From Bacilli bacterium (GTDB taxonomy: Bacteria; Bacillota_I; Bacilli_A; RFN20; UBA1709), in NCBI GenBank assembly GCA_050949315.1, contig JBMNFL010000001.1, positions 224,001 to 288,000 of the forward strand: DNA of 64,000 nt. Direction: 5' to 3'. The notes below the pieces were generated by a model, which was not told the DNA's origin, searched no databases, and was given only the letters and a program-made list of their open reading frames with translations. Position 1 is the first letter of the stretch. Every line of letters starts with the position of its first letter. Shown here in pieces: positions 1-64,000 of the stretch. A program made the translations under genes and the position numbers.

Positions 1-1
1 T

Positions 2-796
2 GGCCACCTTTATTGCTTTGATTGTGATATCGAAGCGATTATGAGTGCTGAAAATAAACTATCACAGGTTTCGAATAACTTTACTTTAATACGGGCGAAC
101 TTTCTTCAGATGTCAGAAGAACTCGCCAGTCGCGGTATAAGTGGTGTTGATGGCATTCTTTATGACTTAGGAGTTTCTTCCTATCAATTAGTTGATAGTG
201 ACCGAGGCTTTTCTTACAGAAAAGATAACCAGCTTGATATGCGCATGGATCAACGCCAAATATTAACAGCCAAAACTGTGGTAAATACCTACAGTGAGGA
301 TAAATTAGCAGAGCTGATTTACACGAATAGCAACGAGCGGTATGCACGCAAAATTGCGGCCGCCATCGTAAGAGCTCGTTTTCGAAAAGAAATATCCAGC
401 ACTCTTGAGTTAGCGGATATTATCAGTGCTGCTGTCCCTGGCAAAGCTAAAAGGGACGGGCACCCCGCAAAGCGGACTTTTCAAGCTATTCGAATTGAGG
501 TTAATGGAGAGTTAACAATTCTCCGCCAAAGCCTAACTAAAGCCTTGAAGTTGCTTAATAGTGGGGGCCGCCTTTGTGTCATTACCTTCCACTCAATTGA
601 GGACCGCATTGTTAAGCAATTATTCAAGGAAAGGGTCATTGGTTCTTCTTGGCGTCGAGGAATGCCGGTTACTTTAGATGAACCAAAGCCAAAATTTCGA
701 CTTATAACTAATAAGCCGATTCTACCATCTGACGATGAAATTCTAATCAACCACCGTTCACATAGCGCTAAGCTAAGAATCATCGAAAGAGTTTAG
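2..796 (+). CDS. rsmH: 16S rRNA m4C1402 methyltransferase RsmH (5' end outside window)
   Basis: DLGVSSYQL, LDMRMD, HPAKRTFQAIRIEVN, ITFHSIEDRIVK and SAKLR motifs; frame open back to position 2 (GHLYCFDCD). Confidence 0.97.
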   Translation, partial: GHLYCFDCDIEAIMSAENKLSQVSNNFTLIRANFLQMSEELASRGISGVDGILYDLGVSSYQLVDSDRGFSYRKDNQLDMRMDQRQILTAKTVVNTYSEDKLAELIYTNSNERYARKIAAAIVRARFRKEISSTLELADIISAAVPGKAKRDGHPAKRTFQAIRIEVNGELTILRQSLTKALKLLNSGGRLCVITFHSIEDRIVKQLFKERVIGSSWRRGMPVTLDEPKPKFRLITNKPILPSDDEILINHRSHSAKLRIIERV

Positions 797-800
797 AAAG

Positions 801-835
801 AAAGACCATTTTGCTTCTTAAGATGGTCTTTTTTT
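801..835 (+). terminator. Intrinsic terminator after rsmH
   Basis: aagaccat..atggtctt hairpin followed by T-tract. Confidence 0.7.
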
Positions 836-1048
836 AGTCTTGTTATCGGGCTTTATTGTCTACTGTTTATACGTTTTTGTTTCTTTCTTGGCTTTTATTA
901 GAAATAAAGGAAAAGGTTAAAACTGCTTTAGAATTCCTCGTTTAGAGGTTTAACAAGGTCAATCTTGGCATTCTTTTTTGGAAAAGCGTCAATTTTGCTA
1001 TACAACTTTAACATTTTTATGTTAAAATCACTAAGAGGTGTTTCTAAA

Positions 1049-2185
1049 ATGGTAGCCAGTCAGATTTACACAGCTTTGGATATCGGCGAGAGTATCACCA
1101 AGTTAGTAGTTGGTGTTGTTCATAGTGCGAAATTGCATGTATGTGCCACCTATAAAACCCTAACTAAAGGGGTTAAAGATGGGGAGATTTATTCCAAAAC
1201 TGAGTTACAGACCGTGCTGACGACGCTGTTAGATCGCGCCCGGGGCGAAGGTTTTAATGTTCGAGAAATTGTTTTAGTTTTACCTTCTAACAACATGAAT
1301 ATTTACCGTAAAAAAGCGGAGAATGTCATTCCTCAAACGCGCCTAATTTCGCCGGCTGATATCAAATTGTTAAAAAAAGCTGTTTGTAAACACCAGATTA
1401 TGGACCACGAAATGGTAATAGGGGTTTATCCTATTCAATATATGGTAGGCAATGATATTTACAAAAATGAACCAACAGGAATTCGCGGCAACAAGATTGT
1501 CTTGGATGCCTTTTTGATTACCGCGCCTATTGCCATCGCTCGGGGCTATGTGGATTTATTGCAAGATATGGAAATCACCGTTGTTGATGTAATTATCGCC
1601 CCCTTGGCCAATGCCTCGCTTCTACTTAAGTCCCAAGAATACAAAAAAGGCGCTTTGATTTTAGACCTTGGGGCCCAGAACAATTCAGTGGCCACTTTCT
1701 ATGACTATCTTTTCTGTGGATATAAGCAGGGTTATTTAGGAACGGAAAAAATTATTGAAGATTTGATGAAAAATTATGATATCGATATTAAGAATGCACG
1801 TTCAATTTATCAAACCTATGGCAGTGCTGATTTAGCTGGAGCTAGCAACATTGGGGTTTTACAGTTACCGGGTAGTGAAAGATCGATACCAGAAATTGAA
1901 ATCGTTACCTTGGTTGACAATGTTTTAAATATGATTCTAACCGAGGTTAAAGAAAATATAGAGTTTTTAGTAAAAGATGCGAATTTGCCCTTAATTATCA
2001 CCGGTGGTGGGGCGTTAATACCTGCCATTGCTGAAAAATGTGAACAATTTTTGGGCCTAAAGTGTCACAGTCGTAATTTTGGTAGAATTGGTGGTTTCAA
2101 TCCGCAGTTTAATGCGGCAATTGGCGGTTTAGTCAATTACTTGGCCAACAATTCGTTAATCAATATTAGTTTGGTGCAGATTTAA
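1049..2185 (+). CDS. ftsA: Cell division protein FtsA (divergent)
   Basis: ALDIG, LDLGA and ITGGG actin-fold motifs; directly upstream of ftsZ; ATG 1049 with GAGGTG RBS preferred over TTG 965. Confidence 0.88.
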   Translation: MVASQIYTALDIGESITKLVVGVVHSAKLHVCATYKTLTKGVKDGEIYSKTELQTVLTTLLDRARGEGFNVREIVLVLPSNNMNIYRKKAENVIPQTRLISPADIKLLKKAVCKHQIMDHEMVIGVYPIQYMVGNDIYKNEPTGIRGNKIVLDAFLITAPIAIARGYVDLLQDMEITVVDVIIAPLANASLLLKSQEYKKGALILDLGAQNNSVATFYDYLFCGYKQGYLGTEKIIEDLMKNYDIDIKNARSIYQTYGSADLAGASNIGVLQLPGSERSIPEIEIVTLVDNVLNMILTEVKENIEFLVKDANLPLIITGGGALIPAIAEKCEQFLGLKCHSRNFGRIGGFNPQFNAAIGGLVNYLANNSLINISLVQI

Positions 2186-2198
2186 AGGGGGATAGTAA

Positions 2199-3374
2199 AT
2201 GAGTACAGATGTTGAAAAGCAATTTGTCGCTACTATCAAAGTTATAGGTGTTGGCGGTGCTGGCAATAACGCGGTCAATCGGATGGCCAAAGAACACATG
2301 GAAGGTGTGGAGTTTTGGGCTGTCAATACCGATGCTCAGGTCCTCTTTTCTGTTGATGTTGAAAACAAGATTACCCTAGGTGAGAATATCACTAAAGGTT
2401 TAGGCGCTGGGGCTAGACCCGATGTTGGAAAACAAGCCGCGGAAGCTAGTCTTGATGCCCTTAAAAATGCGATTAGAGGGGCCGATATGGTCTTTATCGC
2501 GGCCGGTATGGGTGGAGGGACCGGAACTGGAGCTTCACCAGTTATCGCGCGCTTGTGTCGGGAAATGGGCTGTCTTACCATAGGTATTGTGACTCGGCCT
2601 TTTACCTTTGAAGGTAAGGTCCGCAACGAACACGCGGTTGAAGGCCTACAAAAGTTGCGCCAGAATGTAGACTCTTTAATTGTCATCTCTAACGATCAAT
2701 TGTTACAGATGAGTGGGGATATTCCCTTAAGTGATTCTTTTGGACAGGCTGATGATATTCTCTGTCATAGTGTTAAAACCATAACCGAACTTATTTTACA
2801 ACCGGCCATTATCAATCTTGATTTTGCGGATGTTCGTAATATTATGCTCAATAAAGGCACAGCCTTAATTGGTATGGGTAGAGGAAGAGGAGATAATATG
2901 GCCCGTGAAGCGGCCGAACAAGCGGTGTCTTCACCCTTACTTGAAGCCTCGATATCCGGAGCCCGTAATGCCATCGTAAATATTAAAGGTGGTAGGAAGA
3001 TGACTTTGCTCGATGCCAACGAAGCGGTGGAAATTGTTAGGGAAGCGGCTGGCGATTCCGATATCAATGTGATTTTTGGAGTTAGTGTTGATCAAAGTTT
3101 AGATGATGAGATGTTAGTTACTGTCATTGCAACCGAATTTGTCGGTGGTGACATTCATAAAGTCAGTCACCCAAATATTACGGGTAAAGGCAGTATGACT
3201 TTAGATTTAGGTAGCAATCAAATTCAGCGAGTTGATTCTGAAATTTTCAAGAATGCCAAGAAAAAAGGCGATGAAAATCAGTTCTTTAGTCCTGAAAAGG
3301 AAGCGGGAAGAACGGAACCTTTAGCTGATGATGATTCGATGTTACCGGCCTTTTTGAGGCGCAGGAATAATTAG
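2199..3374 (+). CDS. ftsZ: Cell division protein FtsZ
   Basis: GVGGAGNNAV, GMGGGTGTGA tubulin signature, INLDFADV, C-terminal LPAFLRRR peptide. Confidence 0.99.
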   Translation: MSTDVEKQFVATIKVIGVGGAGNNAVNRMAKEHMEGVEFWAVNTDAQVLFSVDVENKITLGENITKGLGAGARPDVGKQAAEASLDALKNAIRGADMVFIAAGMGGGTGTGASPVIARLCREMGCLTIGIVTRPFTFEGKVRNEHAVEGLQKLRQNVDSLIVISNDQLLQMSGDIPLSDSFGQADDILCHSVKTITELILQPAIINLDFADVRNIMLNKGTALIGMGRGRGDNMAREAAEQAVSSPLLEASISGARNAIVNIKGGRKMTLLDANEAVEIVREAAGDSDINVIFGVSVDQSLDDEMLVTVIATEFVGGDIHKVSHPNITGKGSMTLDLGSNQIQRVDSEIFKNAKKKGDENQFFSPEKEAGRTEPLADDDSMLPAFLRRRNN

Positions 3375-3388
3375 GGGAGGTAGAGTTT

Positions 3389-3790
3389 ATGGCTGAAAAC
3401 AAAGTTAAGAAATTTTATTTCCCTAATGAAGAGAATTATAGTGGTGATGAGGGACAAGATCAGTACAGCATTCCCCAAAATCCTTATCAAAAAAGTGGTT
3501 TTGCCGATACTAACGTTTTATATGAACGGGCCGATGATCTGCCAGAATATCGGGGGAGTACGGCTAATACTTTGGTCTTTAATCCCCAAGCCTATGATGA
3601 TGCCGAAGAAATTGCTCGACAAATTGTCGGTGGCAGTTCGGTTATCGTCAATCTTGAGCATTTAATTAGGCAGACCGAAAACCGCTTAATTGCTCAACGC
3701 ATTATTGATTATCTTTGCGGAGTGGCTTTTGCTAAAGAAATCACGGTGCGCAAAATTAATGCCACAACCTTCTTGATTTCACGGGAGTGA
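3389..3790 (+). CDS. sepF: Cell division protein SepF
   Basis: P-x-x-YDDAEEIA, VIVNL, RIIDYLCG motifs; position after ftsZ. Confidence 0.9.
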   Translation: MAENKVKKFYFPNEENYSGDEGQDQYSIPQNPYQKSGFADTNVLYERADDLPEYRGSTANTLVFNPQAYDDAEEIARQIVGGSSVIVNLEHLIRQTENRLIAQRIIDYLCGVAFAKEITVRKINATTFLISRE

Positions 3791-3811
3791 GCAAGTAAAA
3801 GTAAGTAAAAA

Positions 3812-4030
3812 TCGTTGATGAAGACAAGATTTTAAGGTCAGTTTTTCAAGAGACTTGATGGTAGCTGCGAATCAAGAAAACCCCTTAAGATTATCACTTC
3901 GGAGAGTTGTTTTGAAAAAAAGTAGGAACAAACGCTTGCTAGCGTTATCACTTAAGTAAGGGCATAGTGCAAACTATGAACGAGGATGGTAACGCGGTTA
4001 AAATCGTTCCTCACGAGGCGCGATTTTTTA
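3812..4030 (+). promoter_or_regulatory. T-box riboswitch (Ile specifier ATC) upstream of ileS
   Basis: AGAGA box at about 3849, GCTG motif, specifier ATC at 3893-3895, T-box GAGGATGGTAACGCG at 3982-3996, terminator hairpin and T-tract. Confidence 0.88.
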
Positions 4031-4049
4031 TTTAAAGGAGATAGAGACG

Positions 4050-6800
4050 ATGGAAATCAAAAATTCATTAACCATGCCGAAAACCGCCTTTGAGATGCGG
4101 GGCAATTTACCTAAAAAGGAACCAGCACTTGTTAAAAAGTGGGAAGAGATGGACCTTTATCAAAAAATGCTTGAAAAGAATGAAGGGAAGCCTTGCTTTC
4201 TACTTCATGATGGGCCACCTTATGCCAATGGTAATATTCATATCGGTCATGCCATGAATAAAATCTTAAAAGATTTTATCGTTCGTTATAAAAACATGGC
4301 AGGTTTTTATGCTCCTTTTGTGCCGGGCTGGGATACGCACGGCTTACCTATTGAGTCGGTTTTAGCTAAAAAAGGGGTACGCCGGAAAGAAATTCCCTTA
4401 CCTGAGTATCGCAATTTATGTCGAGATTATGCTTTACAGCAAGTTGCTAATCAAAAGTTAGAGTTTTTAAGATTAGGTAGTATTGGGGAATACGATAATC
4501 CCTATATAACCTTAGATAAAAATTATGAGGCTGATCAAATCCGCATCTTCGGTCAAATGGCCATGCAGGGTTTAGTCTACAAAGGGGTTAAGCCGGTTTA
4601 TTGGTCGCCTTCTAGTGAATCATCTCTTGCCGAGGCGGAGATTGAATATCACGATGTCACTTCTTCTTCTATCTATGTAGCCTTTAAGGTCAGTGATCCT
4701 AAAGGTGTTTTAGAAGGGGATGAGTCCTTTGTTATTTGGACCACTACGCCTTGGACTATTCCGGCTAACCTAGCCATTTGTTTGAATGCGAGATTAGAGT
4801 ATGGTGTTTATGAAAGCGATCGTGGTGTTTTCATCTTCCTAAGCTCACTGGCTGAGGAATTAAGTAAGGAACTAGCTTTAGAAAATATTAAATTACGTAA
4901 GACTTTCTTAGGAAAAGACTTAGAGGGTCTTAAAACAAAACATCCCTTGTATCAACGCGAATCTGTAATTATTCTTGGTGATCACGTCACCGCTGAAGCG
5001 GGAACGGGTTGTGTCCATACCGCTCCCGGTCATGGTGAAGATGACTTTATTGTCGGTCGGCAGTACGGCCTTGATGTTCTCTGTCCCGTGGATGAGAAGG
5101 GTTATATGATGGAAGAAGCTGGACCTGAACTTGCTGGTCTTTTCTATGAAGAGGCTAACGACAAGGTTTTAAAGCTTTTAGATGCTGAAAAGGCCTTATT
5201 AAAGGAAACACCTATCACCCACTCCTATCCCCATGACTGGCGGACTAAGAAGCCGATTATCTTTAGGGTTACCGCTCAGTGGTTTGTTTCAATCGAGCCG
5301 ATTAAGGAGCAACTTCTTGAAGAGATTAAAAAGGTTAAGTGGTATCCCAGTTGGGGCGAATTGCGCTTAGCAAATATGATTAAAGAACGTTATGATTGGT
5401 GTATTTCTAGACAGAGAGTCTGGGGTGTTCCCTTACCGATTATCTATTGTGAGGATGAAACACCTTTACTAGAACAAGAACTCTTTGATCACTATGAGGG
5501 TCTATTTAGGAAATATGGTTCTAATGTCTGGTTTGAGCGGGAAGCTAAAGATTTATTACCGGAAGGTTATAAAAATCCCCATAGTCCTAATGGTCTATTT
5601 AGAAAAGAAACCGATATCATGGATGTTTGGTTTGATTCGGGCTCTTCGCATACTGGTGTTTTAATAGCTAGAGGCTATGGCTATCCAGCCGATCTTTATT
5701 TAGAGGGCAGTGATCAATATCGCGGTTGGTTTAACTCTTCTTTAACTATAGGTGTGGCTGCCCATAAAAGATCCCCCTATAAAATTTTGGTTTCTCATGG
5801 CTTTGCCCTTGATAATAAAGGGATAAAGCAATCAAAGTCCTTAGGTAATGTCGTCGACCCCCAAAAGGTCTGTACGGTCTATGGGGCCGATATTTTAAGG
5901 CTGTGGTCGGCGAGTATTGATTACCAAGCCGATATGCGAATCAGCGATGAGATATTAAAGCATGTAGCTGAGAGTTATCGTAAGATTCGTAACACCCTGC
6001 GCTTCTTAATCGCGAATCTAAGCGATGGCGCCTATGGTCGTTATAATGAGATAGAAAACCGCCCAGATAGTTTAGAGGTAATTGATGAACTAATTCTCAA
6101 TAAACTACAAACAGTTATCAATAATGTCATAAAAGCCTATGATGACTATGACTTTAATAGTGTCAGCAGTGAACTGCTTAATTTCATGTCGGTTGATCTG
6201 AGTTCCTTCTATTTAGATATCGCTAAAGATATCCTTTATTGTGATCATTATGACTCCTTAAGAAGAAGACAAGTACAGAGTGTTCTTTACCAAGTTTTGG
6301 ATTCTTTAGTCCGTCTTTTAACACCAATTTTACCCTTTACCATGGAAGAGGTTTATAGTTTTATGGAGCCTAAGGAAGAATCTGTGCAGTTACTTGATAT
6401 GCCTAAAGCTAAAGAAAGTAATGCTCAATTAAGCCGCGACTATAACGATCTACTAGCTCTGCGCTCGCAGGTTTTAAAGGCCTTAGAAGAGGCTCGTAAT
6501 GCGGGTTTGATTGGTTCTGCGCAGGAGGCTTATGTAGAACTAGAAATCAATGATGAGAAGTTAAAGAAACTCTATCGGAAGTTAAATAAAGTTGAACAGC
6601 AGCGCTTCTTTATCGTTTCTACGGTCAAGGAAGTTAGGAATTTAGAGGCACCTGATTATGGACTAGTTAAGGTTAAAGTTTTAGCCCACTCAGGTAAAAA
6701 GTGTGTTCGTTGCTGGAATCGCTTTGAGAGTTTAGATGAAAATGAACTCTGTCCGCGTTGCGCCAAGGTTTATAAGGCTTATCTTGAAAAGGAAGAGTAG
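4050..6800 (+). CDS. ileS: Isoleucine--tRNA ligase (bacterial type 1)
   Basis: DGPPYANG-HIGH, GWDTHGLPIE, WCISRQR, EGSDQYRGWF, KQSKS, C-terminal CxxC..CxxC Zn motif. Confidence 0.99.
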   Translation: MEIKNSLTMPKTAFEMRGNLPKKEPALVKKWEEMDLYQKMLEKNEGKPCFLLHDGPPYANGNIHIGHAMNKILKDFIVRYKNMAGFYAPFVPGWDTHGLPIESVLAKKGVRRKEIPLPEYRNLCRDYALQQVANQKLEFLRLGSIGEYDNPYITLDKNYEADQIRIFGQMAMQGLVYKGVKPVYWSPSSESSLAEAEIEYHDVTSSSIYVAFKVSDPKGVLEGDESFVIWTTTPWTIPANLAICLNARLEYGVYESDRGVFIFLSSLAEELSKELALENIKLRKTFLGKDLEGLKTKHPLYQRESVIILGDHVTAEAGTGCVHTAPGHGEDDFIVGRQYGLDVLCPVDEKGYMMEEAGPELAGLFYEEANDKVLKLLDAEKALLKETPITHSYPHDWRTKKPIIFRVTAQWFVSIEPIKEQLLEEIKKVKWYPSWGELRLANMIKERYDWCISRQRVWGVPLPIIYCEDETPLLEQELFDHYEGLFRKYGSNVWFEREAKDLLPEGYKNPHSPNGLFRKETDIMDVWFDSGSSHTGVLIARGYGYPADLYLEGSDQYRGWFNSSLTIGVAAHKRSPYKILVSHGFALDNKGIKQSKSLGNVVDPQKVCTVYGADILRLWSASIDYQADMRISDEILKHVAESYRKIRNTLRFLIANLSDGAYGRYNEIENRPDSLEVIDELILNKLQTVINNVIKAYDDYDFNSVSSELLNFMSVDLSSFYLDIAKDILYCDHYDSLRRRQVQSVLYQVLDSLVRLLTPILPFTMEEVYSFMEPKEESVQLLDMPKAKESNAQLSRDYNDLLALRSQVLKALEEARNAGLIGSAQEAYVELEINDEKLKKLYRKLNKVEQQRFFIVSTVKEVRNLEAPDYGLVKVKVLAHSGKKCVRCWNRFESLDENELCPRCAKVYKAYLEKEE

Positions 6801-6802
6801 AA

Positions 6803-7285
6803 GTGAAAAACAAAGCCCTGATCTTTTTGATTATCCCTTTGGGCCTAGTTGCTGATCAACTCAGCAAGTTTTGGGCTGCTAAACATTTGATAGGTAAGCC
6901 AATCTCTTTAATTGGTGATTGGTTTAGTTTTCACTATAGTGAGAATACTGGGGCAGCCTGGGGTGTTTTAAGTGATAAGACCTGGCTTTTAGCCCTTGTT
7001 TCCTGTATCGCCTGTATCTTAATCGGCCTTTATTATTTTCTAGGGAAATATCATTCAAAGCTCACGGGTTTTTCTTTAATTTTAATTTTTACTGGGGCGC
7101 TTGGTAATTTGCTTGATCGTCTTTTTCGGGGCTATGTCATTGACTTTATCAATTTGAATTTCTTTGCCCTTTTTGGTGGCGATTTCCCGATTTTTAATAT
7201 CGCTGATATCTTTGTCACTGTCGGGGTGGCTCTCTTAATTATCGCCCTGCTTTTCTTAGAAAAAGAGGAAGCTAGCCATGAATAA
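6803..7285 (+). CDS. lspA: Lipoprotein signal peptidase II
   Basis: DQLSK, NTGAAWG, GALGNLLDR, VIDFI, FNIAD motifs; ileS-lspA-rluD order. Confidence 0.96.
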   Translation: MKNKALIFLIIPLGLVADQLSKFWAAKHLIGKPISLIGDWFSFHYSENTGAAWGVLSDKTWLLALVSCIACILIGLYYFLGKYHSKLTGFSLILIFTGALGNLLDRLFRGYVIDFINLNFFALFGGDFPIFNIADIFVTVGVALLIIALLFLEKEEASHE

Positions 7286-8183
7286 ACACATCGTTAAAGA
7301 TTTCGAGGCTGGGCAAAGACTCGATAAGCTTTTAAGTCAAATTCTTAATATCTCTAGGGCCAAGATTCAAACGATGTTTAAAGATAACTTGATTTTTGTT
7401 GATGGTAAGATAGCGAAAGCTAGTTTAAAATTAAGTGAGGGTCAAGTCATAAGTTTTCAAGACTATGAAGTTCCTGATTTAAGGGTTGAGCCGGAAGCTA
7501 TTGATCTTGATATCATCTATGAAGATGAGGATGTTATTATTGTCAATAAGCCGATTGGAATGGTTGTTCATCCAGCTAATGGTCATTATCAAGGGACATT
7601 AGTCAATGCGCTCTTATATCATTTTGCGAAGTTATCGAGTTTAGCAGGGACGATTAGACCGGGTATTGTCCATCGTATTGATAAAGAAACCTCGGGTTTA
7701 ATAATGGTGGCTAAAAATGATGCCGCTCATCTTGCTTTGGCTAAGCAATTAAAAGAAAAAAGTGTCTATCGTCGTTATCTTGCCTTGGTTCAAGGAGAAG
7801 TCCCTCATAATGAGGGTAGTATTAAGGCTCCGATAGGTCGCTTGAAGAGTAATAGGAAGAAGATGGCTGTGGTGGCCGATGGCAAAGATGCCGTCACTCA
7901 TTTTAAAGTATTAGAGCGCTTTAATGGCTATACTTTGCTAGAATGTCTTTTAGAAAGTGGCAGAACCCATCAGATTCGCGTCCATCTGCAGTATATTAAA
8001 TTTCCAGTTGTTGGTGATGCTTTATACGGTAGTAAAAAAGCTCCCTATAAGGAGCAATTATTACATGCTGAGAGCTTGGCCTTTAAACATCCACGCAGTG
8101 GTGAGATGCTTAAGGTACAGGCCCCTTTGCCAGCCTATTTTGAAGAGGCTTTAAAAAACTTGCGCGAGAAAGCGCAGCTTTAA
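7278..8183 (+). CDS. rluD: RluA/RluD family 23S rRNA pseudouridine synthase
   Basis: N-terminal S4 (RLDK), NKPxGMVVHP, HRIDKETSG, GRTHQIRVH. Confidence 0.93.
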   Translation: MNKHIVKDFEAGQRLDKLLSQILNISRAKIQTMFKDNLIFVDGKIAKASLKLSEGQVISFQDYEVPDLRVEPEAIDLDIIYEDEDVIIVNKPIGMVVHPANGHYQGTLVNALLYHFAKLSSLAGTIRPGIVHRIDKETSGLIMVAKNDAAHLALAKQLKEKSVYRRYLALVQGEVPHNEGSIKAPIGRLKSNRKKMAVVADGKDAVTHFKVLERFNGYTLLECLLESGRTHQIRVHLQYIKFPVVGDALYGSKKAPYKEQLLHAESLAFKHPRSGEMLKVQAPLPAYFEEALKNLREKAQL

Positions 8184-8194
8184 GGAGGAAGAAA

Positions 8195-8656
8195 ATGATA
8201 AAGATTCTAAATTGGGACCAATATTTTATGAGCGTGGCGAAAATTACGGCTCTTAGGAGCAAAGATCCCAACACCCAAGTCGGCGCTTGTATTGTTAAGA
8301 ATAAGAGAATAGTCGGTTGTGGCTATAATGGTTTCCCCCGCGATTGTGAGGCTACAGAATTTCCTTGGGCTAGAGAAGGGGAATATTTTGAGACTAAATA
8401 TCCCTACGTTGTTCATGCGGAGTTAAATGCTATCTTTAATAGTACGGTAAATCTTGAGGGTTGCACCCTTTATGTGACCTTATTTCCCTGTCATGAATGT
8501 TGTAAAGCCATCATCCAAGCTGGCCTAAAAGAGATTGTTTATTGTGATGATAAGTATCTAGATGAACCAGGCGATGTTGCTGGCAAAAAAATGTTAGCGG
8601 CCGCTAAGGTTAGATACCGGAAAATTCCTGATTTTGAAGTAGAGGTTAAACTTTAG
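8195..8656 (+). CDS. dCMP deaminase (ComEB-like)
   Basis: RSKDPNTQVGA, HAELNAI, PCxxC zinc motif. Confidence 0.92.
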   Translation: MIKILNWDQYFMSVAKITALRSKDPNTQVGACIVKNKRIVGCGYNGFPRDCEATEFPWAREGEYFETKYPYVVHAELNAIFNSTVNLEGCTLYVTLFPCHECCKAIIQAGLKEIVYCDDKYLDEPGDVAGKKMLAAAKVRYRKIPDFEVEVKL

Positions 8657-8658
8657 AT

Positions 8659-9564
8659 TTAAAAGAGGGTTTCTTGTAAACTTTCTTGATATTTTTTGGT
8701 ATTTTTGAAATTTATTTTGGCGATCTTTCCTAAAAAAGCTTCGCCTTTTTCTTTGACGATCCTGTCGATAATCTGATTGACTTTTTCATTAGCCCCTAAG
8801 GGTAAAACATAACCCGTATAGGCGGCGAGTTCTTCCATCTTCTTTAGGAAAACATAACGGGCAAGGATGGAAGCAAGGGCGACGGCTGGTGATTTGGACT
8901 CACCCTTAGTTGTAAACTTAATATCATTAACAATATTTTTTTGTCCTTCTAGGTATTTATAATAATTCTTAGCTGGGGTGAATTGATCAACAACAAAATA
9001 AGGGATTTCTTCATCTTTAACTTTTTTTCTTAATAGGTGCAGGGCTTGATTGTGCAGGGCAGCCTTTAAACTATTCATATTCCAACCCTTTTTAATTAAA
9101 GAATTATACTTTTCATTATCTAAAACCATTAAAGAATAGGGGTATTTACGAATTAATTTTGGTCCGACTGTTAAAATAAAATCATCGCTGAGTTTTTTAG
9201 AATCACGAATTCCCAAACGATTTAACTCTTCAAGATTTTCTTCTTTTACATAACTAGCAACTACGACTATTGGTCCGAAATAGTCGCCAGTACCAACCTC
9301 ATCGCTACCGGCATGGTCGCTACTATAGAGCCATTTTACAGTGGGATCATAACCAAAGATTTCAGCTTCGCTCTGTGCGTTTTTACCTTGAAAAACTGCT
9401 TGCAAGCTATGGTAAATAGTGATAGAACAACCTTTGACCTTGGCCATAAAAATTACATATTCATTAGGATTCTCAACTTGATTATCAGCATAAAAACTTT
9501 TAATCTTTGTTAAAATCTCTTCATCAATCGCCCAAGAAATAATGTTTAATTTCATTTCAATCAC
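8659..9564 (-). CDS. rnhC: Ribonuclease HIII
   Basis: GSDEVGTGDYFGP, DSKKL, VDQF, VALASILAR; N-terminal TBP-like domain; divergent from mutS2. Confidence 0.95.
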   Translation of the reverse strand: MIEMKLNIISWAIDEEILTKIKSFYADNQVENPNEYVIFMAKVKGCSITIYHSLQAVFQGKNAQSEAEIFGYDPTVKWLYSSDHAGSDEVGTGDYFGPIVVVASYVKEENLEELNRLGIRDSKKLSDDFILTVGPKLIRKYPYSLMVLDNEKYNSLIKKGWNMNSLKAALHNQALHLLRKKVKDEEIPYFVVDQFTPAKNYYKYLEGQKNIVNDIKFTTKGESKSPAVALASILARYVFLKKMEELAAYTGYVLPLGANEKVNQIIDRIVKEKGEAFLGKIAKINFKNTKKYQESLQETLF

Positions 9565-9628
9565 CGCCTATATTTTAGCACATATTTTGTGACATTTAAT
9601 AGATAATTTGTTATCATAAATAAAGGAA

Positions 9629-11947
9629 GTGATGATAATGCTTGAAACTCAAGCGGTTTTAGAGTTACAAAAGGTTAAAGAGACACTAGCAGAACATGCG
9701 CTTTTAGATTTCACTAAAAAGCGTATTTTAGATTTAACCTATAGCCATGATTATTATCAAATTGAAGAAGAACTGGCTAAGACTAATGAGGCTTTAACGC
9801 TTTGTAATGCTTACGGCCGTTGTCCGATTTCTTATATCCATGATTTGCGAGTAATTGTCGCTAGAGCGAGCAAGGCTTCGCTTCTAAGTTGTGAGGATTT
9901 ATATCGGGTAGCCTCGCAAGCAACCGGCATTGAACAGTTAAAAGCTTTTGCCCATAATTTTACAGGTCAAGCCTTTCCTCATTGCCTTTATTATTTTGAT
10001 GGCCTACTGGCTTTAAAAGCCTTACAAAAAAAGATTGAAAAGTGTATAAGTCCTAACTTTGATCTCTATGATAAAGCCTCAGCAAAACTTGCTAAAATCC
10101 GGCAGGAATTAAGGGATAAAGATCAGGAGATTCACAAGATTTTAGATAGGATTGTTCGTCAAAAAAGTTCTTATTTATCCGATACAATTGTCACTTTACG
10201 CAATGATCGCTTAGTCGTGCCGGTCAAGGCTAATTATAAATATAGTTTTGGGGGCATTATTCATGATGAATCCGCCTCGCAGCAAACGGTTTATATTGAA
10301 CCCGAGGCCACGATTTTACTCAATGCCCAAATGGCTAGTTTACGCCTTCAAGAAGTGCAAGAAATTGAGCGGATTTTACGTGAACTTAGTAAGGCGGTGT
10401 CCTTAGAAGGCGAGACTTTACTCAATAATCAAATCTTGATTGAAGAGATTGATTTTCTTTTTGCTAAGGGAAGTTATGGTCGGGCCCTTGATGCTTCAGT
10501 TGCTAAGTTAAGCAAGGAGCAAGTAATTTTATTAAAAGGGGCCCGCCATCCCTTACTCGATCAAACAAAGGCCATCGGTAACAATTTTGCCTTAGGTGGT
10601 AAGGAACATAAGATTTGTCTAATAACTGGTCCTAATACTGGTGGTAAAACTGTGGCTTTGAAAACGGTGGGGCTTTTAGCTTTGATGAATCAATGTGGTT
10701 TAGCGATTCCCTGTGATTTTGGGGCTGAACTTGGAGTTTTTGAGGCCTTCTTTGCCGATATCGGTGATGGCCAATCACTAAGTCAATCGCTCTCAACTTT
10801 CTCGGCCCATCTTTTGAAACTGAAAGCTATGCTTAACGAGGCAAACTCCAAGTCTTTAGTTCTTATTGATGAATTAGGCTCGGGAACTGATCCTAGTGAA
10901 GGAGAAGCCTTAGCAATGGCTATCTTAGAAGAACTCAAGGAACGTGAAGCCTTAGTTTTAGCCACTACCCATTATCCGAAACTCAAGAGTTTTGCCTTTG
11001 AGGGTGATTATATTAGCAATGCCTCAATGCTTTTTGATGAAGAGGAATTGAAACCAACTTATAAGTTAGTAGCAGGCTTAAGTGGCCGCTCTTATGCTTT
11101 AGAGATTGCTAAGAACCTAGGCTTTTCAGATAAGCTCATTAAGAAGGCTAAAGATTATAAAAGGGCCAATCTAAGCAAGAGTGACCTATTGGTTGAAAAG
11201 TTAGAGAATAGTATTAAAGAAGAGCAGGTTAAATTAGAAAAACTAGGTCAACTTGAAGAAGAACTTCGCAAGGAACAAGAAGAATTAGCTTTAACTAATA
11301 AGCAGATTAAACTTTTAGAAGAAAAGATAAAAGAAAGAGCGGATGAAGAAATCGCTCTTTTAGTGGATGAAGCTATGGAAAGCATCAATGAAACTTTGGA
11401 AAAACTTAAAAAAGAGAATTTAAAACCACATGAAGTTATTGCCGCTAAGGCTGAACTTGAAGGAATTCAAGAAAAGAGTGAAGCGCTAGAAGAAGATCTT
11501 GGTGACTATACTTTCAAGGTTGGCGATTATGTGACGGTGCTTTCGACTAACAAAGTTGGGCGTATCAGTGAAATACGCGGGAAAGACTATTTGGTGGACC
11601 TTGCCGGTCTTAGTTTAAGAGTCAAGGCTTCTAATTTAAGGCCTAGTAAGAAGAAGCAGGAAGAAAAACCAAAGTCCACTTATAAGGTTGAGTCTATTCA
11701 AGTGCCAGTTGAGTTGAATTTAATCGGTAAGCGGGTTGATGAAGCTCTTTCTATGCTTGATAAATATCTCGACGATGTCTTAAGAGCACATTTAAAAAGC
11801 GTCCGCATCATCCATGGTTATGGAACTGGGGCGCTTAAAAAGGCCGTTTATGCTTACTTAAAGGATTGTAAATATGTCAAAGACTATCATCATGCTGGGG
11901 CCTACGATGGAGGCATGGGGGCGACTATTGTCGTCTTAAAGGATTAA
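9629..11947 (+). CDS. mutS2: Endonuclease MutS2
   Basis: TGPNTGGKT, SLSTFSAH, DELGSGTDP, C-terminal Smr domain IIHGYGTG. Confidence 0.97.
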   Translation: MMIMLETQAVLELQKVKETLAEHALLDFTKKRILDLTYSHDYYQIEEELAKTNEALTLCNAYGRCPISYIHDLRVIVARASKASLLSCEDLYRVASQATGIEQLKAFAHNFTGQAFPHCLYYFDGLLALKALQKKIEKCISPNFDLYDKASAKLAKIRQELRDKDQEIHKILDRIVRQKSSYLSDTIVTLRNDRLVVPVKANYKYSFGGIIHDESASQQTVYIEPEATILLNAQMASLRLQEVQEIERILRELSKAVSLEGETLLNNQILIEEIDFLFAKGSYGRALDASVAKLSKEQVILLKGARHPLLDQTKAIGNNFALGGKEHKICLITGPNTGGKTVALKTVGLLALMNQCGLAIPCDFGAELGVFEAFFADIGDGQSLSQSLSTFSAHLLKLKAMLNEANSKSLVLIDELGSGTDPSEGEALAMAILEELKEREALVLATTHYPKLKSFAFEGDYISNASMLFDEEELKPTYKLVAGLSGRSYALEIAKNLGFSDKLIKKAKDYKRANLSKSDLLVEKLENSIKEEQVKLEKLGQLEEELRKEQEELALTNKQIKLLEEKIKERADEEIALLVDEAMESINETLEKLKKENLKPHEVIAAKAELEGIQEKSEALEEDLGDYTFKVGDYVTVLSTNKVGRISEIRGKDYLVDLAGLSLRVKASNLRPSKKKQEEKPKSTYKVESIQVPVELNLIGKRVDEALSMLDKYLDDVLRAHLKSVRIIHGYGTGALKKAVYAYLKDCKYVKDYHHAGAYDGGMGATIVVLKD

Positions 11948-11949
11948 CT

Positions 11950-13704
11950 ATGTTAAGTGATTTACTTAAGGAAAAACTAGCCTTATTAAAGCCCTTGCCT
12001 GGCTGCTATTTGATGAAGAATAAGGATGATCAAATTATCTATGTTGGCAAGGCTAAATTTTTAGATAAAAGGGTTAAGTCCTATTTTAACAGGCCCCATA
12101 ATGGTAAAACGGCTAAGATGGTAAGGGAAATTTTTACTTTTGAAACGATTATCACTTCAACGGAAAAAGAGGCTCTGCTTTTAGAAATAAATCTAATTCA
12201 CACTTATAATCCGCCTTATAATATCCTGCTTAAGGATGATAAGGCTTATCCATATATTCAATTAAAGCTTGATACCCATCCTTACCTAGGAATCGCAAGA
12301 AGGATTAAAGATAAGAATTCTAAATATTATGGACCGTATCCTGAGGGGAAAGCCGCTAGATCTACCCTTAATCTTTTAAATAGGATTTTTCCTTTACGTA
12401 AGTGTCGTAGTTTACCTAAAAAGCCCTGTCTTTATTATCATATCGGTCAATGTTTAGCACCTTGTATCAATAAGATAGCAGAGGAAACCTATCAAGAACT
12501 CATTCAAAAGATCCAGCGTTTTATGCAGGGGGATAGCAAAGATATTCGTGATGAACTAGTAAAGAAGATGCAAGAATGTTCAGAAGCTCTAGCCTTTGAA
12601 CGGGCAAAAGAGTATAAGGAGATCATTGAGGGAATTGATCATATTACCAGTCAACAAAATGTTCAGACGAATAATAAAATTGATAAAGATGTCATCGCCT
12701 TTCATAGTAAGGATGGCGACTTAGCCATCAGTATTTTATGTTTTCGCTCAGGTATTTTAAAACTTAAACACAGTGAGGTTGTCAGTTGTTATGGCGAGGT
12801 TGAAAATCAGTTTATCAGCTACCTTATGCAGTATTATGAAAAGGAATTAAAACCCCAACTTTTAATTATGCCAAAACTCAGTGATGCCCCCTTACTTTCG
12901 GAAGTTTTAGAATTAAAAATTATTGCACCAAGTAGAGGAAATAATTTAGTTTTATTACAGATGGCTGCCCAGAACGCCATTAGTGCGATGGAGGAAAAAC
13001 ACCTAAACAGTAAACAAGATTTGCGGGTTTTAGCCGTTTTAGATGAACTTGGAAAACGCCTTAATATTAAAACGCCTTACCGTATTGAACTCATAGATAA
13101 TTCCCACTATCAGGGTGATGCGGCCGTTAGTGCGGTGGTGGTTTTTATCAATGGTTTACCTGCTAAAAGACTCTATAGGAAATATAAGATTAATAATGAA
13201 GAAACCCGTGATGATGCCGCCAGTATGTATGAGGTTATCTATCGGCGTTATTACCGCTTGTTAAGTGAGAAAGGAAAACTTAGTGACCTTTTGATTGTCG
13301 ATGGTGGGCCCAGTCAAATTCTAGCCGCCAAGAAAGCTTTATCGTCTTTAAATTATGATTTACCAGTAGTGGGTCTTGTTAAAGATAGCAAGCATCAAAC
13401 CTCAGCATTAATGCAGGCTGATGGTCTTTTAATAAATATTCAAGATTTACCAGAACTCTTCTTTCTTTTGAGCAGGATGCAAGATGAGGTGCATCGTTTC
13501 GCCCTCAGTTATCACCATGATAGAAGAAGCAAGGATTTGTTTAAATCAGAACTCGATGGAATAGCAGGTTTGGGTAAGGTGCGCAAGCAAGCTTTACTTA
13601 AGGCTTTTGGCAGTGTTAGCAAAATTGCAGAGGCCTCGTTAGAAGAATTATTACAATATGTTCCTAAAGCCGTTGCTATCGCCATAAAAGATAAAATTGG
13701 CTAA
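11950..13704 (+). CDS. uvrC: Excinuclease ABC subunit C
   Basis: GIY-YIG (PGCYLM..IYVGKA), DNSH, VDGG, DEVHRFA, C-terminal HhH. Confidence 0.97.
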   Translation: MLSDLLKEKLALLKPLPGCYLMKNKDDQIIYVGKAKFLDKRVKSYFNRPHNGKTAKMVREIFTFETIITSTEKEALLLEINLIHTYNPPYNILLKDDKAYPYIQLKLDTHPYLGIARRIKDKNSKYYGPYPEGKAARSTLNLLNRIFPLRKCRSLPKKPCLYYHIGQCLAPCINKIAEETYQELIQKIQRFMQGDSKDIRDELVKKMQECSEALAFERAKEYKEIIEGIDHITSQQNVQTNNKIDKDVIAFHSKDGDLAISILCFRSGILKLKHSEVVSCYGEVENQFISYLMQYYEKELKPQLLIMPKLSDAPLLSEVLELKIIAPSRGNNLVLLQMAAQNAISAMEEKHLNSKQDLRVLAVLDELGKRLNIKTPYRIELIDNSHYQGDAAVSAVVVFINGLPAKRLYRKYKINNEETRDDAASMYEVIYRRYYRLLSEKGKLSDLLIVDGGPSQILAAKKALSSLNYDLPVVGLVKDSKHQTSALMQADGLLINIQDLPELFFLLSRMQDEVHRFALSYHHDRRSKDLFKSELDGIAGLGKVRKQALLKAFGSVSKIAEASLEELLQYVPKAVAIAIKDKIG

Positions 13705-13775
13705 ATCTACCTTATTTTCTTGAACAATTGGGAAGTTTAATCTATAATTAAGCCATATTGGAGGGGCCTTTAATT

Positions 13776-16361
13776 ATGCGAAAAAAAGTATCGAAAGAAA
13801 CTACGAAAACGGAAGAAGTCTTGAAAGAAACCGACGTGCTTGAAAAAGTGTCAAAGAAGAAAGTTTCTGAACAAGAAAAAGCCGTTGCCCCTAAAAAGAC
13901 CAGAAAGAGTACTAGAAAGACCTTTGCCAATGTTGAAACCAAAAATGATGCCCCTAAAGTAGAAAAAGAGAAAGAAAAAGTTAGAAGCTCGAAAAGAGTC
14001 ACAATCAATAGAGGACTATCAGCTGTTGATGTTCAGGAGCGTATAGAGGCTGGTCTAGTAAATATCACGGTCAATAAGAATGCTAAGACGACAAAACAGA
14101 TCGTAGTTAGCAATGTTTTTACTATCTTTAACTTATTAAATCTTTTTGTAGCTACCGCCTTAATTGTGGCAGGTTCTTACAAAAACCTTCTATTTTTAGC
14201 GGTTATTATTTGTAATACCGTCATCGGTATTGTTCAAGAGATTAAGGCCAAGGCTACAATTGAATCGCTATCTTTAGTTTCCGCCCCAGTGGTGACGGTG
14301 GTGCGCGATGGTCGTAAGAGTTTTGTCAAGGCCGATGAATTAGTCGTCGATGATATTGTCATCTTTGAAGCCGGTAAGCAAATTGTCGCTGACTGTGTGG
14401 TTCGCAAGGGTATTGTTGAAGTCAATGAATCACTCTTAACGGGTGAATCAGAGTCAGTTGTTAAGAAATTTGGTTCTTTACTTTATTCGGGTAGTTATGT
14501 AGTATCGGGTGAATGTTATGCCCGGGTTGAAAGAGTAGGGCAGGAAAACTATGTTCAACAACTAGCCGATCAAGCCAAACATTATAAAAAGCCCAGTTCT
14601 GAGATCATGCGGGCTTTAAATCAATTGATTAAAATCATCACTTTGGTAGTCATCTTATCAGGTGGCATCCTTTTCTATAATAATTATGTGGTCGTTGGGG
14701 CTAGCTGGGAAGAGGCAGTAGTGGCGACAGCTGGCAGCATGATAGGCATGATTCCTTCAGGCTTGTATTTAATGACTAGTATTTCTCTTGCCTATGGAGT
14801 AATTCGACTGGGGCAAAGGAAGACCCTAGTTCAAGATCTTTATTGTATTGAGATGCTCGCCCGCGTGGATGTCCTCTGTCTTGATAAAACAGGAACCATC
14901 ACCGATGGGACCATGAGGGTTAAAGATGTGATTGAATATGAGGGCGAAACCGAAAGTAGTTTAAAACAGATTGTGGCCTTAGTTTTAGGTAACACTAAAG
15001 AAAACAATGCCACTGCTGAAGCTTTAAAGAAAAAGTTTGGCATGGTTAAACGAGCAACTACTAGGGCTATCGTGCCTTTTTCTAGTGCCCGTAAATATAT
15101 GGCGGCCTACTTTGAAAATAAAAAACTCTCCTATCTTATAGGGGCCCCAGAATTTGTTTTAAATCAGGATTATAAGGAATCGCTTGTTTCTACTGAGGTT
15201 GATAAATTCGCCCGTCAGGGTTTAAGAGTGTTACTTGTGGCCTCTAGTCCAACTAAAATCACATCGCCCAATCAAAACTTTAGTGATGTTAAACCTCTAG
15301 CTTTAATTACTATTGAAGATGTGATTCGTAAAGATGCGATTGAGACCATCCAATATTTTAAGAACAGCGATGTCAATGTTAAGGTTATCTCAGGTGATAA
15401 TCCCCTAACGGCTTCTAAGATTGCCCTAAGGGCGGGGATTGAAAATGCTAATCGCTCTATTTCTTTAGATGGTATGGCCGATGATGTGGTGGCGAAGATT
15501 GCCGAACACTATACGGTTTTTGGCCGAGTTTCGCCTAAGCAAAAGCAGATTCTTATCCGAGCACTGAAAGAAAAGAAACATACGGTGGCGATGACAGGTG
15601 ATGGTGTCAACGATATTCTAGCCTTAAAAGAAGCGGATTGTAGTATCGCCATGGCCAATGGTAGTGAAGCCACCCGCAATGTCTCACACTTAGTTTTATT
15701 AGATTCTAATTTCTCTTCTATGCCAGCAGTTGTGCAGGAGGGAAGACGGGTTATCAATAACATTCAGCGCGTAGCGACCATGTTCTTAACTAAGACCATT
15801 TTCTCCTTCCTTCTTACCATGATCTGTGTCATCTTTGGCCTTATCTATCCAATTCAATCAATTCAACTCATCATCTTTGATTGGTTTATCATTTCCTTAC
15901 CATCCTTATATCTAGCCTTAGAACCGAACAATACCCAAGTCAAAGGGCGCTTCCTATTTGAGGTCTTCTTAAACGCCTTACCAGGGGCTTTACTAATTGT
16001 CTTTAACTATGGTGTTATTCGCTTATTAGCGCCAGCTGCTGGCTTTAGTGATGCCGTTATTTCAACCCTCACGGTTATCTCAATTATCTGTGTTGGTTAC
16101 ACCGTTTTAGCTAAGGTCTGCCGTCCCTATAACAACAATAGGCGGATTATGTATGCCTTGATGCTGGTTTTAGGTATTACCATGTACTTTACCTTAGGAC
16201 CCATACTCTTAGAAATAGTTGATATCAAAGAGTTAGGAATTAACGCCATTTTACTAGCGATTTGTTTAGGACAATTTATCTATCCCGCTTATTCTTTCTT
16301 AGTCAAAACTGGTCAAGTGGTTCGTAAAGGTGTTTCTATGAAAAACATCGTCAATATTTAA
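13776..16361 (+). CDS. P-type ATPase, CtpE-like, substrate uncertain
   Basis: LTGES, DKTGT, ISGD, TGDGVND; about 10 hydrophobic segments; Lys/Glu-rich N-terminal extension; ATG 13776 after GGAGG. Confidence 0.93.
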   Translation: MRKKVSKETTKTEEVLKETDVLEKVSKKKVSEQEKAVAPKKTRKSTRKTFANVETKNDAPKVEKEKEKVRSSKRVTINRGLSAVDVQERIEAGLVNITVNKNAKTTKQIVVSNVFTIFNLLNLFVATALIVAGSYKNLLFLAVIICNTVIGIVQEIKAKATIESLSLVSAPVVTVVRDGRKSFVKADELVVDDIVIFEAGKQIVADCVVRKGIVEVNESLLTGESESVVKKFGSLLYSGSYVVSGECYARVERVGQENYVQQLADQAKHYKKPSSEIMRALNQLIKIITLVVILSGGILFYNNYVVVGASWEEAVVATAGSMIGMIPSGLYLMTSISLAYGVIRLGQRKTLVQDLYCIEMLARVDVLCLDKTGTITDGTMRVKDVIEYEGETESSLKQIVALVLGNTKENNATAEALKKKFGMVKRATTRAIVPFSSARKYMAAYFENKKLSYLIGAPEFVLNQDYKESLVSTEVDKFARQGLRVLLVASSPTKITSPNQNFSDVKPLALITIEDVIRKDAIETIQYFKNSDVNVKVISGDNPLTASKIALRAGIENANRSISLDGMADDVVAKIAEHYTVFGRVSPKQKQILIRALKEKKHTVAMTGDGVNDILALKEADCSIAMANGSEATRNVSHLVLLDSNFSSMPAVVQEGRRVINNIQRVATMFLTKTIFSFLLTMICVIFGLIYPIQSIQLIIFDWFIISLPSLYLALEPNNTQVKGRFLFEVFLNALPGALLIVFNYGVIRLLAPAAGFSDAVISTLTVISIICVGYTVLAKVCRPYNNNRRIMYALMLVLGITMYFTLGPILLEIVDIKELGINAILLAICLGQFIYPAYSFLVKTGQVVRKGVSMKNIVNI

Positions 16362-16368
16362 AAAGATA

Positions 16369-16397
16369 TTGAAAATTCCCCATAAAGAGTTTATATT
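16369..16397 (+). promoter_or_regulatory. Sigma-A-like promoter for tRNA-Arg
   Basis: TTGAAA-17 bp-TATATT just upstream of the tRNA. Confidence 0.55.
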
Positions 16398-16407
16398 AAA
16401 CTCGCGT

Positions 16408-16484
16408 GTCCACATAGCTCAGTCGGATAGAGCAACTGCCTTCTAAGCAGTAGGCCGGGGGTTCGAGTCCCTCTGTGGACGCCA
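16408..16484 (+). tRNA. tRNA-Arg (anticodon TCT)
   Basis: GTCCACA/TGTGGAC acceptor stem, ACTGC-CTTCTAA-GCAGT anticodon arm, GTTCGAG T-loop, encoded CCA. Confidence 0.97.
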
Positions 16485-16497
16485 GTTAGCAATCTAT

Positions 16498-16528
16498 GAG
16501 TCCGAGGGGTCGGACTCTTTTTGTTTTT
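16498..16528 (+). terminator. Intrinsic terminator after tRNA-Arg
   Basis: GAGTCCGA-gggg-TCGGACTC hairpin plus T-tract. Confidence 0.85.
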
Positions 16529-16600
16529 AATCAAGTAATCTTTACAAGAAAAAGAAATTGTTATAAAATTGATATATCGAATTTTAGGAGGCTTACCACA

Positions 16601-16927
16601 ATGGAAAGATTAGATATGTTAAGAGCGCGGATTGAGAAATTCAATGAAGATAGGAATTGGGATCAATTCCATTCTCCTGCCAATTTGGCTAAATCTATTT
16701 CTATTGAAGCAAATGAACTTTTGGAGTGCTTTCAGTGGAATGAAGAGGATTACAATATCGAAAATGTCAAAGAAGAGTTAGCCGATGTCATCAACTATTG
16801 TCTACAAATGGCGAATAAACTCAATGTTGATGTCATTGACATAGTAAACAAAAAAATGGATAAAAGTGAAAAGAAATATCCTGTTGAAAAAGCCAAGGGT
16901 GTTTCCACTAAATATAACAAGTTGTAA
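16601..16927 (+). CDS. MazG-superfamily nucleotide pyrophosphohydrolase (DCTPP1/RS21-C6-like)
   Basis: RNWDQFHSPANL, EANELLECFQW, EELADV, KKYP motifs; ATG 16601 with AGGAGG RBS; TTTACA-17-TAAAAT promoter at 16541-16569. Confidence 0.9.
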   Translation: MERLDMLRARIEKFNEDRNWDQFHSPANLAKSISIEANELLECFQWNEEDYNIENVKEELADVINYCLQMANKLNVDVIDIVNKKMDKSEKKYPVEKAKGVSTKYNKL

Positions 16928-16953
16928 AGATTAAAGAGTTATTAGGAGTTTTT

Positions 16954-18915
16954 ATGGAACAGATAGTTTATCAAGAAACCTTGCAAACATTTATCAATCA
17001 TTGTTTAGTTACAAGAAATATTGCCGATAAAGTAAAAACTGGGATGTTCAATGCGGGTCATGTGAACGTGCTACCTAATTGGGAAACCTCTTGGCAGAAT
17101 TCATTACCCGAGATTGCTAAAGTCCTTCAAAACAGCAGTGTTGATAGTGATGTTGATGTGGCAGTTGAATACAGATTAAAACACAGTTTAGAAAGATTGG
17201 ATTTTCTCATCTATGGACTAGATAAAGAGGATAGGAAGAACATGGTCATTGTGGAATTGAAACAATGGTCAGAAGTTAGTCCCTCAGAATCTTTAAATAG
17301 GGTTCACACAATGGTCGCCAAAAGTTATTTTGAGGATCATTTCCATCCATCATATCAAGCATATAATTATGCCGGTCAATTAAAGGCATTTAATGCTTAT
17401 GTTCAAACTGAAAAGATGGGAATCAAGTCTTGTTCATATTGTCATAACATGGATGCTGGATACAAGACCATAATGGGAGATATACAGTTATATCCATTTA
17501 TTTCTGAATCGCCCTCTTTTCTAGAAAACGATGGTCAAAAGCTTAAAGAGTTTGTTGAAAGGTATGTTTCTAAAAAGTGTCACAACATTCTCTATGAAAT
17601 CAATAAAGCCAAAACCATTCCCTCAGATGATTTTGCCAAACTCATGCGTGAGGCCTTGAGTGGTAATCAAATGTATACGCTAGATATGGGCCAATCTAAT
17701 GCCTTAAGCACCATCGTGGATGCCGTAAGAGAAGCTAGTTACTATAACCAAAAGAAAACAATCATTATTAAAGGTGGTGCAGGTACAGGGAAATCTATTA
17801 TTGCTATCAATGCTTTAGGTTTATTGAATAGTCCAAAGAGAAAAAGCGATAGAATTACAACGATGTTTGTAACTGTTAATGCTGCGCCAAAGAAGGTCTT
17901 ATACAACGGATTAATTGCAGGCAATGCCTTCAAAGGGAGAGACTTAAGCGCTCTGTTTAAATATCCAACTGCTTTCGCAAATAGGCCAAATAATGAAATA
18001 CCTTGCCTTTTGATTGATGAAGCCCATCGTATTTTTAAGATGAAGGGTGGTGTTGGTCTTAGAGCAGGCACAAATATGCTTAAAGAACTTATCAAGGTGG
18101 CAAAAGTTTCAGTCTTCTTTATTGATGACAATCAGGCTGTTACTAAAGATGATTACGCCACCATTGATATCATTAAAGAGATTGCTAGGGAATGTCGCTC
18201 TCAAGTGCTTATAGGACCCGAATTAGAATTAACAGGTCAGTATCGTGTTCAAGGTGGAGCAGAGTATATTGAATTCATTAAATCGTTCCTCGGAATAAAT
18301 GATGAAAAAACCACTTTCAACATGAACAATTCATACGAATTTAAAGTATTTGATGACCCTAATGAAATGTTTGATAAAGTTAAGGAATTAGATACCGAAG
18401 CTAGAAAGAAACAAGCAGTAGCCGATGGAAAGTTTGAATTTGCTATCGATGAATATAATGGTCATTCTAGAGTGGTGGCAGGATATACTTACGAATGGGT
18501 TTCCAACCCTACCACAAGAGATGGTGTTAATGATGTTATCATCGCCAAAGATAATTTTGCAAAGAAATGGAATCTCAGATATGGAAGTGGCTTAAGGGCT
18601 TATTCTTGGGCGGATGATCCCTTGTCTATTGATGAAATTGGTTGTATTCATACCTGTCAAGGAATCGATTTAGATTATTGCGGTGTAATTATTGGAAAAG
18701 ACATTACTTATGAAAATGGTAGAATAGTTTTCCATAAGGATGCCCACCCAACAAGCGATTTCGCAGGTATCCGAACCGCTAATGATGTTGATGCGGAAAC
18801 TTGGATTAAAAATACATACTATGTACTTCTTACAAGAGGTATTCGTGGAACATTTGTATATTGCGAAGACGATGCTTTAAGGGATTATCTAAAGAGCATG
18901 CTAGTAACAGAATAG
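16954..18915 (+). CDS. DUF2075 (Schlafen group 3 helicase-like) ATPase with N-terminal PD-(D/E)xK nuclease-like domain
   Basis: RLDFLIYG..VIVELKQW; Walker A GGAGTGKS; Walker B LIDEAHR; GCIHTCQGIDLDY; NTYYVLLTRG. Confidence 0.88.
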   Translation: MEQIVYQETLQTFINHCLVTRNIADKVKTGMFNAGHVNVLPNWETSWQNSLPEIAKVLQNSSVDSDVDVAVEYRLKHSLERLDFLIYGLDKEDRKNMVIVELKQWSEVSPSESLNRVHTMVAKSYFEDHFHPSYQAYNYAGQLKAFNAYVQTEKMGIKSCSYCHNMDAGYKTIMGDIQLYPFISESPSFLENDGQKLKEFVERYVSKKCHNILYEINKAKTIPSDDFAKLMREALSGNQMYTLDMGQSNALSTIVDAVREASYYNQKKTIIIKGGAGTGKSIIAINALGLLNSPKRKSDRITTMFVTVNAAPKKVLYNGLIAGNAFKGRDLSALFKYPTAFANRPNNEIPCLLIDEAHRIFKMKGGVGLRAGTNMLKELIKVAKVSVFFIDDNQAVTKDDYATIDIIKEIARECRSQVLIGPELELTGQYRVQGGAEYIEFIKSFLGINDEKTTFNMNNSYEFKVFDDPNEMFDKVKELDTEARKKQAVADGKFEFAIDEYNGHSRVVAGYTYEWVSNPTTRDGVNDVIIAKDNFAKKWNLRYGSGLRAYSWADDPLSIDEIGCIHTCQGIDLDYCGVIIGKDITYENGRIVFHKDAHPTSDFAGIRTANDVDAETWIKNTYYVLLTRGIRGTFVYCEDDALRDYLKSMLVTE

Positions 18916-18926
18916 GAGTTTATATT

Positions 18927-19112
18927 ATGTTTACCCCTGAAAAAATTAAAGAAATACGAAGAGAAATGATGATGACCCAAACCGAGTTTGCGGAATATTT
19001 AGGTATTGCCTTTGTTTCCGTGAATAGGTATGAAAATGGTAAATCTAGGCCAACTTTTAAAGTTCAAAGAAAATTAGCAGAGCTTGAGAAGAAATTGGGC
19101 TTGCTTAAATAG
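18927..19112 (+). CDS. Xre/Cro-type HTH protein
   Basis: IKEIRR..MTQTEFAEYLG..SVNRYENGKSRP; ATG 18927 with AGGAG RBS overlapping the upstream stop. Confidence 0.9.
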   Translation: MFTPEKIKEIRREMMMTQTEFAEYLGIAFVSVNRYENGKSRPTFKVQRKLAELEKKLGLLK

Positions 19113-19494
19113 TTTAAAAGGTAAAATGTTTTCTTTTATTGATATAAAATGGTATAGGTCAAAAATAAGCAGAAAAAGAACAACTGAGCAAAAATGCTGA
19201 TTTTGAAAAACTGCGCAGTATAATTCAAACAGATGGCAAGAGATTTTTACACTTTTTTAAGAAAGACAATCACAAAAAGGTTGCCTCTTCTATAAAAGAT
19301 ATTTAGTAAAAACAAAAAGAGAATAAGTGACTGATAGAAAATGATCTTATTAATTGAAAAACACCAAGAAATATGCTACAATTATCATGTATTAAATGAA
19401 TTCATTGGGTTGTCAAAATAAGCTAAAAATCATTAGAGTAGGAGTATTGATTGACAACAGTTTTTAGGGTAATAAAGGTATGAGGTGGGATAAT

Positions 19495-20361
19495 ATGCCT
19501 AAAACTTCAGTTAGATTTTTTAAAAACACACCCGTTCGTGCTGTTTGGGATGAAGAAAGTTCTAAATGGTGGTTTTGTGCGACGGATACTGTTGAAGCCT
19601 TAAAGATAAGTGTCAGTCCAAGAAAATATTGGAACAGTTTAAAGAGACGAAAAAAAGAGTTGTCATCAAATTGTAGACAACTGAAATTAAAAGCCAGTGA
19701 TGGCAAATTTTATAATACTGATGTTATTGATGAGCAAGGCTTGAATACACTAACTGGTATCATTTCAAGTAATAAAAGTGAGACATTCTTAAAATGGATG
19801 AAGAATTTGGAAACCTCTCTTGATGAAAAGAGCAAACTAAAAGCTTATGAACTTTTTGAAAGTGGTTTGATTGATAATATTGAAGTAGGAACAGTAAAAG
19901 GCTTGCAACAAATTCATGCCTATATTTTTGGTGGCTTGTATGATTTTGCGGGCAAGATTCGCAGGATGAATATTTCAAAGGACGGCTTTATTTTTGCCTC
20001 AGCAAAGCATCTACCAGAAACTCTACGCATGATAGAACAAATGCCAGAAGATACACTTGAAAACATTGTCGCTAAATATGTGGAAATGAATATTGCGCAC
20101 CCCTTTATGGAAGGCAATGGTAGAAGTAGCCGAATTTGGCTAGATGCCATATTAAAAAAGAAACTCGGTGCTTGTGTTGATTGGAGCAAGATAGGGAAAT
20201 ACGATTATCTACAAGCCATGAAAGAAAGTGTAGTGAAAATAGACAAAATATTTACTTTGATTAAAAAAGCTTTAACCACTGAGATTAATTCTCGTGAAAT
20301 TATAATGAAGGGCATCGATTATTCCTATTATTATGAGGAGATTGATGAGAAGATGCCTTAG
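19495..20361 (+). CDS. Bro-N-like domain fused to class III Fic AMPylase
   Basis: [23 protein letters not shown]-terminus; [12 protein letters not shown]; C-terminal SYYYE inhibitory motif; ATG 19495 after GAGGTG. Confidence 0.9.
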
Positions 20362-20375
20362 AGGTTAAATAAAAA

Positions 20376-21495
20376 TGTTTAATATCAAATGATGTGAGAC
20401 AAAATTAATAAAAAAAAGTAGGCATCTTATCTATAATGAAGTTGAACCAATATAGAAGGAGATGCCCATGGATATTTTAACACAAGAAAGAAATTATATA
20501 CCAGTAGATATTGAAACAAAATTACACGCCTGCTTAAGGAGGACGGTTTCGTCCTGGCCAATAAGAAAAATTCTATCTTTTTATCACGTTAAAAGGAGTT
20601 CGTTATATCGTTGGTTAAAGCGATTTGATGGAAGTAAAGAATCGTTATTAAATCGATCACATAGGCCTTTATCGGATCATCCTAATAAATTAAAAGCGAA
20701 TATTGTTAAGAGAATACTAGATCTCCACAGAAGAAATCCTGATCAATCATTTGTTGAAATATGGGTTAGATTAAAACATGATGGTATAGATATCTCGCCA
20801 TCTAGTGTTCTAAGAACCTTTAAAAGAAATGAAGAATTTGTTCCCTACAAACCAAATCCTAAAAAGCATGACAAACAATACCATACGCCCAAAATGGTTC
20901 ATGAAAAATGGCAAATGGATGTTAAATATGTTCCCAAAGAATGCAAAATTGATAGTTTGGAAGGTCGATTTTATCAATACACTATCTTAGATGAATGTTC
21001 ACGAAAAAGAGTTCTTTATTTCACGGCCGAACATTCAATGTATGAAAGTGTTCAGGCTTTGATCTTCGCTTATAAGAAAATAGGTTGTTTTCCAAAGGAA
21101 ATTCAAACAGACAATGGTGTGGAATTCACTGATAAAGTTCGCCGCAAAAATAAGGGCGTGAATGTTAGAAAATATGAAAACTATTTAGAAAGATTTTGTA
21201 GAACAAACCATATAAATCATCACTTGATAAGGCCTAGAACCCCCCAACATAATGGTAAGGTAGAAAGAAGTCATCGAATTGATCAAGATAAATTCTATAA
21301 ACATTTAAAATTTTATTCCCTCGATGATCTTAGATATCAAGGTAAATTATGGAACAAAAGATACAACAATTTACCTAAGCTTGTTCTTAAATTTAAAACA
21401 CCTAATGAAGTGGAACTTGAAAAGTTAATTGAATTGGTTCAAACTACTGGTGAGATAAGATGTAAGAAACGTCTCACATCATTTGCAACCTAACA
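20376..21495 (+). mobile_element. IS481-family insertion sequence, copy 1 (1120 bp, no target duplication)
   Basis: TGT...ACA ends; 25-bp imperfect IRs (TGTTTAATATCAAATGATGTGAGAC / TGTTAGGTTGCAAATGATGTGAGAC); boundaries defined by identity with copy 2. Confidence 0.95.
20462..21493 (+). CDS. IS481-family DDE transposase
   Basis: N-terminal HTH; WQMDVK, QTDNGVEF, TPQHNGKVERSHR. Confidence 0.95.
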   Translation: MPMDILTQERNYIPVDIETKLHACLRRTVSSWPIRKILSFYHVKRSSLYRWLKRFDGSKESLLNRSHRPLSDHPNKLKANIVKRILDLHRRNPDQSFVEIWVRLKHDGIDISPSSVLRTFKRNEEFVPYKPNPKKHDKQYHTPKMVHEKWQMDVKYVPKECKIDSLEGRFYQYTILDECSRKRVLYFTAEHSMYESVQALIFAYKKIGCFPKEIQTDNGVEFTDKVRRKNKGVNVRKYENYLERFCRTNHINHHLIRPRTPQHNGKVERSHRIDQDKFYKHLKFYSLDDLRYQGKLWNKRYNNLPKLVLKFKTPNEVELEKLIELVQTTGEIRCKKRLTSFAT

Positions 21496-22966
21496 TTATG
21501 CCGCTTTTTATGGCTGCGAAGCTTTGACGGCCTTAACTATTCCGGCTAAAGTTAAAAGAATTGATAATGCAATTGTAAGTAACTGTAAAGCTTTAGCTAA
21601 TCTTACAGTTGAAGAAGCCAATAATGTCTATGATTCAAGGAATGATTGTAAGGCCATTATTCATAAGGCCACCAATACCTTACATACCGCTTGTAAGAAT
21701 ACGACCATTCCTACTACAGTAAGCACTATCGGACCTAATGCTTATGGTGCTTGTAAAGAAATGACAACAATTACCATACCCACTACTGTTACCACGATTG
21801 GGGCTGGGGCTTTTTCAGAAATGGCCTTAGAAAGCGTTACTATTCCCAATAGTGTTACTAAGTTAGGTAATGGAGCCTTTGATAGTTGTAGTAAACTAAC
21901 TAGTGTTAGTATTGGCAGTGGAATTAAACATATCAATGCTTGGACTTTCAGCGGGTGCGAAGATTTGAAAACAATTACTATTCCTAACAATGTTGTTTCA
22001 ATTGGTTCCATGGCCTTTTCTTGGTGTCCAGAATTAACAACTGTTAATCTTGGAACCGGACTTGTAAGTCTTGGTGAAGCCGTTTTTTCTGGTTGCCATA
22101 AATTAACTACTATCACTATTCCTAGTAGTGTTCAAGTTCTAGGAATGGGTTCGCTATCTAATTGTAATCAATTGGCGACCATTAATTTTGGAACGGGTCT
22201 AAGGATAATTAGAGATGGGGCCTTCTCTTCTAACCCCGCTTTAACCAGCATCACTATTCCTAATAGTGTTACTCAACTTGGTAGTGGGGTCTTCAGCCAT
22301 TGCGAGGCTTTAGAAACAGTTACGCTATCTAGTAACCTTACTTCTATGGGCGATGCCCTCTTTGTTGGTTGTATAGCTTTAAAGGCTCTAAATATTCCTA
22401 AGAAAGTTACTAGAATTGGGGAAAACATTGTATGTGGTTGTGAGGCTTTAGCAAGTATTACGGTTGATACTGCTAATACGGTCTATGATTCACGTTATGC
22501 TTCTAATGCCATTATCGATAAGAAAACTGATGTTTTGCTCTTTGGCTGCAAAGAAACAGTTATTCCATCGTCAGTTAAGGCAATCGGACCGAATGCCTTT
22601 AGAGAAAACACCGCTTTAACCACCTTTACCGTGCCTGTGAATGTTAAAGCCATTGGCGACTCTGCTTTCCTTGGTTGTTCAAACTTAGCAAGTGTTAAAT
22701 TACACGATGCCCTTGAAAGCATTGGTGAAGAGGCTTTCTGTAGTTGTTATAACCTTGAAAGTGTAGTTATTAATTACTCAGTCACTAGCATTGGTGAACT
22801 AGCCTTCACCAGTGGCAAATTATACTGCAGGGCTTCGGTTAAACCCGCAGGCTGGCATGATAATTGGGCGGGCGACATGTGTGAAGTTTATTGGTATAGT
22901 GCTAATCCAGTTTTAGATGGTCAGCACTGGCATGAAGTAGATGGTGTGCCAACGGTTTGGGAATAA
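21496..22966 (+). pseudogene. 5'-truncated BspA/TpLRR-type leucine-rich repeat surface protein
   Basis: Repeats of L..ITIP.SV..IG..AF..C; frame reads YAAFYGCEALTALTIP from 21497 right up to the IS end; no RBS, canonical start or signal peptide. Confidence 0.85.
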
Positions 22967-23001
22967 CAATTATAAAGATTAAAATAGTTATTTAGATGCT
23001 G

Positions 23002-23047
23002 AAAACATCTCAAATCTTTTAGTAAAGAGGCGAGATGTTTTTCTTTT
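23002..23047 (+). terminator. Terminator after LRR gene
   Basis: AAAACATCTC...GAGATGTTTT stem plus T-tract. Confidence 0.65.
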
Positions 23048-23106
23048 GATTGCTTTTAAAAGTTTAAAATAGTAATATATGCATATACTAAAAGGCAGGT
23101 TGAAAG

Positions 23107-24027
23107 ATGGTTAAAGAACTGATTGAAAAGGGAAATTATAAAGAGGCTTTAAGGCTTATTGGCTCTAAAGATGATGAGTTGAGTCTATATCAAAAGGCGG
23201 CATGTCTATATGGGCTTAACAAGAAAGAAGCGGCTTTAGAGACCTGTAAAGAGGGCGTAGTTAAAAGTTCTAAACTCTACTACGATTTCTTGGCTTTAGA
23301 ACTCTCTTTGCTACTAGAATTAGAGCAGGAAGAAGAGGCCTTGAGTATCTTAGAAGAAGAGCTTTCCATGCCTTATATTCCTTCAAAATATGAGACCGTT
23401 TTTAGTGATATCTATGAGAAGTTGTTAAAGAATAAGAGGGCAGAGGAAAAGTCTTATTCCCCCTTTGATTTGCTTAGTAGTGAGGAATTAAAAGAACTGC
23501 TTAAACCGCATCAAAGTCCCGAGATTTTACTAACGGCCATCTATCAACTTGAGAAGCGCAATGTCCGGCTGTTTATGGATGTCGCTCTTCCTTTTTTAGA
23601 AAGCGAGGCCCCTAACTATTTAAAGACCGCTATGCTTGAGGTCTTAAGCAATCAAAAGATTGACCTTAATCTAAGGCTTAAGAAAGGCTGTTTTGAACTT
23701 GAGATAAATCCTAAGGATTTAAAGCCTTTAATGCAACAAGAAGCCTTAAAAAGCTTAGAAGCCTATATTAGGGAGTTTAATAAGCCTAAGGATGTCAGTG
23801 TGAATCAGGATGCCTATGACTTACTTATAAGTTATCTAGCCGATCTTTATCCTTTAGAAGTGGGTGAAGATGAATATAAGTATTTAGCCGCTGCCTTATA
23901 TTATGCGGCAATCAGTAATTATCAAGAAGATTATGATTTAGAAACTTTGGCCGAAGAAGAACACCTAAAAATAGAACTGATTCAGGCTTATTACGATAAA
24001 ATCGTAAACTTACCGAGTATATTTTAG
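23107..24027 (+). CDS. Hypothetical helical/TPR-like protein (DUF3196-like)
   Basis: TPR-like N-terminus, LEEELSMPYIP motif, position upstream of tig. Confidence 0.6.
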   Translation: MVKELIEKGNYKEALRLIGSKDDELSLYQKAACLYGLNKKEAALETCKEGVVKSSKLYYDFLALELSLLLELEQEEEALSILEEELSMPYIPSKYETVFSDIYEKLLKNKRAEEKSYSPFDLLSSEELKELLKPHQSPEILLTAIYQLEKRNVRLFMDVALPFLESEAPNYLKTAMLEVLSNQKIDLNLRLKKGCFELEINPKDLKPLMQQEALKSLEAYIREFNKPKDVSVNQDAYDLLISYLADLYPLEVGEDEYKYLAAALYYAAISNYQEDYDLETLAEEEHLKIELIQAYYDKIVNLPSIF

Positions 24028-24099
24028 CAAAATATTTGCACAAGCCGTTCTTCTATGCTAAAATACGCTAGCGTATCAAGGAAAGAAGGAAAATAGATT

Positions 24100-25383
24100 A
24101 TGAAACTTAAAGTAGATAAACAAGGTGCCTTAGTAAGTGCCGAGGTGGAATTAGAAAAAGAAGAGTGGCAGGAAGCCCAAAAGAAAGCCGTTATGAAACT
24201 GGCTAAGAAAATTACGGTTCCTGGCTTTCGTAAGGGGAATGCCCCTTATGATAAGGTTAAGAGTTTAGTCGATTCTCAAAAGGCTTTAGAAGAGGCTATT
24301 GATAGTGTCTTGCCCAAGGCCTTTAAAGAAGTTTTAAAGCAAGAAAAAGATTTACATGTCCTTATTCAACCGGCCGTTGATGTTCTTAAACTCAGTGCTG
24401 AAGAGCTCGTTATTAAGTTTACCATCACCACTAGACCAGAAGTTGTTTTAGGGGCTTATAAGGATATTGAGATTAAAAAAGATGCCATCACTGTCAGTGA
24501 TGAAGAGATAAATAAGGGTCTTGAAGACCTTCGTCAACAATGTGCGACCATTAGCCTTAAAGAAGATGGTGTCATTGAAAAGGGAGACCTTGTAAATTTT
24601 GACTTTATCGGTTATGTTGATGGTAAGCCCTTTGACGGCGGTAAGGGCGATAAATACGAATTAGAGATTGGCTCTAAGCGTTTCGTTCCCGGCTTTGAAG
24701 AGCAGATGCTAGGCTTAAAAAAGGGAGAAGAAGCTAAAATTGTCATCACTTTCCCTAAGGACTATGTCAAGGATTTAGCCGGTAAGGAAGCGACTTTTGA
24801 ACTTAAGATCAATGAGATTAGTGTCAAGACCTTACCAGAAATTGATGATGAATTAGCCTTAGATGCCAATATTGAAGGCGTTAGTAATCTTACCGATTTG
24901 CAGCAACATCTTTTCACAACCTTAAGTGAAAGGAAAGAAGTTGAAGCCGAGAATAAGGCGGCGAATGAACTGATTGAAAGGATAGTCGCTAATGCGACGG
25001 TTGAGATTCCCCAAACGCTAGTGGAAAATGAATTACCACATGAGTTTGAACACTACAAAAAGGATGTAGAAAGCAAGGGTATTCCTTTTGATAAATACCT
25101 AGAAATCGCTGAGATGAGCGAAGAAAAGGTTAAGGAGCAAATGCGGATCAATATCGCTAAGAGTTTAAAGGTGATGTTTACCTTAGGGGCTATTGCTGAG
25201 GCCAACAAGATTGAGGTCACAGAAGAGGATATCAATCAGGAATTTGAACTGCTGGCCACGCAATATGGCCTTGAAGTTGAGAAGATTAAAGAGTATATGA
25301 AAAACCAAATGGAGCAACTAGCTAACCAGATTTATTCGCGCAAGGTAACCGATTATATCTTGTCCGTCAATAAATTAGTTTAG
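24100..25383 (+). CDS. tig: Trigger factor
   Basis: PGFRKG ribosome-binding motif; FKBP domain (FDGGK, FVPGFEEQ, FPKDY). Confidence 0.97.
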   Translation: MKLKVDKQGALVSAEVELEKEEWQEAQKKAVMKLAKKITVPGFRKGNAPYDKVKSLVDSQKALEEAIDSVLPKAFKEVLKQEKDLHVLIQPAVDVLKLSAEELVIKFTITTRPEVVLGAYKDIEIKKDAITVSDEEINKGLEDLRQQCATISLKEDGVIEKGDLVNFDFIGYVDGKPFDGGKGDKYELEIGSKRFVPGFEEQMLGLKKGEEAKIVITFPKDYVKDLAGKEATFELKINEISVKTLPEIDDELALDANIEGVSNLTDLQQHLFTTLSERKEVEAENKAANELIERIVANATVEIPQTLVENELPHEFEHYKKDVESKGIPFDKYLEIAEMSEEKVKEQMRINIAKSLKVMFTLGAIAEANKIEVTEEDINQEFELLATQYGLEVEKIKEYMKNQMEQLANQIYSRKVTDYILSVNKLV

Positions 25384-25390
25384 TTTTAGG

Positions 25391-25413
25391 AAAGACGCTC
25401 TGCGTCTTTTTTT
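25391..25413 (+). terminator. Terminator after tig
   Basis: AAAGACGC-tct-GCGTCTTT plus T-tract. Confidence 0.7.
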
Positions 25414-25435
25414 AAAAATAAAGGAGGGGAAATAA

Positions 25436-27748
25436 ATGGAACTAAATAGAAAATCCCTACTACTACCAGTCATTTGTACTAGGGGAATTATCTTTTTCCC
25501 AGGGATTGAAATGTCAATCGAAGTTGGGCGTAAGAAGTCTTTAGAGGCGGTAGAGCAAGCACGGGATATTTATGACAACTATGTGATTGTCACTTGTCAG
25601 AAACGTCCCGAAGAAAACGACCCTCAAAGCGATGCCCTTTATAAGGTTGGGACTTTGTGTCGCATTGTTTCGGCTAAGGCCAATCGCGACCATTCTCAAA
25701 GAGTTTTAATCAAGGGCTTAGAAAGAGTAGAGATTGCGGAATTTACTAATCTTTATGGTACGATTTTTGCTAAGGCCAAGAGTGTTTATGATATTTACGG
25801 TGATCAGAGTGAAGAGACCGCTCTTAAGCGGGTTTTAATCAACTCTAAAAAGGATATTTTAAAGAAATTAAATGTCCCAGCCGTGGTCTTAAATGATTAC
25901 TTGGTTGAGGAGCGTCCTGCTAGTGAAATCGCCGATTATCTTGCCAGTGTTATCAGCATTAATTTTGATTTAAAACAAATGATTCTAGAAGAATTAGATA
26001 TCAATAAACGCTTGCAGCTTTTAATCGATACGATTGCTAAAGAAAATCTCATCAACGAGATTGAGGACAGTATCAATAAAAAGGTTAAGAGCAAGATTGA
26101 TGAGAATCAAAAAGAATATGTCTTAAGAGAAAAGTTAAGAGCGATTAAGGAAGAACTTGGTGACAGTGTCAATAAGGATGATGACACCGAGAATCTACGC
26201 AAGACGGTTTTAGAAAATCCCTATCCTCAGAATGTTAAGGATAAGGTTTTAGATGAATTAAAGTGCTTAGATATGATGTCACCGGCCTCACCTGAAGCCT
26301 CGATTATCAGGACATATTTAGATTGGTTGATTAAGGTACCCTGGTATCAATCAACCAAGGATAACGAAGATATCAGCAATGTTGAGAAGATATTAAATGA
26401 AGACCATTACGGCCTTGTTAAGCCTAAAGAGCGGATAGTGGAGTATTTAGCTGTCAAGCAATTGACTTCTTCGCTAAAGGCCCCAATTATCTGTTTTAGT
26501 GGCCCTCCAGGAACGGGAAAAACTTCCCTAGCTCTTTCTATTGCTAGAGCCTTAGGAAGAAAGTCGGTTAAGGTCTCTTTAGGTGGGGTTAGGGATGAGT
26601 CAGAAATCCGTGGCCATCGTCGTACCTATATCGGCTCATTACCAGGAAGGATTATTCAGGGTATGAAGCGGGCAGGCAGTATTAATCCTGTGTTTATTCT
26701 TGATGAAATCGATAAACTTGGCTCCGACTATAAGGGTGATCCTTCCAGTGCCTTACTAGAGGTTTTAGATCCCGAACAAAATAAGCAGTTTAGTGATAAC
26801 TATCTTGAAGAACCCTATGATCTATCAAATGTTTTATTCATTGCAACGGCCAACTATCTAGAAAATATTCCCATGCCTTTAAGGGATCGTTTGGAGATTA
26901 TTGAATTGTCTTCTTATACCGAAGATGAGAAGTTGAATATCGCTAAAAACCACTTGATTGCTAAGCAAGTTGAGCAAAACGGGGTTAAGGATCTAAGTTT
27001 TACTAACGAAGCCATACTATGCATCATTCGCAACTACACTAGAGAAGCGGGTGTAAGACAATTAGAAAGGCATATTGGCTCTATTGCCCGTAAAGTCGCA
27101 GTTAAGACCTTGAAACAGGGTCGGGTATCCCATAAAATCAATGAAAACGGAGTTAAGAGGTATCTTGGTAAGGAACTCTATGACTATACTAAGAAAGAAA
27201 AGAAAGATCAGGTTGGTGTCGCCATGGGTCTTGCCTATACCCAGTATGGTGGGGATATTTTACCGATCGAAGTCGCCTATTTTGAAGGTAAGGGTCATGT
27301 GACAGTTACGGGTAATCTAGGCGATGTGATGAAGGAATCGGCCAATATTGCCGTTGGGCATGTGAAGGCAAATGCTAAACAATACGGGGTTGAACCTAAA
27401 GTTTTTGAAGGCATTGACCTACATATTCATGCCCCCGAAGGGGCAGTGCCTAAGGATGGTCCTAGTGCGGGGGTTACGATGACAACCGCCATTGTTTCCG
27501 CCCTAAGCAAGCATCCAGTACGTTCGGATATCGCGATGACAGGCGAGGTTACCCTAAGAGGTAACATCTTACCTATTGGTGGATTGCGTGAGAAGAGTAT
27601 CGCCGCTCACCGTTCAGGGATTATGACGATTTTTATCCCTAAGGAAAATGAAAAGGATATTGAGGATATTCCCGCGACTGTTAAAAAGGACATGAAGATT
27701 ATTCCTGTCAGTCATGTCAGCGAGATTATCCATCAAGTTATTCTCTAA
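25436..27748 (+). CDS. lon: ATP-dependent protease La
   Basis: [31 protein letters not shown] catalytic Ser, IGGLREK. Confidence 0.98.
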
Positions 27749-27752
27749 TATT

Positions 27753-28337
27753 ATGTATTTAAATAGCGTCCGTTTTGAATTATCCGCCCCTAGTAAACAA
27801 TTCTATCCTAAGGATGAGCTTAAGGAATTGGTTATTTTAGGGCGTTCAAATGTTGGTAAATCTACTTTTATCAATCGTTTGACTAATAACAAAAGCCTGG
27901 CGAAGACCTCATCAACGCCAGGTAGGACCCGCCTTTTAAACTTCTTTAAGGTCAATGAAGACTATCGTTTGGTGGATGCTCCAGGTTATGGTTATCAGAA
28001 GGGGAGCAAGAAATCCGATTTGTCTTTTGCCAAGATGATGGATGAATACCTCGCGACGCGTAGTAATCTAGTCGGGGCTCTTTTCTTGCTGGATGCTAGG
28101 CGCATCCCCAGTATTGATGATCAAAGCCTTTTAGAACTTTTAAAAGTTTATAAATTACCCTTTATCTTGATTGCTACTAAAGTTGATAAGCTTAAGCAGG
28201 CAGAAAGGGTGCGCTTAAAAACTAACTTGCTCTCTACTTTAGGCTTGCCCTTAGAAACTAAGATAATAAGGGTGAGCAGTTTAAAAGATGATTGGCAAGA
28301 GGAAGTTATTGAAAAGATGGAAGAATTGCTAAGATAA
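27753..28337 (+). CDS. engB: Ribosome biogenesis GTPase EngB/YsxC/YihA
   Basis: GRSNVGKS, SSTPGRT, DAPGYG, TKVDK; follows lon. Confidence 0.95.
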   Translation: MYLNSVRFELSAPSKQFYPKDELKELVILGRSNVGKSTFINRLTNNKSLAKTSSTPGRTRLLNFFKVNEDYRLVDAPGYGYQKGSKKSDLSFAKMMDEYLATRSNLVGALFLLDARRIPSIDDQSLLELLKVYKLPFILIATKVDKLKQAERVRLKTNLLSTLGLPLETKIIRVSSLKDDWQEEVIEKMEELLR

Positions 28338-28384
28338 TTAAAAATATCTTTGCATTCCCATTTTTTATGTTATAATTCAAGCGT

Positions 28385-28610
28385 AGCGTTGATTAGAAGG
28401 AGTAAGTAGTTTTCTTTTATCAAGAGAGATACTCTGTGGTGCGAGGTATTTAAAAGAACTGCTGAAAGTCGTCTAGGAGCTCGATAGATGAAAGTAAGGA
28501 TAGTCTATCGCGTATCTCGGCGTTAACGAGTTGAGAGCATAAGTATTTTATACTTATGAACTAAGGTGGTACCGCGTTAATTAACGTCCTTAATTGGGGC
28601 GTTTTTTTCT
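28385..28610 (+). promoter_or_regulatory. T-box riboswitch (Val) upstream of valS
   Basis: AGAGA box, GGTG, probable specifier GTC at 28468-28470, T-box AAGGTGGTACCGCG at 28563-28576, terminator hairpin and T-tract. Confidence 0.9.
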
Positions 28611-28648
28611 TAAAAAAAGGTCCAAAAAAAGACTAAGGAGGAGTAAAA

Positions 28649-31294
28649 ATGACCAGAGAAATGGCCAGTCGTTACAATCATCATGAAGTGGAAAGCGGTT
28701 GTTATGATTTTTGGTTAGAAAACAAGTGTTTTGAATCAGGAAAAGACTTAAAAAAGCCGCCTTTTTGTATTGTTATTCCCCCACCAAATGTTACCGGAAA
28801 ACTCCATCTAGGGCATGCTTGGGATGGCACTTTACAAGATATGATCATCCGTTATAAGCAGCTTAAAGGTTATGATACTCTTTGGGTTCCCGGCTGTGAT
28901 CATGCCGGCATTGCCACGCAGGCTAAAGTTGAAGAAAAGCTGAGAAAACAAGGGCTTTCTCGCTATGACCTAGGGCGCGAAAAGTTCTTAGAAATCACAT
29001 GGAATTGGAAACATGAATATCATGAATTCATGCTTGAGCAGTGGAGAACTTTGGGCCTTTCATTAGATTACCGTAAGGAAAGATTTACCCTAGATGAGGG
29101 CTTAAGCAAGGCCGTTAGAAAGGTCTTTGTTGAATTATATAATAAAGGACTTATATATAAAGGTTACCGTATTATTAATTGGGATCCTGTACAGAAAACT
29201 GCCTTATCAAATATAGAAGTTATTTATCGGGAAACCGAAAGTCATATGTATTATTTCCGTTATTATTTAGAGGGCTCTAAGGAGAAGTTTTTAGAGGTGG
29301 CCACCACTAGACCCGAAACGATGTTTGGCGATGTCTGCGTGGTTGTACACCCTGAAGATGAGCGTTATTGTTCTTGGATTGGCAAGAATGTTATTAATCC
29401 AGCCAATGGCATGCCTCTTCCTATCATCGCCGATAGTTATGTTGATCGTGAATTTGGAACTGGGGCCATGAAATGTACACCCGCCCACGATCCTAATGAC
29501 TTCTTAATTGGCGAGAAATACGGTTTAGATAAACCTATCTGTATGAATACTGATGGCAGCATGAACGAGATTTGTGGTAAATACCAGGGTCTTGATCGTT
29601 TTGAGTGCCGTGAAGTTCTTTTAAAAGATTGTAAGGCCGCAGGTACGCTTATTAAAATTGAAAAACACCTCAATCAAGTGGGGTATTCTGAAAGATCTAA
29701 GGCTATTGTTGAGCCATATTTGTCGGAGCAATGGTTTGTTAAGATGGAACCTTTAGCTAAACAAGCCTTAGATAATCAAAAAGGCAAGGGAAAAGTGAAT
29801 TTTTATCCTGAACGCTTTGAAAAGATTTTCATAGGTTGGATGAATAATGTTGAAGATTGGTGCATCTCACGTCAATTATGGTGGGGGCATCGCATTCCAG
29901 CTTGGTATCATAAAGAAAGTGGTCAAGTTCAAGTAAGTGTTGAACCACCTAAGGATTTAGAGAACTGGGTGCAAGATGAAGATGTCTTAGATACTTGGTT
30001 TTCTAGTGCTCTTTGGCCATTTTCCACCCTTGGTTGGCCAGATAAAACCGCTGACTTTGAACGTTATTATCCCACCGATGTTTTAGTTACTGGTTATGAC
30101 ATCATCTTTTTCTGGGTTTCAAGGATGATTTTCCAAGCACTGGAGTTTACTAAGAAAAGACCTTTTAAAGATTGTTTGATTCACGGTTTAATTCGTGATG
30201 AGAAGGGTGTGAAGATGAGTAAGTCTTTGGGGAATGTTATTGATCCTATTGATGTGATTGATAGATATGGTGCGGATGCCTTGAGGTATTTCCTAACTAC
30301 TAACTCCGCCCCTGGTTTAGATTTACGCTTCAGTGATGAGAAGATCAATGCCGCTTGGAATTTTATCAACAAGATTTGGAACGCCGCGCGTTTCTGTTTA
30401 ATGAATTTACCAACTGATTATGAATTCAAATCAATTGATTATGCTAATACCAGTATTTTTGATCAACAGATTTTAAGACGTTTAAATGAAACCATTCGCT
30501 CAATGGATGAGGCGATGGAAAAATATGAATTCGTGATAGCAGGTACTTCTTTGTATAATTTCATCTGGGATGATTTCTGCTCAACCTACGTCGAAAGAGT
30601 AAAAATAACCCTAAATAGTGCCGCTTCAAAAACGAAACAAGCAACACAATCCACGATGTTTTATGTTCTCGATGCAATATTGAAGTTGGCTCATCCCTTT
30701 ATTCCCTTTGTTACCGAGAAGATTTATCAAAGTCTTCATAATGGGAAAAAAGGCGCAATAATCGAGTCTTTTTGGCCTAAGGTCAATAAGAAATATGATA
30801 ATGAAGATAACAAATTATTAGCTGATGGGATTAACGATATTATCAAGTCAATTAGGACAATGAAGAATAGTTGTAACATTGCACCCAATAAAAATGTAGA
30901 AATAATTTTAGGTATTGAGGATGAGCAGTTACGAAAGGGCTTAGAAGATAACAAAGTTTATCTTGAGCGTTTCTGTTTTGCTAAGAAGATTACTATTGAT
31001 CAAGAAATCAACACCGAGAAGACTGGAAAGAATTTTGCTCTGAGTGGCATTAACTTACTAATCCCTATGGAAGGTCTAATTGATTTAGATGAGGAAATAG
31101 AAAATCTAAATAAAGAGCTCAATAGACTTGATAGTGAAATCAAACGTTGTGAGTCCATGTTAAATAATCCTAACTTTATTAATAAAGCCCCAACTGAAAA
31201 AGTTGAATCTGAACGTAATAAATTAGCTGATTATCAAGCCAAGAAGGCTAGTGTAGAAGACATTCTTAAGGAGTACATGTCTTGTAAAAGGTAA
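28649..31294 (+). CDS. valS: Valine--tRNA ligase
   Basis: PPPNVTGKLHLGH, DHAGIATQ, WCISRQLWWGH, KMSKS, C-terminal coiled coil. Confidence 0.99.
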   Translation: MTREMASRYNHHEVESGCYDFWLENKCFESGKDLKKPPFCIVIPPPNVTGKLHLGHAWDGTLQDMIIRYKQLKGYDTLWVPGCDHAGIATQAKVEEKLRKQGLSRYDLGREKFLEITWNWKHEYHEFMLEQWRTLGLSLDYRKERFTLDEGLSKAVRKVFVELYNKGLIYKGYRIINWDPVQKTALSNIEVIYRETESHMYYFRYYLEGSKEKFLEVATTRPETMFGDVCVVVHPEDERYCSWIGKNVINPANGMPLPIIADSYVDREFGTGAMKCTPAHDPNDFLIGEKYGLDKPICMNTDGSMNEICGKYQGLDRFECREVLLKDCKAAGTLIKIEKHLNQVGYSERSKAIVEPYLSEQWFVKMEPLAKQALDNQKGKGKVNFYPERFEKIFIGWMNNVEDWCISRQLWWGHRIPAWYHKESGQVQVSVEPPKDLENWVQDEDVLDTWFSSALWPFSTLGWPDKTADFERYYPTDVLVTGYDIIFFWVSRMIFQALEFTKKRPFKDCLIHGLIRDEKGVKMSKSLGNVIDPIDVIDRYGADALRYFLTTNSAPGLDLRFSDEKINAAWNFINKIWNAARFCLMNLPTDYEFKSIDYANTSIFDQQILRRLNETIRSMDEAMEKYEFVIAGTSLYNFIWDDFCSTYVERVKITLNSAASKTKQATQSTMFYVLDAILKLAHPFIPFVTEKIYQSLHNGKKGAIIESFWPKVNKKYDNEDNKLLADGINDIIKSIRTMKNSCNIAPNKNVEIILGIEDEQLRKGLEDNKVYLERFCFAKKITIDQEINTEKTGKNFALSGINLLIPMEGLIDLDEEIENLNKELNRLDSEIKRCESMLNNPNFINKAPTEKVESERNKLADYQAKKASVEDILKEYMSCKR

Positions 31295-31318
31295 ATATTC
31301 CTAAATGAAGACAACAAG

Positions 31319-31386
31319 AAAACTACTAAAAACAACCTAACATATAACTAAAAACCACTTAAAAACTACTAAAACACTATTTTTTA
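31319..31386 (+). repeat. G-free, phased A-tract region with two direct copies of AAAACTACTAAA
   Basis: Copies at 31319-31330 and 31362-31373; no G on the + strand from 31319 to 31386. Confidence 0.7.
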
Positions 31387-31430
31387 GGATTTTAGCCTCT
31401 TTTTGTCTATGTTCTTAATAGGAGGCGATT

Positions 31431-31649
31431 ATGATGACGGATAACGTAATTATTTTGAATAGTGAAGAAGAAAAAAATGTTACCGGTGGTGAAGCTATTA
31501 CGATCGCAGCGGTGGCGGCAGTTTTAGCTATTGGTATTCTTGCTATTGTAGTTTGGAAGATTTATACCTCAAGTAAAGGGGAGGTTAACCTACCTGGTGG
31601 TTTTAAATTCAAATGGGCTTCAATGTTAAGGAATTTGTTTAGAAGGTAA
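31431..31649 (+). CDS. Small peptide precursor with double-glycine-type leader (bacteriocin/pheromone-like)
   Basis: AGGAGG RBS; leader LNSEEEKNVTGG; hydrophobic helix and cationic tail; TAATG overlap with radC. Confidence 0.7.
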   Translation: MMTDNVIILNSEEEKNVTGGEAITIAAVAAVLAIGILAIVVWKIYTSSKGEVNLPGGFKFKWASMLRNLFRR

Positions 31650-32323
31650 TGAAGTTAAAAGATTTCCCATTAAGTGAACGCCCTAGAGAAAAAGCTATAA
31701 GATATGGCATTGAAAGTTTGTCCAATTCTGAATTATTAGCGATTGTATTAAGGACAGGGACCAAGGATGAGTCCGTAATTGAACTTGCAATGAAAATCCT
31801 TGGAAAATTCGACGGAATTCACGGTTTTTCTAGGGCCAGTTATCAAGAATTAATAGAAATAAAGGGTTTAAAGACTGCTAAAGCTTTAGCCCTTTTAACG
31901 CTGATTGAATTTGCAAGGCGAGTTAATCTACAATCTTATGATAAAAGCGAGCAATTAAAAAGCGTTGAAAAGATTTATCATTTATTTGAACCTCAATTAA
32001 AGGATGAATTTCAGGAGAAGTTTATAGCCATCTACCTAGATAATTCATTAAGAATAATTCGTCAATTGGAGCTCTTTAAAGGGAGTTTAAATAAACATTT
32101 AATTCATCCTAGGGATATTTTCCGTGAGGCGGTTAGGTTAAACTCGGCCAAAATAATAATCATTCATAACCATCCAAGTGGCGATTCTACACCTAGTGTT
32201 GAGGATATAAAAGTCACAAAGGAACTTGTTAAACTGGGTGAAGAAATGGGGATTCCTATACTTGATCACATCATTATTTCTAAAGGATCCTATTGTTCAA
32301 TTCGACGCTTATTATCCTCATAA
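31649..32323 (+). CDS. radC: RadC/JAB-domain protein (UPF0758)
   Basis: ERPREK..G.ESLSNSELLAIVLRTG, HPRDIF, HNHPSGD, LDHIII. Confidence 0.95.
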   Translation: MKLKDFPLSERPREKAIRYGIESLSNSELLAIVLRTGTKDESVIELAMKILGKFDGIHGFSRASYQELIEIKGLKTAKALALLTLIEFARRVNLQSYDKSEQLKSVEKIYHLFEPQLKDEFQEKFIAIYLDNSLRIIRQLELFKGSLNKHLIHPRDIFREAVRLNSAKIIIIHNHPSGDSTPSVEDIKVTKELVKLGEEMGIPILDHIIISKGSYCSIRRLLSS

Positions 32324-32366
32324 AACTACTAAAAAACTAATAAAAGGCGTTATTTAGTAGTTTTTT
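32322..32366 (+). terminator. Inverted repeat after radC (possible terminator)
   Basis: AAAACTACTAAA (32322-32333) / TTTAGTAGTTTT (32353-32364). Confidence 0.5.
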
Positions 32367-32458
32367 GATTAATTGAATGAAACCCTGGGGTACCAAAAGA
32401 ATGTGATGTTTTTTTCCTAATCAAAAAAGAATGCTTTTCTTAAGTAAAACGCGTGTTT

Positions 32459-32483
32459 TTTCCACTTCTTTATTTTACAAATA
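32459..32483 (+). repeat. Left 25-bp target-site duplication of IS copy 2
   Basis: TTTCCACTTCTTTATTTTACAAATA, identical to 33604-33628. Confidence 0.95.
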
Positions 32484-33603
32484 TGTTTAATATCAAATGA
32501 TGTGAGACAAAATTAATAAAAAAAAGTAGGCATCTTATCTATAATGAAGTTGAACCAATATAGAAGGAGATGCCCATGGATATTTTAACACAAGAAAGAA
32601 ATTATATACCAGTAGATATTGAAACAAAATTACACGCCTGCTTAAGGAGGACGGTTTCGTCCTGGCCAATAAGAAAAATTCTATCTTTTTATCACGTTAA
32701 AAGGAGTTCGTTATATCGTTGGTTAAAGCGATTTGATGGAAGTAAAGAATCGTTATTAAATCGATCACATAGGCCTTTATCGGATCATCCTAATAAATTA
32801 AAAGCGAATATTGTTAAGAGAATACTAGATCTCCACAGAAGAAATCCTGATCAATCATTTGTTGAAATATGGGTTAGATTAAAACATGATGGTATAGATA
32901 TCTCGCCATCTAGTGTTCTAAGAACCTTTAAAAGAAATGAAGAATTTGTTCCCTACAAACCAAATCCTAAAAAGCATGACAAACAATACCATACGCCCAA
33001 AATGGTTCATGAAAAATGGCAAATGGATGTTAAATATGTTCCCAAAGAATGCAAAATTGATAGTTTGGAAGGTCGATTTTATCAATACACTATCTTAGAT
33101 GAATGTTCACGAAAAAGAGTTCTTTATTTCACGGCCGAACATTCAATGTATGAAAGTGTTCAGGCTTTGATCTTCGCTTATAAGAAAATAGGTTGTTTTC
33201 CAAAGGAAATTCAAACAGACAATGGTGTGGAATTCACTGATAAAGTTCGCCGCAAAAATAAGGGCGTGAATGTTAGAAAATATGAAAACTATTTAGAAAG
33301 ATTTTGTAGAACAAACCATATAAATCATCACTTGATAAGGCCTAGAACCCCCCAACATAATGGTAAGGTAGAAAGAAGTCATCGAATTGATCAAGATAAA
33401 TTCTATAAACATTTAAAATTTTATTCCCTCGATGATCTTAGATATCAAGGTAAATTATGGAACAAAAGATACAACAATTTACCTAAGCTTGTTCTTAAAT
33501 TTAAAACACCTAATGAAGTGGAACTTGAAAAGTTAATTGAATTGGTTCAAACTACTGGTGAGATAAGATGTAAGAAACGTCTCACATCATTTGCAACCTA
33601 ACA
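32484..33603 (+). mobile_element. IS481-family insertion sequence, copy 2 (1120 bp, 25-bp TSD)
   Basis: Same ends and identical transposase to copy 1 at offset 12108; flanked by an exact 25-bp direct repeat. Confidence 0.96.
32570..33601 (+). CDS. IS481-family DDE transposase
   Basis: Protein identical to 20462-21493. Confidence 0.95.
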   Translation: MPMDILTQERNYIPVDIETKLHACLRRTVSSWPIRKILSFYHVKRSSLYRWLKRFDGSKESLLNRSHRPLSDHPNKLKANIVKRILDLHRRNPDQSFVEIWVRLKHDGIDISPSSVLRTFKRNEEFVPYKPNPKKHDKQYHTPKMVHEKWQMDVKYVPKECKIDSLEGRFYQYTILDECSRKRVLYFTAEHSMYESVQALIFAYKKIGCFPKEIQTDNGVEFTDKVRRKNKGVNVRKYENYLERFCRTNHINHHLIRPRTPQHNGKVERSHRIDQDKFYKHLKFYSLDDLRYQGKLWNKRYNNLPKLVLKFKTPNEVELEKLIELVQTTGEIRCKKRLTSFAT

Positions 33604-33628
33604 TTTCCACTTCTTTATTTTACAAATA
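33604..33628 (+). repeat. Right 25-bp target-site duplication of IS copy 2
   Basis: Identical to 32459-32483. Confidence 0.95.
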
Positions 33629-33632
33629 AACA

Positions 33633-33661
33633 TTGACATGAATGTGCTTGCGTGTTAAAAT
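33633..33661 (+). promoter_or_regulatory. Sigma-A promoter of rplU operon
   Basis: TTGACA-17 bp-TAAAAT with TG extended -10. Confidence 0.8.
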
Positions 33662-33664
33662 GGC

Positions 33665-33745
33665 TTCGTTGTCAACCTAATTGGATGGGTTACAACCGCT
33701 CTCTCTAGGTTTTTAAAGCATTGCTACCTACTAGGCGAGTATTAA
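33665..33745 (+). ncRNA. Ribosomal protein L21 leader (putative)
   Basis: Structured 5' UTR with ACCGC...AGGCGAGT elements as in Firmicutes L21 leaders; directly before rplU. Confidence 0.6.
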
Positions 33746-33775
33746 TCCAAATGATTATCCATAGGAGGTGGGCAT

Positions 33776-34087
33776 ATGTACGCTATTATTGAAACGGGCG
33801 GGAAGCAAATTAAAGTTGTACCCGGTGAATCCGTTATGGTCGAGAAAATCGAGGCCACAGTTGGCGAGGAAGTTATTTTTGATAAAGTTCTCCTAGTTTG
33901 TGACAAAAAAGCCAAAATTGGTACACCCTATCTGAAGGGTGTTAAGGTCAAGGCTAAAGTTGAAAAACAAGATAAAAATAAAAAAATCGTTGTTTTCAAG
34001 TTTAAAGCAAAGTCTAACTATCGCATTAAGACTGGTCATCGTCAACCTTATACCAAAGTTCTCATTGAAGAAATTATAACGGCTTAA
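33776..34087 (+). CDS. rplU: 50S ribosomal protein L21
   Basis: [18 protein letters not shown]. Confidence 0.99.
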
Positions 34088-34392
34088 TGATTAAAGTTAC
34101 AGTTTATAAGAAAGATGAGTTAATTAATAAGGTTACGATCAAAGGGCACAGCAATTTCGCCCCAAAAGGTGAGGATATTGTATGTGCAGGCGTTAGTGCA
34201 ATAGGGGTTGGCATTGTCAATGCTCTTAATGAGATTACAAAAGTTCAACCAGAATATAAAGCCCAAGAAGGCGATTTTGAAGTCAAATTTCTGGAAACTA
34301 AAGAAAGTCAACTTATCGCAAGAGTTATGCTAGCTCAATTGTTAACAATTGAGGAAAGCTATAAAAACTATATAAAAATCGAGTATATTTAA
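34087..34392 (+). CDS. prp: Ribosomal-processing cysteine protease Prp (YsxB)
   Basis: [12 protein letters not shown] motif; between rplU and rpmA. Confidence 0.94.
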
Positions 34393-34409
34393 ATAGGAGG
34401 TGTTCAGAT

Positions 34410-34694
34410 ATGTTATTAAAATTGAATCTACAATTATTCGCTTCTAAAAAAGGCGTTGGTTCAACCAAGAACGGTCGTGATTCTCATGCCAAGAGATTAG
34501 GCGCTAAGCTAAGCGATGGTCAAAATTGTACGGCTGGGGCTATTATTTATAGGCAAAGAGGTACTAAAGTTCATCCCGGAACCAATGTAGGCAAAGGCGC
34601 AGATGACACCCTATTCGCACTAGTTGATGGTATTGTTAAATTTGAAAGACTAGGTCGTAGTCGTACACAAGTTTCGGTATATCCACAAGCCTAG
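34410..34694 (+). CDS. rpmA: 50S ribosomal protein L27 with Prp-cleaved N-terminal extension
   Basis: [30 protein letters not shown]. Confidence 0.99.
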
Positions 34695-34703
34695 AAGATG
34701 TTT

Positions 34704-34732
34704 ACTCCCGCGCCCAGCGGGAGTTTTATTTT
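34704..34732 (+). terminator. Terminator between rpmA and obgE
   Basis: ACTCCCGC-gccca-GCGGGAGT plus T-rich tail. Confidence 0.7.
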
Positions 34733-34748
34733 ATTGAGGTGATGTTTT

Positions 34749-36035
34749 ACGTTTGTTGATCGTGTTGTTCTCCAAATCAAAGCAGGAAGCGGTGGCAATG
34801 GTGCCATCTCTTTTCTCCGTGAGAAATATGTTCCTAAAGGTGGTCCTGCTGGTGGTGATGGCGGCCGCGGTGGCAGTGTCTTCTTTGTCGCTGATAGTGG
34901 TTTGAGTACCCTATTAGAACTCAAATATCTTACTATGATTGTTGCCGGTAATGGTGAAAACGGTCAAAAGAAGAATAGTTATGGTAAAGCTGCTCAGGAT
35001 ATCTATGTTAAGGTTCCCGTTGGAACTTTGGTTATCGATCAAAAAAGTAAGCGTATTATCGCCGATTTAACCGTAGATAAGCAAGTAGCCATGATTGCTA
35101 AGGGTGGTCGGGGCGGGCGAGGTAATGCCAAGTTTGCTACCGCTGTTAACCGCGTTCCTAGAATTGCTGAGAATGGCGAACCAGGTGAAGAATTAACGGC
35201 AATTATTGAATTAAAATTACTGGCTGATGTCGGTTTAGTTGGTTTGCCATCAGTTGGAAAATCCACGATATTATCCAGGGTAAGTGCTGCTAAGCCCGAG
35301 ATTGCCGACTATCCTTTTACAACCTTGATACCTAATTTGGGCCTTGTTCAGACTAAAGATGCTTCGTCTAGTTTTGTTATGGCTGATTTGCCAGGGCTTA
35401 TTGAAGGCGCTCATCAAGGTAAAGGACTTGGTCTAGATTTTCTAAGACATGTTGAACGTTGTCGTGTCCTTATCCACGTCCTTGATATGAGCGGAAGTGA
35501 AGGACGTAATCCCATTCAGGATTTTAGAGATATCAATAAAGAACTTAGAGCTTACAATGTGGGTTTACTAGAAAAACCTATGATAGTCGCTGCTAATAAA
35601 ATGGATTTAGAGGGAGCAGAAAAAAGGCTTAGGGCCTTCAAAAAAGCTTATCCTTTACTGGAGGTTTTCCCTATCAGTGCTTTAAATTCAAAGGGTCTAG
35701 ATAAGCTAGTCTATCGGGCCGCGGAGTTAGTTAAGAGCACACCGATAAAACCTCTGTTTGCTACCAAGAAAATAAGCGACGGCAAATTTGTTTATGAATA
35801 TCGAGCCGATGATCCTGGCTTTATTATAAAACATCCTGCGAATAATCTATGGGTTGTTAGTGGAGAAAGGATTGAAAAATTATATAAAATGACTAATATT
35901 TCGGATGATCAGGGCCTAACTTATCTGATAAATACCATGCGTAAAATGGGTGTTGAAAACGAACTCATTAAGCGGGGTATTAAAGAAGGAGATATTGTTC
36001 GACTCTGTGACTATGAATTTGAATACTATGAATAG
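34749..36035 (+). CDS. obgE: GTPase ObgE/CgtA, apparent ACG start codon
   Basis: ACG-FVDRVVLQIKAGSGGNG..REKYVPKGGPAGGDGGRGG in frame with ORF 34902; GLPSVGKST, YPFTT, DLPG, NKMD; C-terminal OCT domain. Confidence 0.95.
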   Translation, partial: TFVDRVVLQIKAGSGGNGAISFLREKYVPKGGPAGGDGGRGGSVFFVADSGLSTLLELKYLTMIVAGNGENGQKKNSYGKAAQDIYVKVPVGTLVIDQKSKRIIADLTVDKQVAMIAKGGRGGRGNAKFATAVNRVPRIAENGEPGEELTAIIELKLLADVGLVGLPSVGKSTILSRVSAAKPEIADYPFTTLIPNLGLVQTKDASSSFVMADLPGLIEGAHQGKGLGLDFLRHVERCRVLIHVLDMSGSEGRNPIQDFRDINKELRAYNVGLLEKPMIVAANKMDLEGAEKRLRAFKKAYPLLEVFPISALNSKGLDKLVYRAAELVKSTPIKPLFATKKISDGKFVYEYRADDPGFIIKHPANNLWVVSGERIEKLYKMTNISDDQGLTYLINTMRKMGVENELIKRGIKEGDIVRLCDYEFEYYE

Positions 36036-36046
36036 GAGGGGACAAA

Positions 36047-37840
36047 GTGAAGATATTTAAAATTTTTAAGCGCTATGCCAAAAAATTAACTTGGCTTATC
36101 ATTGGAGTCGTTGTTTTAGCCATTGTTTTAAACTATGTCCGCAGCCTAATTCCTCTGTATATTGGTAAGGTTTTTGGAATTTTAGACTATAGTGAAAAAT
36201 CAACTTTACCAAGCTTTATTGAGGCCTTATTTGTTGGCCTTGATACCGTACAACAACTGCTTTTAGTGATGGTTTGTATCATTGTAACGGCGGCCATTAG
36301 AGAAACAGTTAATGTTATTTCCGATTTAAGTATTTCCTATGTTTCGGAAACTATTGGTTATAATGTTCAAACTGACTTTTATAACCGAGTGCAGGAACTA
36401 CCATATTCTTACTTAAATAGCCATGAAACTGGCGATTTAATTCAAAGGAGCACTTCGGATATCATCCGAGTCAAGCGTTTTCTTGGTGAAGCCTTGCCGC
36501 AAATGATGACAGGAATTGTTCAAATCGTTATTTATGCAAGCCAGATGCTGATCATCGATTTACGCTTAGGTGGCATTTTGCTAGCCTGTTTACCAGTTAT
36601 TGTGGTCTTTTCAACAATCTACCATCGGAAAATGCGTCCAACTTTCAGCGCGATGGAGGTAAATGAAGGACGTTTAACCACGGTGATTCAAGAAAATTTA
36701 ACGGGTATAAGGGTGGTTAAAGCCTTTGCTAATGAGAATGAAGAAATGAAGAAGTTTGATGAAAGTATGGGCACGTTTACGGGTTCTTGGCGTAAGCTAA
36801 TGAGCCGGATGTCTTCTTATTGGGCAGTTCTTGACGGCTATTCTATGTTGCTCATGTTATTTGCCTTTGTGCTCGGTGTGATATTTATTATGAATAATTC
36901 TCTTAATTTATCACAGGTTATTTCTATTTTCCTCTATGTTCAATACATTATTTGGCCTACTAGGATGATGGGGCGACTGATTGGAGAAATGAGTAGAACT
37001 AATATCGCCAGTGGTCGTATCTTGGAAATTGTTGAGATTCCCACAGAATTTGAACTCGATAATGGTGAACTCAAACCTGAAATTCATGGTAATATCAGCT
37101 TTGAAAATGTCGCCTTCCAATTCAGTGATAGTAATAAACCGACTATTCACAATATCAATTTAGAGATTAAACAAGGCGAAACCATTGCCTTGCTTGGGAA
37201 AACGGGCAGTGGGAAATCGGTCTTAGTAAGTTTATTGAATCGCATGTTAGAAACGACAGAAGGCACCATAAAAATTGATGGTGTTGATATTAAGGATATT
37301 GAAAAGAAGTATCTAAGGCGTAATGTTGGTCTTGTCCTACAAGAACCCTTTCTCTTTTCCATGACCATTGCCGAAAACATCGGTATTATTCAAGATAAAA
37401 GTGATTTAACCCGCATCCAAGAAGTCTCAGAGATAGCCGCGGTTAAAAGTGATATTGAACGCTTTGATCGGGGCTTTGACACCATGGTAGGCGAGCGAGG
37501 AGTGACTTTATCGGGTGGTCAGAAGCAAAGGATTTCTATTGCTAGAATCATTGTGGAAAATAAGCCGATTTTGGTCTTTGATGATTCCTTGAGTGCCGTT
37601 GATACCGAAACCGACATCAAAATTCGCAATGCCTTAAATAATCGGCAGACCAAGGCTACCACTATTATCATTACTCATCGGGTTTCAACAGCGATGGATG
37701 CTGACCGCATTGTAATTTTAGAAGATGGAACCATCAGTCAAATTGGCACCTTTGATGAATTGATTAAACAAGAAGGGTTGCTCAAAAACATTTGGGAAAT
37801 CCAGAACTATTTTGAAGATGAAAAGGGAGGTGTTAACTAA
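36047..37840 (+). CDS. ABC exporter TMD-NBD subunit (degenerate Walker B)
   Basis: 6-TM domain; GKTGSGKS, LSGGQ, VFDD. Confidence 0.93.
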   Translation: MKIFKIFKRYAKKLTWLIIGVVVLAIVLNYVRSLIPLYIGKVFGILDYSEKSTLPSFIEALFVGLDTVQQLLLVMVCIIVTAAIRETVNVISDLSISYVSETIGYNVQTDFYNRVQELPYSYLNSHETGDLIQRSTSDIIRVKRFLGEALPQMMTGIVQIVIYASQMLIIDLRLGGILLACLPVIVVFSTIYHRKMRPTFSAMEVNEGRLTTVIQENLTGIRVVKAFANENEEMKKFDESMGTFTGSWRKLMSRMSSYWAVLDGYSMLLMLFAFVLGVIFIMNNSLNLSQVISIFLYVQYIIWPTRMMGRLIGEMSRTNIASGRILEIVEIPTEFELDNGELKPEIHGNISFENVAFQFSDSNKPTIHNINLEIKQGETIALLGKTGSGKSVLVSLLNRMLETTEGTIKIDGVDIKDIEKKYLRRNVGLVLQEPFLFSMTIAENIGIIQDKSDLTRIQEVSEIAAVKSDIERFDRGFDTMVGERGVTLSGGQKQRISIARIIVENKPILVFDDSLSAVDTETDIKIRNALNNRQTKATTIIITHRVSTAMDADRIVILEDGTISQIGTFDELIKQEGLLKNIWEIQNYFEDEKGGVN

Positions 37841-39687
37841 TGCACGAAGAATTTGATAGCATCAACCTTAAGGGTAAACTTGATTTTAAAGTTTGGAAGA
37901 AAATTTTCAGTTATATTGCACAGTATAAAAAACTGATAGTTTTTGGCGTTATCAGTATTATTGCTACCGCCTTATTAGAAACGCTTATTATCGAATACTT
38001 ATCCCAGGCAGGAATTCAAAGATTTGTTAGCAGTGGTGCTGCTTTTGATCAAAACGCCTTTATTCTTTTTGTTCTGGGTATGGCTGGTTTAATTGTGGCT
38101 GAGGCAATTGCGGTTAAGATCTTTATCACTTGCTGCGCGCGCTTAGACTTACATATGTATGAAAATCTCGCCCGAGCGGAATTTAAGCACCTACAAGGCT
38201 TATCTTACTCCTTCTTTGATAAATACTCGGTCGGTTGGTTAATCGCTAGAGTAACCTCGGATACTGGGCGTTTAGGCGAAATTATCTCTTGGGGACTTAA
38301 CGATATCATCTGGGCCTTCTTTAAATTAATCTTTATTTTAATCTTTATGATGCGCTACAGTGTGAAACTATCCTTGATCATGTTGATTATCGTTCCAATT
38401 ATTCTCGCAATCAGCATTCCTTTCAGGCGGGTTGTGGTTAAATACTTTTGGAAGATAAGGAAGATTAATGCTCAGGTAACCTCATCCTTAAACGAGGGTA
38501 TCATGGGGGCTACGACTTCGAAATCGTTAGTTTTAGAAGAAAAAAATCTCCGTAATTTCTCGGGTTTAGTGAAAAATTATCGTTCAACCTCTATTCGGGC
38601 CGCCGTCTTTACCTCACTTTACTATCAGTCCGTGGCGATAGTTGCGGCCTTAGGTATCGCTTTAATGTGTTACTATGGTGGTTATGAAGCTTATATTGGT
38701 GGTATTGAAACCGGTTTGCTTTTCATGTTTATCTCTTATACTACGATGTTCTTTGAACCGGTGCTTAGTATTGCTAGAATCAGCAACCAGATGAAGCAAG
38801 CCCAAGTGGCTGCGGAACGGGTATTTAACCTATTAAATGTGGAAACTGAAATCCCTGATACCTTAGAAGTTATTGAAAAATACGGGGATTATGATAATCC
38901 TAAGAAAGAGAATTGGGAAGAGTTAAACGGTGATGTTGAATTTAAAGATGTCAGTTTTGCCTACTCAGGTACTAACAAAACTGTCTTAAAGAACTTTAAC
39001 CTGAGGGTTAAAAAAGGAATGACCGTCGCCTTAGTTGGCGAGACAGGGGCTGGTAAGTCAACTATTGTCAACTTGCTCTGTCGTTTTTATGAGCCTACTA
39101 GTGGCACCATTAACATCGATGGGCGTTGTTATAAAGAGCGTTCAGTTGGCTGGTTACATGCCAATTTAGGTTATGTTATGCAGACACCACACTTGTTTAG
39201 TGGTACAATTAAAGAGAATATCCGTTATGGCAATTTAGAAGCCAGTGATGAAGAGATTATTGCGGCAGCTAAGGCTGCTAACGCTCATGACTTTATATCA
39301 AAGTTAGATAAAGGCTATGATACTGAAGTTGGTGAAGGTGGAAGTCGTCTTTCTCAAGGCCAAAAACAGTTAGTTTCCTTTGCTAGGGCCATTGTCGCCG
39401 ATCCGCGCATTTTAGTTTTAGATGAAGCGACTAGTTCCATTGATACTGAAACTGAGATGGTCATTCAAAAAGCCATCGGGAATATCTTAAAAGGACGCAC
39501 CTCCTTTGTTATTGCCCACCGTTTATCTACGATTACCAATGCCGATTTAATCTTAGTTATCAAGGACGGCATGTTGACTGAAAAGGGCACACATCAGGAG
39601 TTATTAGCACTTAAGGGCTACTACTATAAGCTTTATACCAATCAATTTGTTGAAGATAAAATGAAGGAAATGAAGATCGTTTCCTAG
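37840..39687 (+). CDS. ABC exporter TMD-NBD subunit (heterodimer partner)
   Basis: GETGAGKS, LSQGQ, LVLDE, AHRL; TAATG coupling to upstream gene. Confidence 0.93.
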   Translation: MHEEFDSINLKGKLDFKVWKKIFSYIAQYKKLIVFGVISIIATALLETLIIEYLSQAGIQRFVSSGAAFDQNAFILFVLGMAGLIVAEAIAVKIFITCCARLDLHMYENLARAEFKHLQGLSYSFFDKYSVGWLIARVTSDTGRLGEIISWGLNDIIWAFFKLIFILIFMMRYSVKLSLIMLIIVPIILAISIPFRRVVVKYFWKIRKINAQVTSSLNEGIMGATTSKSLVLEEKNLRNFSGLVKNYRSTSIRAAVFTSLYYQSVAIVAALGIALMCYYGGYEAYIGGIETGLLFMFISYTTMFFEPVLSIARISNQMKQAQVAAERVFNLLNVETEIPDTLEVIEKYGDYDNPKKENWEELNGDVEFKDVSFAYSGTNKTVLKNFNLRVKKGMTVALVGETGAGKSTIVNLLCRFYEPTSGTINIDGRCYKERSVGWLHANLGYVMQTPHLFSGTIKENIRYGNLEASDEEIIAAAKAANAHDFISKLDKGYDTEVGEGGSRLSQGQKQLVSFARAIVADPRILVLDEATSSIDTETEMVIQKAIGNILKGRTSFVIAHRLSTITNADLILVIKDGMLTEKGTHQELLALKGYYYKLYTNQFVEDKMKEMKIVS

Positions 39688-39698
39688 AAGGGAGCAGT

Positions 39699-40442
39699 AT
39701 GGAACTAAAAGAATATTTAGACTATTTAGTTGATTTTCTCAAAGATTACCTAAAGAAGGCTAATGCCGATGGCTATGTGCTCGGTGTTTCGGGTGGTGTT
39801 GATTCCGCTGTCTGCGCCCAATTAATAAAAAGAGCCTGTGGTGATAACTGCTTGGGCCTTATTTTACCTTGTTATTCTGAGCCTACAGACACCGAAGATG
39901 CCATTTTAGCTTGTAAAGCGGCCAATTTAGAGTTTAAGACTATAAGTCTTAACGATAATTTTGACATCTTTAAAAAGTTGTTAATTAGTAGTTTTAAAGT
40001 AGAAAATAATAGCAATAGCCTTATGACATTTGCTAACCTAAAAGCGCGTCTAAGGATGCTTACACTTTACGCGACGGCCCAATTAAAAAGGTACTTAGTT
40101 ATCGGCACTGATAATCTAGCCGAGTACTATGTGGGTTACTTTACTAAGCACGGTGATGGGGCCTGTGACATTTTACCTTTGGTGCGTCTAACTAAAACCG
40201 AGGTGACTGAGGCGGCTAGGATTTTAGGGGTTCCCGAAAAAATTATCAATAAGCGCCCCACGGCGGGACTTATTGAGAGTAGTTATGATGAGCTAGAGTT
40301 GGGCTTTAGTTATAAAGATCTTGATGCTTTCTTAAGGAAACAGGAAATTGACCCCAGAATTAGGGCGAAAATTGAGCAAATGCATAAGAATAGCGCCCAT
40401 AAGCGCGCCTTAGCGCCAAGACCTAAGCCTTTCCGGCCATAA
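39699..40442 (+). CDS. nadE: NH3-dependent NAD synthetase
   Basis: GVSGGVDS, NLKARLRM, GYFTKHGDG, PTAGL. Confidence 0.96.
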   Translation: MELKEYLDYLVDFLKDYLKKANADGYVLGVSGGVDSAVCAQLIKRACGDNCLGLILPCYSEPTDTEDAILACKAANLEFKTISLNDNFDIFKKLLISSFKVENNSNSLMTFANLKARLRMLTLYATAQLKRYLVIGTDNLAEYYVGYFTKHGDGACDILPLVRLTKTEVTEAARILGVPEKIINKRPTAGLIESSYDELELGFSYKDLDAFLRKQEIDPRIRAKIEQMHKNSAHKRALAPRPKPFRP

Positions 40443-40447
40443 ATTTT

Positions 40448-40477
40448 ACGCTTTGACATAGTCAAGGCGTTTTTTTT
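40448..40477 (+). terminator. Terminator after nadE
   Basis: ACGCTTTGAC-ata-GTCAAGGCGT plus T-tract. Confidence 0.7.
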
Positions 40478-40514
40478 ATGTTATCATATACAAAGTTAAA
40501 AAGGAGGTGTTAGG

Positions 40515-41096
40515 GTGTTTGATTACATCATTGGCTACGTAAGAGAAGTAAAACCAAATATGATTGTTTTAGAAAGCAATAACGTTGGTTATCAGTTAAG
40601 TATTGCTAATCCCAGTTTTTATAAACTCGGGGAACTTATGAAAATCTACACCTTTTTACACGTAAGAGATGATGCTTTTGTTCTCTATGGTTTTAAAGAT
40701 CAAGAGGAAAGGCGTCTTTTCCTCAAATTAATTGACGTTTCGGGTTTAGGTCCCAAAACCGTTATCGGAATGTTCGTTAATGTCACGGCCCCTCAATTGA
40801 TCCAGGCGATTGAGACGAGTAACACCGCTTTTTTAAAGAAATTACCAGGAATTGGTCCCAAGGCGGCCCAGCAAATCATCCTTGATTTAAAGGGAAAATT
40901 GGTTTTAGATAGCGACGTTGCCGCTGGTGTTAAAATTAGTAATGAATTAGAAGAAACACGCGAGGCTTTAAAGTCTTTAGGCTTTAAAGTCAGTGAAATT
41001 GATGGGGTTTTAGCCAAATTAAGTAAGACTAAAGCCACCACCAAAGAGTATCTAAAACAAGCTTTAAAAATGCTTAACAAAGCAAAAACATATTAA
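40515..41096 (+). CDS. ruvA: Holliday junction branch migration protein RuvA
   Basis: VRDD..LYGF, VSGLGPK, PGIGPKAAQQIILDLK, ALKSLGF. Confidence 0.97.
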   Translation: MFDYIIGYVREVKPNMIVLESNNVGYQLSIANPSFYKLGELMKIYTFLHVRDDAFVLYGFKDQEERRLFLKLIDVSGLGPKTVIGMFVNVTAPQLIQAIETSNTAFLKKLPGIGPKAAQQIILDLKGKLVLDSDVAAGVKISNELEETREALKSLGFKVSEIDGVLAKLSKTKATTKEYLKQALKMLNKAKTY

Positions 41097-41108
41097 GGGA
41101 GAAAAAAG

Positions 41109-42116
41109 ATGGAAGATAGACTAGTAAGTGGCAGTTATGACGCTACTATTGATTCTGATGAATTGTCATTACGTCCACGGACTCTTGCTGAATATGTCGG
41201 TCAAACTAACAATAAGCATAACTTAGGTGTTTTTATCGCGGCCGCTTGTTCACGTAATGAAGCTTTGGATCATGTCTTACTATATGGTCCTCCAGGTTTA
41301 GGAAAAACCACTCTAGCTCATGTCATCGCTCATGAAATGGGGGGAAATATTCGCGTTATCAGTGGACCAAGTATTGAAAAAACTGGGGATTTAGCAGCGA
41401 TTTTAACAACTTTAAATGCAGGAGATATCCTTTTTATTGATGAAATCCATCGTTTACCACGAATAGTAGAAGAACTTATGTATTCAGCGATGGAAGATTA
41501 TGTTATCAATATCGTAGTCGGCAAAGATGCTGGCGCCCATTCAATCAGTTTAGATCTACCGCCCTTTACCTTAGTTGGAGCAACGACTAGGGCTGGAGAC
41601 TTATCAGCACCTCTACGTGATCGCTTTGGTATCACCTTAAAATTAGAATACTATTCGCAATTAGAAATTGCCCAAATTGTCCGCAGGACAAGTAAAGTTT
41701 TTGAATGCCCGATTGATGAAGCCGCGGTAGAAGAAATTTCTATGCGCTCTAGAGGGACACCAAGGGTGGCCAATCGTTTATTTAGACGTATTCGCGACTT
41801 TGCCACTGTTAAAAATGAAGGGACCATATCCTTAGAGGTTGCTAAACACGCTCTTGATGCTCTGCGGGTGGATTCTTTAGGCTTAGATAGCATGGATTTA
41901 CGTTATTTAAAGGGTATTATCGTGCGTTTTAAGGGTGGACCTGTTGGCTTAGAAGCCATCGCAGCCGCCATCGGTGAAGAGGTTATGACCTTGGAAGATG
42001 TCTGTGAACCCTATCTCCTACAGATTGGGATGATTAACCGCACGCCACGGGGAAGAATCGCCACTGAAAAGGCTTATGCTCATTTGAAGTTACCTTACCA
42101 AGGAACCCTAGTTTAG
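41109..42116 (+). CDS. ruvB: Holliday junction DNA helicase RuvB
   Basis: [35 protein letters not shown]. Confidence 0.99.
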
Positions 42117-42129
42117 GGTTCTTTTCTTT
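42103..42129 (+). terminator. Terminator after ruvB
   Basis: GAACCCTA-gtt-TAGGGTTC plus T-tract. Confidence 0.7.
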
Positions 42130-42265
42130 GATAAGTAGGCAAAATTAAGCGATTTTTGTTGAATTGCCAAGGGAATAGTGTTAAAGTTAAAAGCGATATT
42201 ATTTATCAGCTTTTTTACTTTGTTTATAAACAAAGACAAAAGAAGGTAAAAAATGGAGGGTTACG

Positions 42266-44776
42266 ATGCGTAGATTAATTGCTTTTATCAGCCTAGCCAT
42301 CGCCATGATTGTGATAGCGATTGCCGGCGTTCCAACTTTGACTAATCGCTTAAAGGCGGGAACCGAGTTTCAGGGCGGTTATGACATTCTTTATAAGGTG
42401 ACAACCTCGGATGGGGTCAGTTATCAAGGAACGGCTTTAAAAAATGTCATGACTAAAGCCACTAAAACGGTCAACGATCGTCTTAATGCTTTAAATATTT
42501 CCTATCCCCAAGTTTCAGTGGAAGACGAGGAGTATATCCGCGTAACTGTCCCAGCCAACAGCGAAAGCGAACTCAATTTAATTCGTAACACCCTTATTTC
42601 TAATGGAAAAATCAGCCTTCGTGATATCGATGATAAATTATTAGCCACGGGTGAAGAATTGATCAGCTTCATTTCTTTAGTTTACCGTGATGGTGTCCCC
42701 TATATGGGCGTCAAAATTAAGAATTATGACAAGCTTAAAGAGATAACAACGGCCCAGGCTAGAAAATATACTGGCAAAGAAAACGATCCCACTAGCGCGA
42801 TTGTTTTCTGGCTGGGTTTTGAAGAGACTTATAGTGAAAACACCAAGGAAGAAACAGGTTTTGACGGTGATAGCTATGCTAATTTACAGAATAATGTCTA
42901 TAGTCAGTGGAAAGTCTTGTCAACTTTAGCTATTGATGCCCCCATTGAGGAAGACTTTACCGTTCAAGGGGCTTTTACCGAGACTAATATGGCGGTTTTA
43001 AACAGTATTCTTTCAACAGATCCCGTTAACTATACTCTAACGGAAGAATACTATTCTGAACATGGTAGTGTGCTTGGAGAAGACGTTCCAAATAGGGTTC
43101 TGTTGGCAGCTCTTATCGGTTTAGCCATCATCGCAATTCTAATGATTATCGCCTATCGTTTTGCGGGACTTATCGCCATTTTGTCTATTATCCTACACAG
43201 CGTTTTAGTTTTGGCTTCCTATAATTTAATCGGTGGTTTATTCGGTAGTGATACTGTTGCGGCTTTGACAATTGGTATCACTTTAGCCGTCAATGCCAAC
43301 GTCATTTTGGTTGAACGCATCAAAGATGAGATAAGAAAAGGGAAGAGTTTAGCCCGTTCTTATACGGAAGGATCTAAAAAATCGGTTTCCACCATCCTAG
43401 ATTCAACAGTACTGGTAACCCTTGCTTCTTTGGCTTTGTATTTATTAGGAAATCAGGTGGTTAAAAGTTTTGCCGCGGTGATGATCATCACCCAAGTTTC
43501 TATTATTATCGTCGTCGTTTTACTAACAAGATTACTGCTATCTCTTGTCTGCAATAACAAAAAACTCGAGGGAAAAACCGAGTGGTTTGGTGTTAGTAGC
43601 AAGGAGATTGAAGATATAAGCAATCTTGAAGAATACACCAAGAAAAGTGTTTTTGATAAGACCAATTTCCTCTTTGATTTTAAAAAGTTGATTATTGGAC
43701 CGGCTCTTGTGGTTTTGCTTGGCATAGTCATTGGCTTAATCGGTCAAGTAAGCAATCATAAATTTTTCAACTATAATAGTCAAATGAGTGGAGGGACACG
43801 CATTTATTTTAAGACTATCGATCCTAAATTTTCCACTGAAGATGGCGTCATTAAATTCTTTGTTTCTGAGGCCTACGCTAAAAGAAGTCCTAGCGAAGTC
43901 ACGATTGGAACATCGCATGTTAACTATAGCAGTGATGACCTTGTACAGTATAAAGAAACTTTCGCCGCTTATGGATTAGATACCACGACTGTTAGTCGTA
44001 ATAGGGTAACGGTCTATAATGTTGTTGTCACTTTTGATCGCCATTTGGATAACACCTCAAAAGAGGCCATTAACGATTATTTTGAGGCGGAAAAAGCAGC
44101 CTTTTATGATAGTGATAAGAGCATTGAACTCTTAAAAACCAATTATACTTTGGCAGATTATAAGCCCTATTCTGGTCAGGCGACTATTGTAAACGCCTTA
44201 AAGGCCTTTGCGGCTTTGATAGTGGTTAGTTTGCTTTATCTAGCCATTCGCTTCAGTTGGTCGTATGCTGTGGCTGGCATTATCACTTTAACCCATAATG
44301 TTTTGTTAATACTGGGCTTACTGGCAATAACTCGCTTGAGTTTCGGTATTGAAACGGTGATTATTATTCTAGCTTTGCTTCTTTATTCTATTAATAATAT
44401 GGTCGTCACTTTTGATCGATTAAGGGAAAGTGTGGCCGAATCAAAAGAAGTTTGGACTACTGAGAGTAGGAGAGTCTACTACAATAAAGCCTTGCAAGAT
44501 ACGATGTATGGTCAAATCTTTAGTGCTATTAGCTTATTTGCCATCATCATCGCCTTACTACTTTTCTCCGGCGCCAGTATCCTTGCAGCCAATGTTATTT
44601 TAGCCCTAGCCTCTATAGTAGCCTTTTATGGTTGCTATCTCTTTTTACCCCATATTTGGGTCTATTTTGATAGTCATTTTGCCGTACTTCGTGCCAAACG
44701 GAAAGCTCGCAAAAAACCCCGGGTTAAAGAGGCTAATGAAGTCGAAGAATACATCTTCTTTGGCGTTAACGATTAA
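42266..44776 (+). CDS. secDF: Protein translocase subunit SecDF (fused, divergent)
   Basis: G.EFQGG..ILY, ANV...ERIKDE, GGT, YSIN..VVTFDRLRE; 12-TM layout; ruvB-secDF-rel synteny. Confidence 0.9.
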   Translation: MRRLIAFISLAIAMIVIAIAGVPTLTNRLKAGTEFQGGYDILYKVTTSDGVSYQGTALKNVMTKATKTVNDRLNALNISYPQVSVEDEEYIRVTVPANSESELNLIRNTLISNGKISLRDIDDKLLATGEELISFISLVYRDGVPYMGVKIKNYDKLKEITTAQARKYTGKENDPTSAIVFWLGFEETYSENTKEETGFDGDSYANLQNNVYSQWKVLSTLAIDAPIEEDFTVQGAFTETNMAVLNSILSTDPVNYTLTEEYYSEHGSVLGEDVPNRVLLAALIGLAIIAILMIIAYRFAGLIAILSIILHSVLVLASYNLIGGLFGSDTVAALTIGITLAVNANVILVERIKDEIRKGKSLARSYTEGSKKSVSTILDSTVLVTLASLALYLLGNQVVKSFAAVMIITQVSIIIVVVLLTRLLLSLVCNNKKLEGKTEWFGVSSKEIEDISNLEEYTKKSVFDKTNFLFDFKKLIIGPALVVLLGIVIGLIGQVSNHKFFNYNSQMSGGTRIYFKTIDPKFSTEDGVIKFFVSEAYAKRSPSEVTIGTSHVNYSSDDLVQYKETFAAYGLDTTTVSRNRVTVYNVVVTFDRHLDNTSKEAINDYFEAEKAAFYDSDKSIELLKTNYTLADYKPYSGQATIVNALKAFAALIVVSLLYLAIRFSWSYAVAGIITLTHNVLLILGLLAITRLSFGIETVIIILALLLYSINNMVVTFDRLRESVAESKEVWTTESRRVYYNKALQDTMYGQIFSAISLFAIIIALLLFSGASILAANVILALASIVAFYGCYLFLPHIWVYFDSHFAVLRAKRKARKKPRVKEANEVEEYIFFGVND

Positions 44777-44823
44777 TATAATTTATACTTCCTGACAAGG
44801 TAGAAAGTGAGGTGACACCTTGG

Positions 44824-47025
44824 ATGGAAAAGAACTCAAAATCTTTCGACGAGGTGTTAACTGTAGCCGGGCGCTACCTTACCCAGAAAGAAAGTATTGA
44901 TTTAATCACCGCGGCTTATGAATATGCCAAGAAGGCTCACGACGGTCAGTTTCGCAAAACCGGTGATCCTTATGTTAGTCATGTTGTTAATGTCGCTTAT
45001 ATTTTAGCAAGTCTTCAGGCTGGCCCACAAACCATCGCCGCCGGTTTATTACACGATACGATTGAGGATTGTGGGAAAGAATATAGTGAAATTGCTGAAC
45101 TTTTTGGTATTGAAGTGGCCGACATGGTGGAAGCGGTAACCAAAGTCGGTCGTTTAAAAACCGCCACCAATGAAGAATTCGAAGCGGAAAACCACCGCAA
45201 AATCTTTATTGCCATGGCTAAAGATATTCGGGTGATTATCATAAAACTTGCTGATCGCCTGCACAATATGCGCACCCTTTATGCTCATGAATATTATGGA
45301 CAACAAAAGCGAATTGCCCAGGAAACCCTTAAGGTTTTTGCCCCCATTGCTCATCGACTCGGTATCAATACCGTCAAAAGCGAACTAGAAGATTTAGCCC
45401 TAAAATATTTAGAACCTGAAAAGTACGGCCTAATCAAAAACCTCTTAGCTAAAAAAGAGATTGAACGCAAGGCTACCTTAGATGCGATGAATGTTCGAAT
45501 TGAAAATTTGTTAAAACAATACAACATCCCGCATAGTATTTCTGGCCGGGTAAAAAGCATCTACAGTATTTATAAAAAGATGTTTGTCAATCATCGGATG
45601 TTTGAAGAAATCTATGATTTGCATGCCCTGCGTATCATCACCGATACCGTCCCGCATTGCTATGAGATTTTAGGTTATATTCACGCGACTTATCGACCAA
45701 TTCCCGGTCGTTTTAAGGATTATGTAGCTATGCCTAAGCCTAATCTATACCAATCCTTACACACCACCATCGTCGCTGAAGATGGGGCGATTTTTGAAAT
45801 TCAAATCCGCACTAAGGATATGGATGAAATTGCCGAGACCGGTGTTGCCGCCCACTGGCGCTATAAAGAAAACACTAACTATAGCTCTAAGGCTGAGCAA
45901 AAAGAAATTGAAGAAAAACTCCACTGGTTTAGGGAGCTAGTTTCCATCAGTGATGAACAAGCGGAAATCAACGCTAGAGAATATATGGAGTCCTTACAAC
46001 AGGATATCTTTGAAGCTAATGTCTACGTTTTAACCCCCAAGGGACGAGTCATTGATCTACCTAAAGGGTCGACACCTGTTGATTTTGCCTATCGTGTTCA
46101 CACCCAAGTTGGACACAATACCATCGGAGCCACGGTCAATGGGGTTTTAGTACCGCTCAGCACCCATTTAAAGACGGGGGATGTAGTAGATATCAAAACC
46201 AGTAAATTGCCACAACTTCCCAATGAAGACTGGTTAAAGTTTGTCAAAACGAATGGGGCTAAAAACTCTATTAAAAAAGCTATTATGAAGAGCAATCTTG
46301 ACCAGCGTAAAGATGAATTTATCGCTCAGGGGCGTGAGATGGTTGAGAATGCCTTGAAAAATGATAAAAATATTGATTATCAAAACGCTGTTAAGAAACT
46401 TGATGACAAGAAATTTTTAAGTTTAATGAATGTTGAAACTCTTGATGCTTTATATACCGCGATTGCTACTAAAAACAGTACGCTAGGAACCCTGCTTGGT
46501 CATCTTCGCAACGTTGAGAAAAAAGAGAACATTCAAGAGTTTGCTAAAAAGAAAATTATCGAGAATATTTCAGGAGTTATTGTTCCTGGTATCGATACGG
46601 TAGCCATCACCTTTTCTCAGTGCTGTTCCCCAATTCCTGGTGATGAAATTGTCGGCTATATTTCCAAAGGGAAGGGCATTAAAGTCCATCGTATTGATTG
46701 CCATAATGTCCGCCAAGAATCTCGGCGTTTAATTGATATAAAATGGGACTATGAGTGGATTAAAGAAAATACCAGTCTATACTATGTAGACATTCAAGTT
46801 AGGGCCGCAGATCGTCCTCAACTCATGTCCGGTGTTGTCAATCATTTGTCGATGCTAAAAGTTAGTGTTAACTCGGTCAATCGTGTAAGAGATCCCAGTA
46901 GCATGGGCGTGGCTTTAAATCTCTGTATTCAAGTTCGCAATGCTCTTCATCTACAAGAGATCATGAATTCTCTGGGAAACAATGTGACAGGAGTAACGAG
47001 TATTGAACGCATTACTAAATCTTAA
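44824..47025 (+). CDS. relA: Bifunctional (p)ppGpp synthetase/hydrolase Rel
   Basis: RKTGDPY, LHDTIED, KLADRLHNMRT, YQSLHT, EIQIRT, TGS, CC and ACT domains; ATG 44824 has GAGGTG RBS (GTG 44812 alternative). Confidence 0.97.
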   Translation: MEKNSKSFDEVLTVAGRYLTQKESIDLITAAYEYAKKAHDGQFRKTGDPYVSHVVNVAYILASLQAGPQTIAAGLLHDTIEDCGKEYSEIAELFGIEVADMVEAVTKVGRLKTATNEEFEAENHRKIFIAMAKDIRVIIIKLADRLHNMRTLYAHEYYGQQKRIAQETLKVFAPIAHRLGINTVKSELEDLALKYLEPEKYGLIKNLLAKKEIERKATLDAMNVRIENLLKQYNIPHSISGRVKSIYSIYKKMFVNHRMFEEIYDLHALRIITDTVPHCYEILGYIHATYRPIPGRFKDYVAMPKPNLYQSLHTTIVAEDGAIFEIQIRTKDMDEIAETGVAAHWRYKENTNYSSKAEQKEIEEKLHWFRELVSISDEQAEINAREYMESLQQDIFEANVYVLTPKGRVIDLPKGSTPVDFAYRVHTQVGHNTIGATVNGVLVPLSTHLKTGDVVDIKTSKLPQLPNEDWLKFVKTNGAKNSIKKAIMKSNLDQRKDEFIAQGREMVENALKNDKNIDYQNAVKKLDDKKFLSLMNVETLDALYTAIATKNSTLGTLLGHLRNVEKKENIQEFAKKKIIENISGVIVPGIDTVAITFSQCCSPIPGDEIVGYISKGKGIKVHRIDCHNVRQESRRLIDIKWDYEWIKENTSLYYVDIQVRAADRPQLMSGVVNHLSMLKVSVNSVNRVRDPSSMGVALNLCIQVRNALHLQEIMNSLGNNVTGVTSIERITKS

Positions 47026-47026
47026 T

Positions 47027-47049
47027 AAAACGCCAAATAGGCGTTTTTT
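47027..47049 (+). terminator. Terminator after rel
   Basis: AAAACGCC-aaata-GGCGTTTT plus T. Confidence 0.65.
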
Positions 47050-47050
47050 A

Positions 47051-47079
47051 TTGACTAGTAAGGGCGCGCGTGTGATAAT
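47051..47079 (+). promoter_or_regulatory. Sigma-A-like promoter of hisS-aspS
   Basis: TTGACT-17 bp-GATAAT with TG extension. Confidence 0.6.
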
Positions 47080-47159
47080 AAAACCGAAATCCTTGGAAGA
47101 AGAAAACGCGTTTTTAGTAAACTTCCAAGATAAAATTTTTCTTTAATGGAGGAGAACTT

Positions 47160-48656
47160 ATGCAACAAAAACCCAAGGGAACTCGTGACTTTTTACCAGA
47201 CGAGACCTTTAAATTACAAATTCTAGAATCGTTAATTCAACAAACTGTTGAAACCTCCTGTTATAGGGAGATTCGCACACCAATTTTTGAACACAGCGAT
47301 GTTTTCGTGCGCAGTTCTGGGGACAGTAGCGACATTGTCAATAAAGAGATGTACAGTTTCTTAGATCGCGGAAATCGTTCGCTTTCTTTAAGGCCTGAAG
47401 GTACGGCTGGGGTGATTAGAGCCTTGGTAGAAAACAAGGCCTATGCCAATGTGGATCTACCGCTTCGTTATTACTACTTAGGCCCATCCTTTCGTTATGA
47501 AAGGCCACAGGCAGGGCGCTTTCGCCAGTTCCAACAACTAGGTGTTGAAAGCATTGGTGTTCGCTCACCCTATCTTGATGCCGAGGTTATTTTACTAGCT
47601 ATTGATGTTTTAAATTCCGTTGGCGTCAACGATTTAAAATTAAAAATCAACAGCATTGGCGATAGCACATCTCGCGATAAATATAAAAAAGCTCTCCAAG
47701 ATTATTTTAAACCCTACTTAGATAAATTATGTGAGGATTGTCAAGTACGCTACGAAAAGAATCCCTTGCGTATTTTAGATTGCAAGATAGATGGCGACAA
47801 AGATTATATGCAAAATTGTCCTAATATTAGCGATTATCTAAGCCAAGAATCTAAGGACTATTTTAAAAAAGTCTTAGAAATTCTCGATGGTTTAGAGATT
47901 GATTATGAAATTGATAACAAATTAGTACGGGGCTTAGACTACTATAATGACACCGTCTTTGAAATCTATGTTAAAGCTCCTTCGGGAACAGATTATGGGG
48001 CGATTATAGCCGGCGGTCGTTATGATCAATTAGTCGAGCAGTTTGGCGGACCAGACATGCCAGCTTTTGGTTTTGGCTTAGGTCTTGATCGCCTTTTAGC
48101 CTTATGTGAAGAATTAGAGGTTTTTAAACCCTATCAAGATAGCATTACCGCTTATATTATGCCTTTAGAAAAGAGTGCTTTTCCCTACGCTTTTTATATT
48201 GCTAACTATCTAAGACTCAATGGTGTTGATGCGGAAATCGATTATCAGATGCGTAGCATTAAATCACAATTTAAGAGTGTAGAACGGAAGAATGCCACCC
48301 TCGCCTTATTAGTTGGTTCCACTGAACATGCTAGTCAAAGCGTAACAGTCAAGATCAATGCCACTAAAGAACAAAAAATTATGCCTCTTGACCAGTTACT
48401 TGATTTTATCCTTAGTTTGCAAGATAAGCATTGTGACTGCAAAGAACACGAACATGATGAACATTGTGGGTGCACCAAACACGAACATGACGAACACTGT
48501 GAGTGCAAAGAACACGAACATGATGAGCACTGTGAGTGCAAAGAACACGAACATGGTGAGCACTGTGACTGTAAAGAACACGAACATGATGAGCGTTGTA
48601 GCAAGCAATCTCATGATAAAAAGGGCACTTGTGCGAAACACAAGGAGGAAAAGTAA
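47160..48656 (+). CDS. hisS: Histidine--tRNA ligase with Cys/His-rich C-terminal extension
   Basis: PKGTRDF, LRPEGTA, FRYERPQAGR, LVRGLDYY, GGRYD. Confidence 0.98.
   Translation: MQQKPKGTRDFLPDETFKLQILESLIQQTVETSCYREIRTPIFEHSDVFVRSSGDSSDIVNKEMYSFLDRGNRSLSLRPEGTAGVIRALVENKAYANVDLPLRYYYLGPSFRYERPQAGRFRQFQQLGVESIGVRSPYLDAEVILLAIDVLNSVGVNDLKLKINSIGDSTSRDKYKKALQDYFKPYLDKLCEDCQVRYEKNPLRILDCKIDGDKDYMQNCPNISDYLSQESKDYFKKVLEILDGLEIDYEIDNKLVRGLDYYNDTVFEIYVKAPSGTDYGAIIAGGRYDQLVEQFGGPDMPAFGFGLGLDRLLALCEELEVFKPYQDSITAYIMPLEKSAFPYAFYIANYLRLNGVDAEIDYQMRSIKSQFKSVERKNATLALLVGSTEHASQSVTVKINATKEQKIMPLDQLLDFILSLQDKHCDCKEHEHDEHCGCTKHEHDEHCECKEHEHDEHCECKEHEHGEHCDCKEHEHDERCSKQSHDKKGTCAKHKEEK
48429..48593 (+). repeat. 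Five tandem 33-bp repeats encoding HCxCKEHEHDE
   Basis: HCDCKEHEHDE/HCGCTKHEHDE/HCECKEHEHDE/HCECKEHEHGE/HCDCKEHEHDE. Confidence 0.95.
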
Positions 48657-48659
48657 CTT

Positions 48660-50390
48660 ATGCTAAGAACACATAATAACGGCGAACTGCGGCGTGAAAA
48701 TATCGGTCAAGTTGTAGAACTGGTCGGTTGGGTAGCTAAAAAGCGGAACCTGGGCTCCTTAGTTTTTATTGATTTGCGTGATCGCTATGGCATCACCCAG
48801 ATTGTCTGTCGGGAAGAGCAAGAAGAAATCTGTCGCAATATCCATAATGAATACATCCTACATGTTAAAGGAGTTGTGGCTTTAAGAGAAAGCATTAATC
48901 CACAGTTACCAACTGGTGATATTGAAATCCTTGTTGATGAAATCTCCATCATCAATACGGCTAATACCACACCTTTAATTATCGCTGATAAGACCGATGC
49001 TTTAGAAGATACTCGTTTGAAGTATCGTTATTTAGATTTAAGAAGACCAGTTATGCAACAAAAACTAATCAAAAGGCATAAGATTATCAAGGCTTTCCGC
49101 GACTATCTTGATGCTCGTGATTTTGTTGAAGTTGAAACGCCGATTTTAACCAGTACCACCCCTGAAGGCGCGAGAGACTATCTTGTACCTTCACGCCTTA
49201 ATCCAGGGCGATTTTATGCCTTGCCTCAATCACCGCAATTGTTCAAACAATTACTGATGATTGCCGGTTTTGAAAAATACTATCAAGTCGCTCGTTGCTT
49301 CCGTGATGAAGATGGTCGCAGTGATCGGCAACCAGACTTCACTCAACTAGATTTAGAAGTCTCTTTCATCGATGAAAAGGAAATAATGGAATTAGTTGAG
49401 AAGATGATGCTTGAGATGTTTAAAAAGGTAGAAAATTACCAGTTCAAAGAAAAGATTAAAACCTATTCCTACCAGGAAGCGATGAATCGTTTTGGTAGTG
49501 ATAAACCGGATACGCGCATCAGTTATGAACTAGTTGATGTTAAAGAAATATTCGCTAACAGTAGTCTAGAATTTCTGAAAAACAAGGAAATAAAGGCTTT
49601 AAATGCTCATAATCTCAATGATAGAATCACACGTAAAGAAATTGATTCTTTAGGTGAAATCGCTAAGAAAAACGGAGCTAGACAACTTGTTTTCTTCCGC
49701 TATCAAGGTCAAACACTAAGTGGCTCTTTAGTCAAGAACATGAGTGAAGAAGAGCAGACTAAACTTGTAAAAACTTTGGCCTTAAAAGATAATGACTTAG
49801 TCTTTTTAGTAGTAGCGGATTATTGGGAGCAAGCCTGCAATGCCTTGGGTCAAGTTCGTTTGACTTTAGGTAAACGCTATGAAAGTGAAAGATTAAAGGG
49901 TTATGACTTGCTTTGGGTCGTTGATTTCCCACTTTTTGAACGCAATGACGATGGTTCATTAGCTGCTGCTCACCATCCCTTTACTAGGCCCTACGATGAA
50001 GATTTAAGCCTGCTAGATACTGAGCCCTTAAAGGTTCGTTCTCACCACTATGATCTAGTTTTAAATGGTTATGAGCTAGGTAGTGGTTCGCTTAGAATTT
50101 ATAATCAAGAAATACAGGAAAAAATCTTTAAAATTATCGGTTTAAGTGAAAAAGAGATCCGCGAGCGCTTTGGTTATTTTGTCGATGCCTTCCAATATGG
50201 CACCCCACCACATGCGGGGATTGGTTTAGGTGTCGATCGCATCGCCATGATCCTAACGGGTAGTGAATCCATTCGTGATGTCATTGCCTTTCCCAAGAAT
50301 GCTTCGGCTATCTGTCCGCTTACCAACGCCCCAACTCCTGCTAGTAAAGAGCAGTTAGAAGAACTTAAAATTGAGGTTAAAAAAGAGTGA
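48660..50390 (+). CDS. aspS: Aspartate--tRNA ligase
   Basis: RTH, FIDLRD, EGARDYLVPSR, LPQSPQ, CFRDED, HHPFT, PPHAG..G.DR. Confidence 0.99.
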   Translation: MLRTHNNGELRRENIGQVVELVGWVAKKRNLGSLVFIDLRDRYGITQIVCREEQEEICRNIHNEYILHVKGVVALRESINPQLPTGDIEILVDEISIINTANTTPLIIADKTDALEDTRLKYRYLDLRRPVMQQKLIKRHKIIKAFRDYLDARDFVEVETPILTSTTPEGARDYLVPSRLNPGRFYALPQSPQLFKQLLMIAGFEKYYQVARCFRDEDGRSDRQPDFTQLDLEVSFIDEKEIMELVEKMMLEMFKKVENYQFKEKIKTYSYQEAMNRFGSDKPDTRISYELVDVKEIFANSSLEFLKNKEIKALNAHNLNDRITRKEIDSLGEIAKKNGARQLVFFRYQGQTLSGSLVKNMSEEEQTKLVKTLALKDNDLVFLVVADYWEQACNALGQVRLTLGKRYESERLKGYDLLWVVDFPLFERNDDGSLAAAHHPFTRPYDEDLSLLDTEPLKVRSHHYDLVLNGYELGSGSLRIYNQEIQEKIFKIIGLSEKEIRERFGYFVDAFQYGTPPHAGIGLGVDRIAMILTGSESIRDVIAFPKNASAICPLTNAPTPASKEQLEELKIEVKKE

Positions 50391-51685
50391 AAATAGGGCT
50401 GATATCTTTAGGCTGTGCCAAAAATTTAGTTGATTCCGAGATGATGCTTGGTCAGCTTAAAAAAGCCCAATATGAATTAACAACAAATCTTGCATTAGCT
50501 GATTTAATCATCATTAATACCTGCGGTTTTATTTTAAGTGCGAAGGAAGAAGCCATTCGCACGATTTTTGAGGTGGCAAGTAAAAAGGAAAGTTGGCAAA
50601 AACTGGTGGTAACAGGTTGTTTAGTCCAACGTTATCTTGATGACTTGATTTATGAAATCCCCGAAGTTGATGCTTTTATAACTATTGATGATTATCAACA
50701 TTTCAATGAAATTATCAGTGATTTAATGATAGATAAGCCCACTAATAGTGGCGGCTTAGATTTTAACTGCCGCGTACTAGCAACACCGCCTTTTACGGCC
50801 TATGTGAGGATTGCCGATGGCTGTGATAATCGCTGCGCTTACTGTGCTATTCCTCTTATCAGAGGGCCTTTTAAATCACGAAAAATTAAGGATATTGTTT
50901 TTGAATGTCAAAACTTGCTTAAAAATGGTGTTAAAGAATTGGTCTTAATCGCTCAGGACACCACGCGTTTTGGTAAGGATAATAATGAAACTCTAGAAGA
51001 TTTACTTGAAGAGGTTTTAGCCTTAAAAGACTTAAAACTTCTGCGCTTGCTCTACCTATATCCAGATGAAATAAGCGAGCGTTTATTGAATATCTTCCAA
51101 AATAATCCTAAAATGGCCGCCTATTTTGATCTACCAATTCAGCATGCCTCTGATAGAATCTTAAAGGCGATGAATCGCCGTGGTAGCCAAGAAGATATTC
51201 GTCGTCTAATTGGTAAAATTCGCCAAAAAGTTCCAAAAGTTATTGTCCGTAGCACCGTGATGGTCGGCTTTCCTGGTGAAGAAAAAGAGGATTATCAAAT
51301 ATTAGAAGACTTTATTAAGGAAATAGAATTTGAGCGCTTAGGAGTTTTTATTTACTCGGCTGAAGAAGACACCAAAGCCTTTACTTTACCAAAGCAGGTT
51401 AGGGAAGAGGAGAAAAAAAGGCGCTACCAAAAATTGATAGAAGTTCAACAAAAAATTGCCCGCAAGAAGAATCAGGCCCGAATTGGTGAAATCACAATGG
51501 CTTTTGTTGAAAGTTATGATGCTAGAAGAAAAAAATATCGCTTGCGCGATTATTCTTTTGCTGGTGATGATGTTGATGGCTATATCTATGTGGAAAGTAA
51601 AGATAAATTAACAATAGGAGCGGAAGTAAAAGTCGAAATTATTGCTAGTTACACCTATGATTTATTAGGTAGACTTATAAAATAA
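50387..51685 (+). CDS. rimO: Ribosomal protein S12 methylthiotransferase RimO
   Basis: SLGCAKNLVDSE, NTCGFI, CxxxCxxC (CDNRCAYC), YLYP, C-terminal TRAM with DG. Confidence 0.93.
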   Translation: MKIGLISLGCAKNLVDSEMMLGQLKKAQYELTTNLALADLIIINTCGFILSAKEEAIRTIFEVASKKESWQKLVVTGCLVQRYLDDLIYEIPEVDAFITIDDYQHFNEIISDLMIDKPTNSGGLDFNCRVLATPPFTAYVRIADGCDNRCAYCAIPLIRGPFKSRKIKDIVFECQNLLKNGVKELVLIAQDTTRFGKDNNETLEDLLEEVLALKDLKLLRLLYLYPDEISERLLNIFQNNPKMAAYFDLPIQHASDRILKAMNRRGSQEDIRRLIGKIRQKVPKVIVRSTVMVGFPGEEKEDYQILEDFIKEIEFERLGVFIYSAEEDTKAFTLPKQVREEEKKRRYQKLIEVQQKIARKKNQARIGEITMAFVESYDARRKKYRLRDYSFAGDDVDGYIYVESKDKLTIGAEVKVEIIASYTYDLLGRLIK

Positions 51686-51707
51686 AAAAACCTCTCGGTT
51701 TTTAAAG

Positions 51708-51781
51708 TGGTGCCGCCTCCCAGAATCGAACTGGGACCGGGTCCTTACCATGGATCTGTTCTACCACTAAACTAAGGCGGC
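51708..51781 (-). tRNA. tRNA-Thr (anticodon GGT)
   Basis: Reverse strand GCCGCCT/AGGCGGC acceptor stem, loop ATGGTAA, GTTCGAT T-loop, encoded CCA. Confidence 0.95.
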
Positions 51782-51921
51782 ATGCCCTAACATTGTAACT
51801 TATTAAGATTTTAGTGTCAATAATCTTAATATAAGAGTGGAAAACAGCGAAAACGCACTAGTAAATAATGTAATTATTTGTTAGAATATTACTACTAAAG
51901 TTAATTAAGGAGGCGGTTGCT

Positions 51922-52674
51922 ATAGCTACACGTGAAGATCTCTATGCCTTATTAGGGAAATATCAAGAATTAAAACATACACATGTTAAAAAATCGCAGG
52001 AATGTGATGAGGAAGCCTTAAAATATTTTGTCTGGCAATGCAATGCTATCGAAAGGAGTTCTTTAACTTTTGAGCAGGTTAAAGATGTCATCGCTTTTGG
52101 AGTTCGCAATGTTACCGACAATAATCGCGAGGAGTTGGAAGCTGCAGGTTTATACGAGGCCATGCGCTATGTTCAAAAACTTGTCGATAACAATGTTGAA
52201 TTAACCGAAGATATCATTAAAGAACTACACAGTTTGCTCTATGTTGGGGCCAGTGAAGATTTTAGGGGGCAATATCGGACTGATTATATCACCATTCCCC
52301 ATGCTCGTAATTTACCACCAGTTCGGCATATTTCTTACTACATGAACAAGTTATTTGAAGAGTATAATAACGAAATGAACAAGATGGATATTATCGAGAA
52401 AATCTCGCTTTTCCATATTAAATTTGAAAACATTCATCCCTTTCAAGATGGTAACGGCCAAGTTGGCCGCTTAATTATCAACTATCAATTGATGCGGGCG
52501 GGCTATCCCTTCATTTCCTTGAAGAATAAAAATAAAAAAGAGTACATCAAAGCCTTTGAATCCTATCATATGGATTTGGATGATCATGAGATGTATCAAT
52601 TAATTGTCAATGCGATTGCCGAAGAATTAGAGGCCAGAATTGAAATCTTAAGTCGTGAAGAAAAAGAAAAATAG
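51922..52674 (+). CDS. Fic-family protein with deviant motifs, apparent ATA start
   Basis: Frame open from 51874; AGGAGG 8 nt before ATA 51922; NAIE-SSLT helix upstream of the annotated TTG 52135; HPFQDGNGQVGR. Confidence 0.85.
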   Translation: MATREDLYALLGKYQELKHTHVKKSQECDEEALKYFVWQCNAIERSSLTFEQVKDVIAFGVRNVTDNNREELEAAGLYEAMRYVQKLVDNNVELTEDIIKELHSLLYVGASEDFRGQYRTDYITIPHARNLPPVRHISYYMNKLFEEYNNEMNKMDIIEKISLFHIKFENIHPFQDGNGQVGRLIINYQLMRAGYPFISLKNKNKKEYIKAFESYHMDLDDHEMYQLIVNAIAEELEARIEILSREEKEK

Positions 52675-52676
52675 TT

Positions 52677-52700
52677 AAAAAGACCAGGCGGTCTTTTTTT
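52677..52700 (+). terminator. Terminator after Fic gene
   Basis: AAAAAGACC-aggc-GGTCTTTTT plus T. Confidence 0.7.
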
Positions 52701-52782
52701 CTTATAAAGTTTTTATCAAAAAACTTTCGTGTAATAAAGTCTTGTGTTATACTAAAAAGGCTTAAAAGAAAGGGGGAGAGCT

Positions 52783-54621
52783 ATGGAAATTCGCAATGTT
52801 GCAATTATCGCTCATGTTGACCATGGTAAAACGACACTTGTTGATCAGTTACTGAGACAATCAGGAACTTTTCGTGAAAATGAAGATATCCGTAGACGAG
52901 TCATGGATAGCAATGATATTGAACGCGAACGTGGTATTACCATCCTTTCTAAATCAACAGCCATAAACTACAAAGATTATCGTATCAATATTCTCGATAC
53001 CCCCGGTCACGCCGATTTTGGTGGGGAAGTTGAGCGTATTATGAATATGGTCGATGGTGTTTTACTCTTAGTTGACGCCTATGAAGGAACCATGCCTCAA
53101 ACCCGCTTTGTTTTAAAAAAGGCCTTAGAAGCCAAGGTAAAACCTTTGGTGGTTATCAATAAAATCGATCGGCCACAGGCTGATCCTATTAAGGCGGTTG
53201 ATGAGGTTTTAGAACTCTTTATTGAGCTCGGTGCTACTGATGATTTACTAGAATTTCCCGTAGTTTATTGTTCCGCTCTCAAAGGTACCTCTTCTTATGA
53301 TTATCAGCTTGAAGGTCAAAAAGAGACGATGGATCCCATCTTTGAGATGATAGTAAAACATATCCCAGCCCCCAAAGTCGAACTCAATGCTCCCTTTCAA
53401 TTCCAAGCAGCTTTATTAGATTATAATGACTATATTGGGCGCATTGGTATTGGTCGAATTAGTAAGGGCAAGGTAAATGTTAATGATATTGTTACCTGCG
53501 TGCGTTTAGATGGCAGTCACAAGCAGTTTAGAGTTCAGAAACTCTATGGTTTCTTGGGTTTAAGACGGACGGAGATAAATGAGGCTTTCGCTGGTGATAT
53601 CGTAGCCATTGGCGGGCTTGAGGATATCAATGTTGGGGAAACAATCTGCGATAGTGAACATCCCATTCCTTTAAAGCCTTTACATATTGATCCTCCAACT
53701 TTACAGATGACTTTTGCGACCAATACTTCCCCATTTGCTGGAACTGAAGGTAAATATGTGACGGCTCGCAAGCTTGAAGAACGCCTCTTTAAAGCCACCC
53801 AAACTGATGTCAGTTTATTAGTTGAACGTTTGCCTAATAGCGAGTCTTGGCTGGTTTCTGGGCGAGGCGAGTTACATCTTTCAATCTTGATTGAAAATAT
53901 GCGACGTGAGGGCTTTGAACTACAGGTTTCTAAACCAAAAGTCATTCTCAAAGAAGTTGATGGGGTCGTGATGGAACCCTACGAAGATTTACAAATTGAT
54001 GTTCCTGAAGAATATGTTGGAGCGATTATGGAAGCTTTAGGGCCTAGAGGGGCCGAATTAGTTAATATGCACACTTCTGAAACCCAAGTTCGCCTCAATT
54101 ATGTTATTCCTTCACGCGGACTTTTAGGCTTTTCTACCGATTTTATGACTTTGACCAAAGGTTATGGCTTAATGAGTCATACTTATAAGGAATACCGCGA
54201 AAGAAAAGGTGTGATGGTCGGTAAACGCAGTCTTGGGGTTTTAGTAGCCACCGATGCGGGCTTAGCAACCCATTACGCCATTGAGCAGATTGAAAGCCGA
54301 GGAACGCTTTTTATTGAACCAGGACGTAAGGTCTATGAGGGGATGATTGTCGGTGAGTGTGCTTATGAAAATGACCTGGCGGTCAATGTAGTTAAAACCA
54401 AGAATCTCTCCAACATGCGATCAGCAGGAAAAGACCATACAGTGGTCTTAAAACGCCCAAGAGTCTTTTCTTTAGAAGTCGCTTTAGATTATATCAATGA
54501 TGATGAATTAGTCGAGATTACCCCCTTAGATTTTCGCTTGCGCAAAGCGATTCTAAATACCAATGAACGCAAGAAATTTGACAGTCGTCAAAAGGAAGGA
54601 AACAAAGATGAAAAAATTTAA
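52783..54621 (+). CDS. typA: Translational GTPase TypA/BipA
   Basis: AHVDHGKTT, RGITI, DTPGHADFGGEVER, GRGELHL, VYEGMIVG. Confidence 0.98.
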   Translation: MEIRNVAIIAHVDHGKTTLVDQLLRQSGTFRENEDIRRRVMDSNDIERERGITILSKSTAINYKDYRINILDTPGHADFGGEVERIMNMVDGVLLLVDAYEGTMPQTRFVLKKALEAKVKPLVVINKIDRPQADPIKAVDEVLELFIELGATDDLLEFPVVYCSALKGTSSYDYQLEGQKETMDPIFEMIVKHIPAPKVELNAPFQFQAALLDYNDYIGRIGIGRISKGKVNVNDIVTCVRLDGSHKQFRVQKLYGFLGLRRTEINEAFAGDIVAIGGLEDINVGETICDSEHPIPLKPLHIDPPTLQMTFATNTSPFAGTEGKYVTARKLEERLFKATQTDVSLLVERLPNSESWLVSGRGELHLSILIENMRREGFELQVSKPKVILKEVDGVVMEPYEDLQIDVPEEYVGAIMEALGPRGAELVNMHTSETQVRLNYVIPSRGLLGFSTDFMTLTKGYGLMSHTYKEYRERKGVMVGKRSLGVLVATDAGLATHYAIEQIESRGTLFIEPGRKVYEGMIVGECAYENDLAVNVVKTKNLSNMRSAGKDHTVVLKRPRVFSLEVALDYINDDELVEITPLDFRLRKAILNTNERKKFDSRQKEGNKDEKI

Positions 54622-55288
54622 ATTTAACTGGTTGATCTATGCGATTATTGCTCTAGCAAGTTTAGTTTTAGCTATCCTAATTATGCCCCCAGTGGCCGTT
54701 ATTGATTCTGAAAAATTTATCTGTGGAGTATTAGCGGCCGGCTTAATCATCTACCTGGTCTTCTACCTTTTAGCCAATGCCTTTAAGTACAAAGAAAAGG
54801 CACTGGAAGTTCAGGTTGTTGTGGCCATAGAACTTTTAGCCATTGCTTATTTCGCCCTTGGCTCCTTTCTTTTAATCTTTGACACCAATATCATCGGAAT
54901 CAATAATATTGTCCGTAATATTGGACGGATAATCGGAGCAACTCTTTGGTTAAGAGCCGTGGTGCTAATTATCAGTGAAGCCAATAGACGCAGTCGACAA
55001 AAGTTTGGCGAATTCTTCATTTATTTAGCAATTATCCTTATAACTTTTGGAACTTATTGTTTCTTCAATGTTAATATTACTTTTGAAACCGTTTGCTGGT
55101 TTATCTTTGTCATCTTCGTGATAGTGGCTATCTTCACTGCTTACTTAGCCGTGCATTTCTATCCTAAACTAACGGCGGAACAAAAGGCCTTAAAAAAGGA
55201 AAGACAAGCCAAAAAGGCAGCGGCAAGAGCCGAGAAAGCTAAATTAGCAGCGGCTAAAGAAAAGGAAAAGGAAACAAAAAAAGATTAG
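54608..55288 (+). CDS. Hypothetical membrane protein (about 6 TM, Lys/Ala-rich tail)
   Basis: Hydrophobic segments; ATG 54608 overlapping typA stop region. Confidence 0.75.
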   Translation: MKKFKFNWLIYAIIALASLVLAILIMPPVAVIDSEKFICGVLAAGLIIYLVFYLLANAFKYKEKALEVQVVVAIELLAIAYFALGSFLLIFDTNIIGINNIVRNIGRIIGATLWLRAVVLIISEANRRSRQKFGEFFIYLAIILITFGTYCFFNVNITFETVCWFIFVIFVIVAIFTAYLAVHFYPKLTAEQKALKKERQAKKAAARAEKAKLAAAKEKEKETKKD

Positions 55289-55305
55289 AAAAAATCTAAT
55301 CTTTT

Positions 55306-56619
55306 TTAATCATTTCTTGCCCGTAAAACCAGTTTAATAGCTGAACCTTCAAAGCCGAAGGCCTCCCGCAACTGATTTTCTAAATAACGCTTGTAACTAA
55401 AGTGTAACCAGTTGGGATTGTTGCAGAACATCACAATGGTAGGTGGCTTAACGGCTGTCTGATGGGCATATTTGATTTTGATACAACCACCATTAAATTC
55501 TGAGGGTGGTGTGAATTGTTGAGCCTCAACTAAAACTTGGTTTAAAAGGCTAGTTTTAACATGTTTAGTTGCCCCCTCATAAGCTAGATTAATGGCCGCA
55601 AATAAAGAGGGTAGACGGCTCTTTTTTAAGGCGGAAACATAAACGATAGGGGCATAACTGAGGAATTTGAATTCCTTTTTTATTTTCTTATCAAATTCCG
55701 CCATAGTTTTCTCATCTTTGATCACCGCATCCCACTTATTGACCACTAACACGATGGCTTTATAACTATCAAGAGCATAACCGACAATGTTTTTATCTTG
55801 TTCGCGCACCCCAGTTATGGCATCGATGAGTAAGAGGACAACATCACTGCGATCAATGGCCATCAAAGCCCGCAGGGCACTATATCGATCAACAGCTTCA
55901 TAATAACGGCCTCTTTTTTTAAGACCAGCGGTATCAATGACCGTGTATTTTTGGCCATCTCTTTCAAAAGAACTATCAACAGCATCTCTAGTGGTGCCCT
56001 CAATTTCCGAAACAATGACTCTTTCTTGGTTGAGTATCGCATTGACGAGACTTGATTTTCCGACATTAGGACGGCCGATTAAACAGAACTTAATGGTGTC
56101 ACTTGCCTCTTCCTCTTCTTCTTTGTTAGGTAAATTTTCTACGATTTTATCTAGTAAATCACCAATGCCAATACCATGCGACGCACTGACGGGTATGGGC
56201 GTTCCAAGACCAAGAGCATAAAAATCATAAATCGCATCTTTTAGATGCGTATCATCAACTTTGTTGGCTACTAAAATAATTGGCTTGTTACTTTTGTGCA
56301 ATATGGAGGTTATCAGTTCTTCATCTTGACTGACACCTGTTCTAGCATCCACGACAAAAACGATGACATCGGCTTCTTCGATAGCAATATTGGCCTGCAT
56401 TCTTATCTCTTCTTGAAAGGGGCGATCTTTTAACTCAATACCCCCCGTATCAATTAGGATAAATTCTTTAGTTAACCAATTAGCCTTAGCATAGAGGCGA
56501 TCTCTTGTTATTCCTTCTTCATCCGAAACAATGGAATAACGGCTACCGATAATTCGGTTAAAAATAGCCGATTTTCCAACATTGGGGCGACCGACAATAG
56601 CAACTTTACCACTAATCAT
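55306..56619 (-). CDS. der: Ribosome biogenesis GTPase Der (EngA)
   Basis: Two GRPNVGKS G-domains, KH-like C-terminus with RYLENQLRE. Confidence 0.98.
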   Translation of the reverse strand: MISGKVAIVGRPNVGKSAIFNRIIGSRYSIVSDEEGITRDRLYAKANWLTKEFILIDTGGIELKDRPFQEEIRMQANIAIEEADVIVFVVDARTGVSQDEELITSILHKSNKPIILVANKVDDTHLKDAIYDFYALGLGTPIPVSASHGIGIGDLLDKIVENLPNKEEEEEASDTIKFCLIGRPNVGKSSLVNAILNQERVIVSEIEGTTRDAVDSSFERDGQKYTVIDTAGLKKRGRYYEAVDRYSALRALMAIDRSDVVLLLIDAITGVREQDKNIVGYALDSYKAIVLVVNKWDAVIKDEKTMAEFDKKIKKEFKFLSYAPIVYVSALKKSRLPSLFAAINLAYEGATKHVKTSLLNQVLVEAQQFTPPSEFNGGCIKIKYAHQTAVKPPTIVMFCNNPNWLHFSYKRYLENQLREAFGFEGSAIKLVLRARND

Positions 56620-57280
56620 TTTCTAATTCCTTAATTTTTTCAATGATAAAATCCGCGGTTTGCGCAATACTCAGTTCTGAATTATCCAAAACAATGGCAT
56701 CATCCGCAATTTTTAAGGGAGCGATATGGCGCGTGGAATCAGCTTGATCACGCCGCATTAAGTCGGCTTTGATAAATTCTAAACTCAAGTTAAGTCCCCG
56801 AGCTTTATTTTCTAGATAGCGTCTTTTTGCCCTTTCATCATAAGAGGCAGTTAGATAGATTTTTAAGGAAGCATTAGGGAAAACATAGGTTCCGATATCG
56901 CGGCCATCTAAAATAACACTATTGCTACTTTGATTGACGATCTTGCGCTGTTGCTCAACCATCGCTTCGCGCACTGCTTCATAAGCACAAACTTTAGAAA
57001 CCCAGGTTGTAACTTCATTACCCCGGATTTTTTCAGAAACATCCTGGCCATTTAAGAAAAAGCGTTGATCTTTAATTAAAATTTGCGCCTGTTTGAGGAT
57101 TTTATTGATAGCTAATTCATCATTGGGATTAAGCTTTTTTTCTAAAACGAAAAGAGTAAAGCAACGATACATTGCTCCAGTGTCTAAATAATCAAAACCT
57201 AAGCGTCTAGCTACTTCTTTGGCTACCGTACTCTTACCACTGGCTGCGGGACCATCAATGGCAATAATTAATTTGCACAT
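56612..57280 (-). CDS. cmk: Cytidylate kinase
   Basis: IAIDGPAASGKST, LDTGAMYR, DGRDIGT, RRD..D; ATG at 57280 after GGAGG. Confidence 0.97.
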   Translation of the reverse strand: MCKLIIAIDGPAASGKSTVAKEVARRLGFDYLDTGAMYRCFTLFVLEKKLNPNDELAINKILKQAQILIKDQRFFLNGQDVSEKIRGNEVTTWVSKVCAYEAVREAMVEQQRKIVNQSSNSVILDGRDIGTYVFPNASLKIYLTASYDERAKRRYLENKARGLNLSLEFIKADLMRRDQADSTRHIAPLKIADDAIVLDNSELSIAQTADFIIEKIKELEND

Positions 57281-57528
57281 ATCTCTACCTCCAACACTCA
57301 AATTATAACATATATTGCTTACGGCAACATTGGGTTTTTGTAAAAAATCTTTCTTAATTTAAAAATTTTTAGAGCCTTTTTTTCTTCACTTATGATGATT
57401 GTTAAGGCATATATTGATTTATTACTTATATAAGGGCTTATTTAGATAATATTGCTCAACTTTGACAGCCCATTAATTTTTCTACTGAACAAGTATTCAC
57501 TTTTTTTCAACAAAAGGCTGTTTTGGGC

Positions 57529-57557
57529 TTGCATTTATGATTTTAAGATACTATAAT
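57529..57557 (+). promoter_or_regulatory. Sigma-A-like promoter of ferredoxin gene
   Basis: TTGCAT-17 bp-TATAAT. Confidence 0.55.
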
Positions 57558-57592
57558 TGCATTTGAATTTATAAATATAGGAGGATGAGATA

Positions 57593-57787
57593 ATGGCAAA
57601 AGTTGTTGTTAAAAAGGATTCTTGCATCGGTTGTGGCGTCTGCGCTGCCGTTTGTGCTTCTGTTTTTACTATGGCCGACGATGGCTTAGCCGAAAATGTC
57701 TTGGGCGAAGATGTGCCTGAGGATTTGATGGAAGAAGTCAAAGAAGCTGTTGAAGCTTGTCCAGTTCAAGCAATTGAAATTGAATAA
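57593..57787 (+). CDS. Monocluster 4Fe-4S ferredoxin
   Basis: CIGCGVC...CPVQAI; AGGAGG RBS. Confidence 0.95.
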   Translation: MAKVVVKKDSCIGCGVCAAVCASVFTMADDGLAENVLGEDVPEDLMEEVKEAVEACPVQAIEIE

Positions 57788-57821
57788 TTAAATAATTAAA
57801 TCGTCTTGAAGAGAATAGGGG

Positions 57822-58580
57822 CTAGGAAGCCTCTTTCTTTTTGTCAAAAAAAGTTAAAATTCGGCGAATTAAATAGAAAACGATAAAAATTATGGTGTAT
57901 TTTAAAATATTAAAAGGTAATAAAGGAAGGATATAGGTGATTAGGTAATCATCAAGACTAACCCCCATATCTAAAACCGTTTGATAGGTGGCAAGTTTAC
58001 CTAAAAAATTGGAAGGGGTAATGAAAATAAAGTTTAAAATCGTCATTAGGACGGTAACAATATAGATAACAATAACGCTTTCTACTAAAAAATCCTTGAT
58101 CTCGCTTTGGCCAAATTTAGGAATTAAATTAATGATGAGAATAAAAATTAATATACCTAAAATTAAGAAAAAAGCATAAAGCCACCAACTGGGCCTAAGA
58201 ATAAAAACCGTTATCATTAAAGCGATAGAAAGACCATAAACTGGTAGGTAAACGGCTAGCAAACTTTTGGGACCTTTTTTAAAGTGCCTTAAATAGATAA
58301 AACTTAAACCACATATGATAGAAGCTAATACGGCCGCCACTTCTCCAATTATCAAGGTGCCCTTAAGAGCAAAGCGCAAAACCGAGCGTAGAATTACAAT
58401 GATTATTAAGCCCCCACTACCCAGAGAATAAGCCCCAATTAAGATAGGGATTTCACTGAAATCAATACTTAAATAGGCTTGAAAAGGTGTGGGGATTTCA
58501 ACTAAAGATAGAATAAAGGCCAAGGCTGACAAAATGGCACACCAACTGAGTTTATGAGTGTCTTTCAGAAACTTAAACAC
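57822..58580 (-). CDS. ribU: ECF transporter S component, riboflavin (RibU-like)
   Basis: LS.DFSEIP.LIG, IGE.A, PFNILK motifs; downstream of FMN riboswitch; GTG at 58580 with AGGA RBS. Confidence 0.85.
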   Translation of the reverse strand: MFKFLKDTHKLSWCAILSALAFILSLVEIPTPFQAYLSIDFSEIPILIGAYSLGSGGLIIIVILRSVLRFALKGTLIIGEVAAVLASIICGLSFIYLRHFKKGPKSLLAVYLPVYGLSIALMITVFILRPSWWLYAFFLILGILIFILIINLIPKFGQSEIKDFLVESVIVIYIVTVLMTILNFIFITPSNFLGKLATYQTVLDMGVSLDDYLITYILPLLPFNILKYTIIFIVFYLIRRILTFFDKKKEAS

Positions 58581-58596
58581 ACTATCACATCCTAAG

Positions 58597-58620
58597 AAAA
58601 AATCCCCTTCCGGGGACAAC
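58597..58620 (-). terminator. Terminator of the FMN riboswitch expression platform
   Basis: Minus strand TCCCC-ggaa-GGGGA followed by TTTTTT. Confidence 0.65.
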
Positions 58621-58629
58621 AAAAGAAAA

Positions 58630-58735
58630 AGCTTCTTTCATCCAGACTTTACTGTTGCCATTGGAATTTCACCAATTCTGCTTGCGCTCGCGGGGTTTAC
58701 CGCCAGTAGGGAATTTCACCCATCCCTGAAGACAT
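58630..58735 (-). ncRNA. FMN riboswitch (RFN element)
   Basis: Minus strand TCTTCAGGGATGGGTGAAATTCCCTACTGGCGGTAAACCCCGCGAGC...GGTGAAATTCCA..CAACAGTAAAGTCTGGATGAAAGAAG. Confidence 0.96.
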
Positions 58736-58832
58736 TTCCATTATATAAAAAAAGACACTTCATTTCAACAGAAATATTGAAATATGCCATAAAATTAGGG
58801 TATAATAACTAGCAGGAAAGTAAAGGACGTGA

Positions 58833-59462
58833 GTGGTGCTTATGTTTATTACCTTGGAAGGACCGGAGGGCAGTGGTAAAACCACCATTGCCAAAAGAAT
58901 AATTGAAGTCTTAGAAAAACAGGACTATCCTGTTATCTATACGCGTGAGCCGGGTGGTAGTGTTATTGCTGAACAAATTCGTAAGATTATTCTACGAAAG
59001 AAGAATGTGGCCATGGATCCTTTGACTGAGGCCTTGCTTTTCGCTGCCAGTCGACGTCAGCATCTAGTAGAAAAGATATTACCAGCTCTAAAGCGGGGAA
59101 AAATTGTTATCTGTGATCGTTTTATCGATTCTTCATTGGCCTACCAAGGTTATGCTCGAGCGATTGGTATTGATAAAGTCATGGATATAAATCTCTTTGC
59201 TACCGAAGGAAAACTTCCTGATTTAACCATCTATTTTGATATTTCTTCGCAAGATGGTCTAGCCCGCATTGATGGCGACAGCAAACGCGAGATCAATCGT
59301 TTGGACCTTGAACGCCTAGACTTTCATAACAAGGTCCGTGAAGGCTATTTAGAACTGCTAAGACGTTATCCTAAACGCATCGTAAAAGTTGATGCCGCCC
59401 AGAGCATAGAAAAAGTAACCGAAGCTGTCCTTAATATAATTATAGAAAGAATAAAACGATGA
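58833..59462 (+). CDS. tmk: Thymidylate kinase
   Basis: FITLEGPEGSGKTT, TREPGG, CDRFIDSSLAYQG. Confidence 0.98.
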   Translation: MVLMFITLEGPEGSGKTTIAKRIIEVLEKQDYPVIYTREPGGSVIAEQIRKIILRKKNVAMDPLTEALLFAASRRQHLVEKILPALKRGKIVICDRFIDSSLAYQGYARAIGIDKVMDINLFATEGKLPDLTIYFDISSQDGLARIDGDSKREINRLDLERLDFHNKVREGYLELLRRYPKRIVKVDAAQSIEKVTEAVLNIIIERIKR

Positions 59463-60439
59463 AAATTGAGGAATTATTACAAAAAACCCAAACTATTGCC
59501 TACCAAACCATCAAAAATGGTTTTTTAAAAGACCAGATCAGTCATGCTTATTTATTTAGTGGTGCGAAAGGAACACCCTTAAAAGAAACCGCGCTTTTTT
59601 TAGCCCAAAGTCTTATCTGTGAAAAGCCCACTCCCTTAGCCTGCGATGAATGCCTAAGTTGCATTCGCTTAAAAAATGGCAGTTATGTTGACTTTCAATT
59701 CATCAACCAAGAAGAGGGTAACATCACTAAAGACATGATCGAAGGCTTACAAGCCGATTTTGCTCTCACTGCCTTAGAAGAAAAAGGCCGCAAAATTTAC
59801 ATTATTCATTTAATTGAAAAGGCTAATCCCACCGCGGTTAATCGCCTTTTAAAGTTTTTAGAAGAGCCGGCTGAAGATGTTTTTGCCATTCTAACCACTG
59901 AAAATATCACTAAAGTCTTACCGACCATTATTTCTCGCTGTCAAATTATTCGTCTCAAAGGGCGCGATAAAAAACAATTAGTCAAGGAACTTTTAAGTTT
60001 AAATTTAGAGCAGAGTGATGCCTATATTTTGGCTTCTTTTAATAACTCCAAAGAAGAAGTTGAAGAATTATTAAAGGAAACCAACTATAATGAGATTAAG
60101 GATTTAGCCTGGGCGACTTTTAAAACCCTTTTTACTGAACCTTTGAGCATTCATTACTATGTTCAGCAAGAAATAGTTCCTTCTTTAAGAGCTAGAGAAG
60201 ATTATGCCCTTTATCTAAATATCCTAGAAATTTACCTAAAAGAACTACTATTCGGACGTTTAAAAGAGTTTTTAGGCTTAGATTTTACAATGAATCCCCT
60301 GGCCGAGAAAATTATTAAAGTTGATGAGGCGGTAAAACAGGTGATGTTAGCCAGTGGTAAGTTAACCTATAATGTCAATCCGCCCTTATTATTAGATGAA
60401 TTATTCTACCAAATCGCTTTGAAAGGAGGCTTAATCTAA
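59459..60439 (+). CDS. holB: DNA polymerase III delta' subunit
   Basis: HAYLF, C..C..C..C Zn motif, NRLLKFLEEP, LPTIISRC; tmk-holB-ricT synteny. Confidence 0.93.
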   Translation: MKIEELLQKTQTIAYQTIKNGFLKDQISHAYLFSGAKGTPLKETALFLAQSLICEKPTPLACDECLSCIRLKNGSYVDFQFINQEEGNITKDMIEGLQADFALTALEEKGRKIYIIHLIEKANPTAVNRLLKFLEEPAEDVFAILTTENITKVLPTIISRCQIIRLKGRDKKQLVKELLSLNLEQSDAYILASFNNSKEEVEELLKETNYNEIKDLAWATFKTLFTEPLSIHYYVQQEIVPSLRAREDYALYLNILEIYLKELLFGRLKEFLGLDFTMNPLAEKIIKVDEAVKQVMLASGKLTYNVNPPLLLDELFYQIALKGGLI

Positions 60440-61326
60440 TGGATAACAACAAGAAAATTGAAAATAACAGCATCAATAACAACCCTGAAGGTGAAATTTA
60501 TGATAGTGGCTTCTACGTCAGTGTTAGGTTTCCTAATAGCCGTCCTTATTATTTTCATACCTATGACGACAGTTTAGAAATAGATACCAAAGTGGTGGTG
60601 GAGACCATTCGTGGGGTAGAACTAGGGACAATTATCTCGCCTATTAAAGAAATCGCAAGTTTAAAAAGTGAGACCCCCTTAAAACCCATTCTTCGTCGCG
60701 CTAGTTTACAGGACTTAGAGCAGGCTGAAGAGAATATTGAATTGGCTAAAAGCGCTTATGTGGTCTGTGAAAACGCCATTGAAAAGTTAGGATTAGAGAT
60801 GAAATTACTCCATGCGGAATATACCCTTGATCGCAATAAGGTAATTTTCCTTTATGTGGCTGATAACCGCGTGGATTTCCGCGAACTTTTAAAGGATTTA
60901 GCTGCGGCCTTACGTTGCCGAATTGAATTGCGCCAGATTGGTAGTCGTGATCGCTCACGTCTTATTGGTGGCCTTGGTCCCTGCGGCCTTCCTTTGTGCT
61001 GCAATACTTTTTTAGGTGAGTTTGATGGCATCAGTATCAATATGGCCAAAAATCAATTCCTAGCCCTCAATATTCAAAAGCTCTCTGGCCACTGCGGGAA
61101 ACTCATCTGCTGCCTTAAATATGAAGATGATCAATATAGCGAATTAAGAAAAGGTTTACCTAAAATCGGTTTTAAAATCAAATACGAAGATGAAATCTAT
61201 AAAATCACCAGCATCAATGTCTTAACGGGTGATGTCCGTTTAGAAAATGCCGAAAGCAGTCAAAGCGTCTCTTTAGATGAAGTCTTAAAAATCATTGATA
61301 AAACGAGGGGAAATAATGATGAATAA
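60439..61326 (+). CDS. ricT: RicT/YaaT (PSP1 domain) protein
   Basis: RVDFRELLKDLA, RIELRQIG.RD, GPCG..LCC, SG.CGKL.CCL.YE. Confidence 0.95.
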   Translation: MDNNKKIENNSINNNPEGEIYDSGFYVSVRFPNSRPYYFHTYDDSLEIDTKVVVETIRGVELGTIISPIKEIASLKSETPLKPILRRASLQDLEQAEENIELAKSAYVVCENAIEKLGLEMKLLHAEYTLDRNKVIFLYVADNRVDFRELLKDLAAALRCRIELRQIGSRDRSRLIGGLGPCGLPLCCNTFLGEFDGISINMAKNQFLALNIQKLSGHCGKLICCLKYEDDQYSELRKGLPKIGFKIKYEDEIYKITSINVLTGDVRLENAESSQSVSLDEVLKIIDKTRGNNDE

Positions 61327-62146
61327 GCCTAGTTTATATCTAGTAGCCACTCCCATTGGTAATCTAAAAGAAATGAGTCCGCGGGCGCTTGAAGTTTTAA
61401 ATAGTGTCGCCTTTATCGCCTGTGAAGACACTCGTGTTACCAGAAAACTCTGCCAGCATTTTGCTATTAAAACACTACTTATTTCCTGTCATGAACACAA
61501 TGAGAATAAGGCGGTGGAGAAGATTATCAAAGCCCTTAAAGATGGTTATAGCGTCGCCTTGACTAGTGATGCGGGTTTTCCTGCTATCAGTGATCCCGGT
61601 GAGCTTGTTGTGGCCAAGGTTTTAGAACAGGGCTTTAAAATTGAAGTCATCTCCGGTCCCTGTGCCCTTATCAATGCCTTAGTAGCCTCAGGTCTTAGCA
61701 CCAAACACTTTTATTTTCATGGTTTTTTAGCCCATAAAGTTTCGGAAAGACGGAAGGAACTTGAAAGTTTAGCCGAGCGGGAAGAGACTTTAATTTTTTA
61801 TGAAGCCCCTCATCGCATCAGTGAGACAATTGAACTTCTAATTCAAACCTTCGGTCCGCGGAAGGCTTGTTTAGCCCGAGAATTAACCAAAAAGTTTGAG
61901 GAATTTCTCAGAGGTAGTTTAGAAGAATTGCGCAACATTTTAATCACCCGCGAGTTAAAGGGGGAAATGGTTTTAGTGGTTGAGGGCTATAAAAAGCCGG
62001 AAAGACCAACTTTAAGCCGCTTTGAGGTGGTGGATGAGGTCACAAAACTTGTCAATCAAGGTCTTAGTGTTCGCGATGCCATCCGCCAAATTTCTAAAAC
62101 CTATAAATTGAGTAAAAATGAGGTTTATCAGTTATTTCACCAATAA
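61316..62146 (+). CDS. rsmI: 16S rRNA C1402 2'-O-methyltransferase RsmI
   Basis: LYLVATPIGNL, CEDTR, SDAG.PAISDPG, YEAPHR, RELTK. Confidence 0.97.
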   Translation: MMNKPSLYLVATPIGNLKEMSPRALEVLNSVAFIACEDTRVTRKLCQHFAIKTLLISCHEHNENKAVEKIIKALKDGYSVALTSDAGFPAISDPGELVVAKVLEQGFKIEVISGPCALINALVASGLSTKHFYFHGFLAHKVSERRKELESLAEREETLIFYEAPHRISETIELLIQTFGPRKACLARELTKKFEEFLRGSLEELRNILITRELKGEMVLVVEGYKKPERPTLSRFEVVDEVTKLVNQGLSVRDAIRQISKTYKLSKNEVYQLFHQ

Positions 62147-62236
62147 AAGAAACATTTCTTTTAACTGCTTTAAATTTTATGATATAGTATTAAAGAATTG
62201 TTTTTACAAATAATGGTCAGTTGAGGAGGAAACAAT

Positions 62237-64000
62237 ATGCAAAACTATGAGCCCAAGCTCTTAAAAAGTATCGCTTTATTCGGTCACCAAGCCAGTGGTA
62301 AAAGTTCGTTAATGGAGGCTTTGCTCTTTCGCAGTGGTCATTTAAGCAAGAAGGGTAGTGTCGACGATGGCAATTCCGTCAGTGATGCTAGTAAAGAGGA
62401 AAAGAATGCTAAATTCTCGATTTACTCTAGTTTAATACCCATTGAGTATCAAAAGGCGAAATATAATTTTATTGATACCCCGGGCTTCTTTGACTTTGAG
62501 ATGGAAACCCATGGGGCTTTAAGAGTCGTGCGCAATGCCATCATCGTGCTTGATGGCGTTAAAGGTGTAGAAGTCGGTTCCCGTAAAGCCTGGCGCCAAG
62601 TACGGAAAAACTCTCTTCCTACGGTGGTCTTTGTCAACAAAATGGATAAAGAGAATATTAAATTAGAAGAAATTTTGGATGATTTAAGAAAGCATTTTGA
62701 AAAGAAAGCCATTCCTTTCACTTGGCCTATTGGTACCGCTAGCGAGCATAGGGGTTATCTCCATATCGTGGACATGACCGCCAGTGTTGATAATAAGGTT
62801 GTAGAAATCCCCGCTGAATACCAAGATTTAGCTAAAGAACTACATAATCAAATCATTGAGGCCGCGGCCAATCATGATGATGACATTATGGAAAAATATT
62901 TCAGTGAAGAAGAAATCGGTTTAGAAGAGTTAAAAGCCGCTCTTAAAAAAGCTGTCAATGCGGGGACCCTAGTACCCACCATCTTTGGCAGTGCTCATAA
63001 GAATAGCGGGGTTAAGGCCTTATTAGATATCTGTGCCGAATACTTAAGTGCTGAGGACTTAGAAAGGCTACCTTTTGATGAGAATAATGAGGCCCCAAGC
63101 CTTAAGGAAATTATCGATCCTAGCGCTAGTTTTTCCGCTTTTGTTTGGAAAACTTCAGTTGATCCTTTTGTTGGTAAAATCTCCTATATTAAAGTCTTGA
63201 GTGGTAGTCTTAAGAAAGACGATACCATCTTAAATGTCAGTAAGGATAGCAAAGAGCGTATCAATAATATCTCTTTCATTCGGGGTAAGGAATTCATTGA
63301 AACATCCTCGATTAGTGCTGGTGATTTTGGGGTTATCACTAAGGTTGCTTCCTTAGAAACCGGTGATAGCTTAAGCGATGTTGCTAATCCTGTTCAATTA
63401 GAGGGCATCGAGGCTTTAGAGCCAACTATTTACTATGCTTTAACGGTTAAAAACAAAAATGATGAAGGCAAAATCACCGATGCCTTGCGGAAAATTTGTT
63501 CTGAAGACCTTTCAATTAGATCTGAACGCAATGCCGAGACCAAACAACTGCTAGTCGGCTGCCAAGGTCAGGCACAGATGGATATTGTCGTTGAAAAACT
63601 TAAGAATATCTACAATATTGAGGTGCTCTTAAGTGCTGCGAAGATTTCTTATCGCGAGACCATCAAAGGCAAGTCCGATGTTGAGGGTCGTTATATCAAA
63701 CAATCGGGCGGGTCCGGTCAATATGGGGTAGTCAAAATCGAATTTGAACACTCTGATGAAAAAGACTTTGAATTTGTTAACGATATTTTCGGGGGCGCCG
63801 TCCCTAGTAACTACGTGCCGGCTGTTGAAAAGGGTTTAGAAGAAGCCATGAAGACCGGTGTTTTAGCCGGCTATCCAGTTATCGGTTTAAAGGCGCGCCT
63901 ATATGATGGTAAGTACCATCCCGTTGACTCTTCAGAATTGGCTTTTAAAATGGCCGCTTCCTTAGCTTTTAAGGATGGCTGTTCTAAGGCAAAACCCACC
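62237..64000 (+). CDS. Elongation factor G paralog (EF-G2/FusA2-like), 3' end outside window
   Basis: GHQASGKSS, DTPGFFDF, NKMD, KQSGGSGQYG, GGAVP, GYPV, YHPVDSSE; AGGAGG RBS. Confidence 0.93.
   Translation, partial: MQNYEPKLLKSIALFGHQASGKSSLMEALLFRSGHLSKKGSVDDGNSVSDASKEEKNAKFSIYSSLIPIEYQKAKYNFIDTPGFFDFEMETHGALRVVRNAIIVLDGVKGVEVGSRKAWRQVRKNSLPTVVFVNKMDKENIKLEEILDDLRKHFEKKAIPFTWPIGTASEHRGYLHIVDMTASVDNKVVEIPAEYQDLAKELHNQIIEAAANHDDDIMEKYFSEEEIGLEELKAALKKAVNAGTLVPTIFGSAHKNSGVKALLDICAEYLSAEDLERLPFDENNEAPSLKEIIDPSASFSAFVWKTSVDPFVGKISYIKVLSGSLKKDDTILNVSKDSKERINNISFIRGKEFIETSSISAGDFGVITKVASLETGDSLSDVANPVQLEGIEALEPTIYYALTVKNKNDEGKITDALRKICSEDLSIRSERNAETKQLLVGCQGQAQMDIVVEKLKNIYNIEVLLSAAKISYRETIKGKSDVEGRYIKQSGGSGQYGVVKIEFEHSDEKDFEFVNDIFGGAVPSNYVPAVEKGLEEAMKTGVLAGYPVIGLKARLYDGKYHPVDSSELAFKMAASLAFKDGCSKAKPT

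Follow-up and report, generated by a model that had tools for sequence, protein, structure and literature searches.

Proteins that join a nuclease to a DUF2075 helicase (Nhi, Nhi-like and AbiO) have so far been treated as single-gene defences, and the antiviral Schlafens are their eukaryotic cousins. In the accessible portions of the literature, Nhi (SERP2475 of Staphylococcus epidermidis) and Nhi-like (Millman et al. 2022) are described as single-gene anti-phage proteins, and PF09848, the Pfam family of the helicase, is counted among the Abi families. The accessible text on the McaZI group (PMC6765204) reports that DUF2075 NTPase genes adjoin genes of DUF3427 modification-dependent restriction enzymes, and that portion of the text does not mention a pyrophosphatase. 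Gabija and Hachiman, as outlined in the available excerpts on them, also couple a helicase sensor to a nuclease, and Gabija is tied to nucleotide levels as well.

Here we analysed a locus of a Bacilli bacterium in which a protein of the Nhi type is encoded next to a small MazG-like pyrophosphatase. The architecture of the nuclease–helicase is already known; what is new here is the MazG partner.

Results

Organization of the locus

Three closely packed open reading frames, all on the + strand, occupy positions 16601–19112 of the window (the whole stretch of 64,000 nucleotides that was analysed). Relocating them gave the layout of the preliminary description, with gaps of 26 bp (genes 1 and 2) and 11 bp (genes 2 and 3). 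The features of the locus are as follows.

16408–16484, + strand: tRNA-Arg (TCT), found with ARAGORN; the operon-bearing island begins immediately 3' of it
16498–16517, + strand: hairpin resembling a terminator, with a T run behind it, that closes the tRNA unit (hairpin scan and reading of the sequence)
16541–16569, + strand: promoter-like site TTTACA-17-TAAAAT, 32 bp 5' of the gene 1 start (consensus match only)
16601–16927, + strand: gene 1, MazG-like all-alpha NTP pyrophosphatase of 108 aa (PF12643, PDB relatives)
16954–17673, + strand: gene 2 residues 1–240, predicted PD-(D/E)xK nuclease domain (invariant columns, model)
17752–18870, + strand: gene 2 residues 267–639, DUF2075/Schlafen group-3 SF1B helicase (PF09848)
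18927–19112, + strand: gene 3, Xre-type HTH protein of 61 aa (HTH_3)
19480–20361, + strand: Bro-N and Fic protein in the same island (PDC-S04, a PADLOC defence candidate)
20371–21497, + strand: IS element inside the island, with the rve transposase ORF at 20462–21493 (rve and HTH domains)

Gene 2 as a whole spans 16954–18915 (653 aa). Genes 1 and 3 start at internal ATG codons of longer open reading frames (16496–16927 and 18861–19112, respectively), and AGGAG(G) precedes every one of the three starts, the ribosome-binding site of gene 1 being AGGAGG. The operon had been credited with a promoter of its own at 16541–16569. A match to the −35 and −10 elements is indeed present there, just after the hairpin, but such sites were no commoner in our scan than in shuffled sequence (19 versus 21.9), so that the promoter call is based on position only.

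The operon lies within a tRNA-adjacent island of ~6.6 kb that is missing from four relatives of the same family. The distance from the tRNA to the downstream conserved gene is ~1.4–1.55 kb in these four genomes and ~8 kb here, while a stretch of ~85 bp at the tRNA is kept in all relatives. A search for an att-like direct repeat copying the tRNA 3' end at the island's other border found none, and no integrase is present, only the IS transposase; the IS element has seven matches at 100% identity genome-wide, its own copy included. The Bro-N and Fic neighbour matched PDC-S04 at 2.4e-127 and the NCBIfam Fic adenylyltransferase at 8.7e-78, and contains both Fic and Bro-N domains.

Gene 2 encodes a nuclease–helicase of the Nhi type

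The preliminary description had recognized in gene 2 a nuclease motif joined to an intact DUF2075 ATPase, and both parts hold up. Residues 267–639 matched PF09848 (SLFN-g3 helicase, formerly DUF2075) at 9.5e-80, with the Walker A motif GGAGTGKS at 274–281 and DEAH at 355–358. Upstream of the helicase, the R81-L-D83 ... E101-L-K103 motif, E72 and Q135xxxY139 were all invariant among 45 homologues. The model of residues 1–240 (pLDDT 93.4) aligned best to PD-(D/E)xK nucleases; its top rows in VIA-align were Can2 (Z 8.4), Upx, VC1899, Cdn1, Card1, NucS, BsoBI, NucC, McrC and SduA. Foldseek returned no match to this model at E up to 0.001, the best being Card1 at 7e-3, and its top rows were again PD-(D/E)xK nucleases. 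The full-length model (pLDDT 85.6) retrieved RecD (1.9e-10), followed by SLFN11, Dna2, Upf1, RecD2 and Dda, while a search of the PDB with the gene 2 sequence gave nothing at E up to 0.01. Some DUF2075 homologues additionally bear an S24 domain of the LexA/UmuD type.

Gene 2 thus resembles Nhi and Nhi-like in carrying an N-terminal PD-(D/E)xK nuclease and a DUF2075 (PF09848) SF1B helicase in one chain and, as far as the accessible descriptions of those proteins go, in being of a kind found on mobile elements and in defence islands. The matches to PADLOC models were weak: the Nhi model PDLC02372 aligned at 1.2e-9 (35.3 bits; residues 187–481 against positions 131–375 of 470), the relatives of gene 2 scored 1e-7 to 1e-15 against the same model, and AbiO PDLC02350 (1.8e-9, residues 238–482 only) and PDC-S41 (1.8e-11, residues 566–637) were matched in part. 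AbiO and PDC-S41, both counted as defence genes, share the DUF2075-type ATPase with gene 2, and PDC-S41 is of similar length (657 positions), its N-terminal part being matched by some gene 2 relatives as well; unlike the clade of gene 2, neither has a described MazG partner. Since the matches are weak and partial (1e-9 to 1e-11), homology to a validated system is distant, and gene 2, judged from its sequence, is probably a separate clade with the architecture of Nhi, Nhi-like and AbiO. The architecture itself is not new. Identity with an already named system was rejected against PADLOC v2.0.0, in which gene 1 has no model and gene 2 matches weakly, in line with the first impression that no characterised system has this pair. 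Gabija and Hachiman differ in being built from other protein families: here the nuclease and the helicase are in one chain, and the second gene encodes a MazG pyrophosphatase, neither helicase nor nuclease.

Gene 1 encodes a DCTPP1-like pyrophosphatase

Gene 1 had been assigned to the DCTPP1/RS21-C6 branch of MazG enzymes by a sequence motif. The motif was found again, and gene 1 matched the Pfam MazG-like family PF12643 well above the cut-off (68.2 bits against 27; 7.8e-19), which bears out the assignment. Its best solved relatives (phmmer against the PDB) were archaeal 4qgp (7e-18) and mouse and human RS21-C6/DCTPP1 (~1e-14; 1.2e-14), with which it shares the all-alpha MazG-like fold, the acidic residues and both tryptophans. 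E36, E39, E59, D62, W20 and Y93 were invariant in 41 homologues, and E42 and W46 were kept in 40 of them. E36, E39, E42, E59 and D62 align with E63, E66, E69, E95 and D98 of mouse RS21-C6, acidic residues (ExxE ... ExxD) that we take to be metal ligands. Gene 1 departs from DCTPP1/RS21-C6 in consisting of nothing but the 108-aa domain, in lying in a defence-type operon of a prokaryote and in having I11 at the position of mouse H38. No PADLOC v2.0.0 family matched it at E up to 0.01. It is the only MazG-like gene of the genome (1 Mb).

MazG genes 60–73% identical to gene 1 also stand alone, in 20 loci, beside transporters, peptidases, NrdD, a MutY-like gene and others. The bulk depletion of dCTP first suggested for gene 1 is not borne out, as the presence of very similar MazG proteins in such housekeeping settings argues against it. 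The MazG tree gave no distinct clade of DUF2075-linked proteins: linked and stand-alone copies were intermixed (11 changes versus 13.8 in shuffles), a result that is weak either way because the tree is poorly resolved (4 of 37 inner branches well supported). It may be that DUF2075 genes merely recruit MazG, which would otherwise act as a general sanitiser in housekeeping.

The two genes recur as a pair and as fusions

We collected 60 related loci with the DUF2075 alignment. In 23 of them, a MazG gene was present within ~310 bp of DUF2075 and in the same orientation; it preceded DUF2075 in 9, followed it in 13 and was flanked by two DUF2075 genes in 1. Of 400 Bacilli genomes sampled, 99 had a DUF2075 match (20 of 40 genomes in the best-sampled family, of the same order), and a MazG match was present in 174 of 399. 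Same-strand adjacency was seen in at least 48 of the 98 genomes with a DUF2075 match, source genome excluded, a floor because it rests on the best 150 of 217 MazG matches. The pairing of genes 1 and 2, whose co-occurrence the preliminary description had proposed to measure, is conserved and far exceeds chance. About half of the DUF2075 genes, both in the set of loci and in the Bacilli sample, had no adjoining MazG, which is therefore not obligatory. The clade of gene 2 thus differs from Nhi and Nhi-like, described as single-gene systems, in having a MazG neighbour in about half of cases, sometimes fused. Between loci, the DUF2075 protein diverges fast (35–45% identity) and MazG slowly (60–78%).

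The pair, annotated as 'nucleotide pyrophosphohydrolase' and 'DUF2075 protein', was also found on plasmids of Priestia, Ligilactobacillus and the archaeon Halalkalicoccus, and in the record of Microcystis phage Mwe-JY31. Among the 120 long MazG homologues listed, 7 were fusions of MazG with PF09848, two of them fungal. In one fusion, P0177, the part joined to MazG is homologous to gene 2 over its full length (44% identity over residues 4–650). MazG stood at either end, and the occurrence of both orientations suggests physical coupling; the predicted complex of the gene 1 and gene 2 proteins scored 0.00 against a mark of 0.32, which counts neither for nor against binding. Other MazG homologues were fused to NUDIX, HhH-GPD or Macro domains. 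The MazG–DUF2075 pair recurs, sometimes fused, across bacteria, archaea and fungi. A search of open PMC and bioRxiv full text found no paper linking MazG with the DUF2075/Nhi family, and the MazG partnership of an Nhi-like nuclease–helicase seems to be previously undescribed.

Neighbours of the pair

The flanks of the pair differ and are unrelated in nearly every related locus. As had been anticipated, the neighbourhood is defence-like: at least 21 of 57 related loci (a raw count, without background control) had defence-type neighbours within 3.5 kb, including Wadjet, Cas9, AbiE, Mrr, GmrSD, type IV and type IIG restriction, BrxL, SoFic and GajB-like genes.

Several neighbours concern modified cytosine or the nucleotide pool. 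ResIII-DUF3427 enzymes, the neighbours known from the McaZI group (PMC6765204), adjoin the module in loci L016, L017 and L036; a DUF3427 gene is absent from the window itself. On the Priestia plasmid, an MrcB_N protein overlaps the start of the MazG gene, and MutT-like NUDIX genes recur near the module (L015, L036, L049 and L092). Domains that read modified bases were found only in neighbours, at some related loci; Pfam detected none (DUF3427, SRA, PUA, MrcB_N or GmrSD) in genes 1–3 or the next three genes of the window. The accessible part of the literature on DCTPP1 describes it as acting in 5-methyl-dCTP metabolism, and the removal of modified dCTP first proposed for gene 1 would fit the presence of modified-cytosine readers among the neighbours.

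Gene 3 is probably a local addition

Gene 3 matched HTH_3 (PF01381, Xre/Cro-type) with 50.4 bits (2.3e-13; cut-off 23), resembles the C-terminal part of MqsA and the HTH part of the antitoxins HipB and PezA, and matched RmrA, control-protein and capH models of PADLOC weakly. A homologue lay directly downstream of DUF2075 in only 5 of the 60 loci, where it precedes a type IIG-like restriction–modification unit. We therefore rejected gene 3 as a third component of the system, although the candidate system as first described included it; it is probably a local regulator.

Discussion

The preliminary description is thus confirmed in what it observed and supported in part in how it interpreted it. 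The data establish which domains are present, that their catalytic motifs are intact, that the two genes are conserved neighbours and at times fused, that they lie in an island and on plasmids, and that defence-type genes are nearby; the defence phenotype, the substrate of MazG and the cooperation of both proteins are inferences. In the reading that we favour, genes 1 and 2 would be a mobile module of two genes that defends the cell against phages or other invading DNA, with MazG removing nucleotides that are non-canonical, perhaps of the 5-modified dCTP type; we give this proposal an even chance. Gene 2, an Nhi-like enzyme, would be the effector, its SF1B helicase loading on foreign replication or recombination intermediates and its N-terminal PD-(D/E)xK domain cutting them. 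Gene 1 would act on the nucleotide pool as a constitutively active DCTPP1-like pyrophosphatase, hydrolysing non-canonical dNTPs, the likeliest being 5-modified dCTP or comparable precursors made by the phage. As a consequence, the phage would be unable to make modification-protected DNA, and modified nucleotides freed from degraded phage DNA would stay out of the host DNA. Gene 3 would be an Xre regulator acquired locally, in this lineage.

It is also possible, though we think it rather doubtful, that MazG is a dedicated 'pool-editing' arm of immunity that selectively destroys the hypermodified dNTPs made by phages (5-hydroxymethyl-dCTP and the like). The phage would then lose the modification that protects its DNA from restriction, and recycled modified nucleotides could not mark the host DNA as foreign. 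MazG would cooperate with the Nhi-like nuclease–helicase, and often with modification-dependent restriction enzymes, in an ancient coupling that bacteria and archaea would have retained as neighbouring genes and fungi as a fused protein.

Alternatively, the pair could serve genome maintenance: MazG, often with NUDIX/MutT proteins, would clean the pool of damaged or non-canonical dNTPs, and the nuclease–helicase would process stalled forks or DNA containing such nucleotides, a task loosely comparable to that of Schlafen-11 at stressed forks; the module would be one of accessory repair, with no part in immunity. The fusions of MazG to NUDIX, HhH-GPD and Macro domains, the stand-alone MazG next to a MutY-like gene (L079), the recurring NUDIX neighbours, the LexA/UmuD-type S24 domain on some DUF2075 homologues, the fusions in fungi, where phages play no part, and the status of gene 1 as the sole MazG-like gene of its genome all fit such a role. 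We nevertheless consider it unlikely, as the distribution is uneven (99 of the 400 genomes, half of the best-sampled family of the same order), the flanks are unrelated in nearly every locus, the tRNA-adjacent island is absent from relatives, plasmids and a phage record carry the pair, the neighbours include restriction–modification, Abi and CRISPR genes, and the DUF2075 protein diverges fast beside a slow MazG.

Another explanation, to which we assign little probability, is triggered depletion, in which the helicase–nuclease senses phage DNA and the bound or fused MazG, acting as a second effector, then hydrolyses canonical dNTPs or NTPs in bulk. Phage replication would be starved and the nuclease perhaps freed of inhibition by nucleotides, as proposed for Gabija. 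Nucleotide hydrolysis by the Gabija partner reportedly cooperates with a nucleotide-inhibited nuclease, according to the excerpts available on that system. The physical coupling suggested by fusions in both orientations would suit such a mechanism, and dNTP depletion is an established anti-phage strategy. However, the 108-aa MazG has no regulatory domain, stand-alone orthologues in housekeeping contexts fit a harmless, selective and constitutive activity better, and the closest characterised relatives (DCTPP1) are described, in the accessible text on them, in 5-methyl-dCTP metabolism. A toxin–antitoxin-like arrangement, in which MazG holds off a toxic nuclease–helicase until infection (for example by removing an activating nucleotide) and the HTH protein is a transcriptional antitoxin, accords with the tight operon and with the resemblance of gene 3 to the HTH part of MqsA, HipB and PezA, but is highly improbable given that MazG is missing beside half of the DUF2075 genes and the HTH gene beside nearly all, that MazG genes persist without DUF2075, and that the HTH homologue precedes a restriction–modification-like unit in its five loci.

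If MazG were only a recruited housekeeping sanitiser, the finding would shrink to a new Nhi-like clade with a frequent neighbour. A conserved and sometimes fused DCTPP1-like partner would add a nucleotide-pool component to the Nhi class. Selective removal of non-canonical nucleotides, if true, would protect the cell in another way than the bulk dNTP depletion of dCTP deaminases and dGTPases, and would directly counter hypermodification of phage DNA. The fungal MazG–DUF2075 fusions hint at a relevance of this partnership outside prokaryotes.

Organization of the operon and properties of its products

The operon and its surroundings in the window contain the following features; the three genes of the operon lie on the same strand and were located by the ORF listing and by reading the sequence.

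16408-16484: tRNA-Arg(TCT), immediately upstream of the operon
16498-16517: terminator-like hairpin upstream of gene 1
16541-16569: -35/-10 match upstream of gene 1
16601-16927: gene 1, same strand as genes 2 and 3, MazG-like pyrophosphatase
16954-18915: gene 2, same strand as genes 1 and 3, predicted nuclease fused to a DUF2075 helicase
18927-19112: gene 3, same strand as genes 1 and 2, Xre HTH protein
19480-20361: Bro-N/Fic gene, first downstream of the operon (PADLOC candidate PDC-S04, 2.4e-127)
20371-21497: IS with rve transposase, second downstream
21524-22966: BspA-type LRR protein gene, third downstream, at the far end of the island

The compact three-gene layout reported in the preliminary description is borne out, with gaps of 26 bp between genes 1 and 2 and 11 bp between genes 2 and 3, and on reading the sequence AGGAG(G) precedes all three start codons. 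The operon had also been assigned its own promoter at 16541-16569. The -35/-10 match is indeed present, but a promoter scan returned 19 sites versus 21.9 in shuffled sequence, i.e. no excess, so the promoter is plausible by its position only.

Gene 1 encodes a MazG-like all-alpha NTP pyrophosphatase (PF12643, 68.2 bits against a cut-off of 27). Among solved structures it comes closest to 4qgp, an archaeal pyrophosphatase (7e-18), and to RS21-C6/DCTPP1 of mouse and human (about 1e-14), in agreement with its initial placement in the DCTPP1/RS21-C6 branch. The MazG-type active site is intact: E36, E39, E59, D62, W20, H24 and Y93 are invariant among 41 homologues, and E42 and W46 are conserved in 40 of them. 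The acidic residues align with E63, E66, E69, E95 and D98 of mouse RS21-C6, which we take to be metal ligands, and, given the conservation of these and the other residues, the enzyme looks active. The sequence gives no readout of the substrate; DCTPP1 enzymes, the nearest characterised relatives, which share the fold family and the aligned acidic residues, are described as acting in 5-methyl-dCTP metabolism (PMC4491611).

The product of gene 2 (653 aa) has a Schlafen group-3/DUF2075 helicase domain (PF09848, 9.5e-80, residues 267-639) with Walker A at 274-281 and DEAH at 355-358. Its whole-protein model (pLDDT 85.6) matches SF1B helicases, RecD best (1.9e-10), followed by SLFN11, Dna2, Upf1, RecD2 and Dda. 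Within the N-terminal ~240 residues, E72, D83, E101-L-K103 and Q135xxxY139 are invariant among 45 homologues. This domain modelled alone (pLDDT 93.4) gave weak Foldseek matches (best 7e-3), and in VIA-align the top rows were nearly all PD-(D/E)xK nucleases, Can2 first (Z 8.4), then the nuclease part of Upx, VC1899, Cdn1, Card1, NucS, BsoBI, NucC, McrC and SduA. As a Z of about 8 is middling by the tool's own note, it is fold class and motif together that make the domain a probable PD-(D/E)xK nuclease. Both the nuclease motif and the intact ATPase noted at first reading are thus recovered.

The preliminary description named no characterised system with the pair of pyrophosphatase and nuclease-helicase. 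An N-terminal nuclease joined to DUF2075 is already the organization of Nhi and the 'Nhi-like' protein (Millman et al.), each reported to act against phages as a single gene, and PF09848 is among the Abi Pfam families of a published list. With PADLOC v2.0.0, gene 2 gave weak partial matches (PDC-S41 1.8e-11, Nhi 1.2e-9, AbiO 1.8e-9), as did eight relatives, fusions included, and gene 1 matched none of the models. Gene 2 may thus be regarded as an Nhi-type enzyme by architecture, yet, as the matches are weak and partial, one of a separate clade. Among related loci in other genomes (L numbers), DUF2075 paralogues occur in tandem in L021 (4000-7860), L024 (6001-10098), L097 (2998-6984), L029 and L061, those in L021 and L024 flanking a single MazG gene. 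In genome G029 (L082:5904-6482), a gene 2 homologue (35% identity) adjoins an ORF matching the C-terminal part of PD-Lambda-1 (4.6e-75).

Gene 3 encodes a 61-aa Xre HTH protein (HTH_3, 50.4 bits), which had been counted as the third gene of the system. In 5 of 60 loci (L031, L032, L037, L040 and L041), all without MazG, a homologue comes right after the DUF2075 gene. The proteins encoded after the HTH match models of type II methyltransferases and type IIG restriction-methyltransferases in L031, L040 and L041; in L032 and L037 only methyltransferase-cluster ORFs follow before the contig end. The nearest gene 2 relatives (77-82% identity, L002-L008) have no gene 3 homologue. We therefore rejected the HTH as a system component; as its homologues are rare, occur in those five loci without MazG and are absent beside the closest relatives, it is a local addition, most simply a transcriptional regulator.

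MazG and DUF2075 are often paired and sometimes fused

From an alignment of 13 homologues we obtained 60 loci in species-representative genomes. In at least 23 of them the DUF2075 gene has a same-strand MazG gene no more than about 310 bp away (tblastn, window proteins), a floor, as loci truncated by contig ends were kept in; nine of these MazG genes precede DUF2075, 13 follow it and one, in L021, is flanked by two DUF2075 paralogues. When 591 called ORFs were clustered all-against-all, MazG was the sole neighbour family common to many loci (22), followed by HTH proteins (10 loci), nearly all others being unique to one locus.

Across a sample of Bacilli genomes, MazG was matched in 174 of 399 (E up to 1e-5) and DUF2075 in 99 of 400 (E up to 1e-10). 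We cross-tabulated the listed coordinates, taking as adjacent two genes that share a strand and are separated by no more than 250 bp beyond the open frame. The two were adjacent in at least 48 of 98 DUF2075 genomes, this genome excluded, a minimum, as 150 of the 217 MazG matches were covered. Among the matches listed, these split into at least 30 of 66 with full-length-type DUF2075 and at least 18 of 32 with shorter, more divergent DUF2075, and at least three further genomes had MazG within 3 kb of DUF2075. Conversely, among the MazG matches listed, adjacency to DUF2075 was seen for 15 of 30 with E <1e-40, 20 of 48 with 1e-40 to 1e-30, 8 of 40 in the band after that and 5 of 31 in the final one. 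Two particular genes of a 1-3-Mb genome would adjoin by chance with a probability on the order of one in a thousand. The pair proposed from one stretch of DNA is thus a conserved one. The effector class (nuclease-DUF2075) is known; its conserved MazG partner seems to be new, with no PADLOC v2.0.0 model and no mention in the literature searched (supplements, subscription papers and newer defence databases might differ).

The same annotated pair ('nucleotide pyrophosphohydrolase' and 'DUF2075 protein') is found on a Priestia aryabhattai plasmid, preceded by MutT and an MrcB_N-domain protein and followed by type I RM genes, beside type I RM genes on a Ligilactobacillus salivarius plasmid, on a Halalkalicoccus jeotgali plasmid (MazG 30% identical to gene 1) and in the record of Microcystis phage Mwe-JY31 (46%).

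PF09848 is also present in 7 of the 120 listed MazG homologues of at least 190 aa (proteins P0177, P0183, P0193, P0194, P0211, P0226 and P0235), with MazG at either the N or the C terminus. In P0177, MazG precedes a full-length gene 2 homologue that retains the nuclease domain (44% identity, residues 4-650); in the fungal P0226 and P0235 (Rhypophila, Alternaria), MazG is linked to the helicase part alone. Read-through can create artefactual fusions in metagenomes; those found form several independent clusters, in both orientations, and include two NCBI fungal proteins. Adjacency and fusion are conserved across domains of life, and together they are strong evidence for a functional link, not for a physical complex.

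Other long MazG homologues include six of 450-466 aa (P0141, P0147, P0152, P0162, P0169 and P0195) with an N-terminal MazG-like domain and ~350 residues without a Pfam match, P0124 (MazG with HerA-type DUF87), P0196 (MazG with JetD_C) and P0151 (MazG with a methyltransferase).

The operon lies in an island

A DNA search with window 11950-25000 against 20 relatives revealed a conserved order of UvrC, P-type ATPase and tRNA. The conserved gene that comes next (window about 24.4-24.9 kb) follows 1.36-1.55 kb past the tRNA in genomes G402, G403, G404 and G408, but about 8 kb past it here; a variable site beside the tRNA has therefore received an insertion of about 6.6 kb (roughly 16.49-23.1 kb). 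The site spans 2.6 kb in G405 and about 17 kb in G409. The insertion carries MazG, DUF2075, HTH, Bro-N/Fic, the IS and the LRR gene, and its G+C is slightly low (0.32-0.37 versus about 0.39); no att-like repeat or integrase was found at the island. G407 has both MazG and DUF2075 matches, located together on a different contig.

The IS (about 1.12 kb; also at 32479-33605) has seven 100%-identity matches in the 1.01-Mb genome, window copy included, as well as degraded fragments, which suggests recent activity. The LRR gene has a 138-nt internal repeat; its product probably belongs to the cell surface and has no relation to the operon. Window 16400-19400 recurs nearly word-for-word in contigs from 19 listed DNA runs; the 20 matching rows derive from 12 coded studies, described as landfill, anaerobic digester, bioreactor or plain metagenomes, and 17 of these rows, marked as possibly being where this DNA came from, are not independent.

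Defence genes in related loci

We scanned one representative per ORF cluster (at least 90 aa, within 3.5 kb; L046-L048, where TGA=Trp, left out), 107 by Pfam and 106 by PADLOC, with a few more by Pfam. Defence neighbours proved frequent: clear defence genes are present in at least 21 of 57 loci, a count that is supportive rather than a statistic.

Clear defence genes, by related locus
Wadjet: L003
AbiE: L007, L033, L052, L054
Mrr: L008
Cas9 directly downstream: L013, L018
ResIII-DUF3427 enzymes: L016, L017, L036
GmrSD and D12 methylase: L027
Type IIG-like RM unit: L031, L032, L037, L040, L041
Orf5/HEC-06: L035
SoFic: L049, L053
BrxL: L052
DpdF/GajB-like giant helicase: L055

Surroundings are plainly metabolic in L010, L011, L014 and L019-L026.

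In two Bacillota genomes the gene 2 homologue is immediately upstream of cas9 (L013:8137-12576; L018, a 1318-aa ORF after the DUF2075 gene); PF09848-ResIII proteins are reported in type III CRISPR loci (preprint). Fic-domain proteins recur near DUF2075: besides the window Bro-N/Fic protein, its homologue directly upstream of DUF2075 in L047 (5126-5986, 52% identical), SoFic-like proteins in L049 (3945-5051) and L053 (3351-4493), and one after a DUF2075 remnant in L080 (4987-6036). An HNH_4 protein (317-394 aa) and a TehB-like SAM methyltransferase (about 200 aa) form a recurrent set beside the module (L016:2235-6803, L017:8302-13956, L050:4435-5962, L055:8212-9168, L080:2132-3914), accompanied in L016 and L017 by the ResIII-DUF3427 enzyme.

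Some neighbours relate to modified cytosine; they occur in a minority of loci and none in the window itself. In L016 and L017 the large neighbour is a ResIII helicase carrying DUF3427, in L017 together with a PLD nuclease, and the L036 member of this cluster matches the PADLOC type IV methyl-directed restriction model (1.5e-190). DUF3427 enzymes are described as modification-dependent endonucleases, some of which adjoin a DUF2075 NTPase (PMC6765204), as in these three loci. On the Priestia plasmid, a protein with a McrB-type N-terminal domain (PF12102, 1.5e-51) overlaps the MazG gene start, with MutT nearby. NUDIX/MutT-like genes, putatively a second nucleotide-sanitising enzyme, lie next to DUF2075 or MazG in L015 (804-1193), L036 (5438-5839), L049 (5179-5592) and L092 (1903-2277), the first three matching PADLOC PDC-S07 (L049 at 7.5e-46). 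Together with the DCTPP1 relatives, these modification-reading and NUDIX neighbours are our basis for preferring 5-modified dCTP-type substrates, not a demonstration of them.

Possible function of the pair

We examined 20 MazG genes that share 58-73% identity with gene 1 and have no adjacent DUF2075 match. Most have neighbours such as transporters, peptidases, NrdD or a nucleoside phosphorylase, and one adjoins a MutY-like HhH-GPD+NUDIX_4 gene. Exceptions are L066, which adjoins an 871-aa DEAD/ResIII helicase, L075, near a Schlafen AlbA_2 protein, and L080, with the order HNH, methyltransferase, MazG, DUF2075 remnant, Fic. In a tree of 41 MazG proteins, DUF2075-linked and stand-alone copies are interspersed (11 changes versus 13.8 on average in shuffles; only 4 of 37 inner branches well supported). 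NUDIX, Macro, GAF, GNAT, methyltransferase and HhH-GPD domains are further fusion partners of long MazG homologues, and in distant loci MazG holds 60-78% identity while its partner DUF2075 falls to 35-45%. From the housekeeping copies, the interspersed tree, the other fusions and the slow change of MazG relative to DUF2075, we read MazG as one conserved small-molecule activity, sanitation of non-canonical nucleotides, harmless if constitutive and recruited repeatedly by a fast-evolving effector.

The helicase-nuclease would attack foreign replication intermediates, as reported for Nhi, and MazG would remove phage-made or recycled non-canonical dNTPs, so that phage DNA would stay cleavable and host DNA unmarked. 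Alternatively, the pair may be an accessory genome-maintenance module. A subgroup of gene 2 homologues (780-820 aa) bears a C-terminal LexA/UmuD-like Peptidase_S24 domain without HTH (P0112, residues 659-786, and at least 10 others: P0086, P0088, P0092, P0098, P0099, P0105, P0106, P0108, P0111 and P0117). This possible self-cleaving switch hints at control of part of the family by RecA-type signals, which would fit either repair or defence. Triggered depletion of canonical dNTPs is another, less likely alternative, as a constitutively harmless MazG fits selective hydrolysis of unusual dNTPs better than bulk depletion. Toxin-antitoxin-like control is the least likely. The function of the pair is inferred, but the MazG-DUF2075 pairing itself is robust and easy to test.
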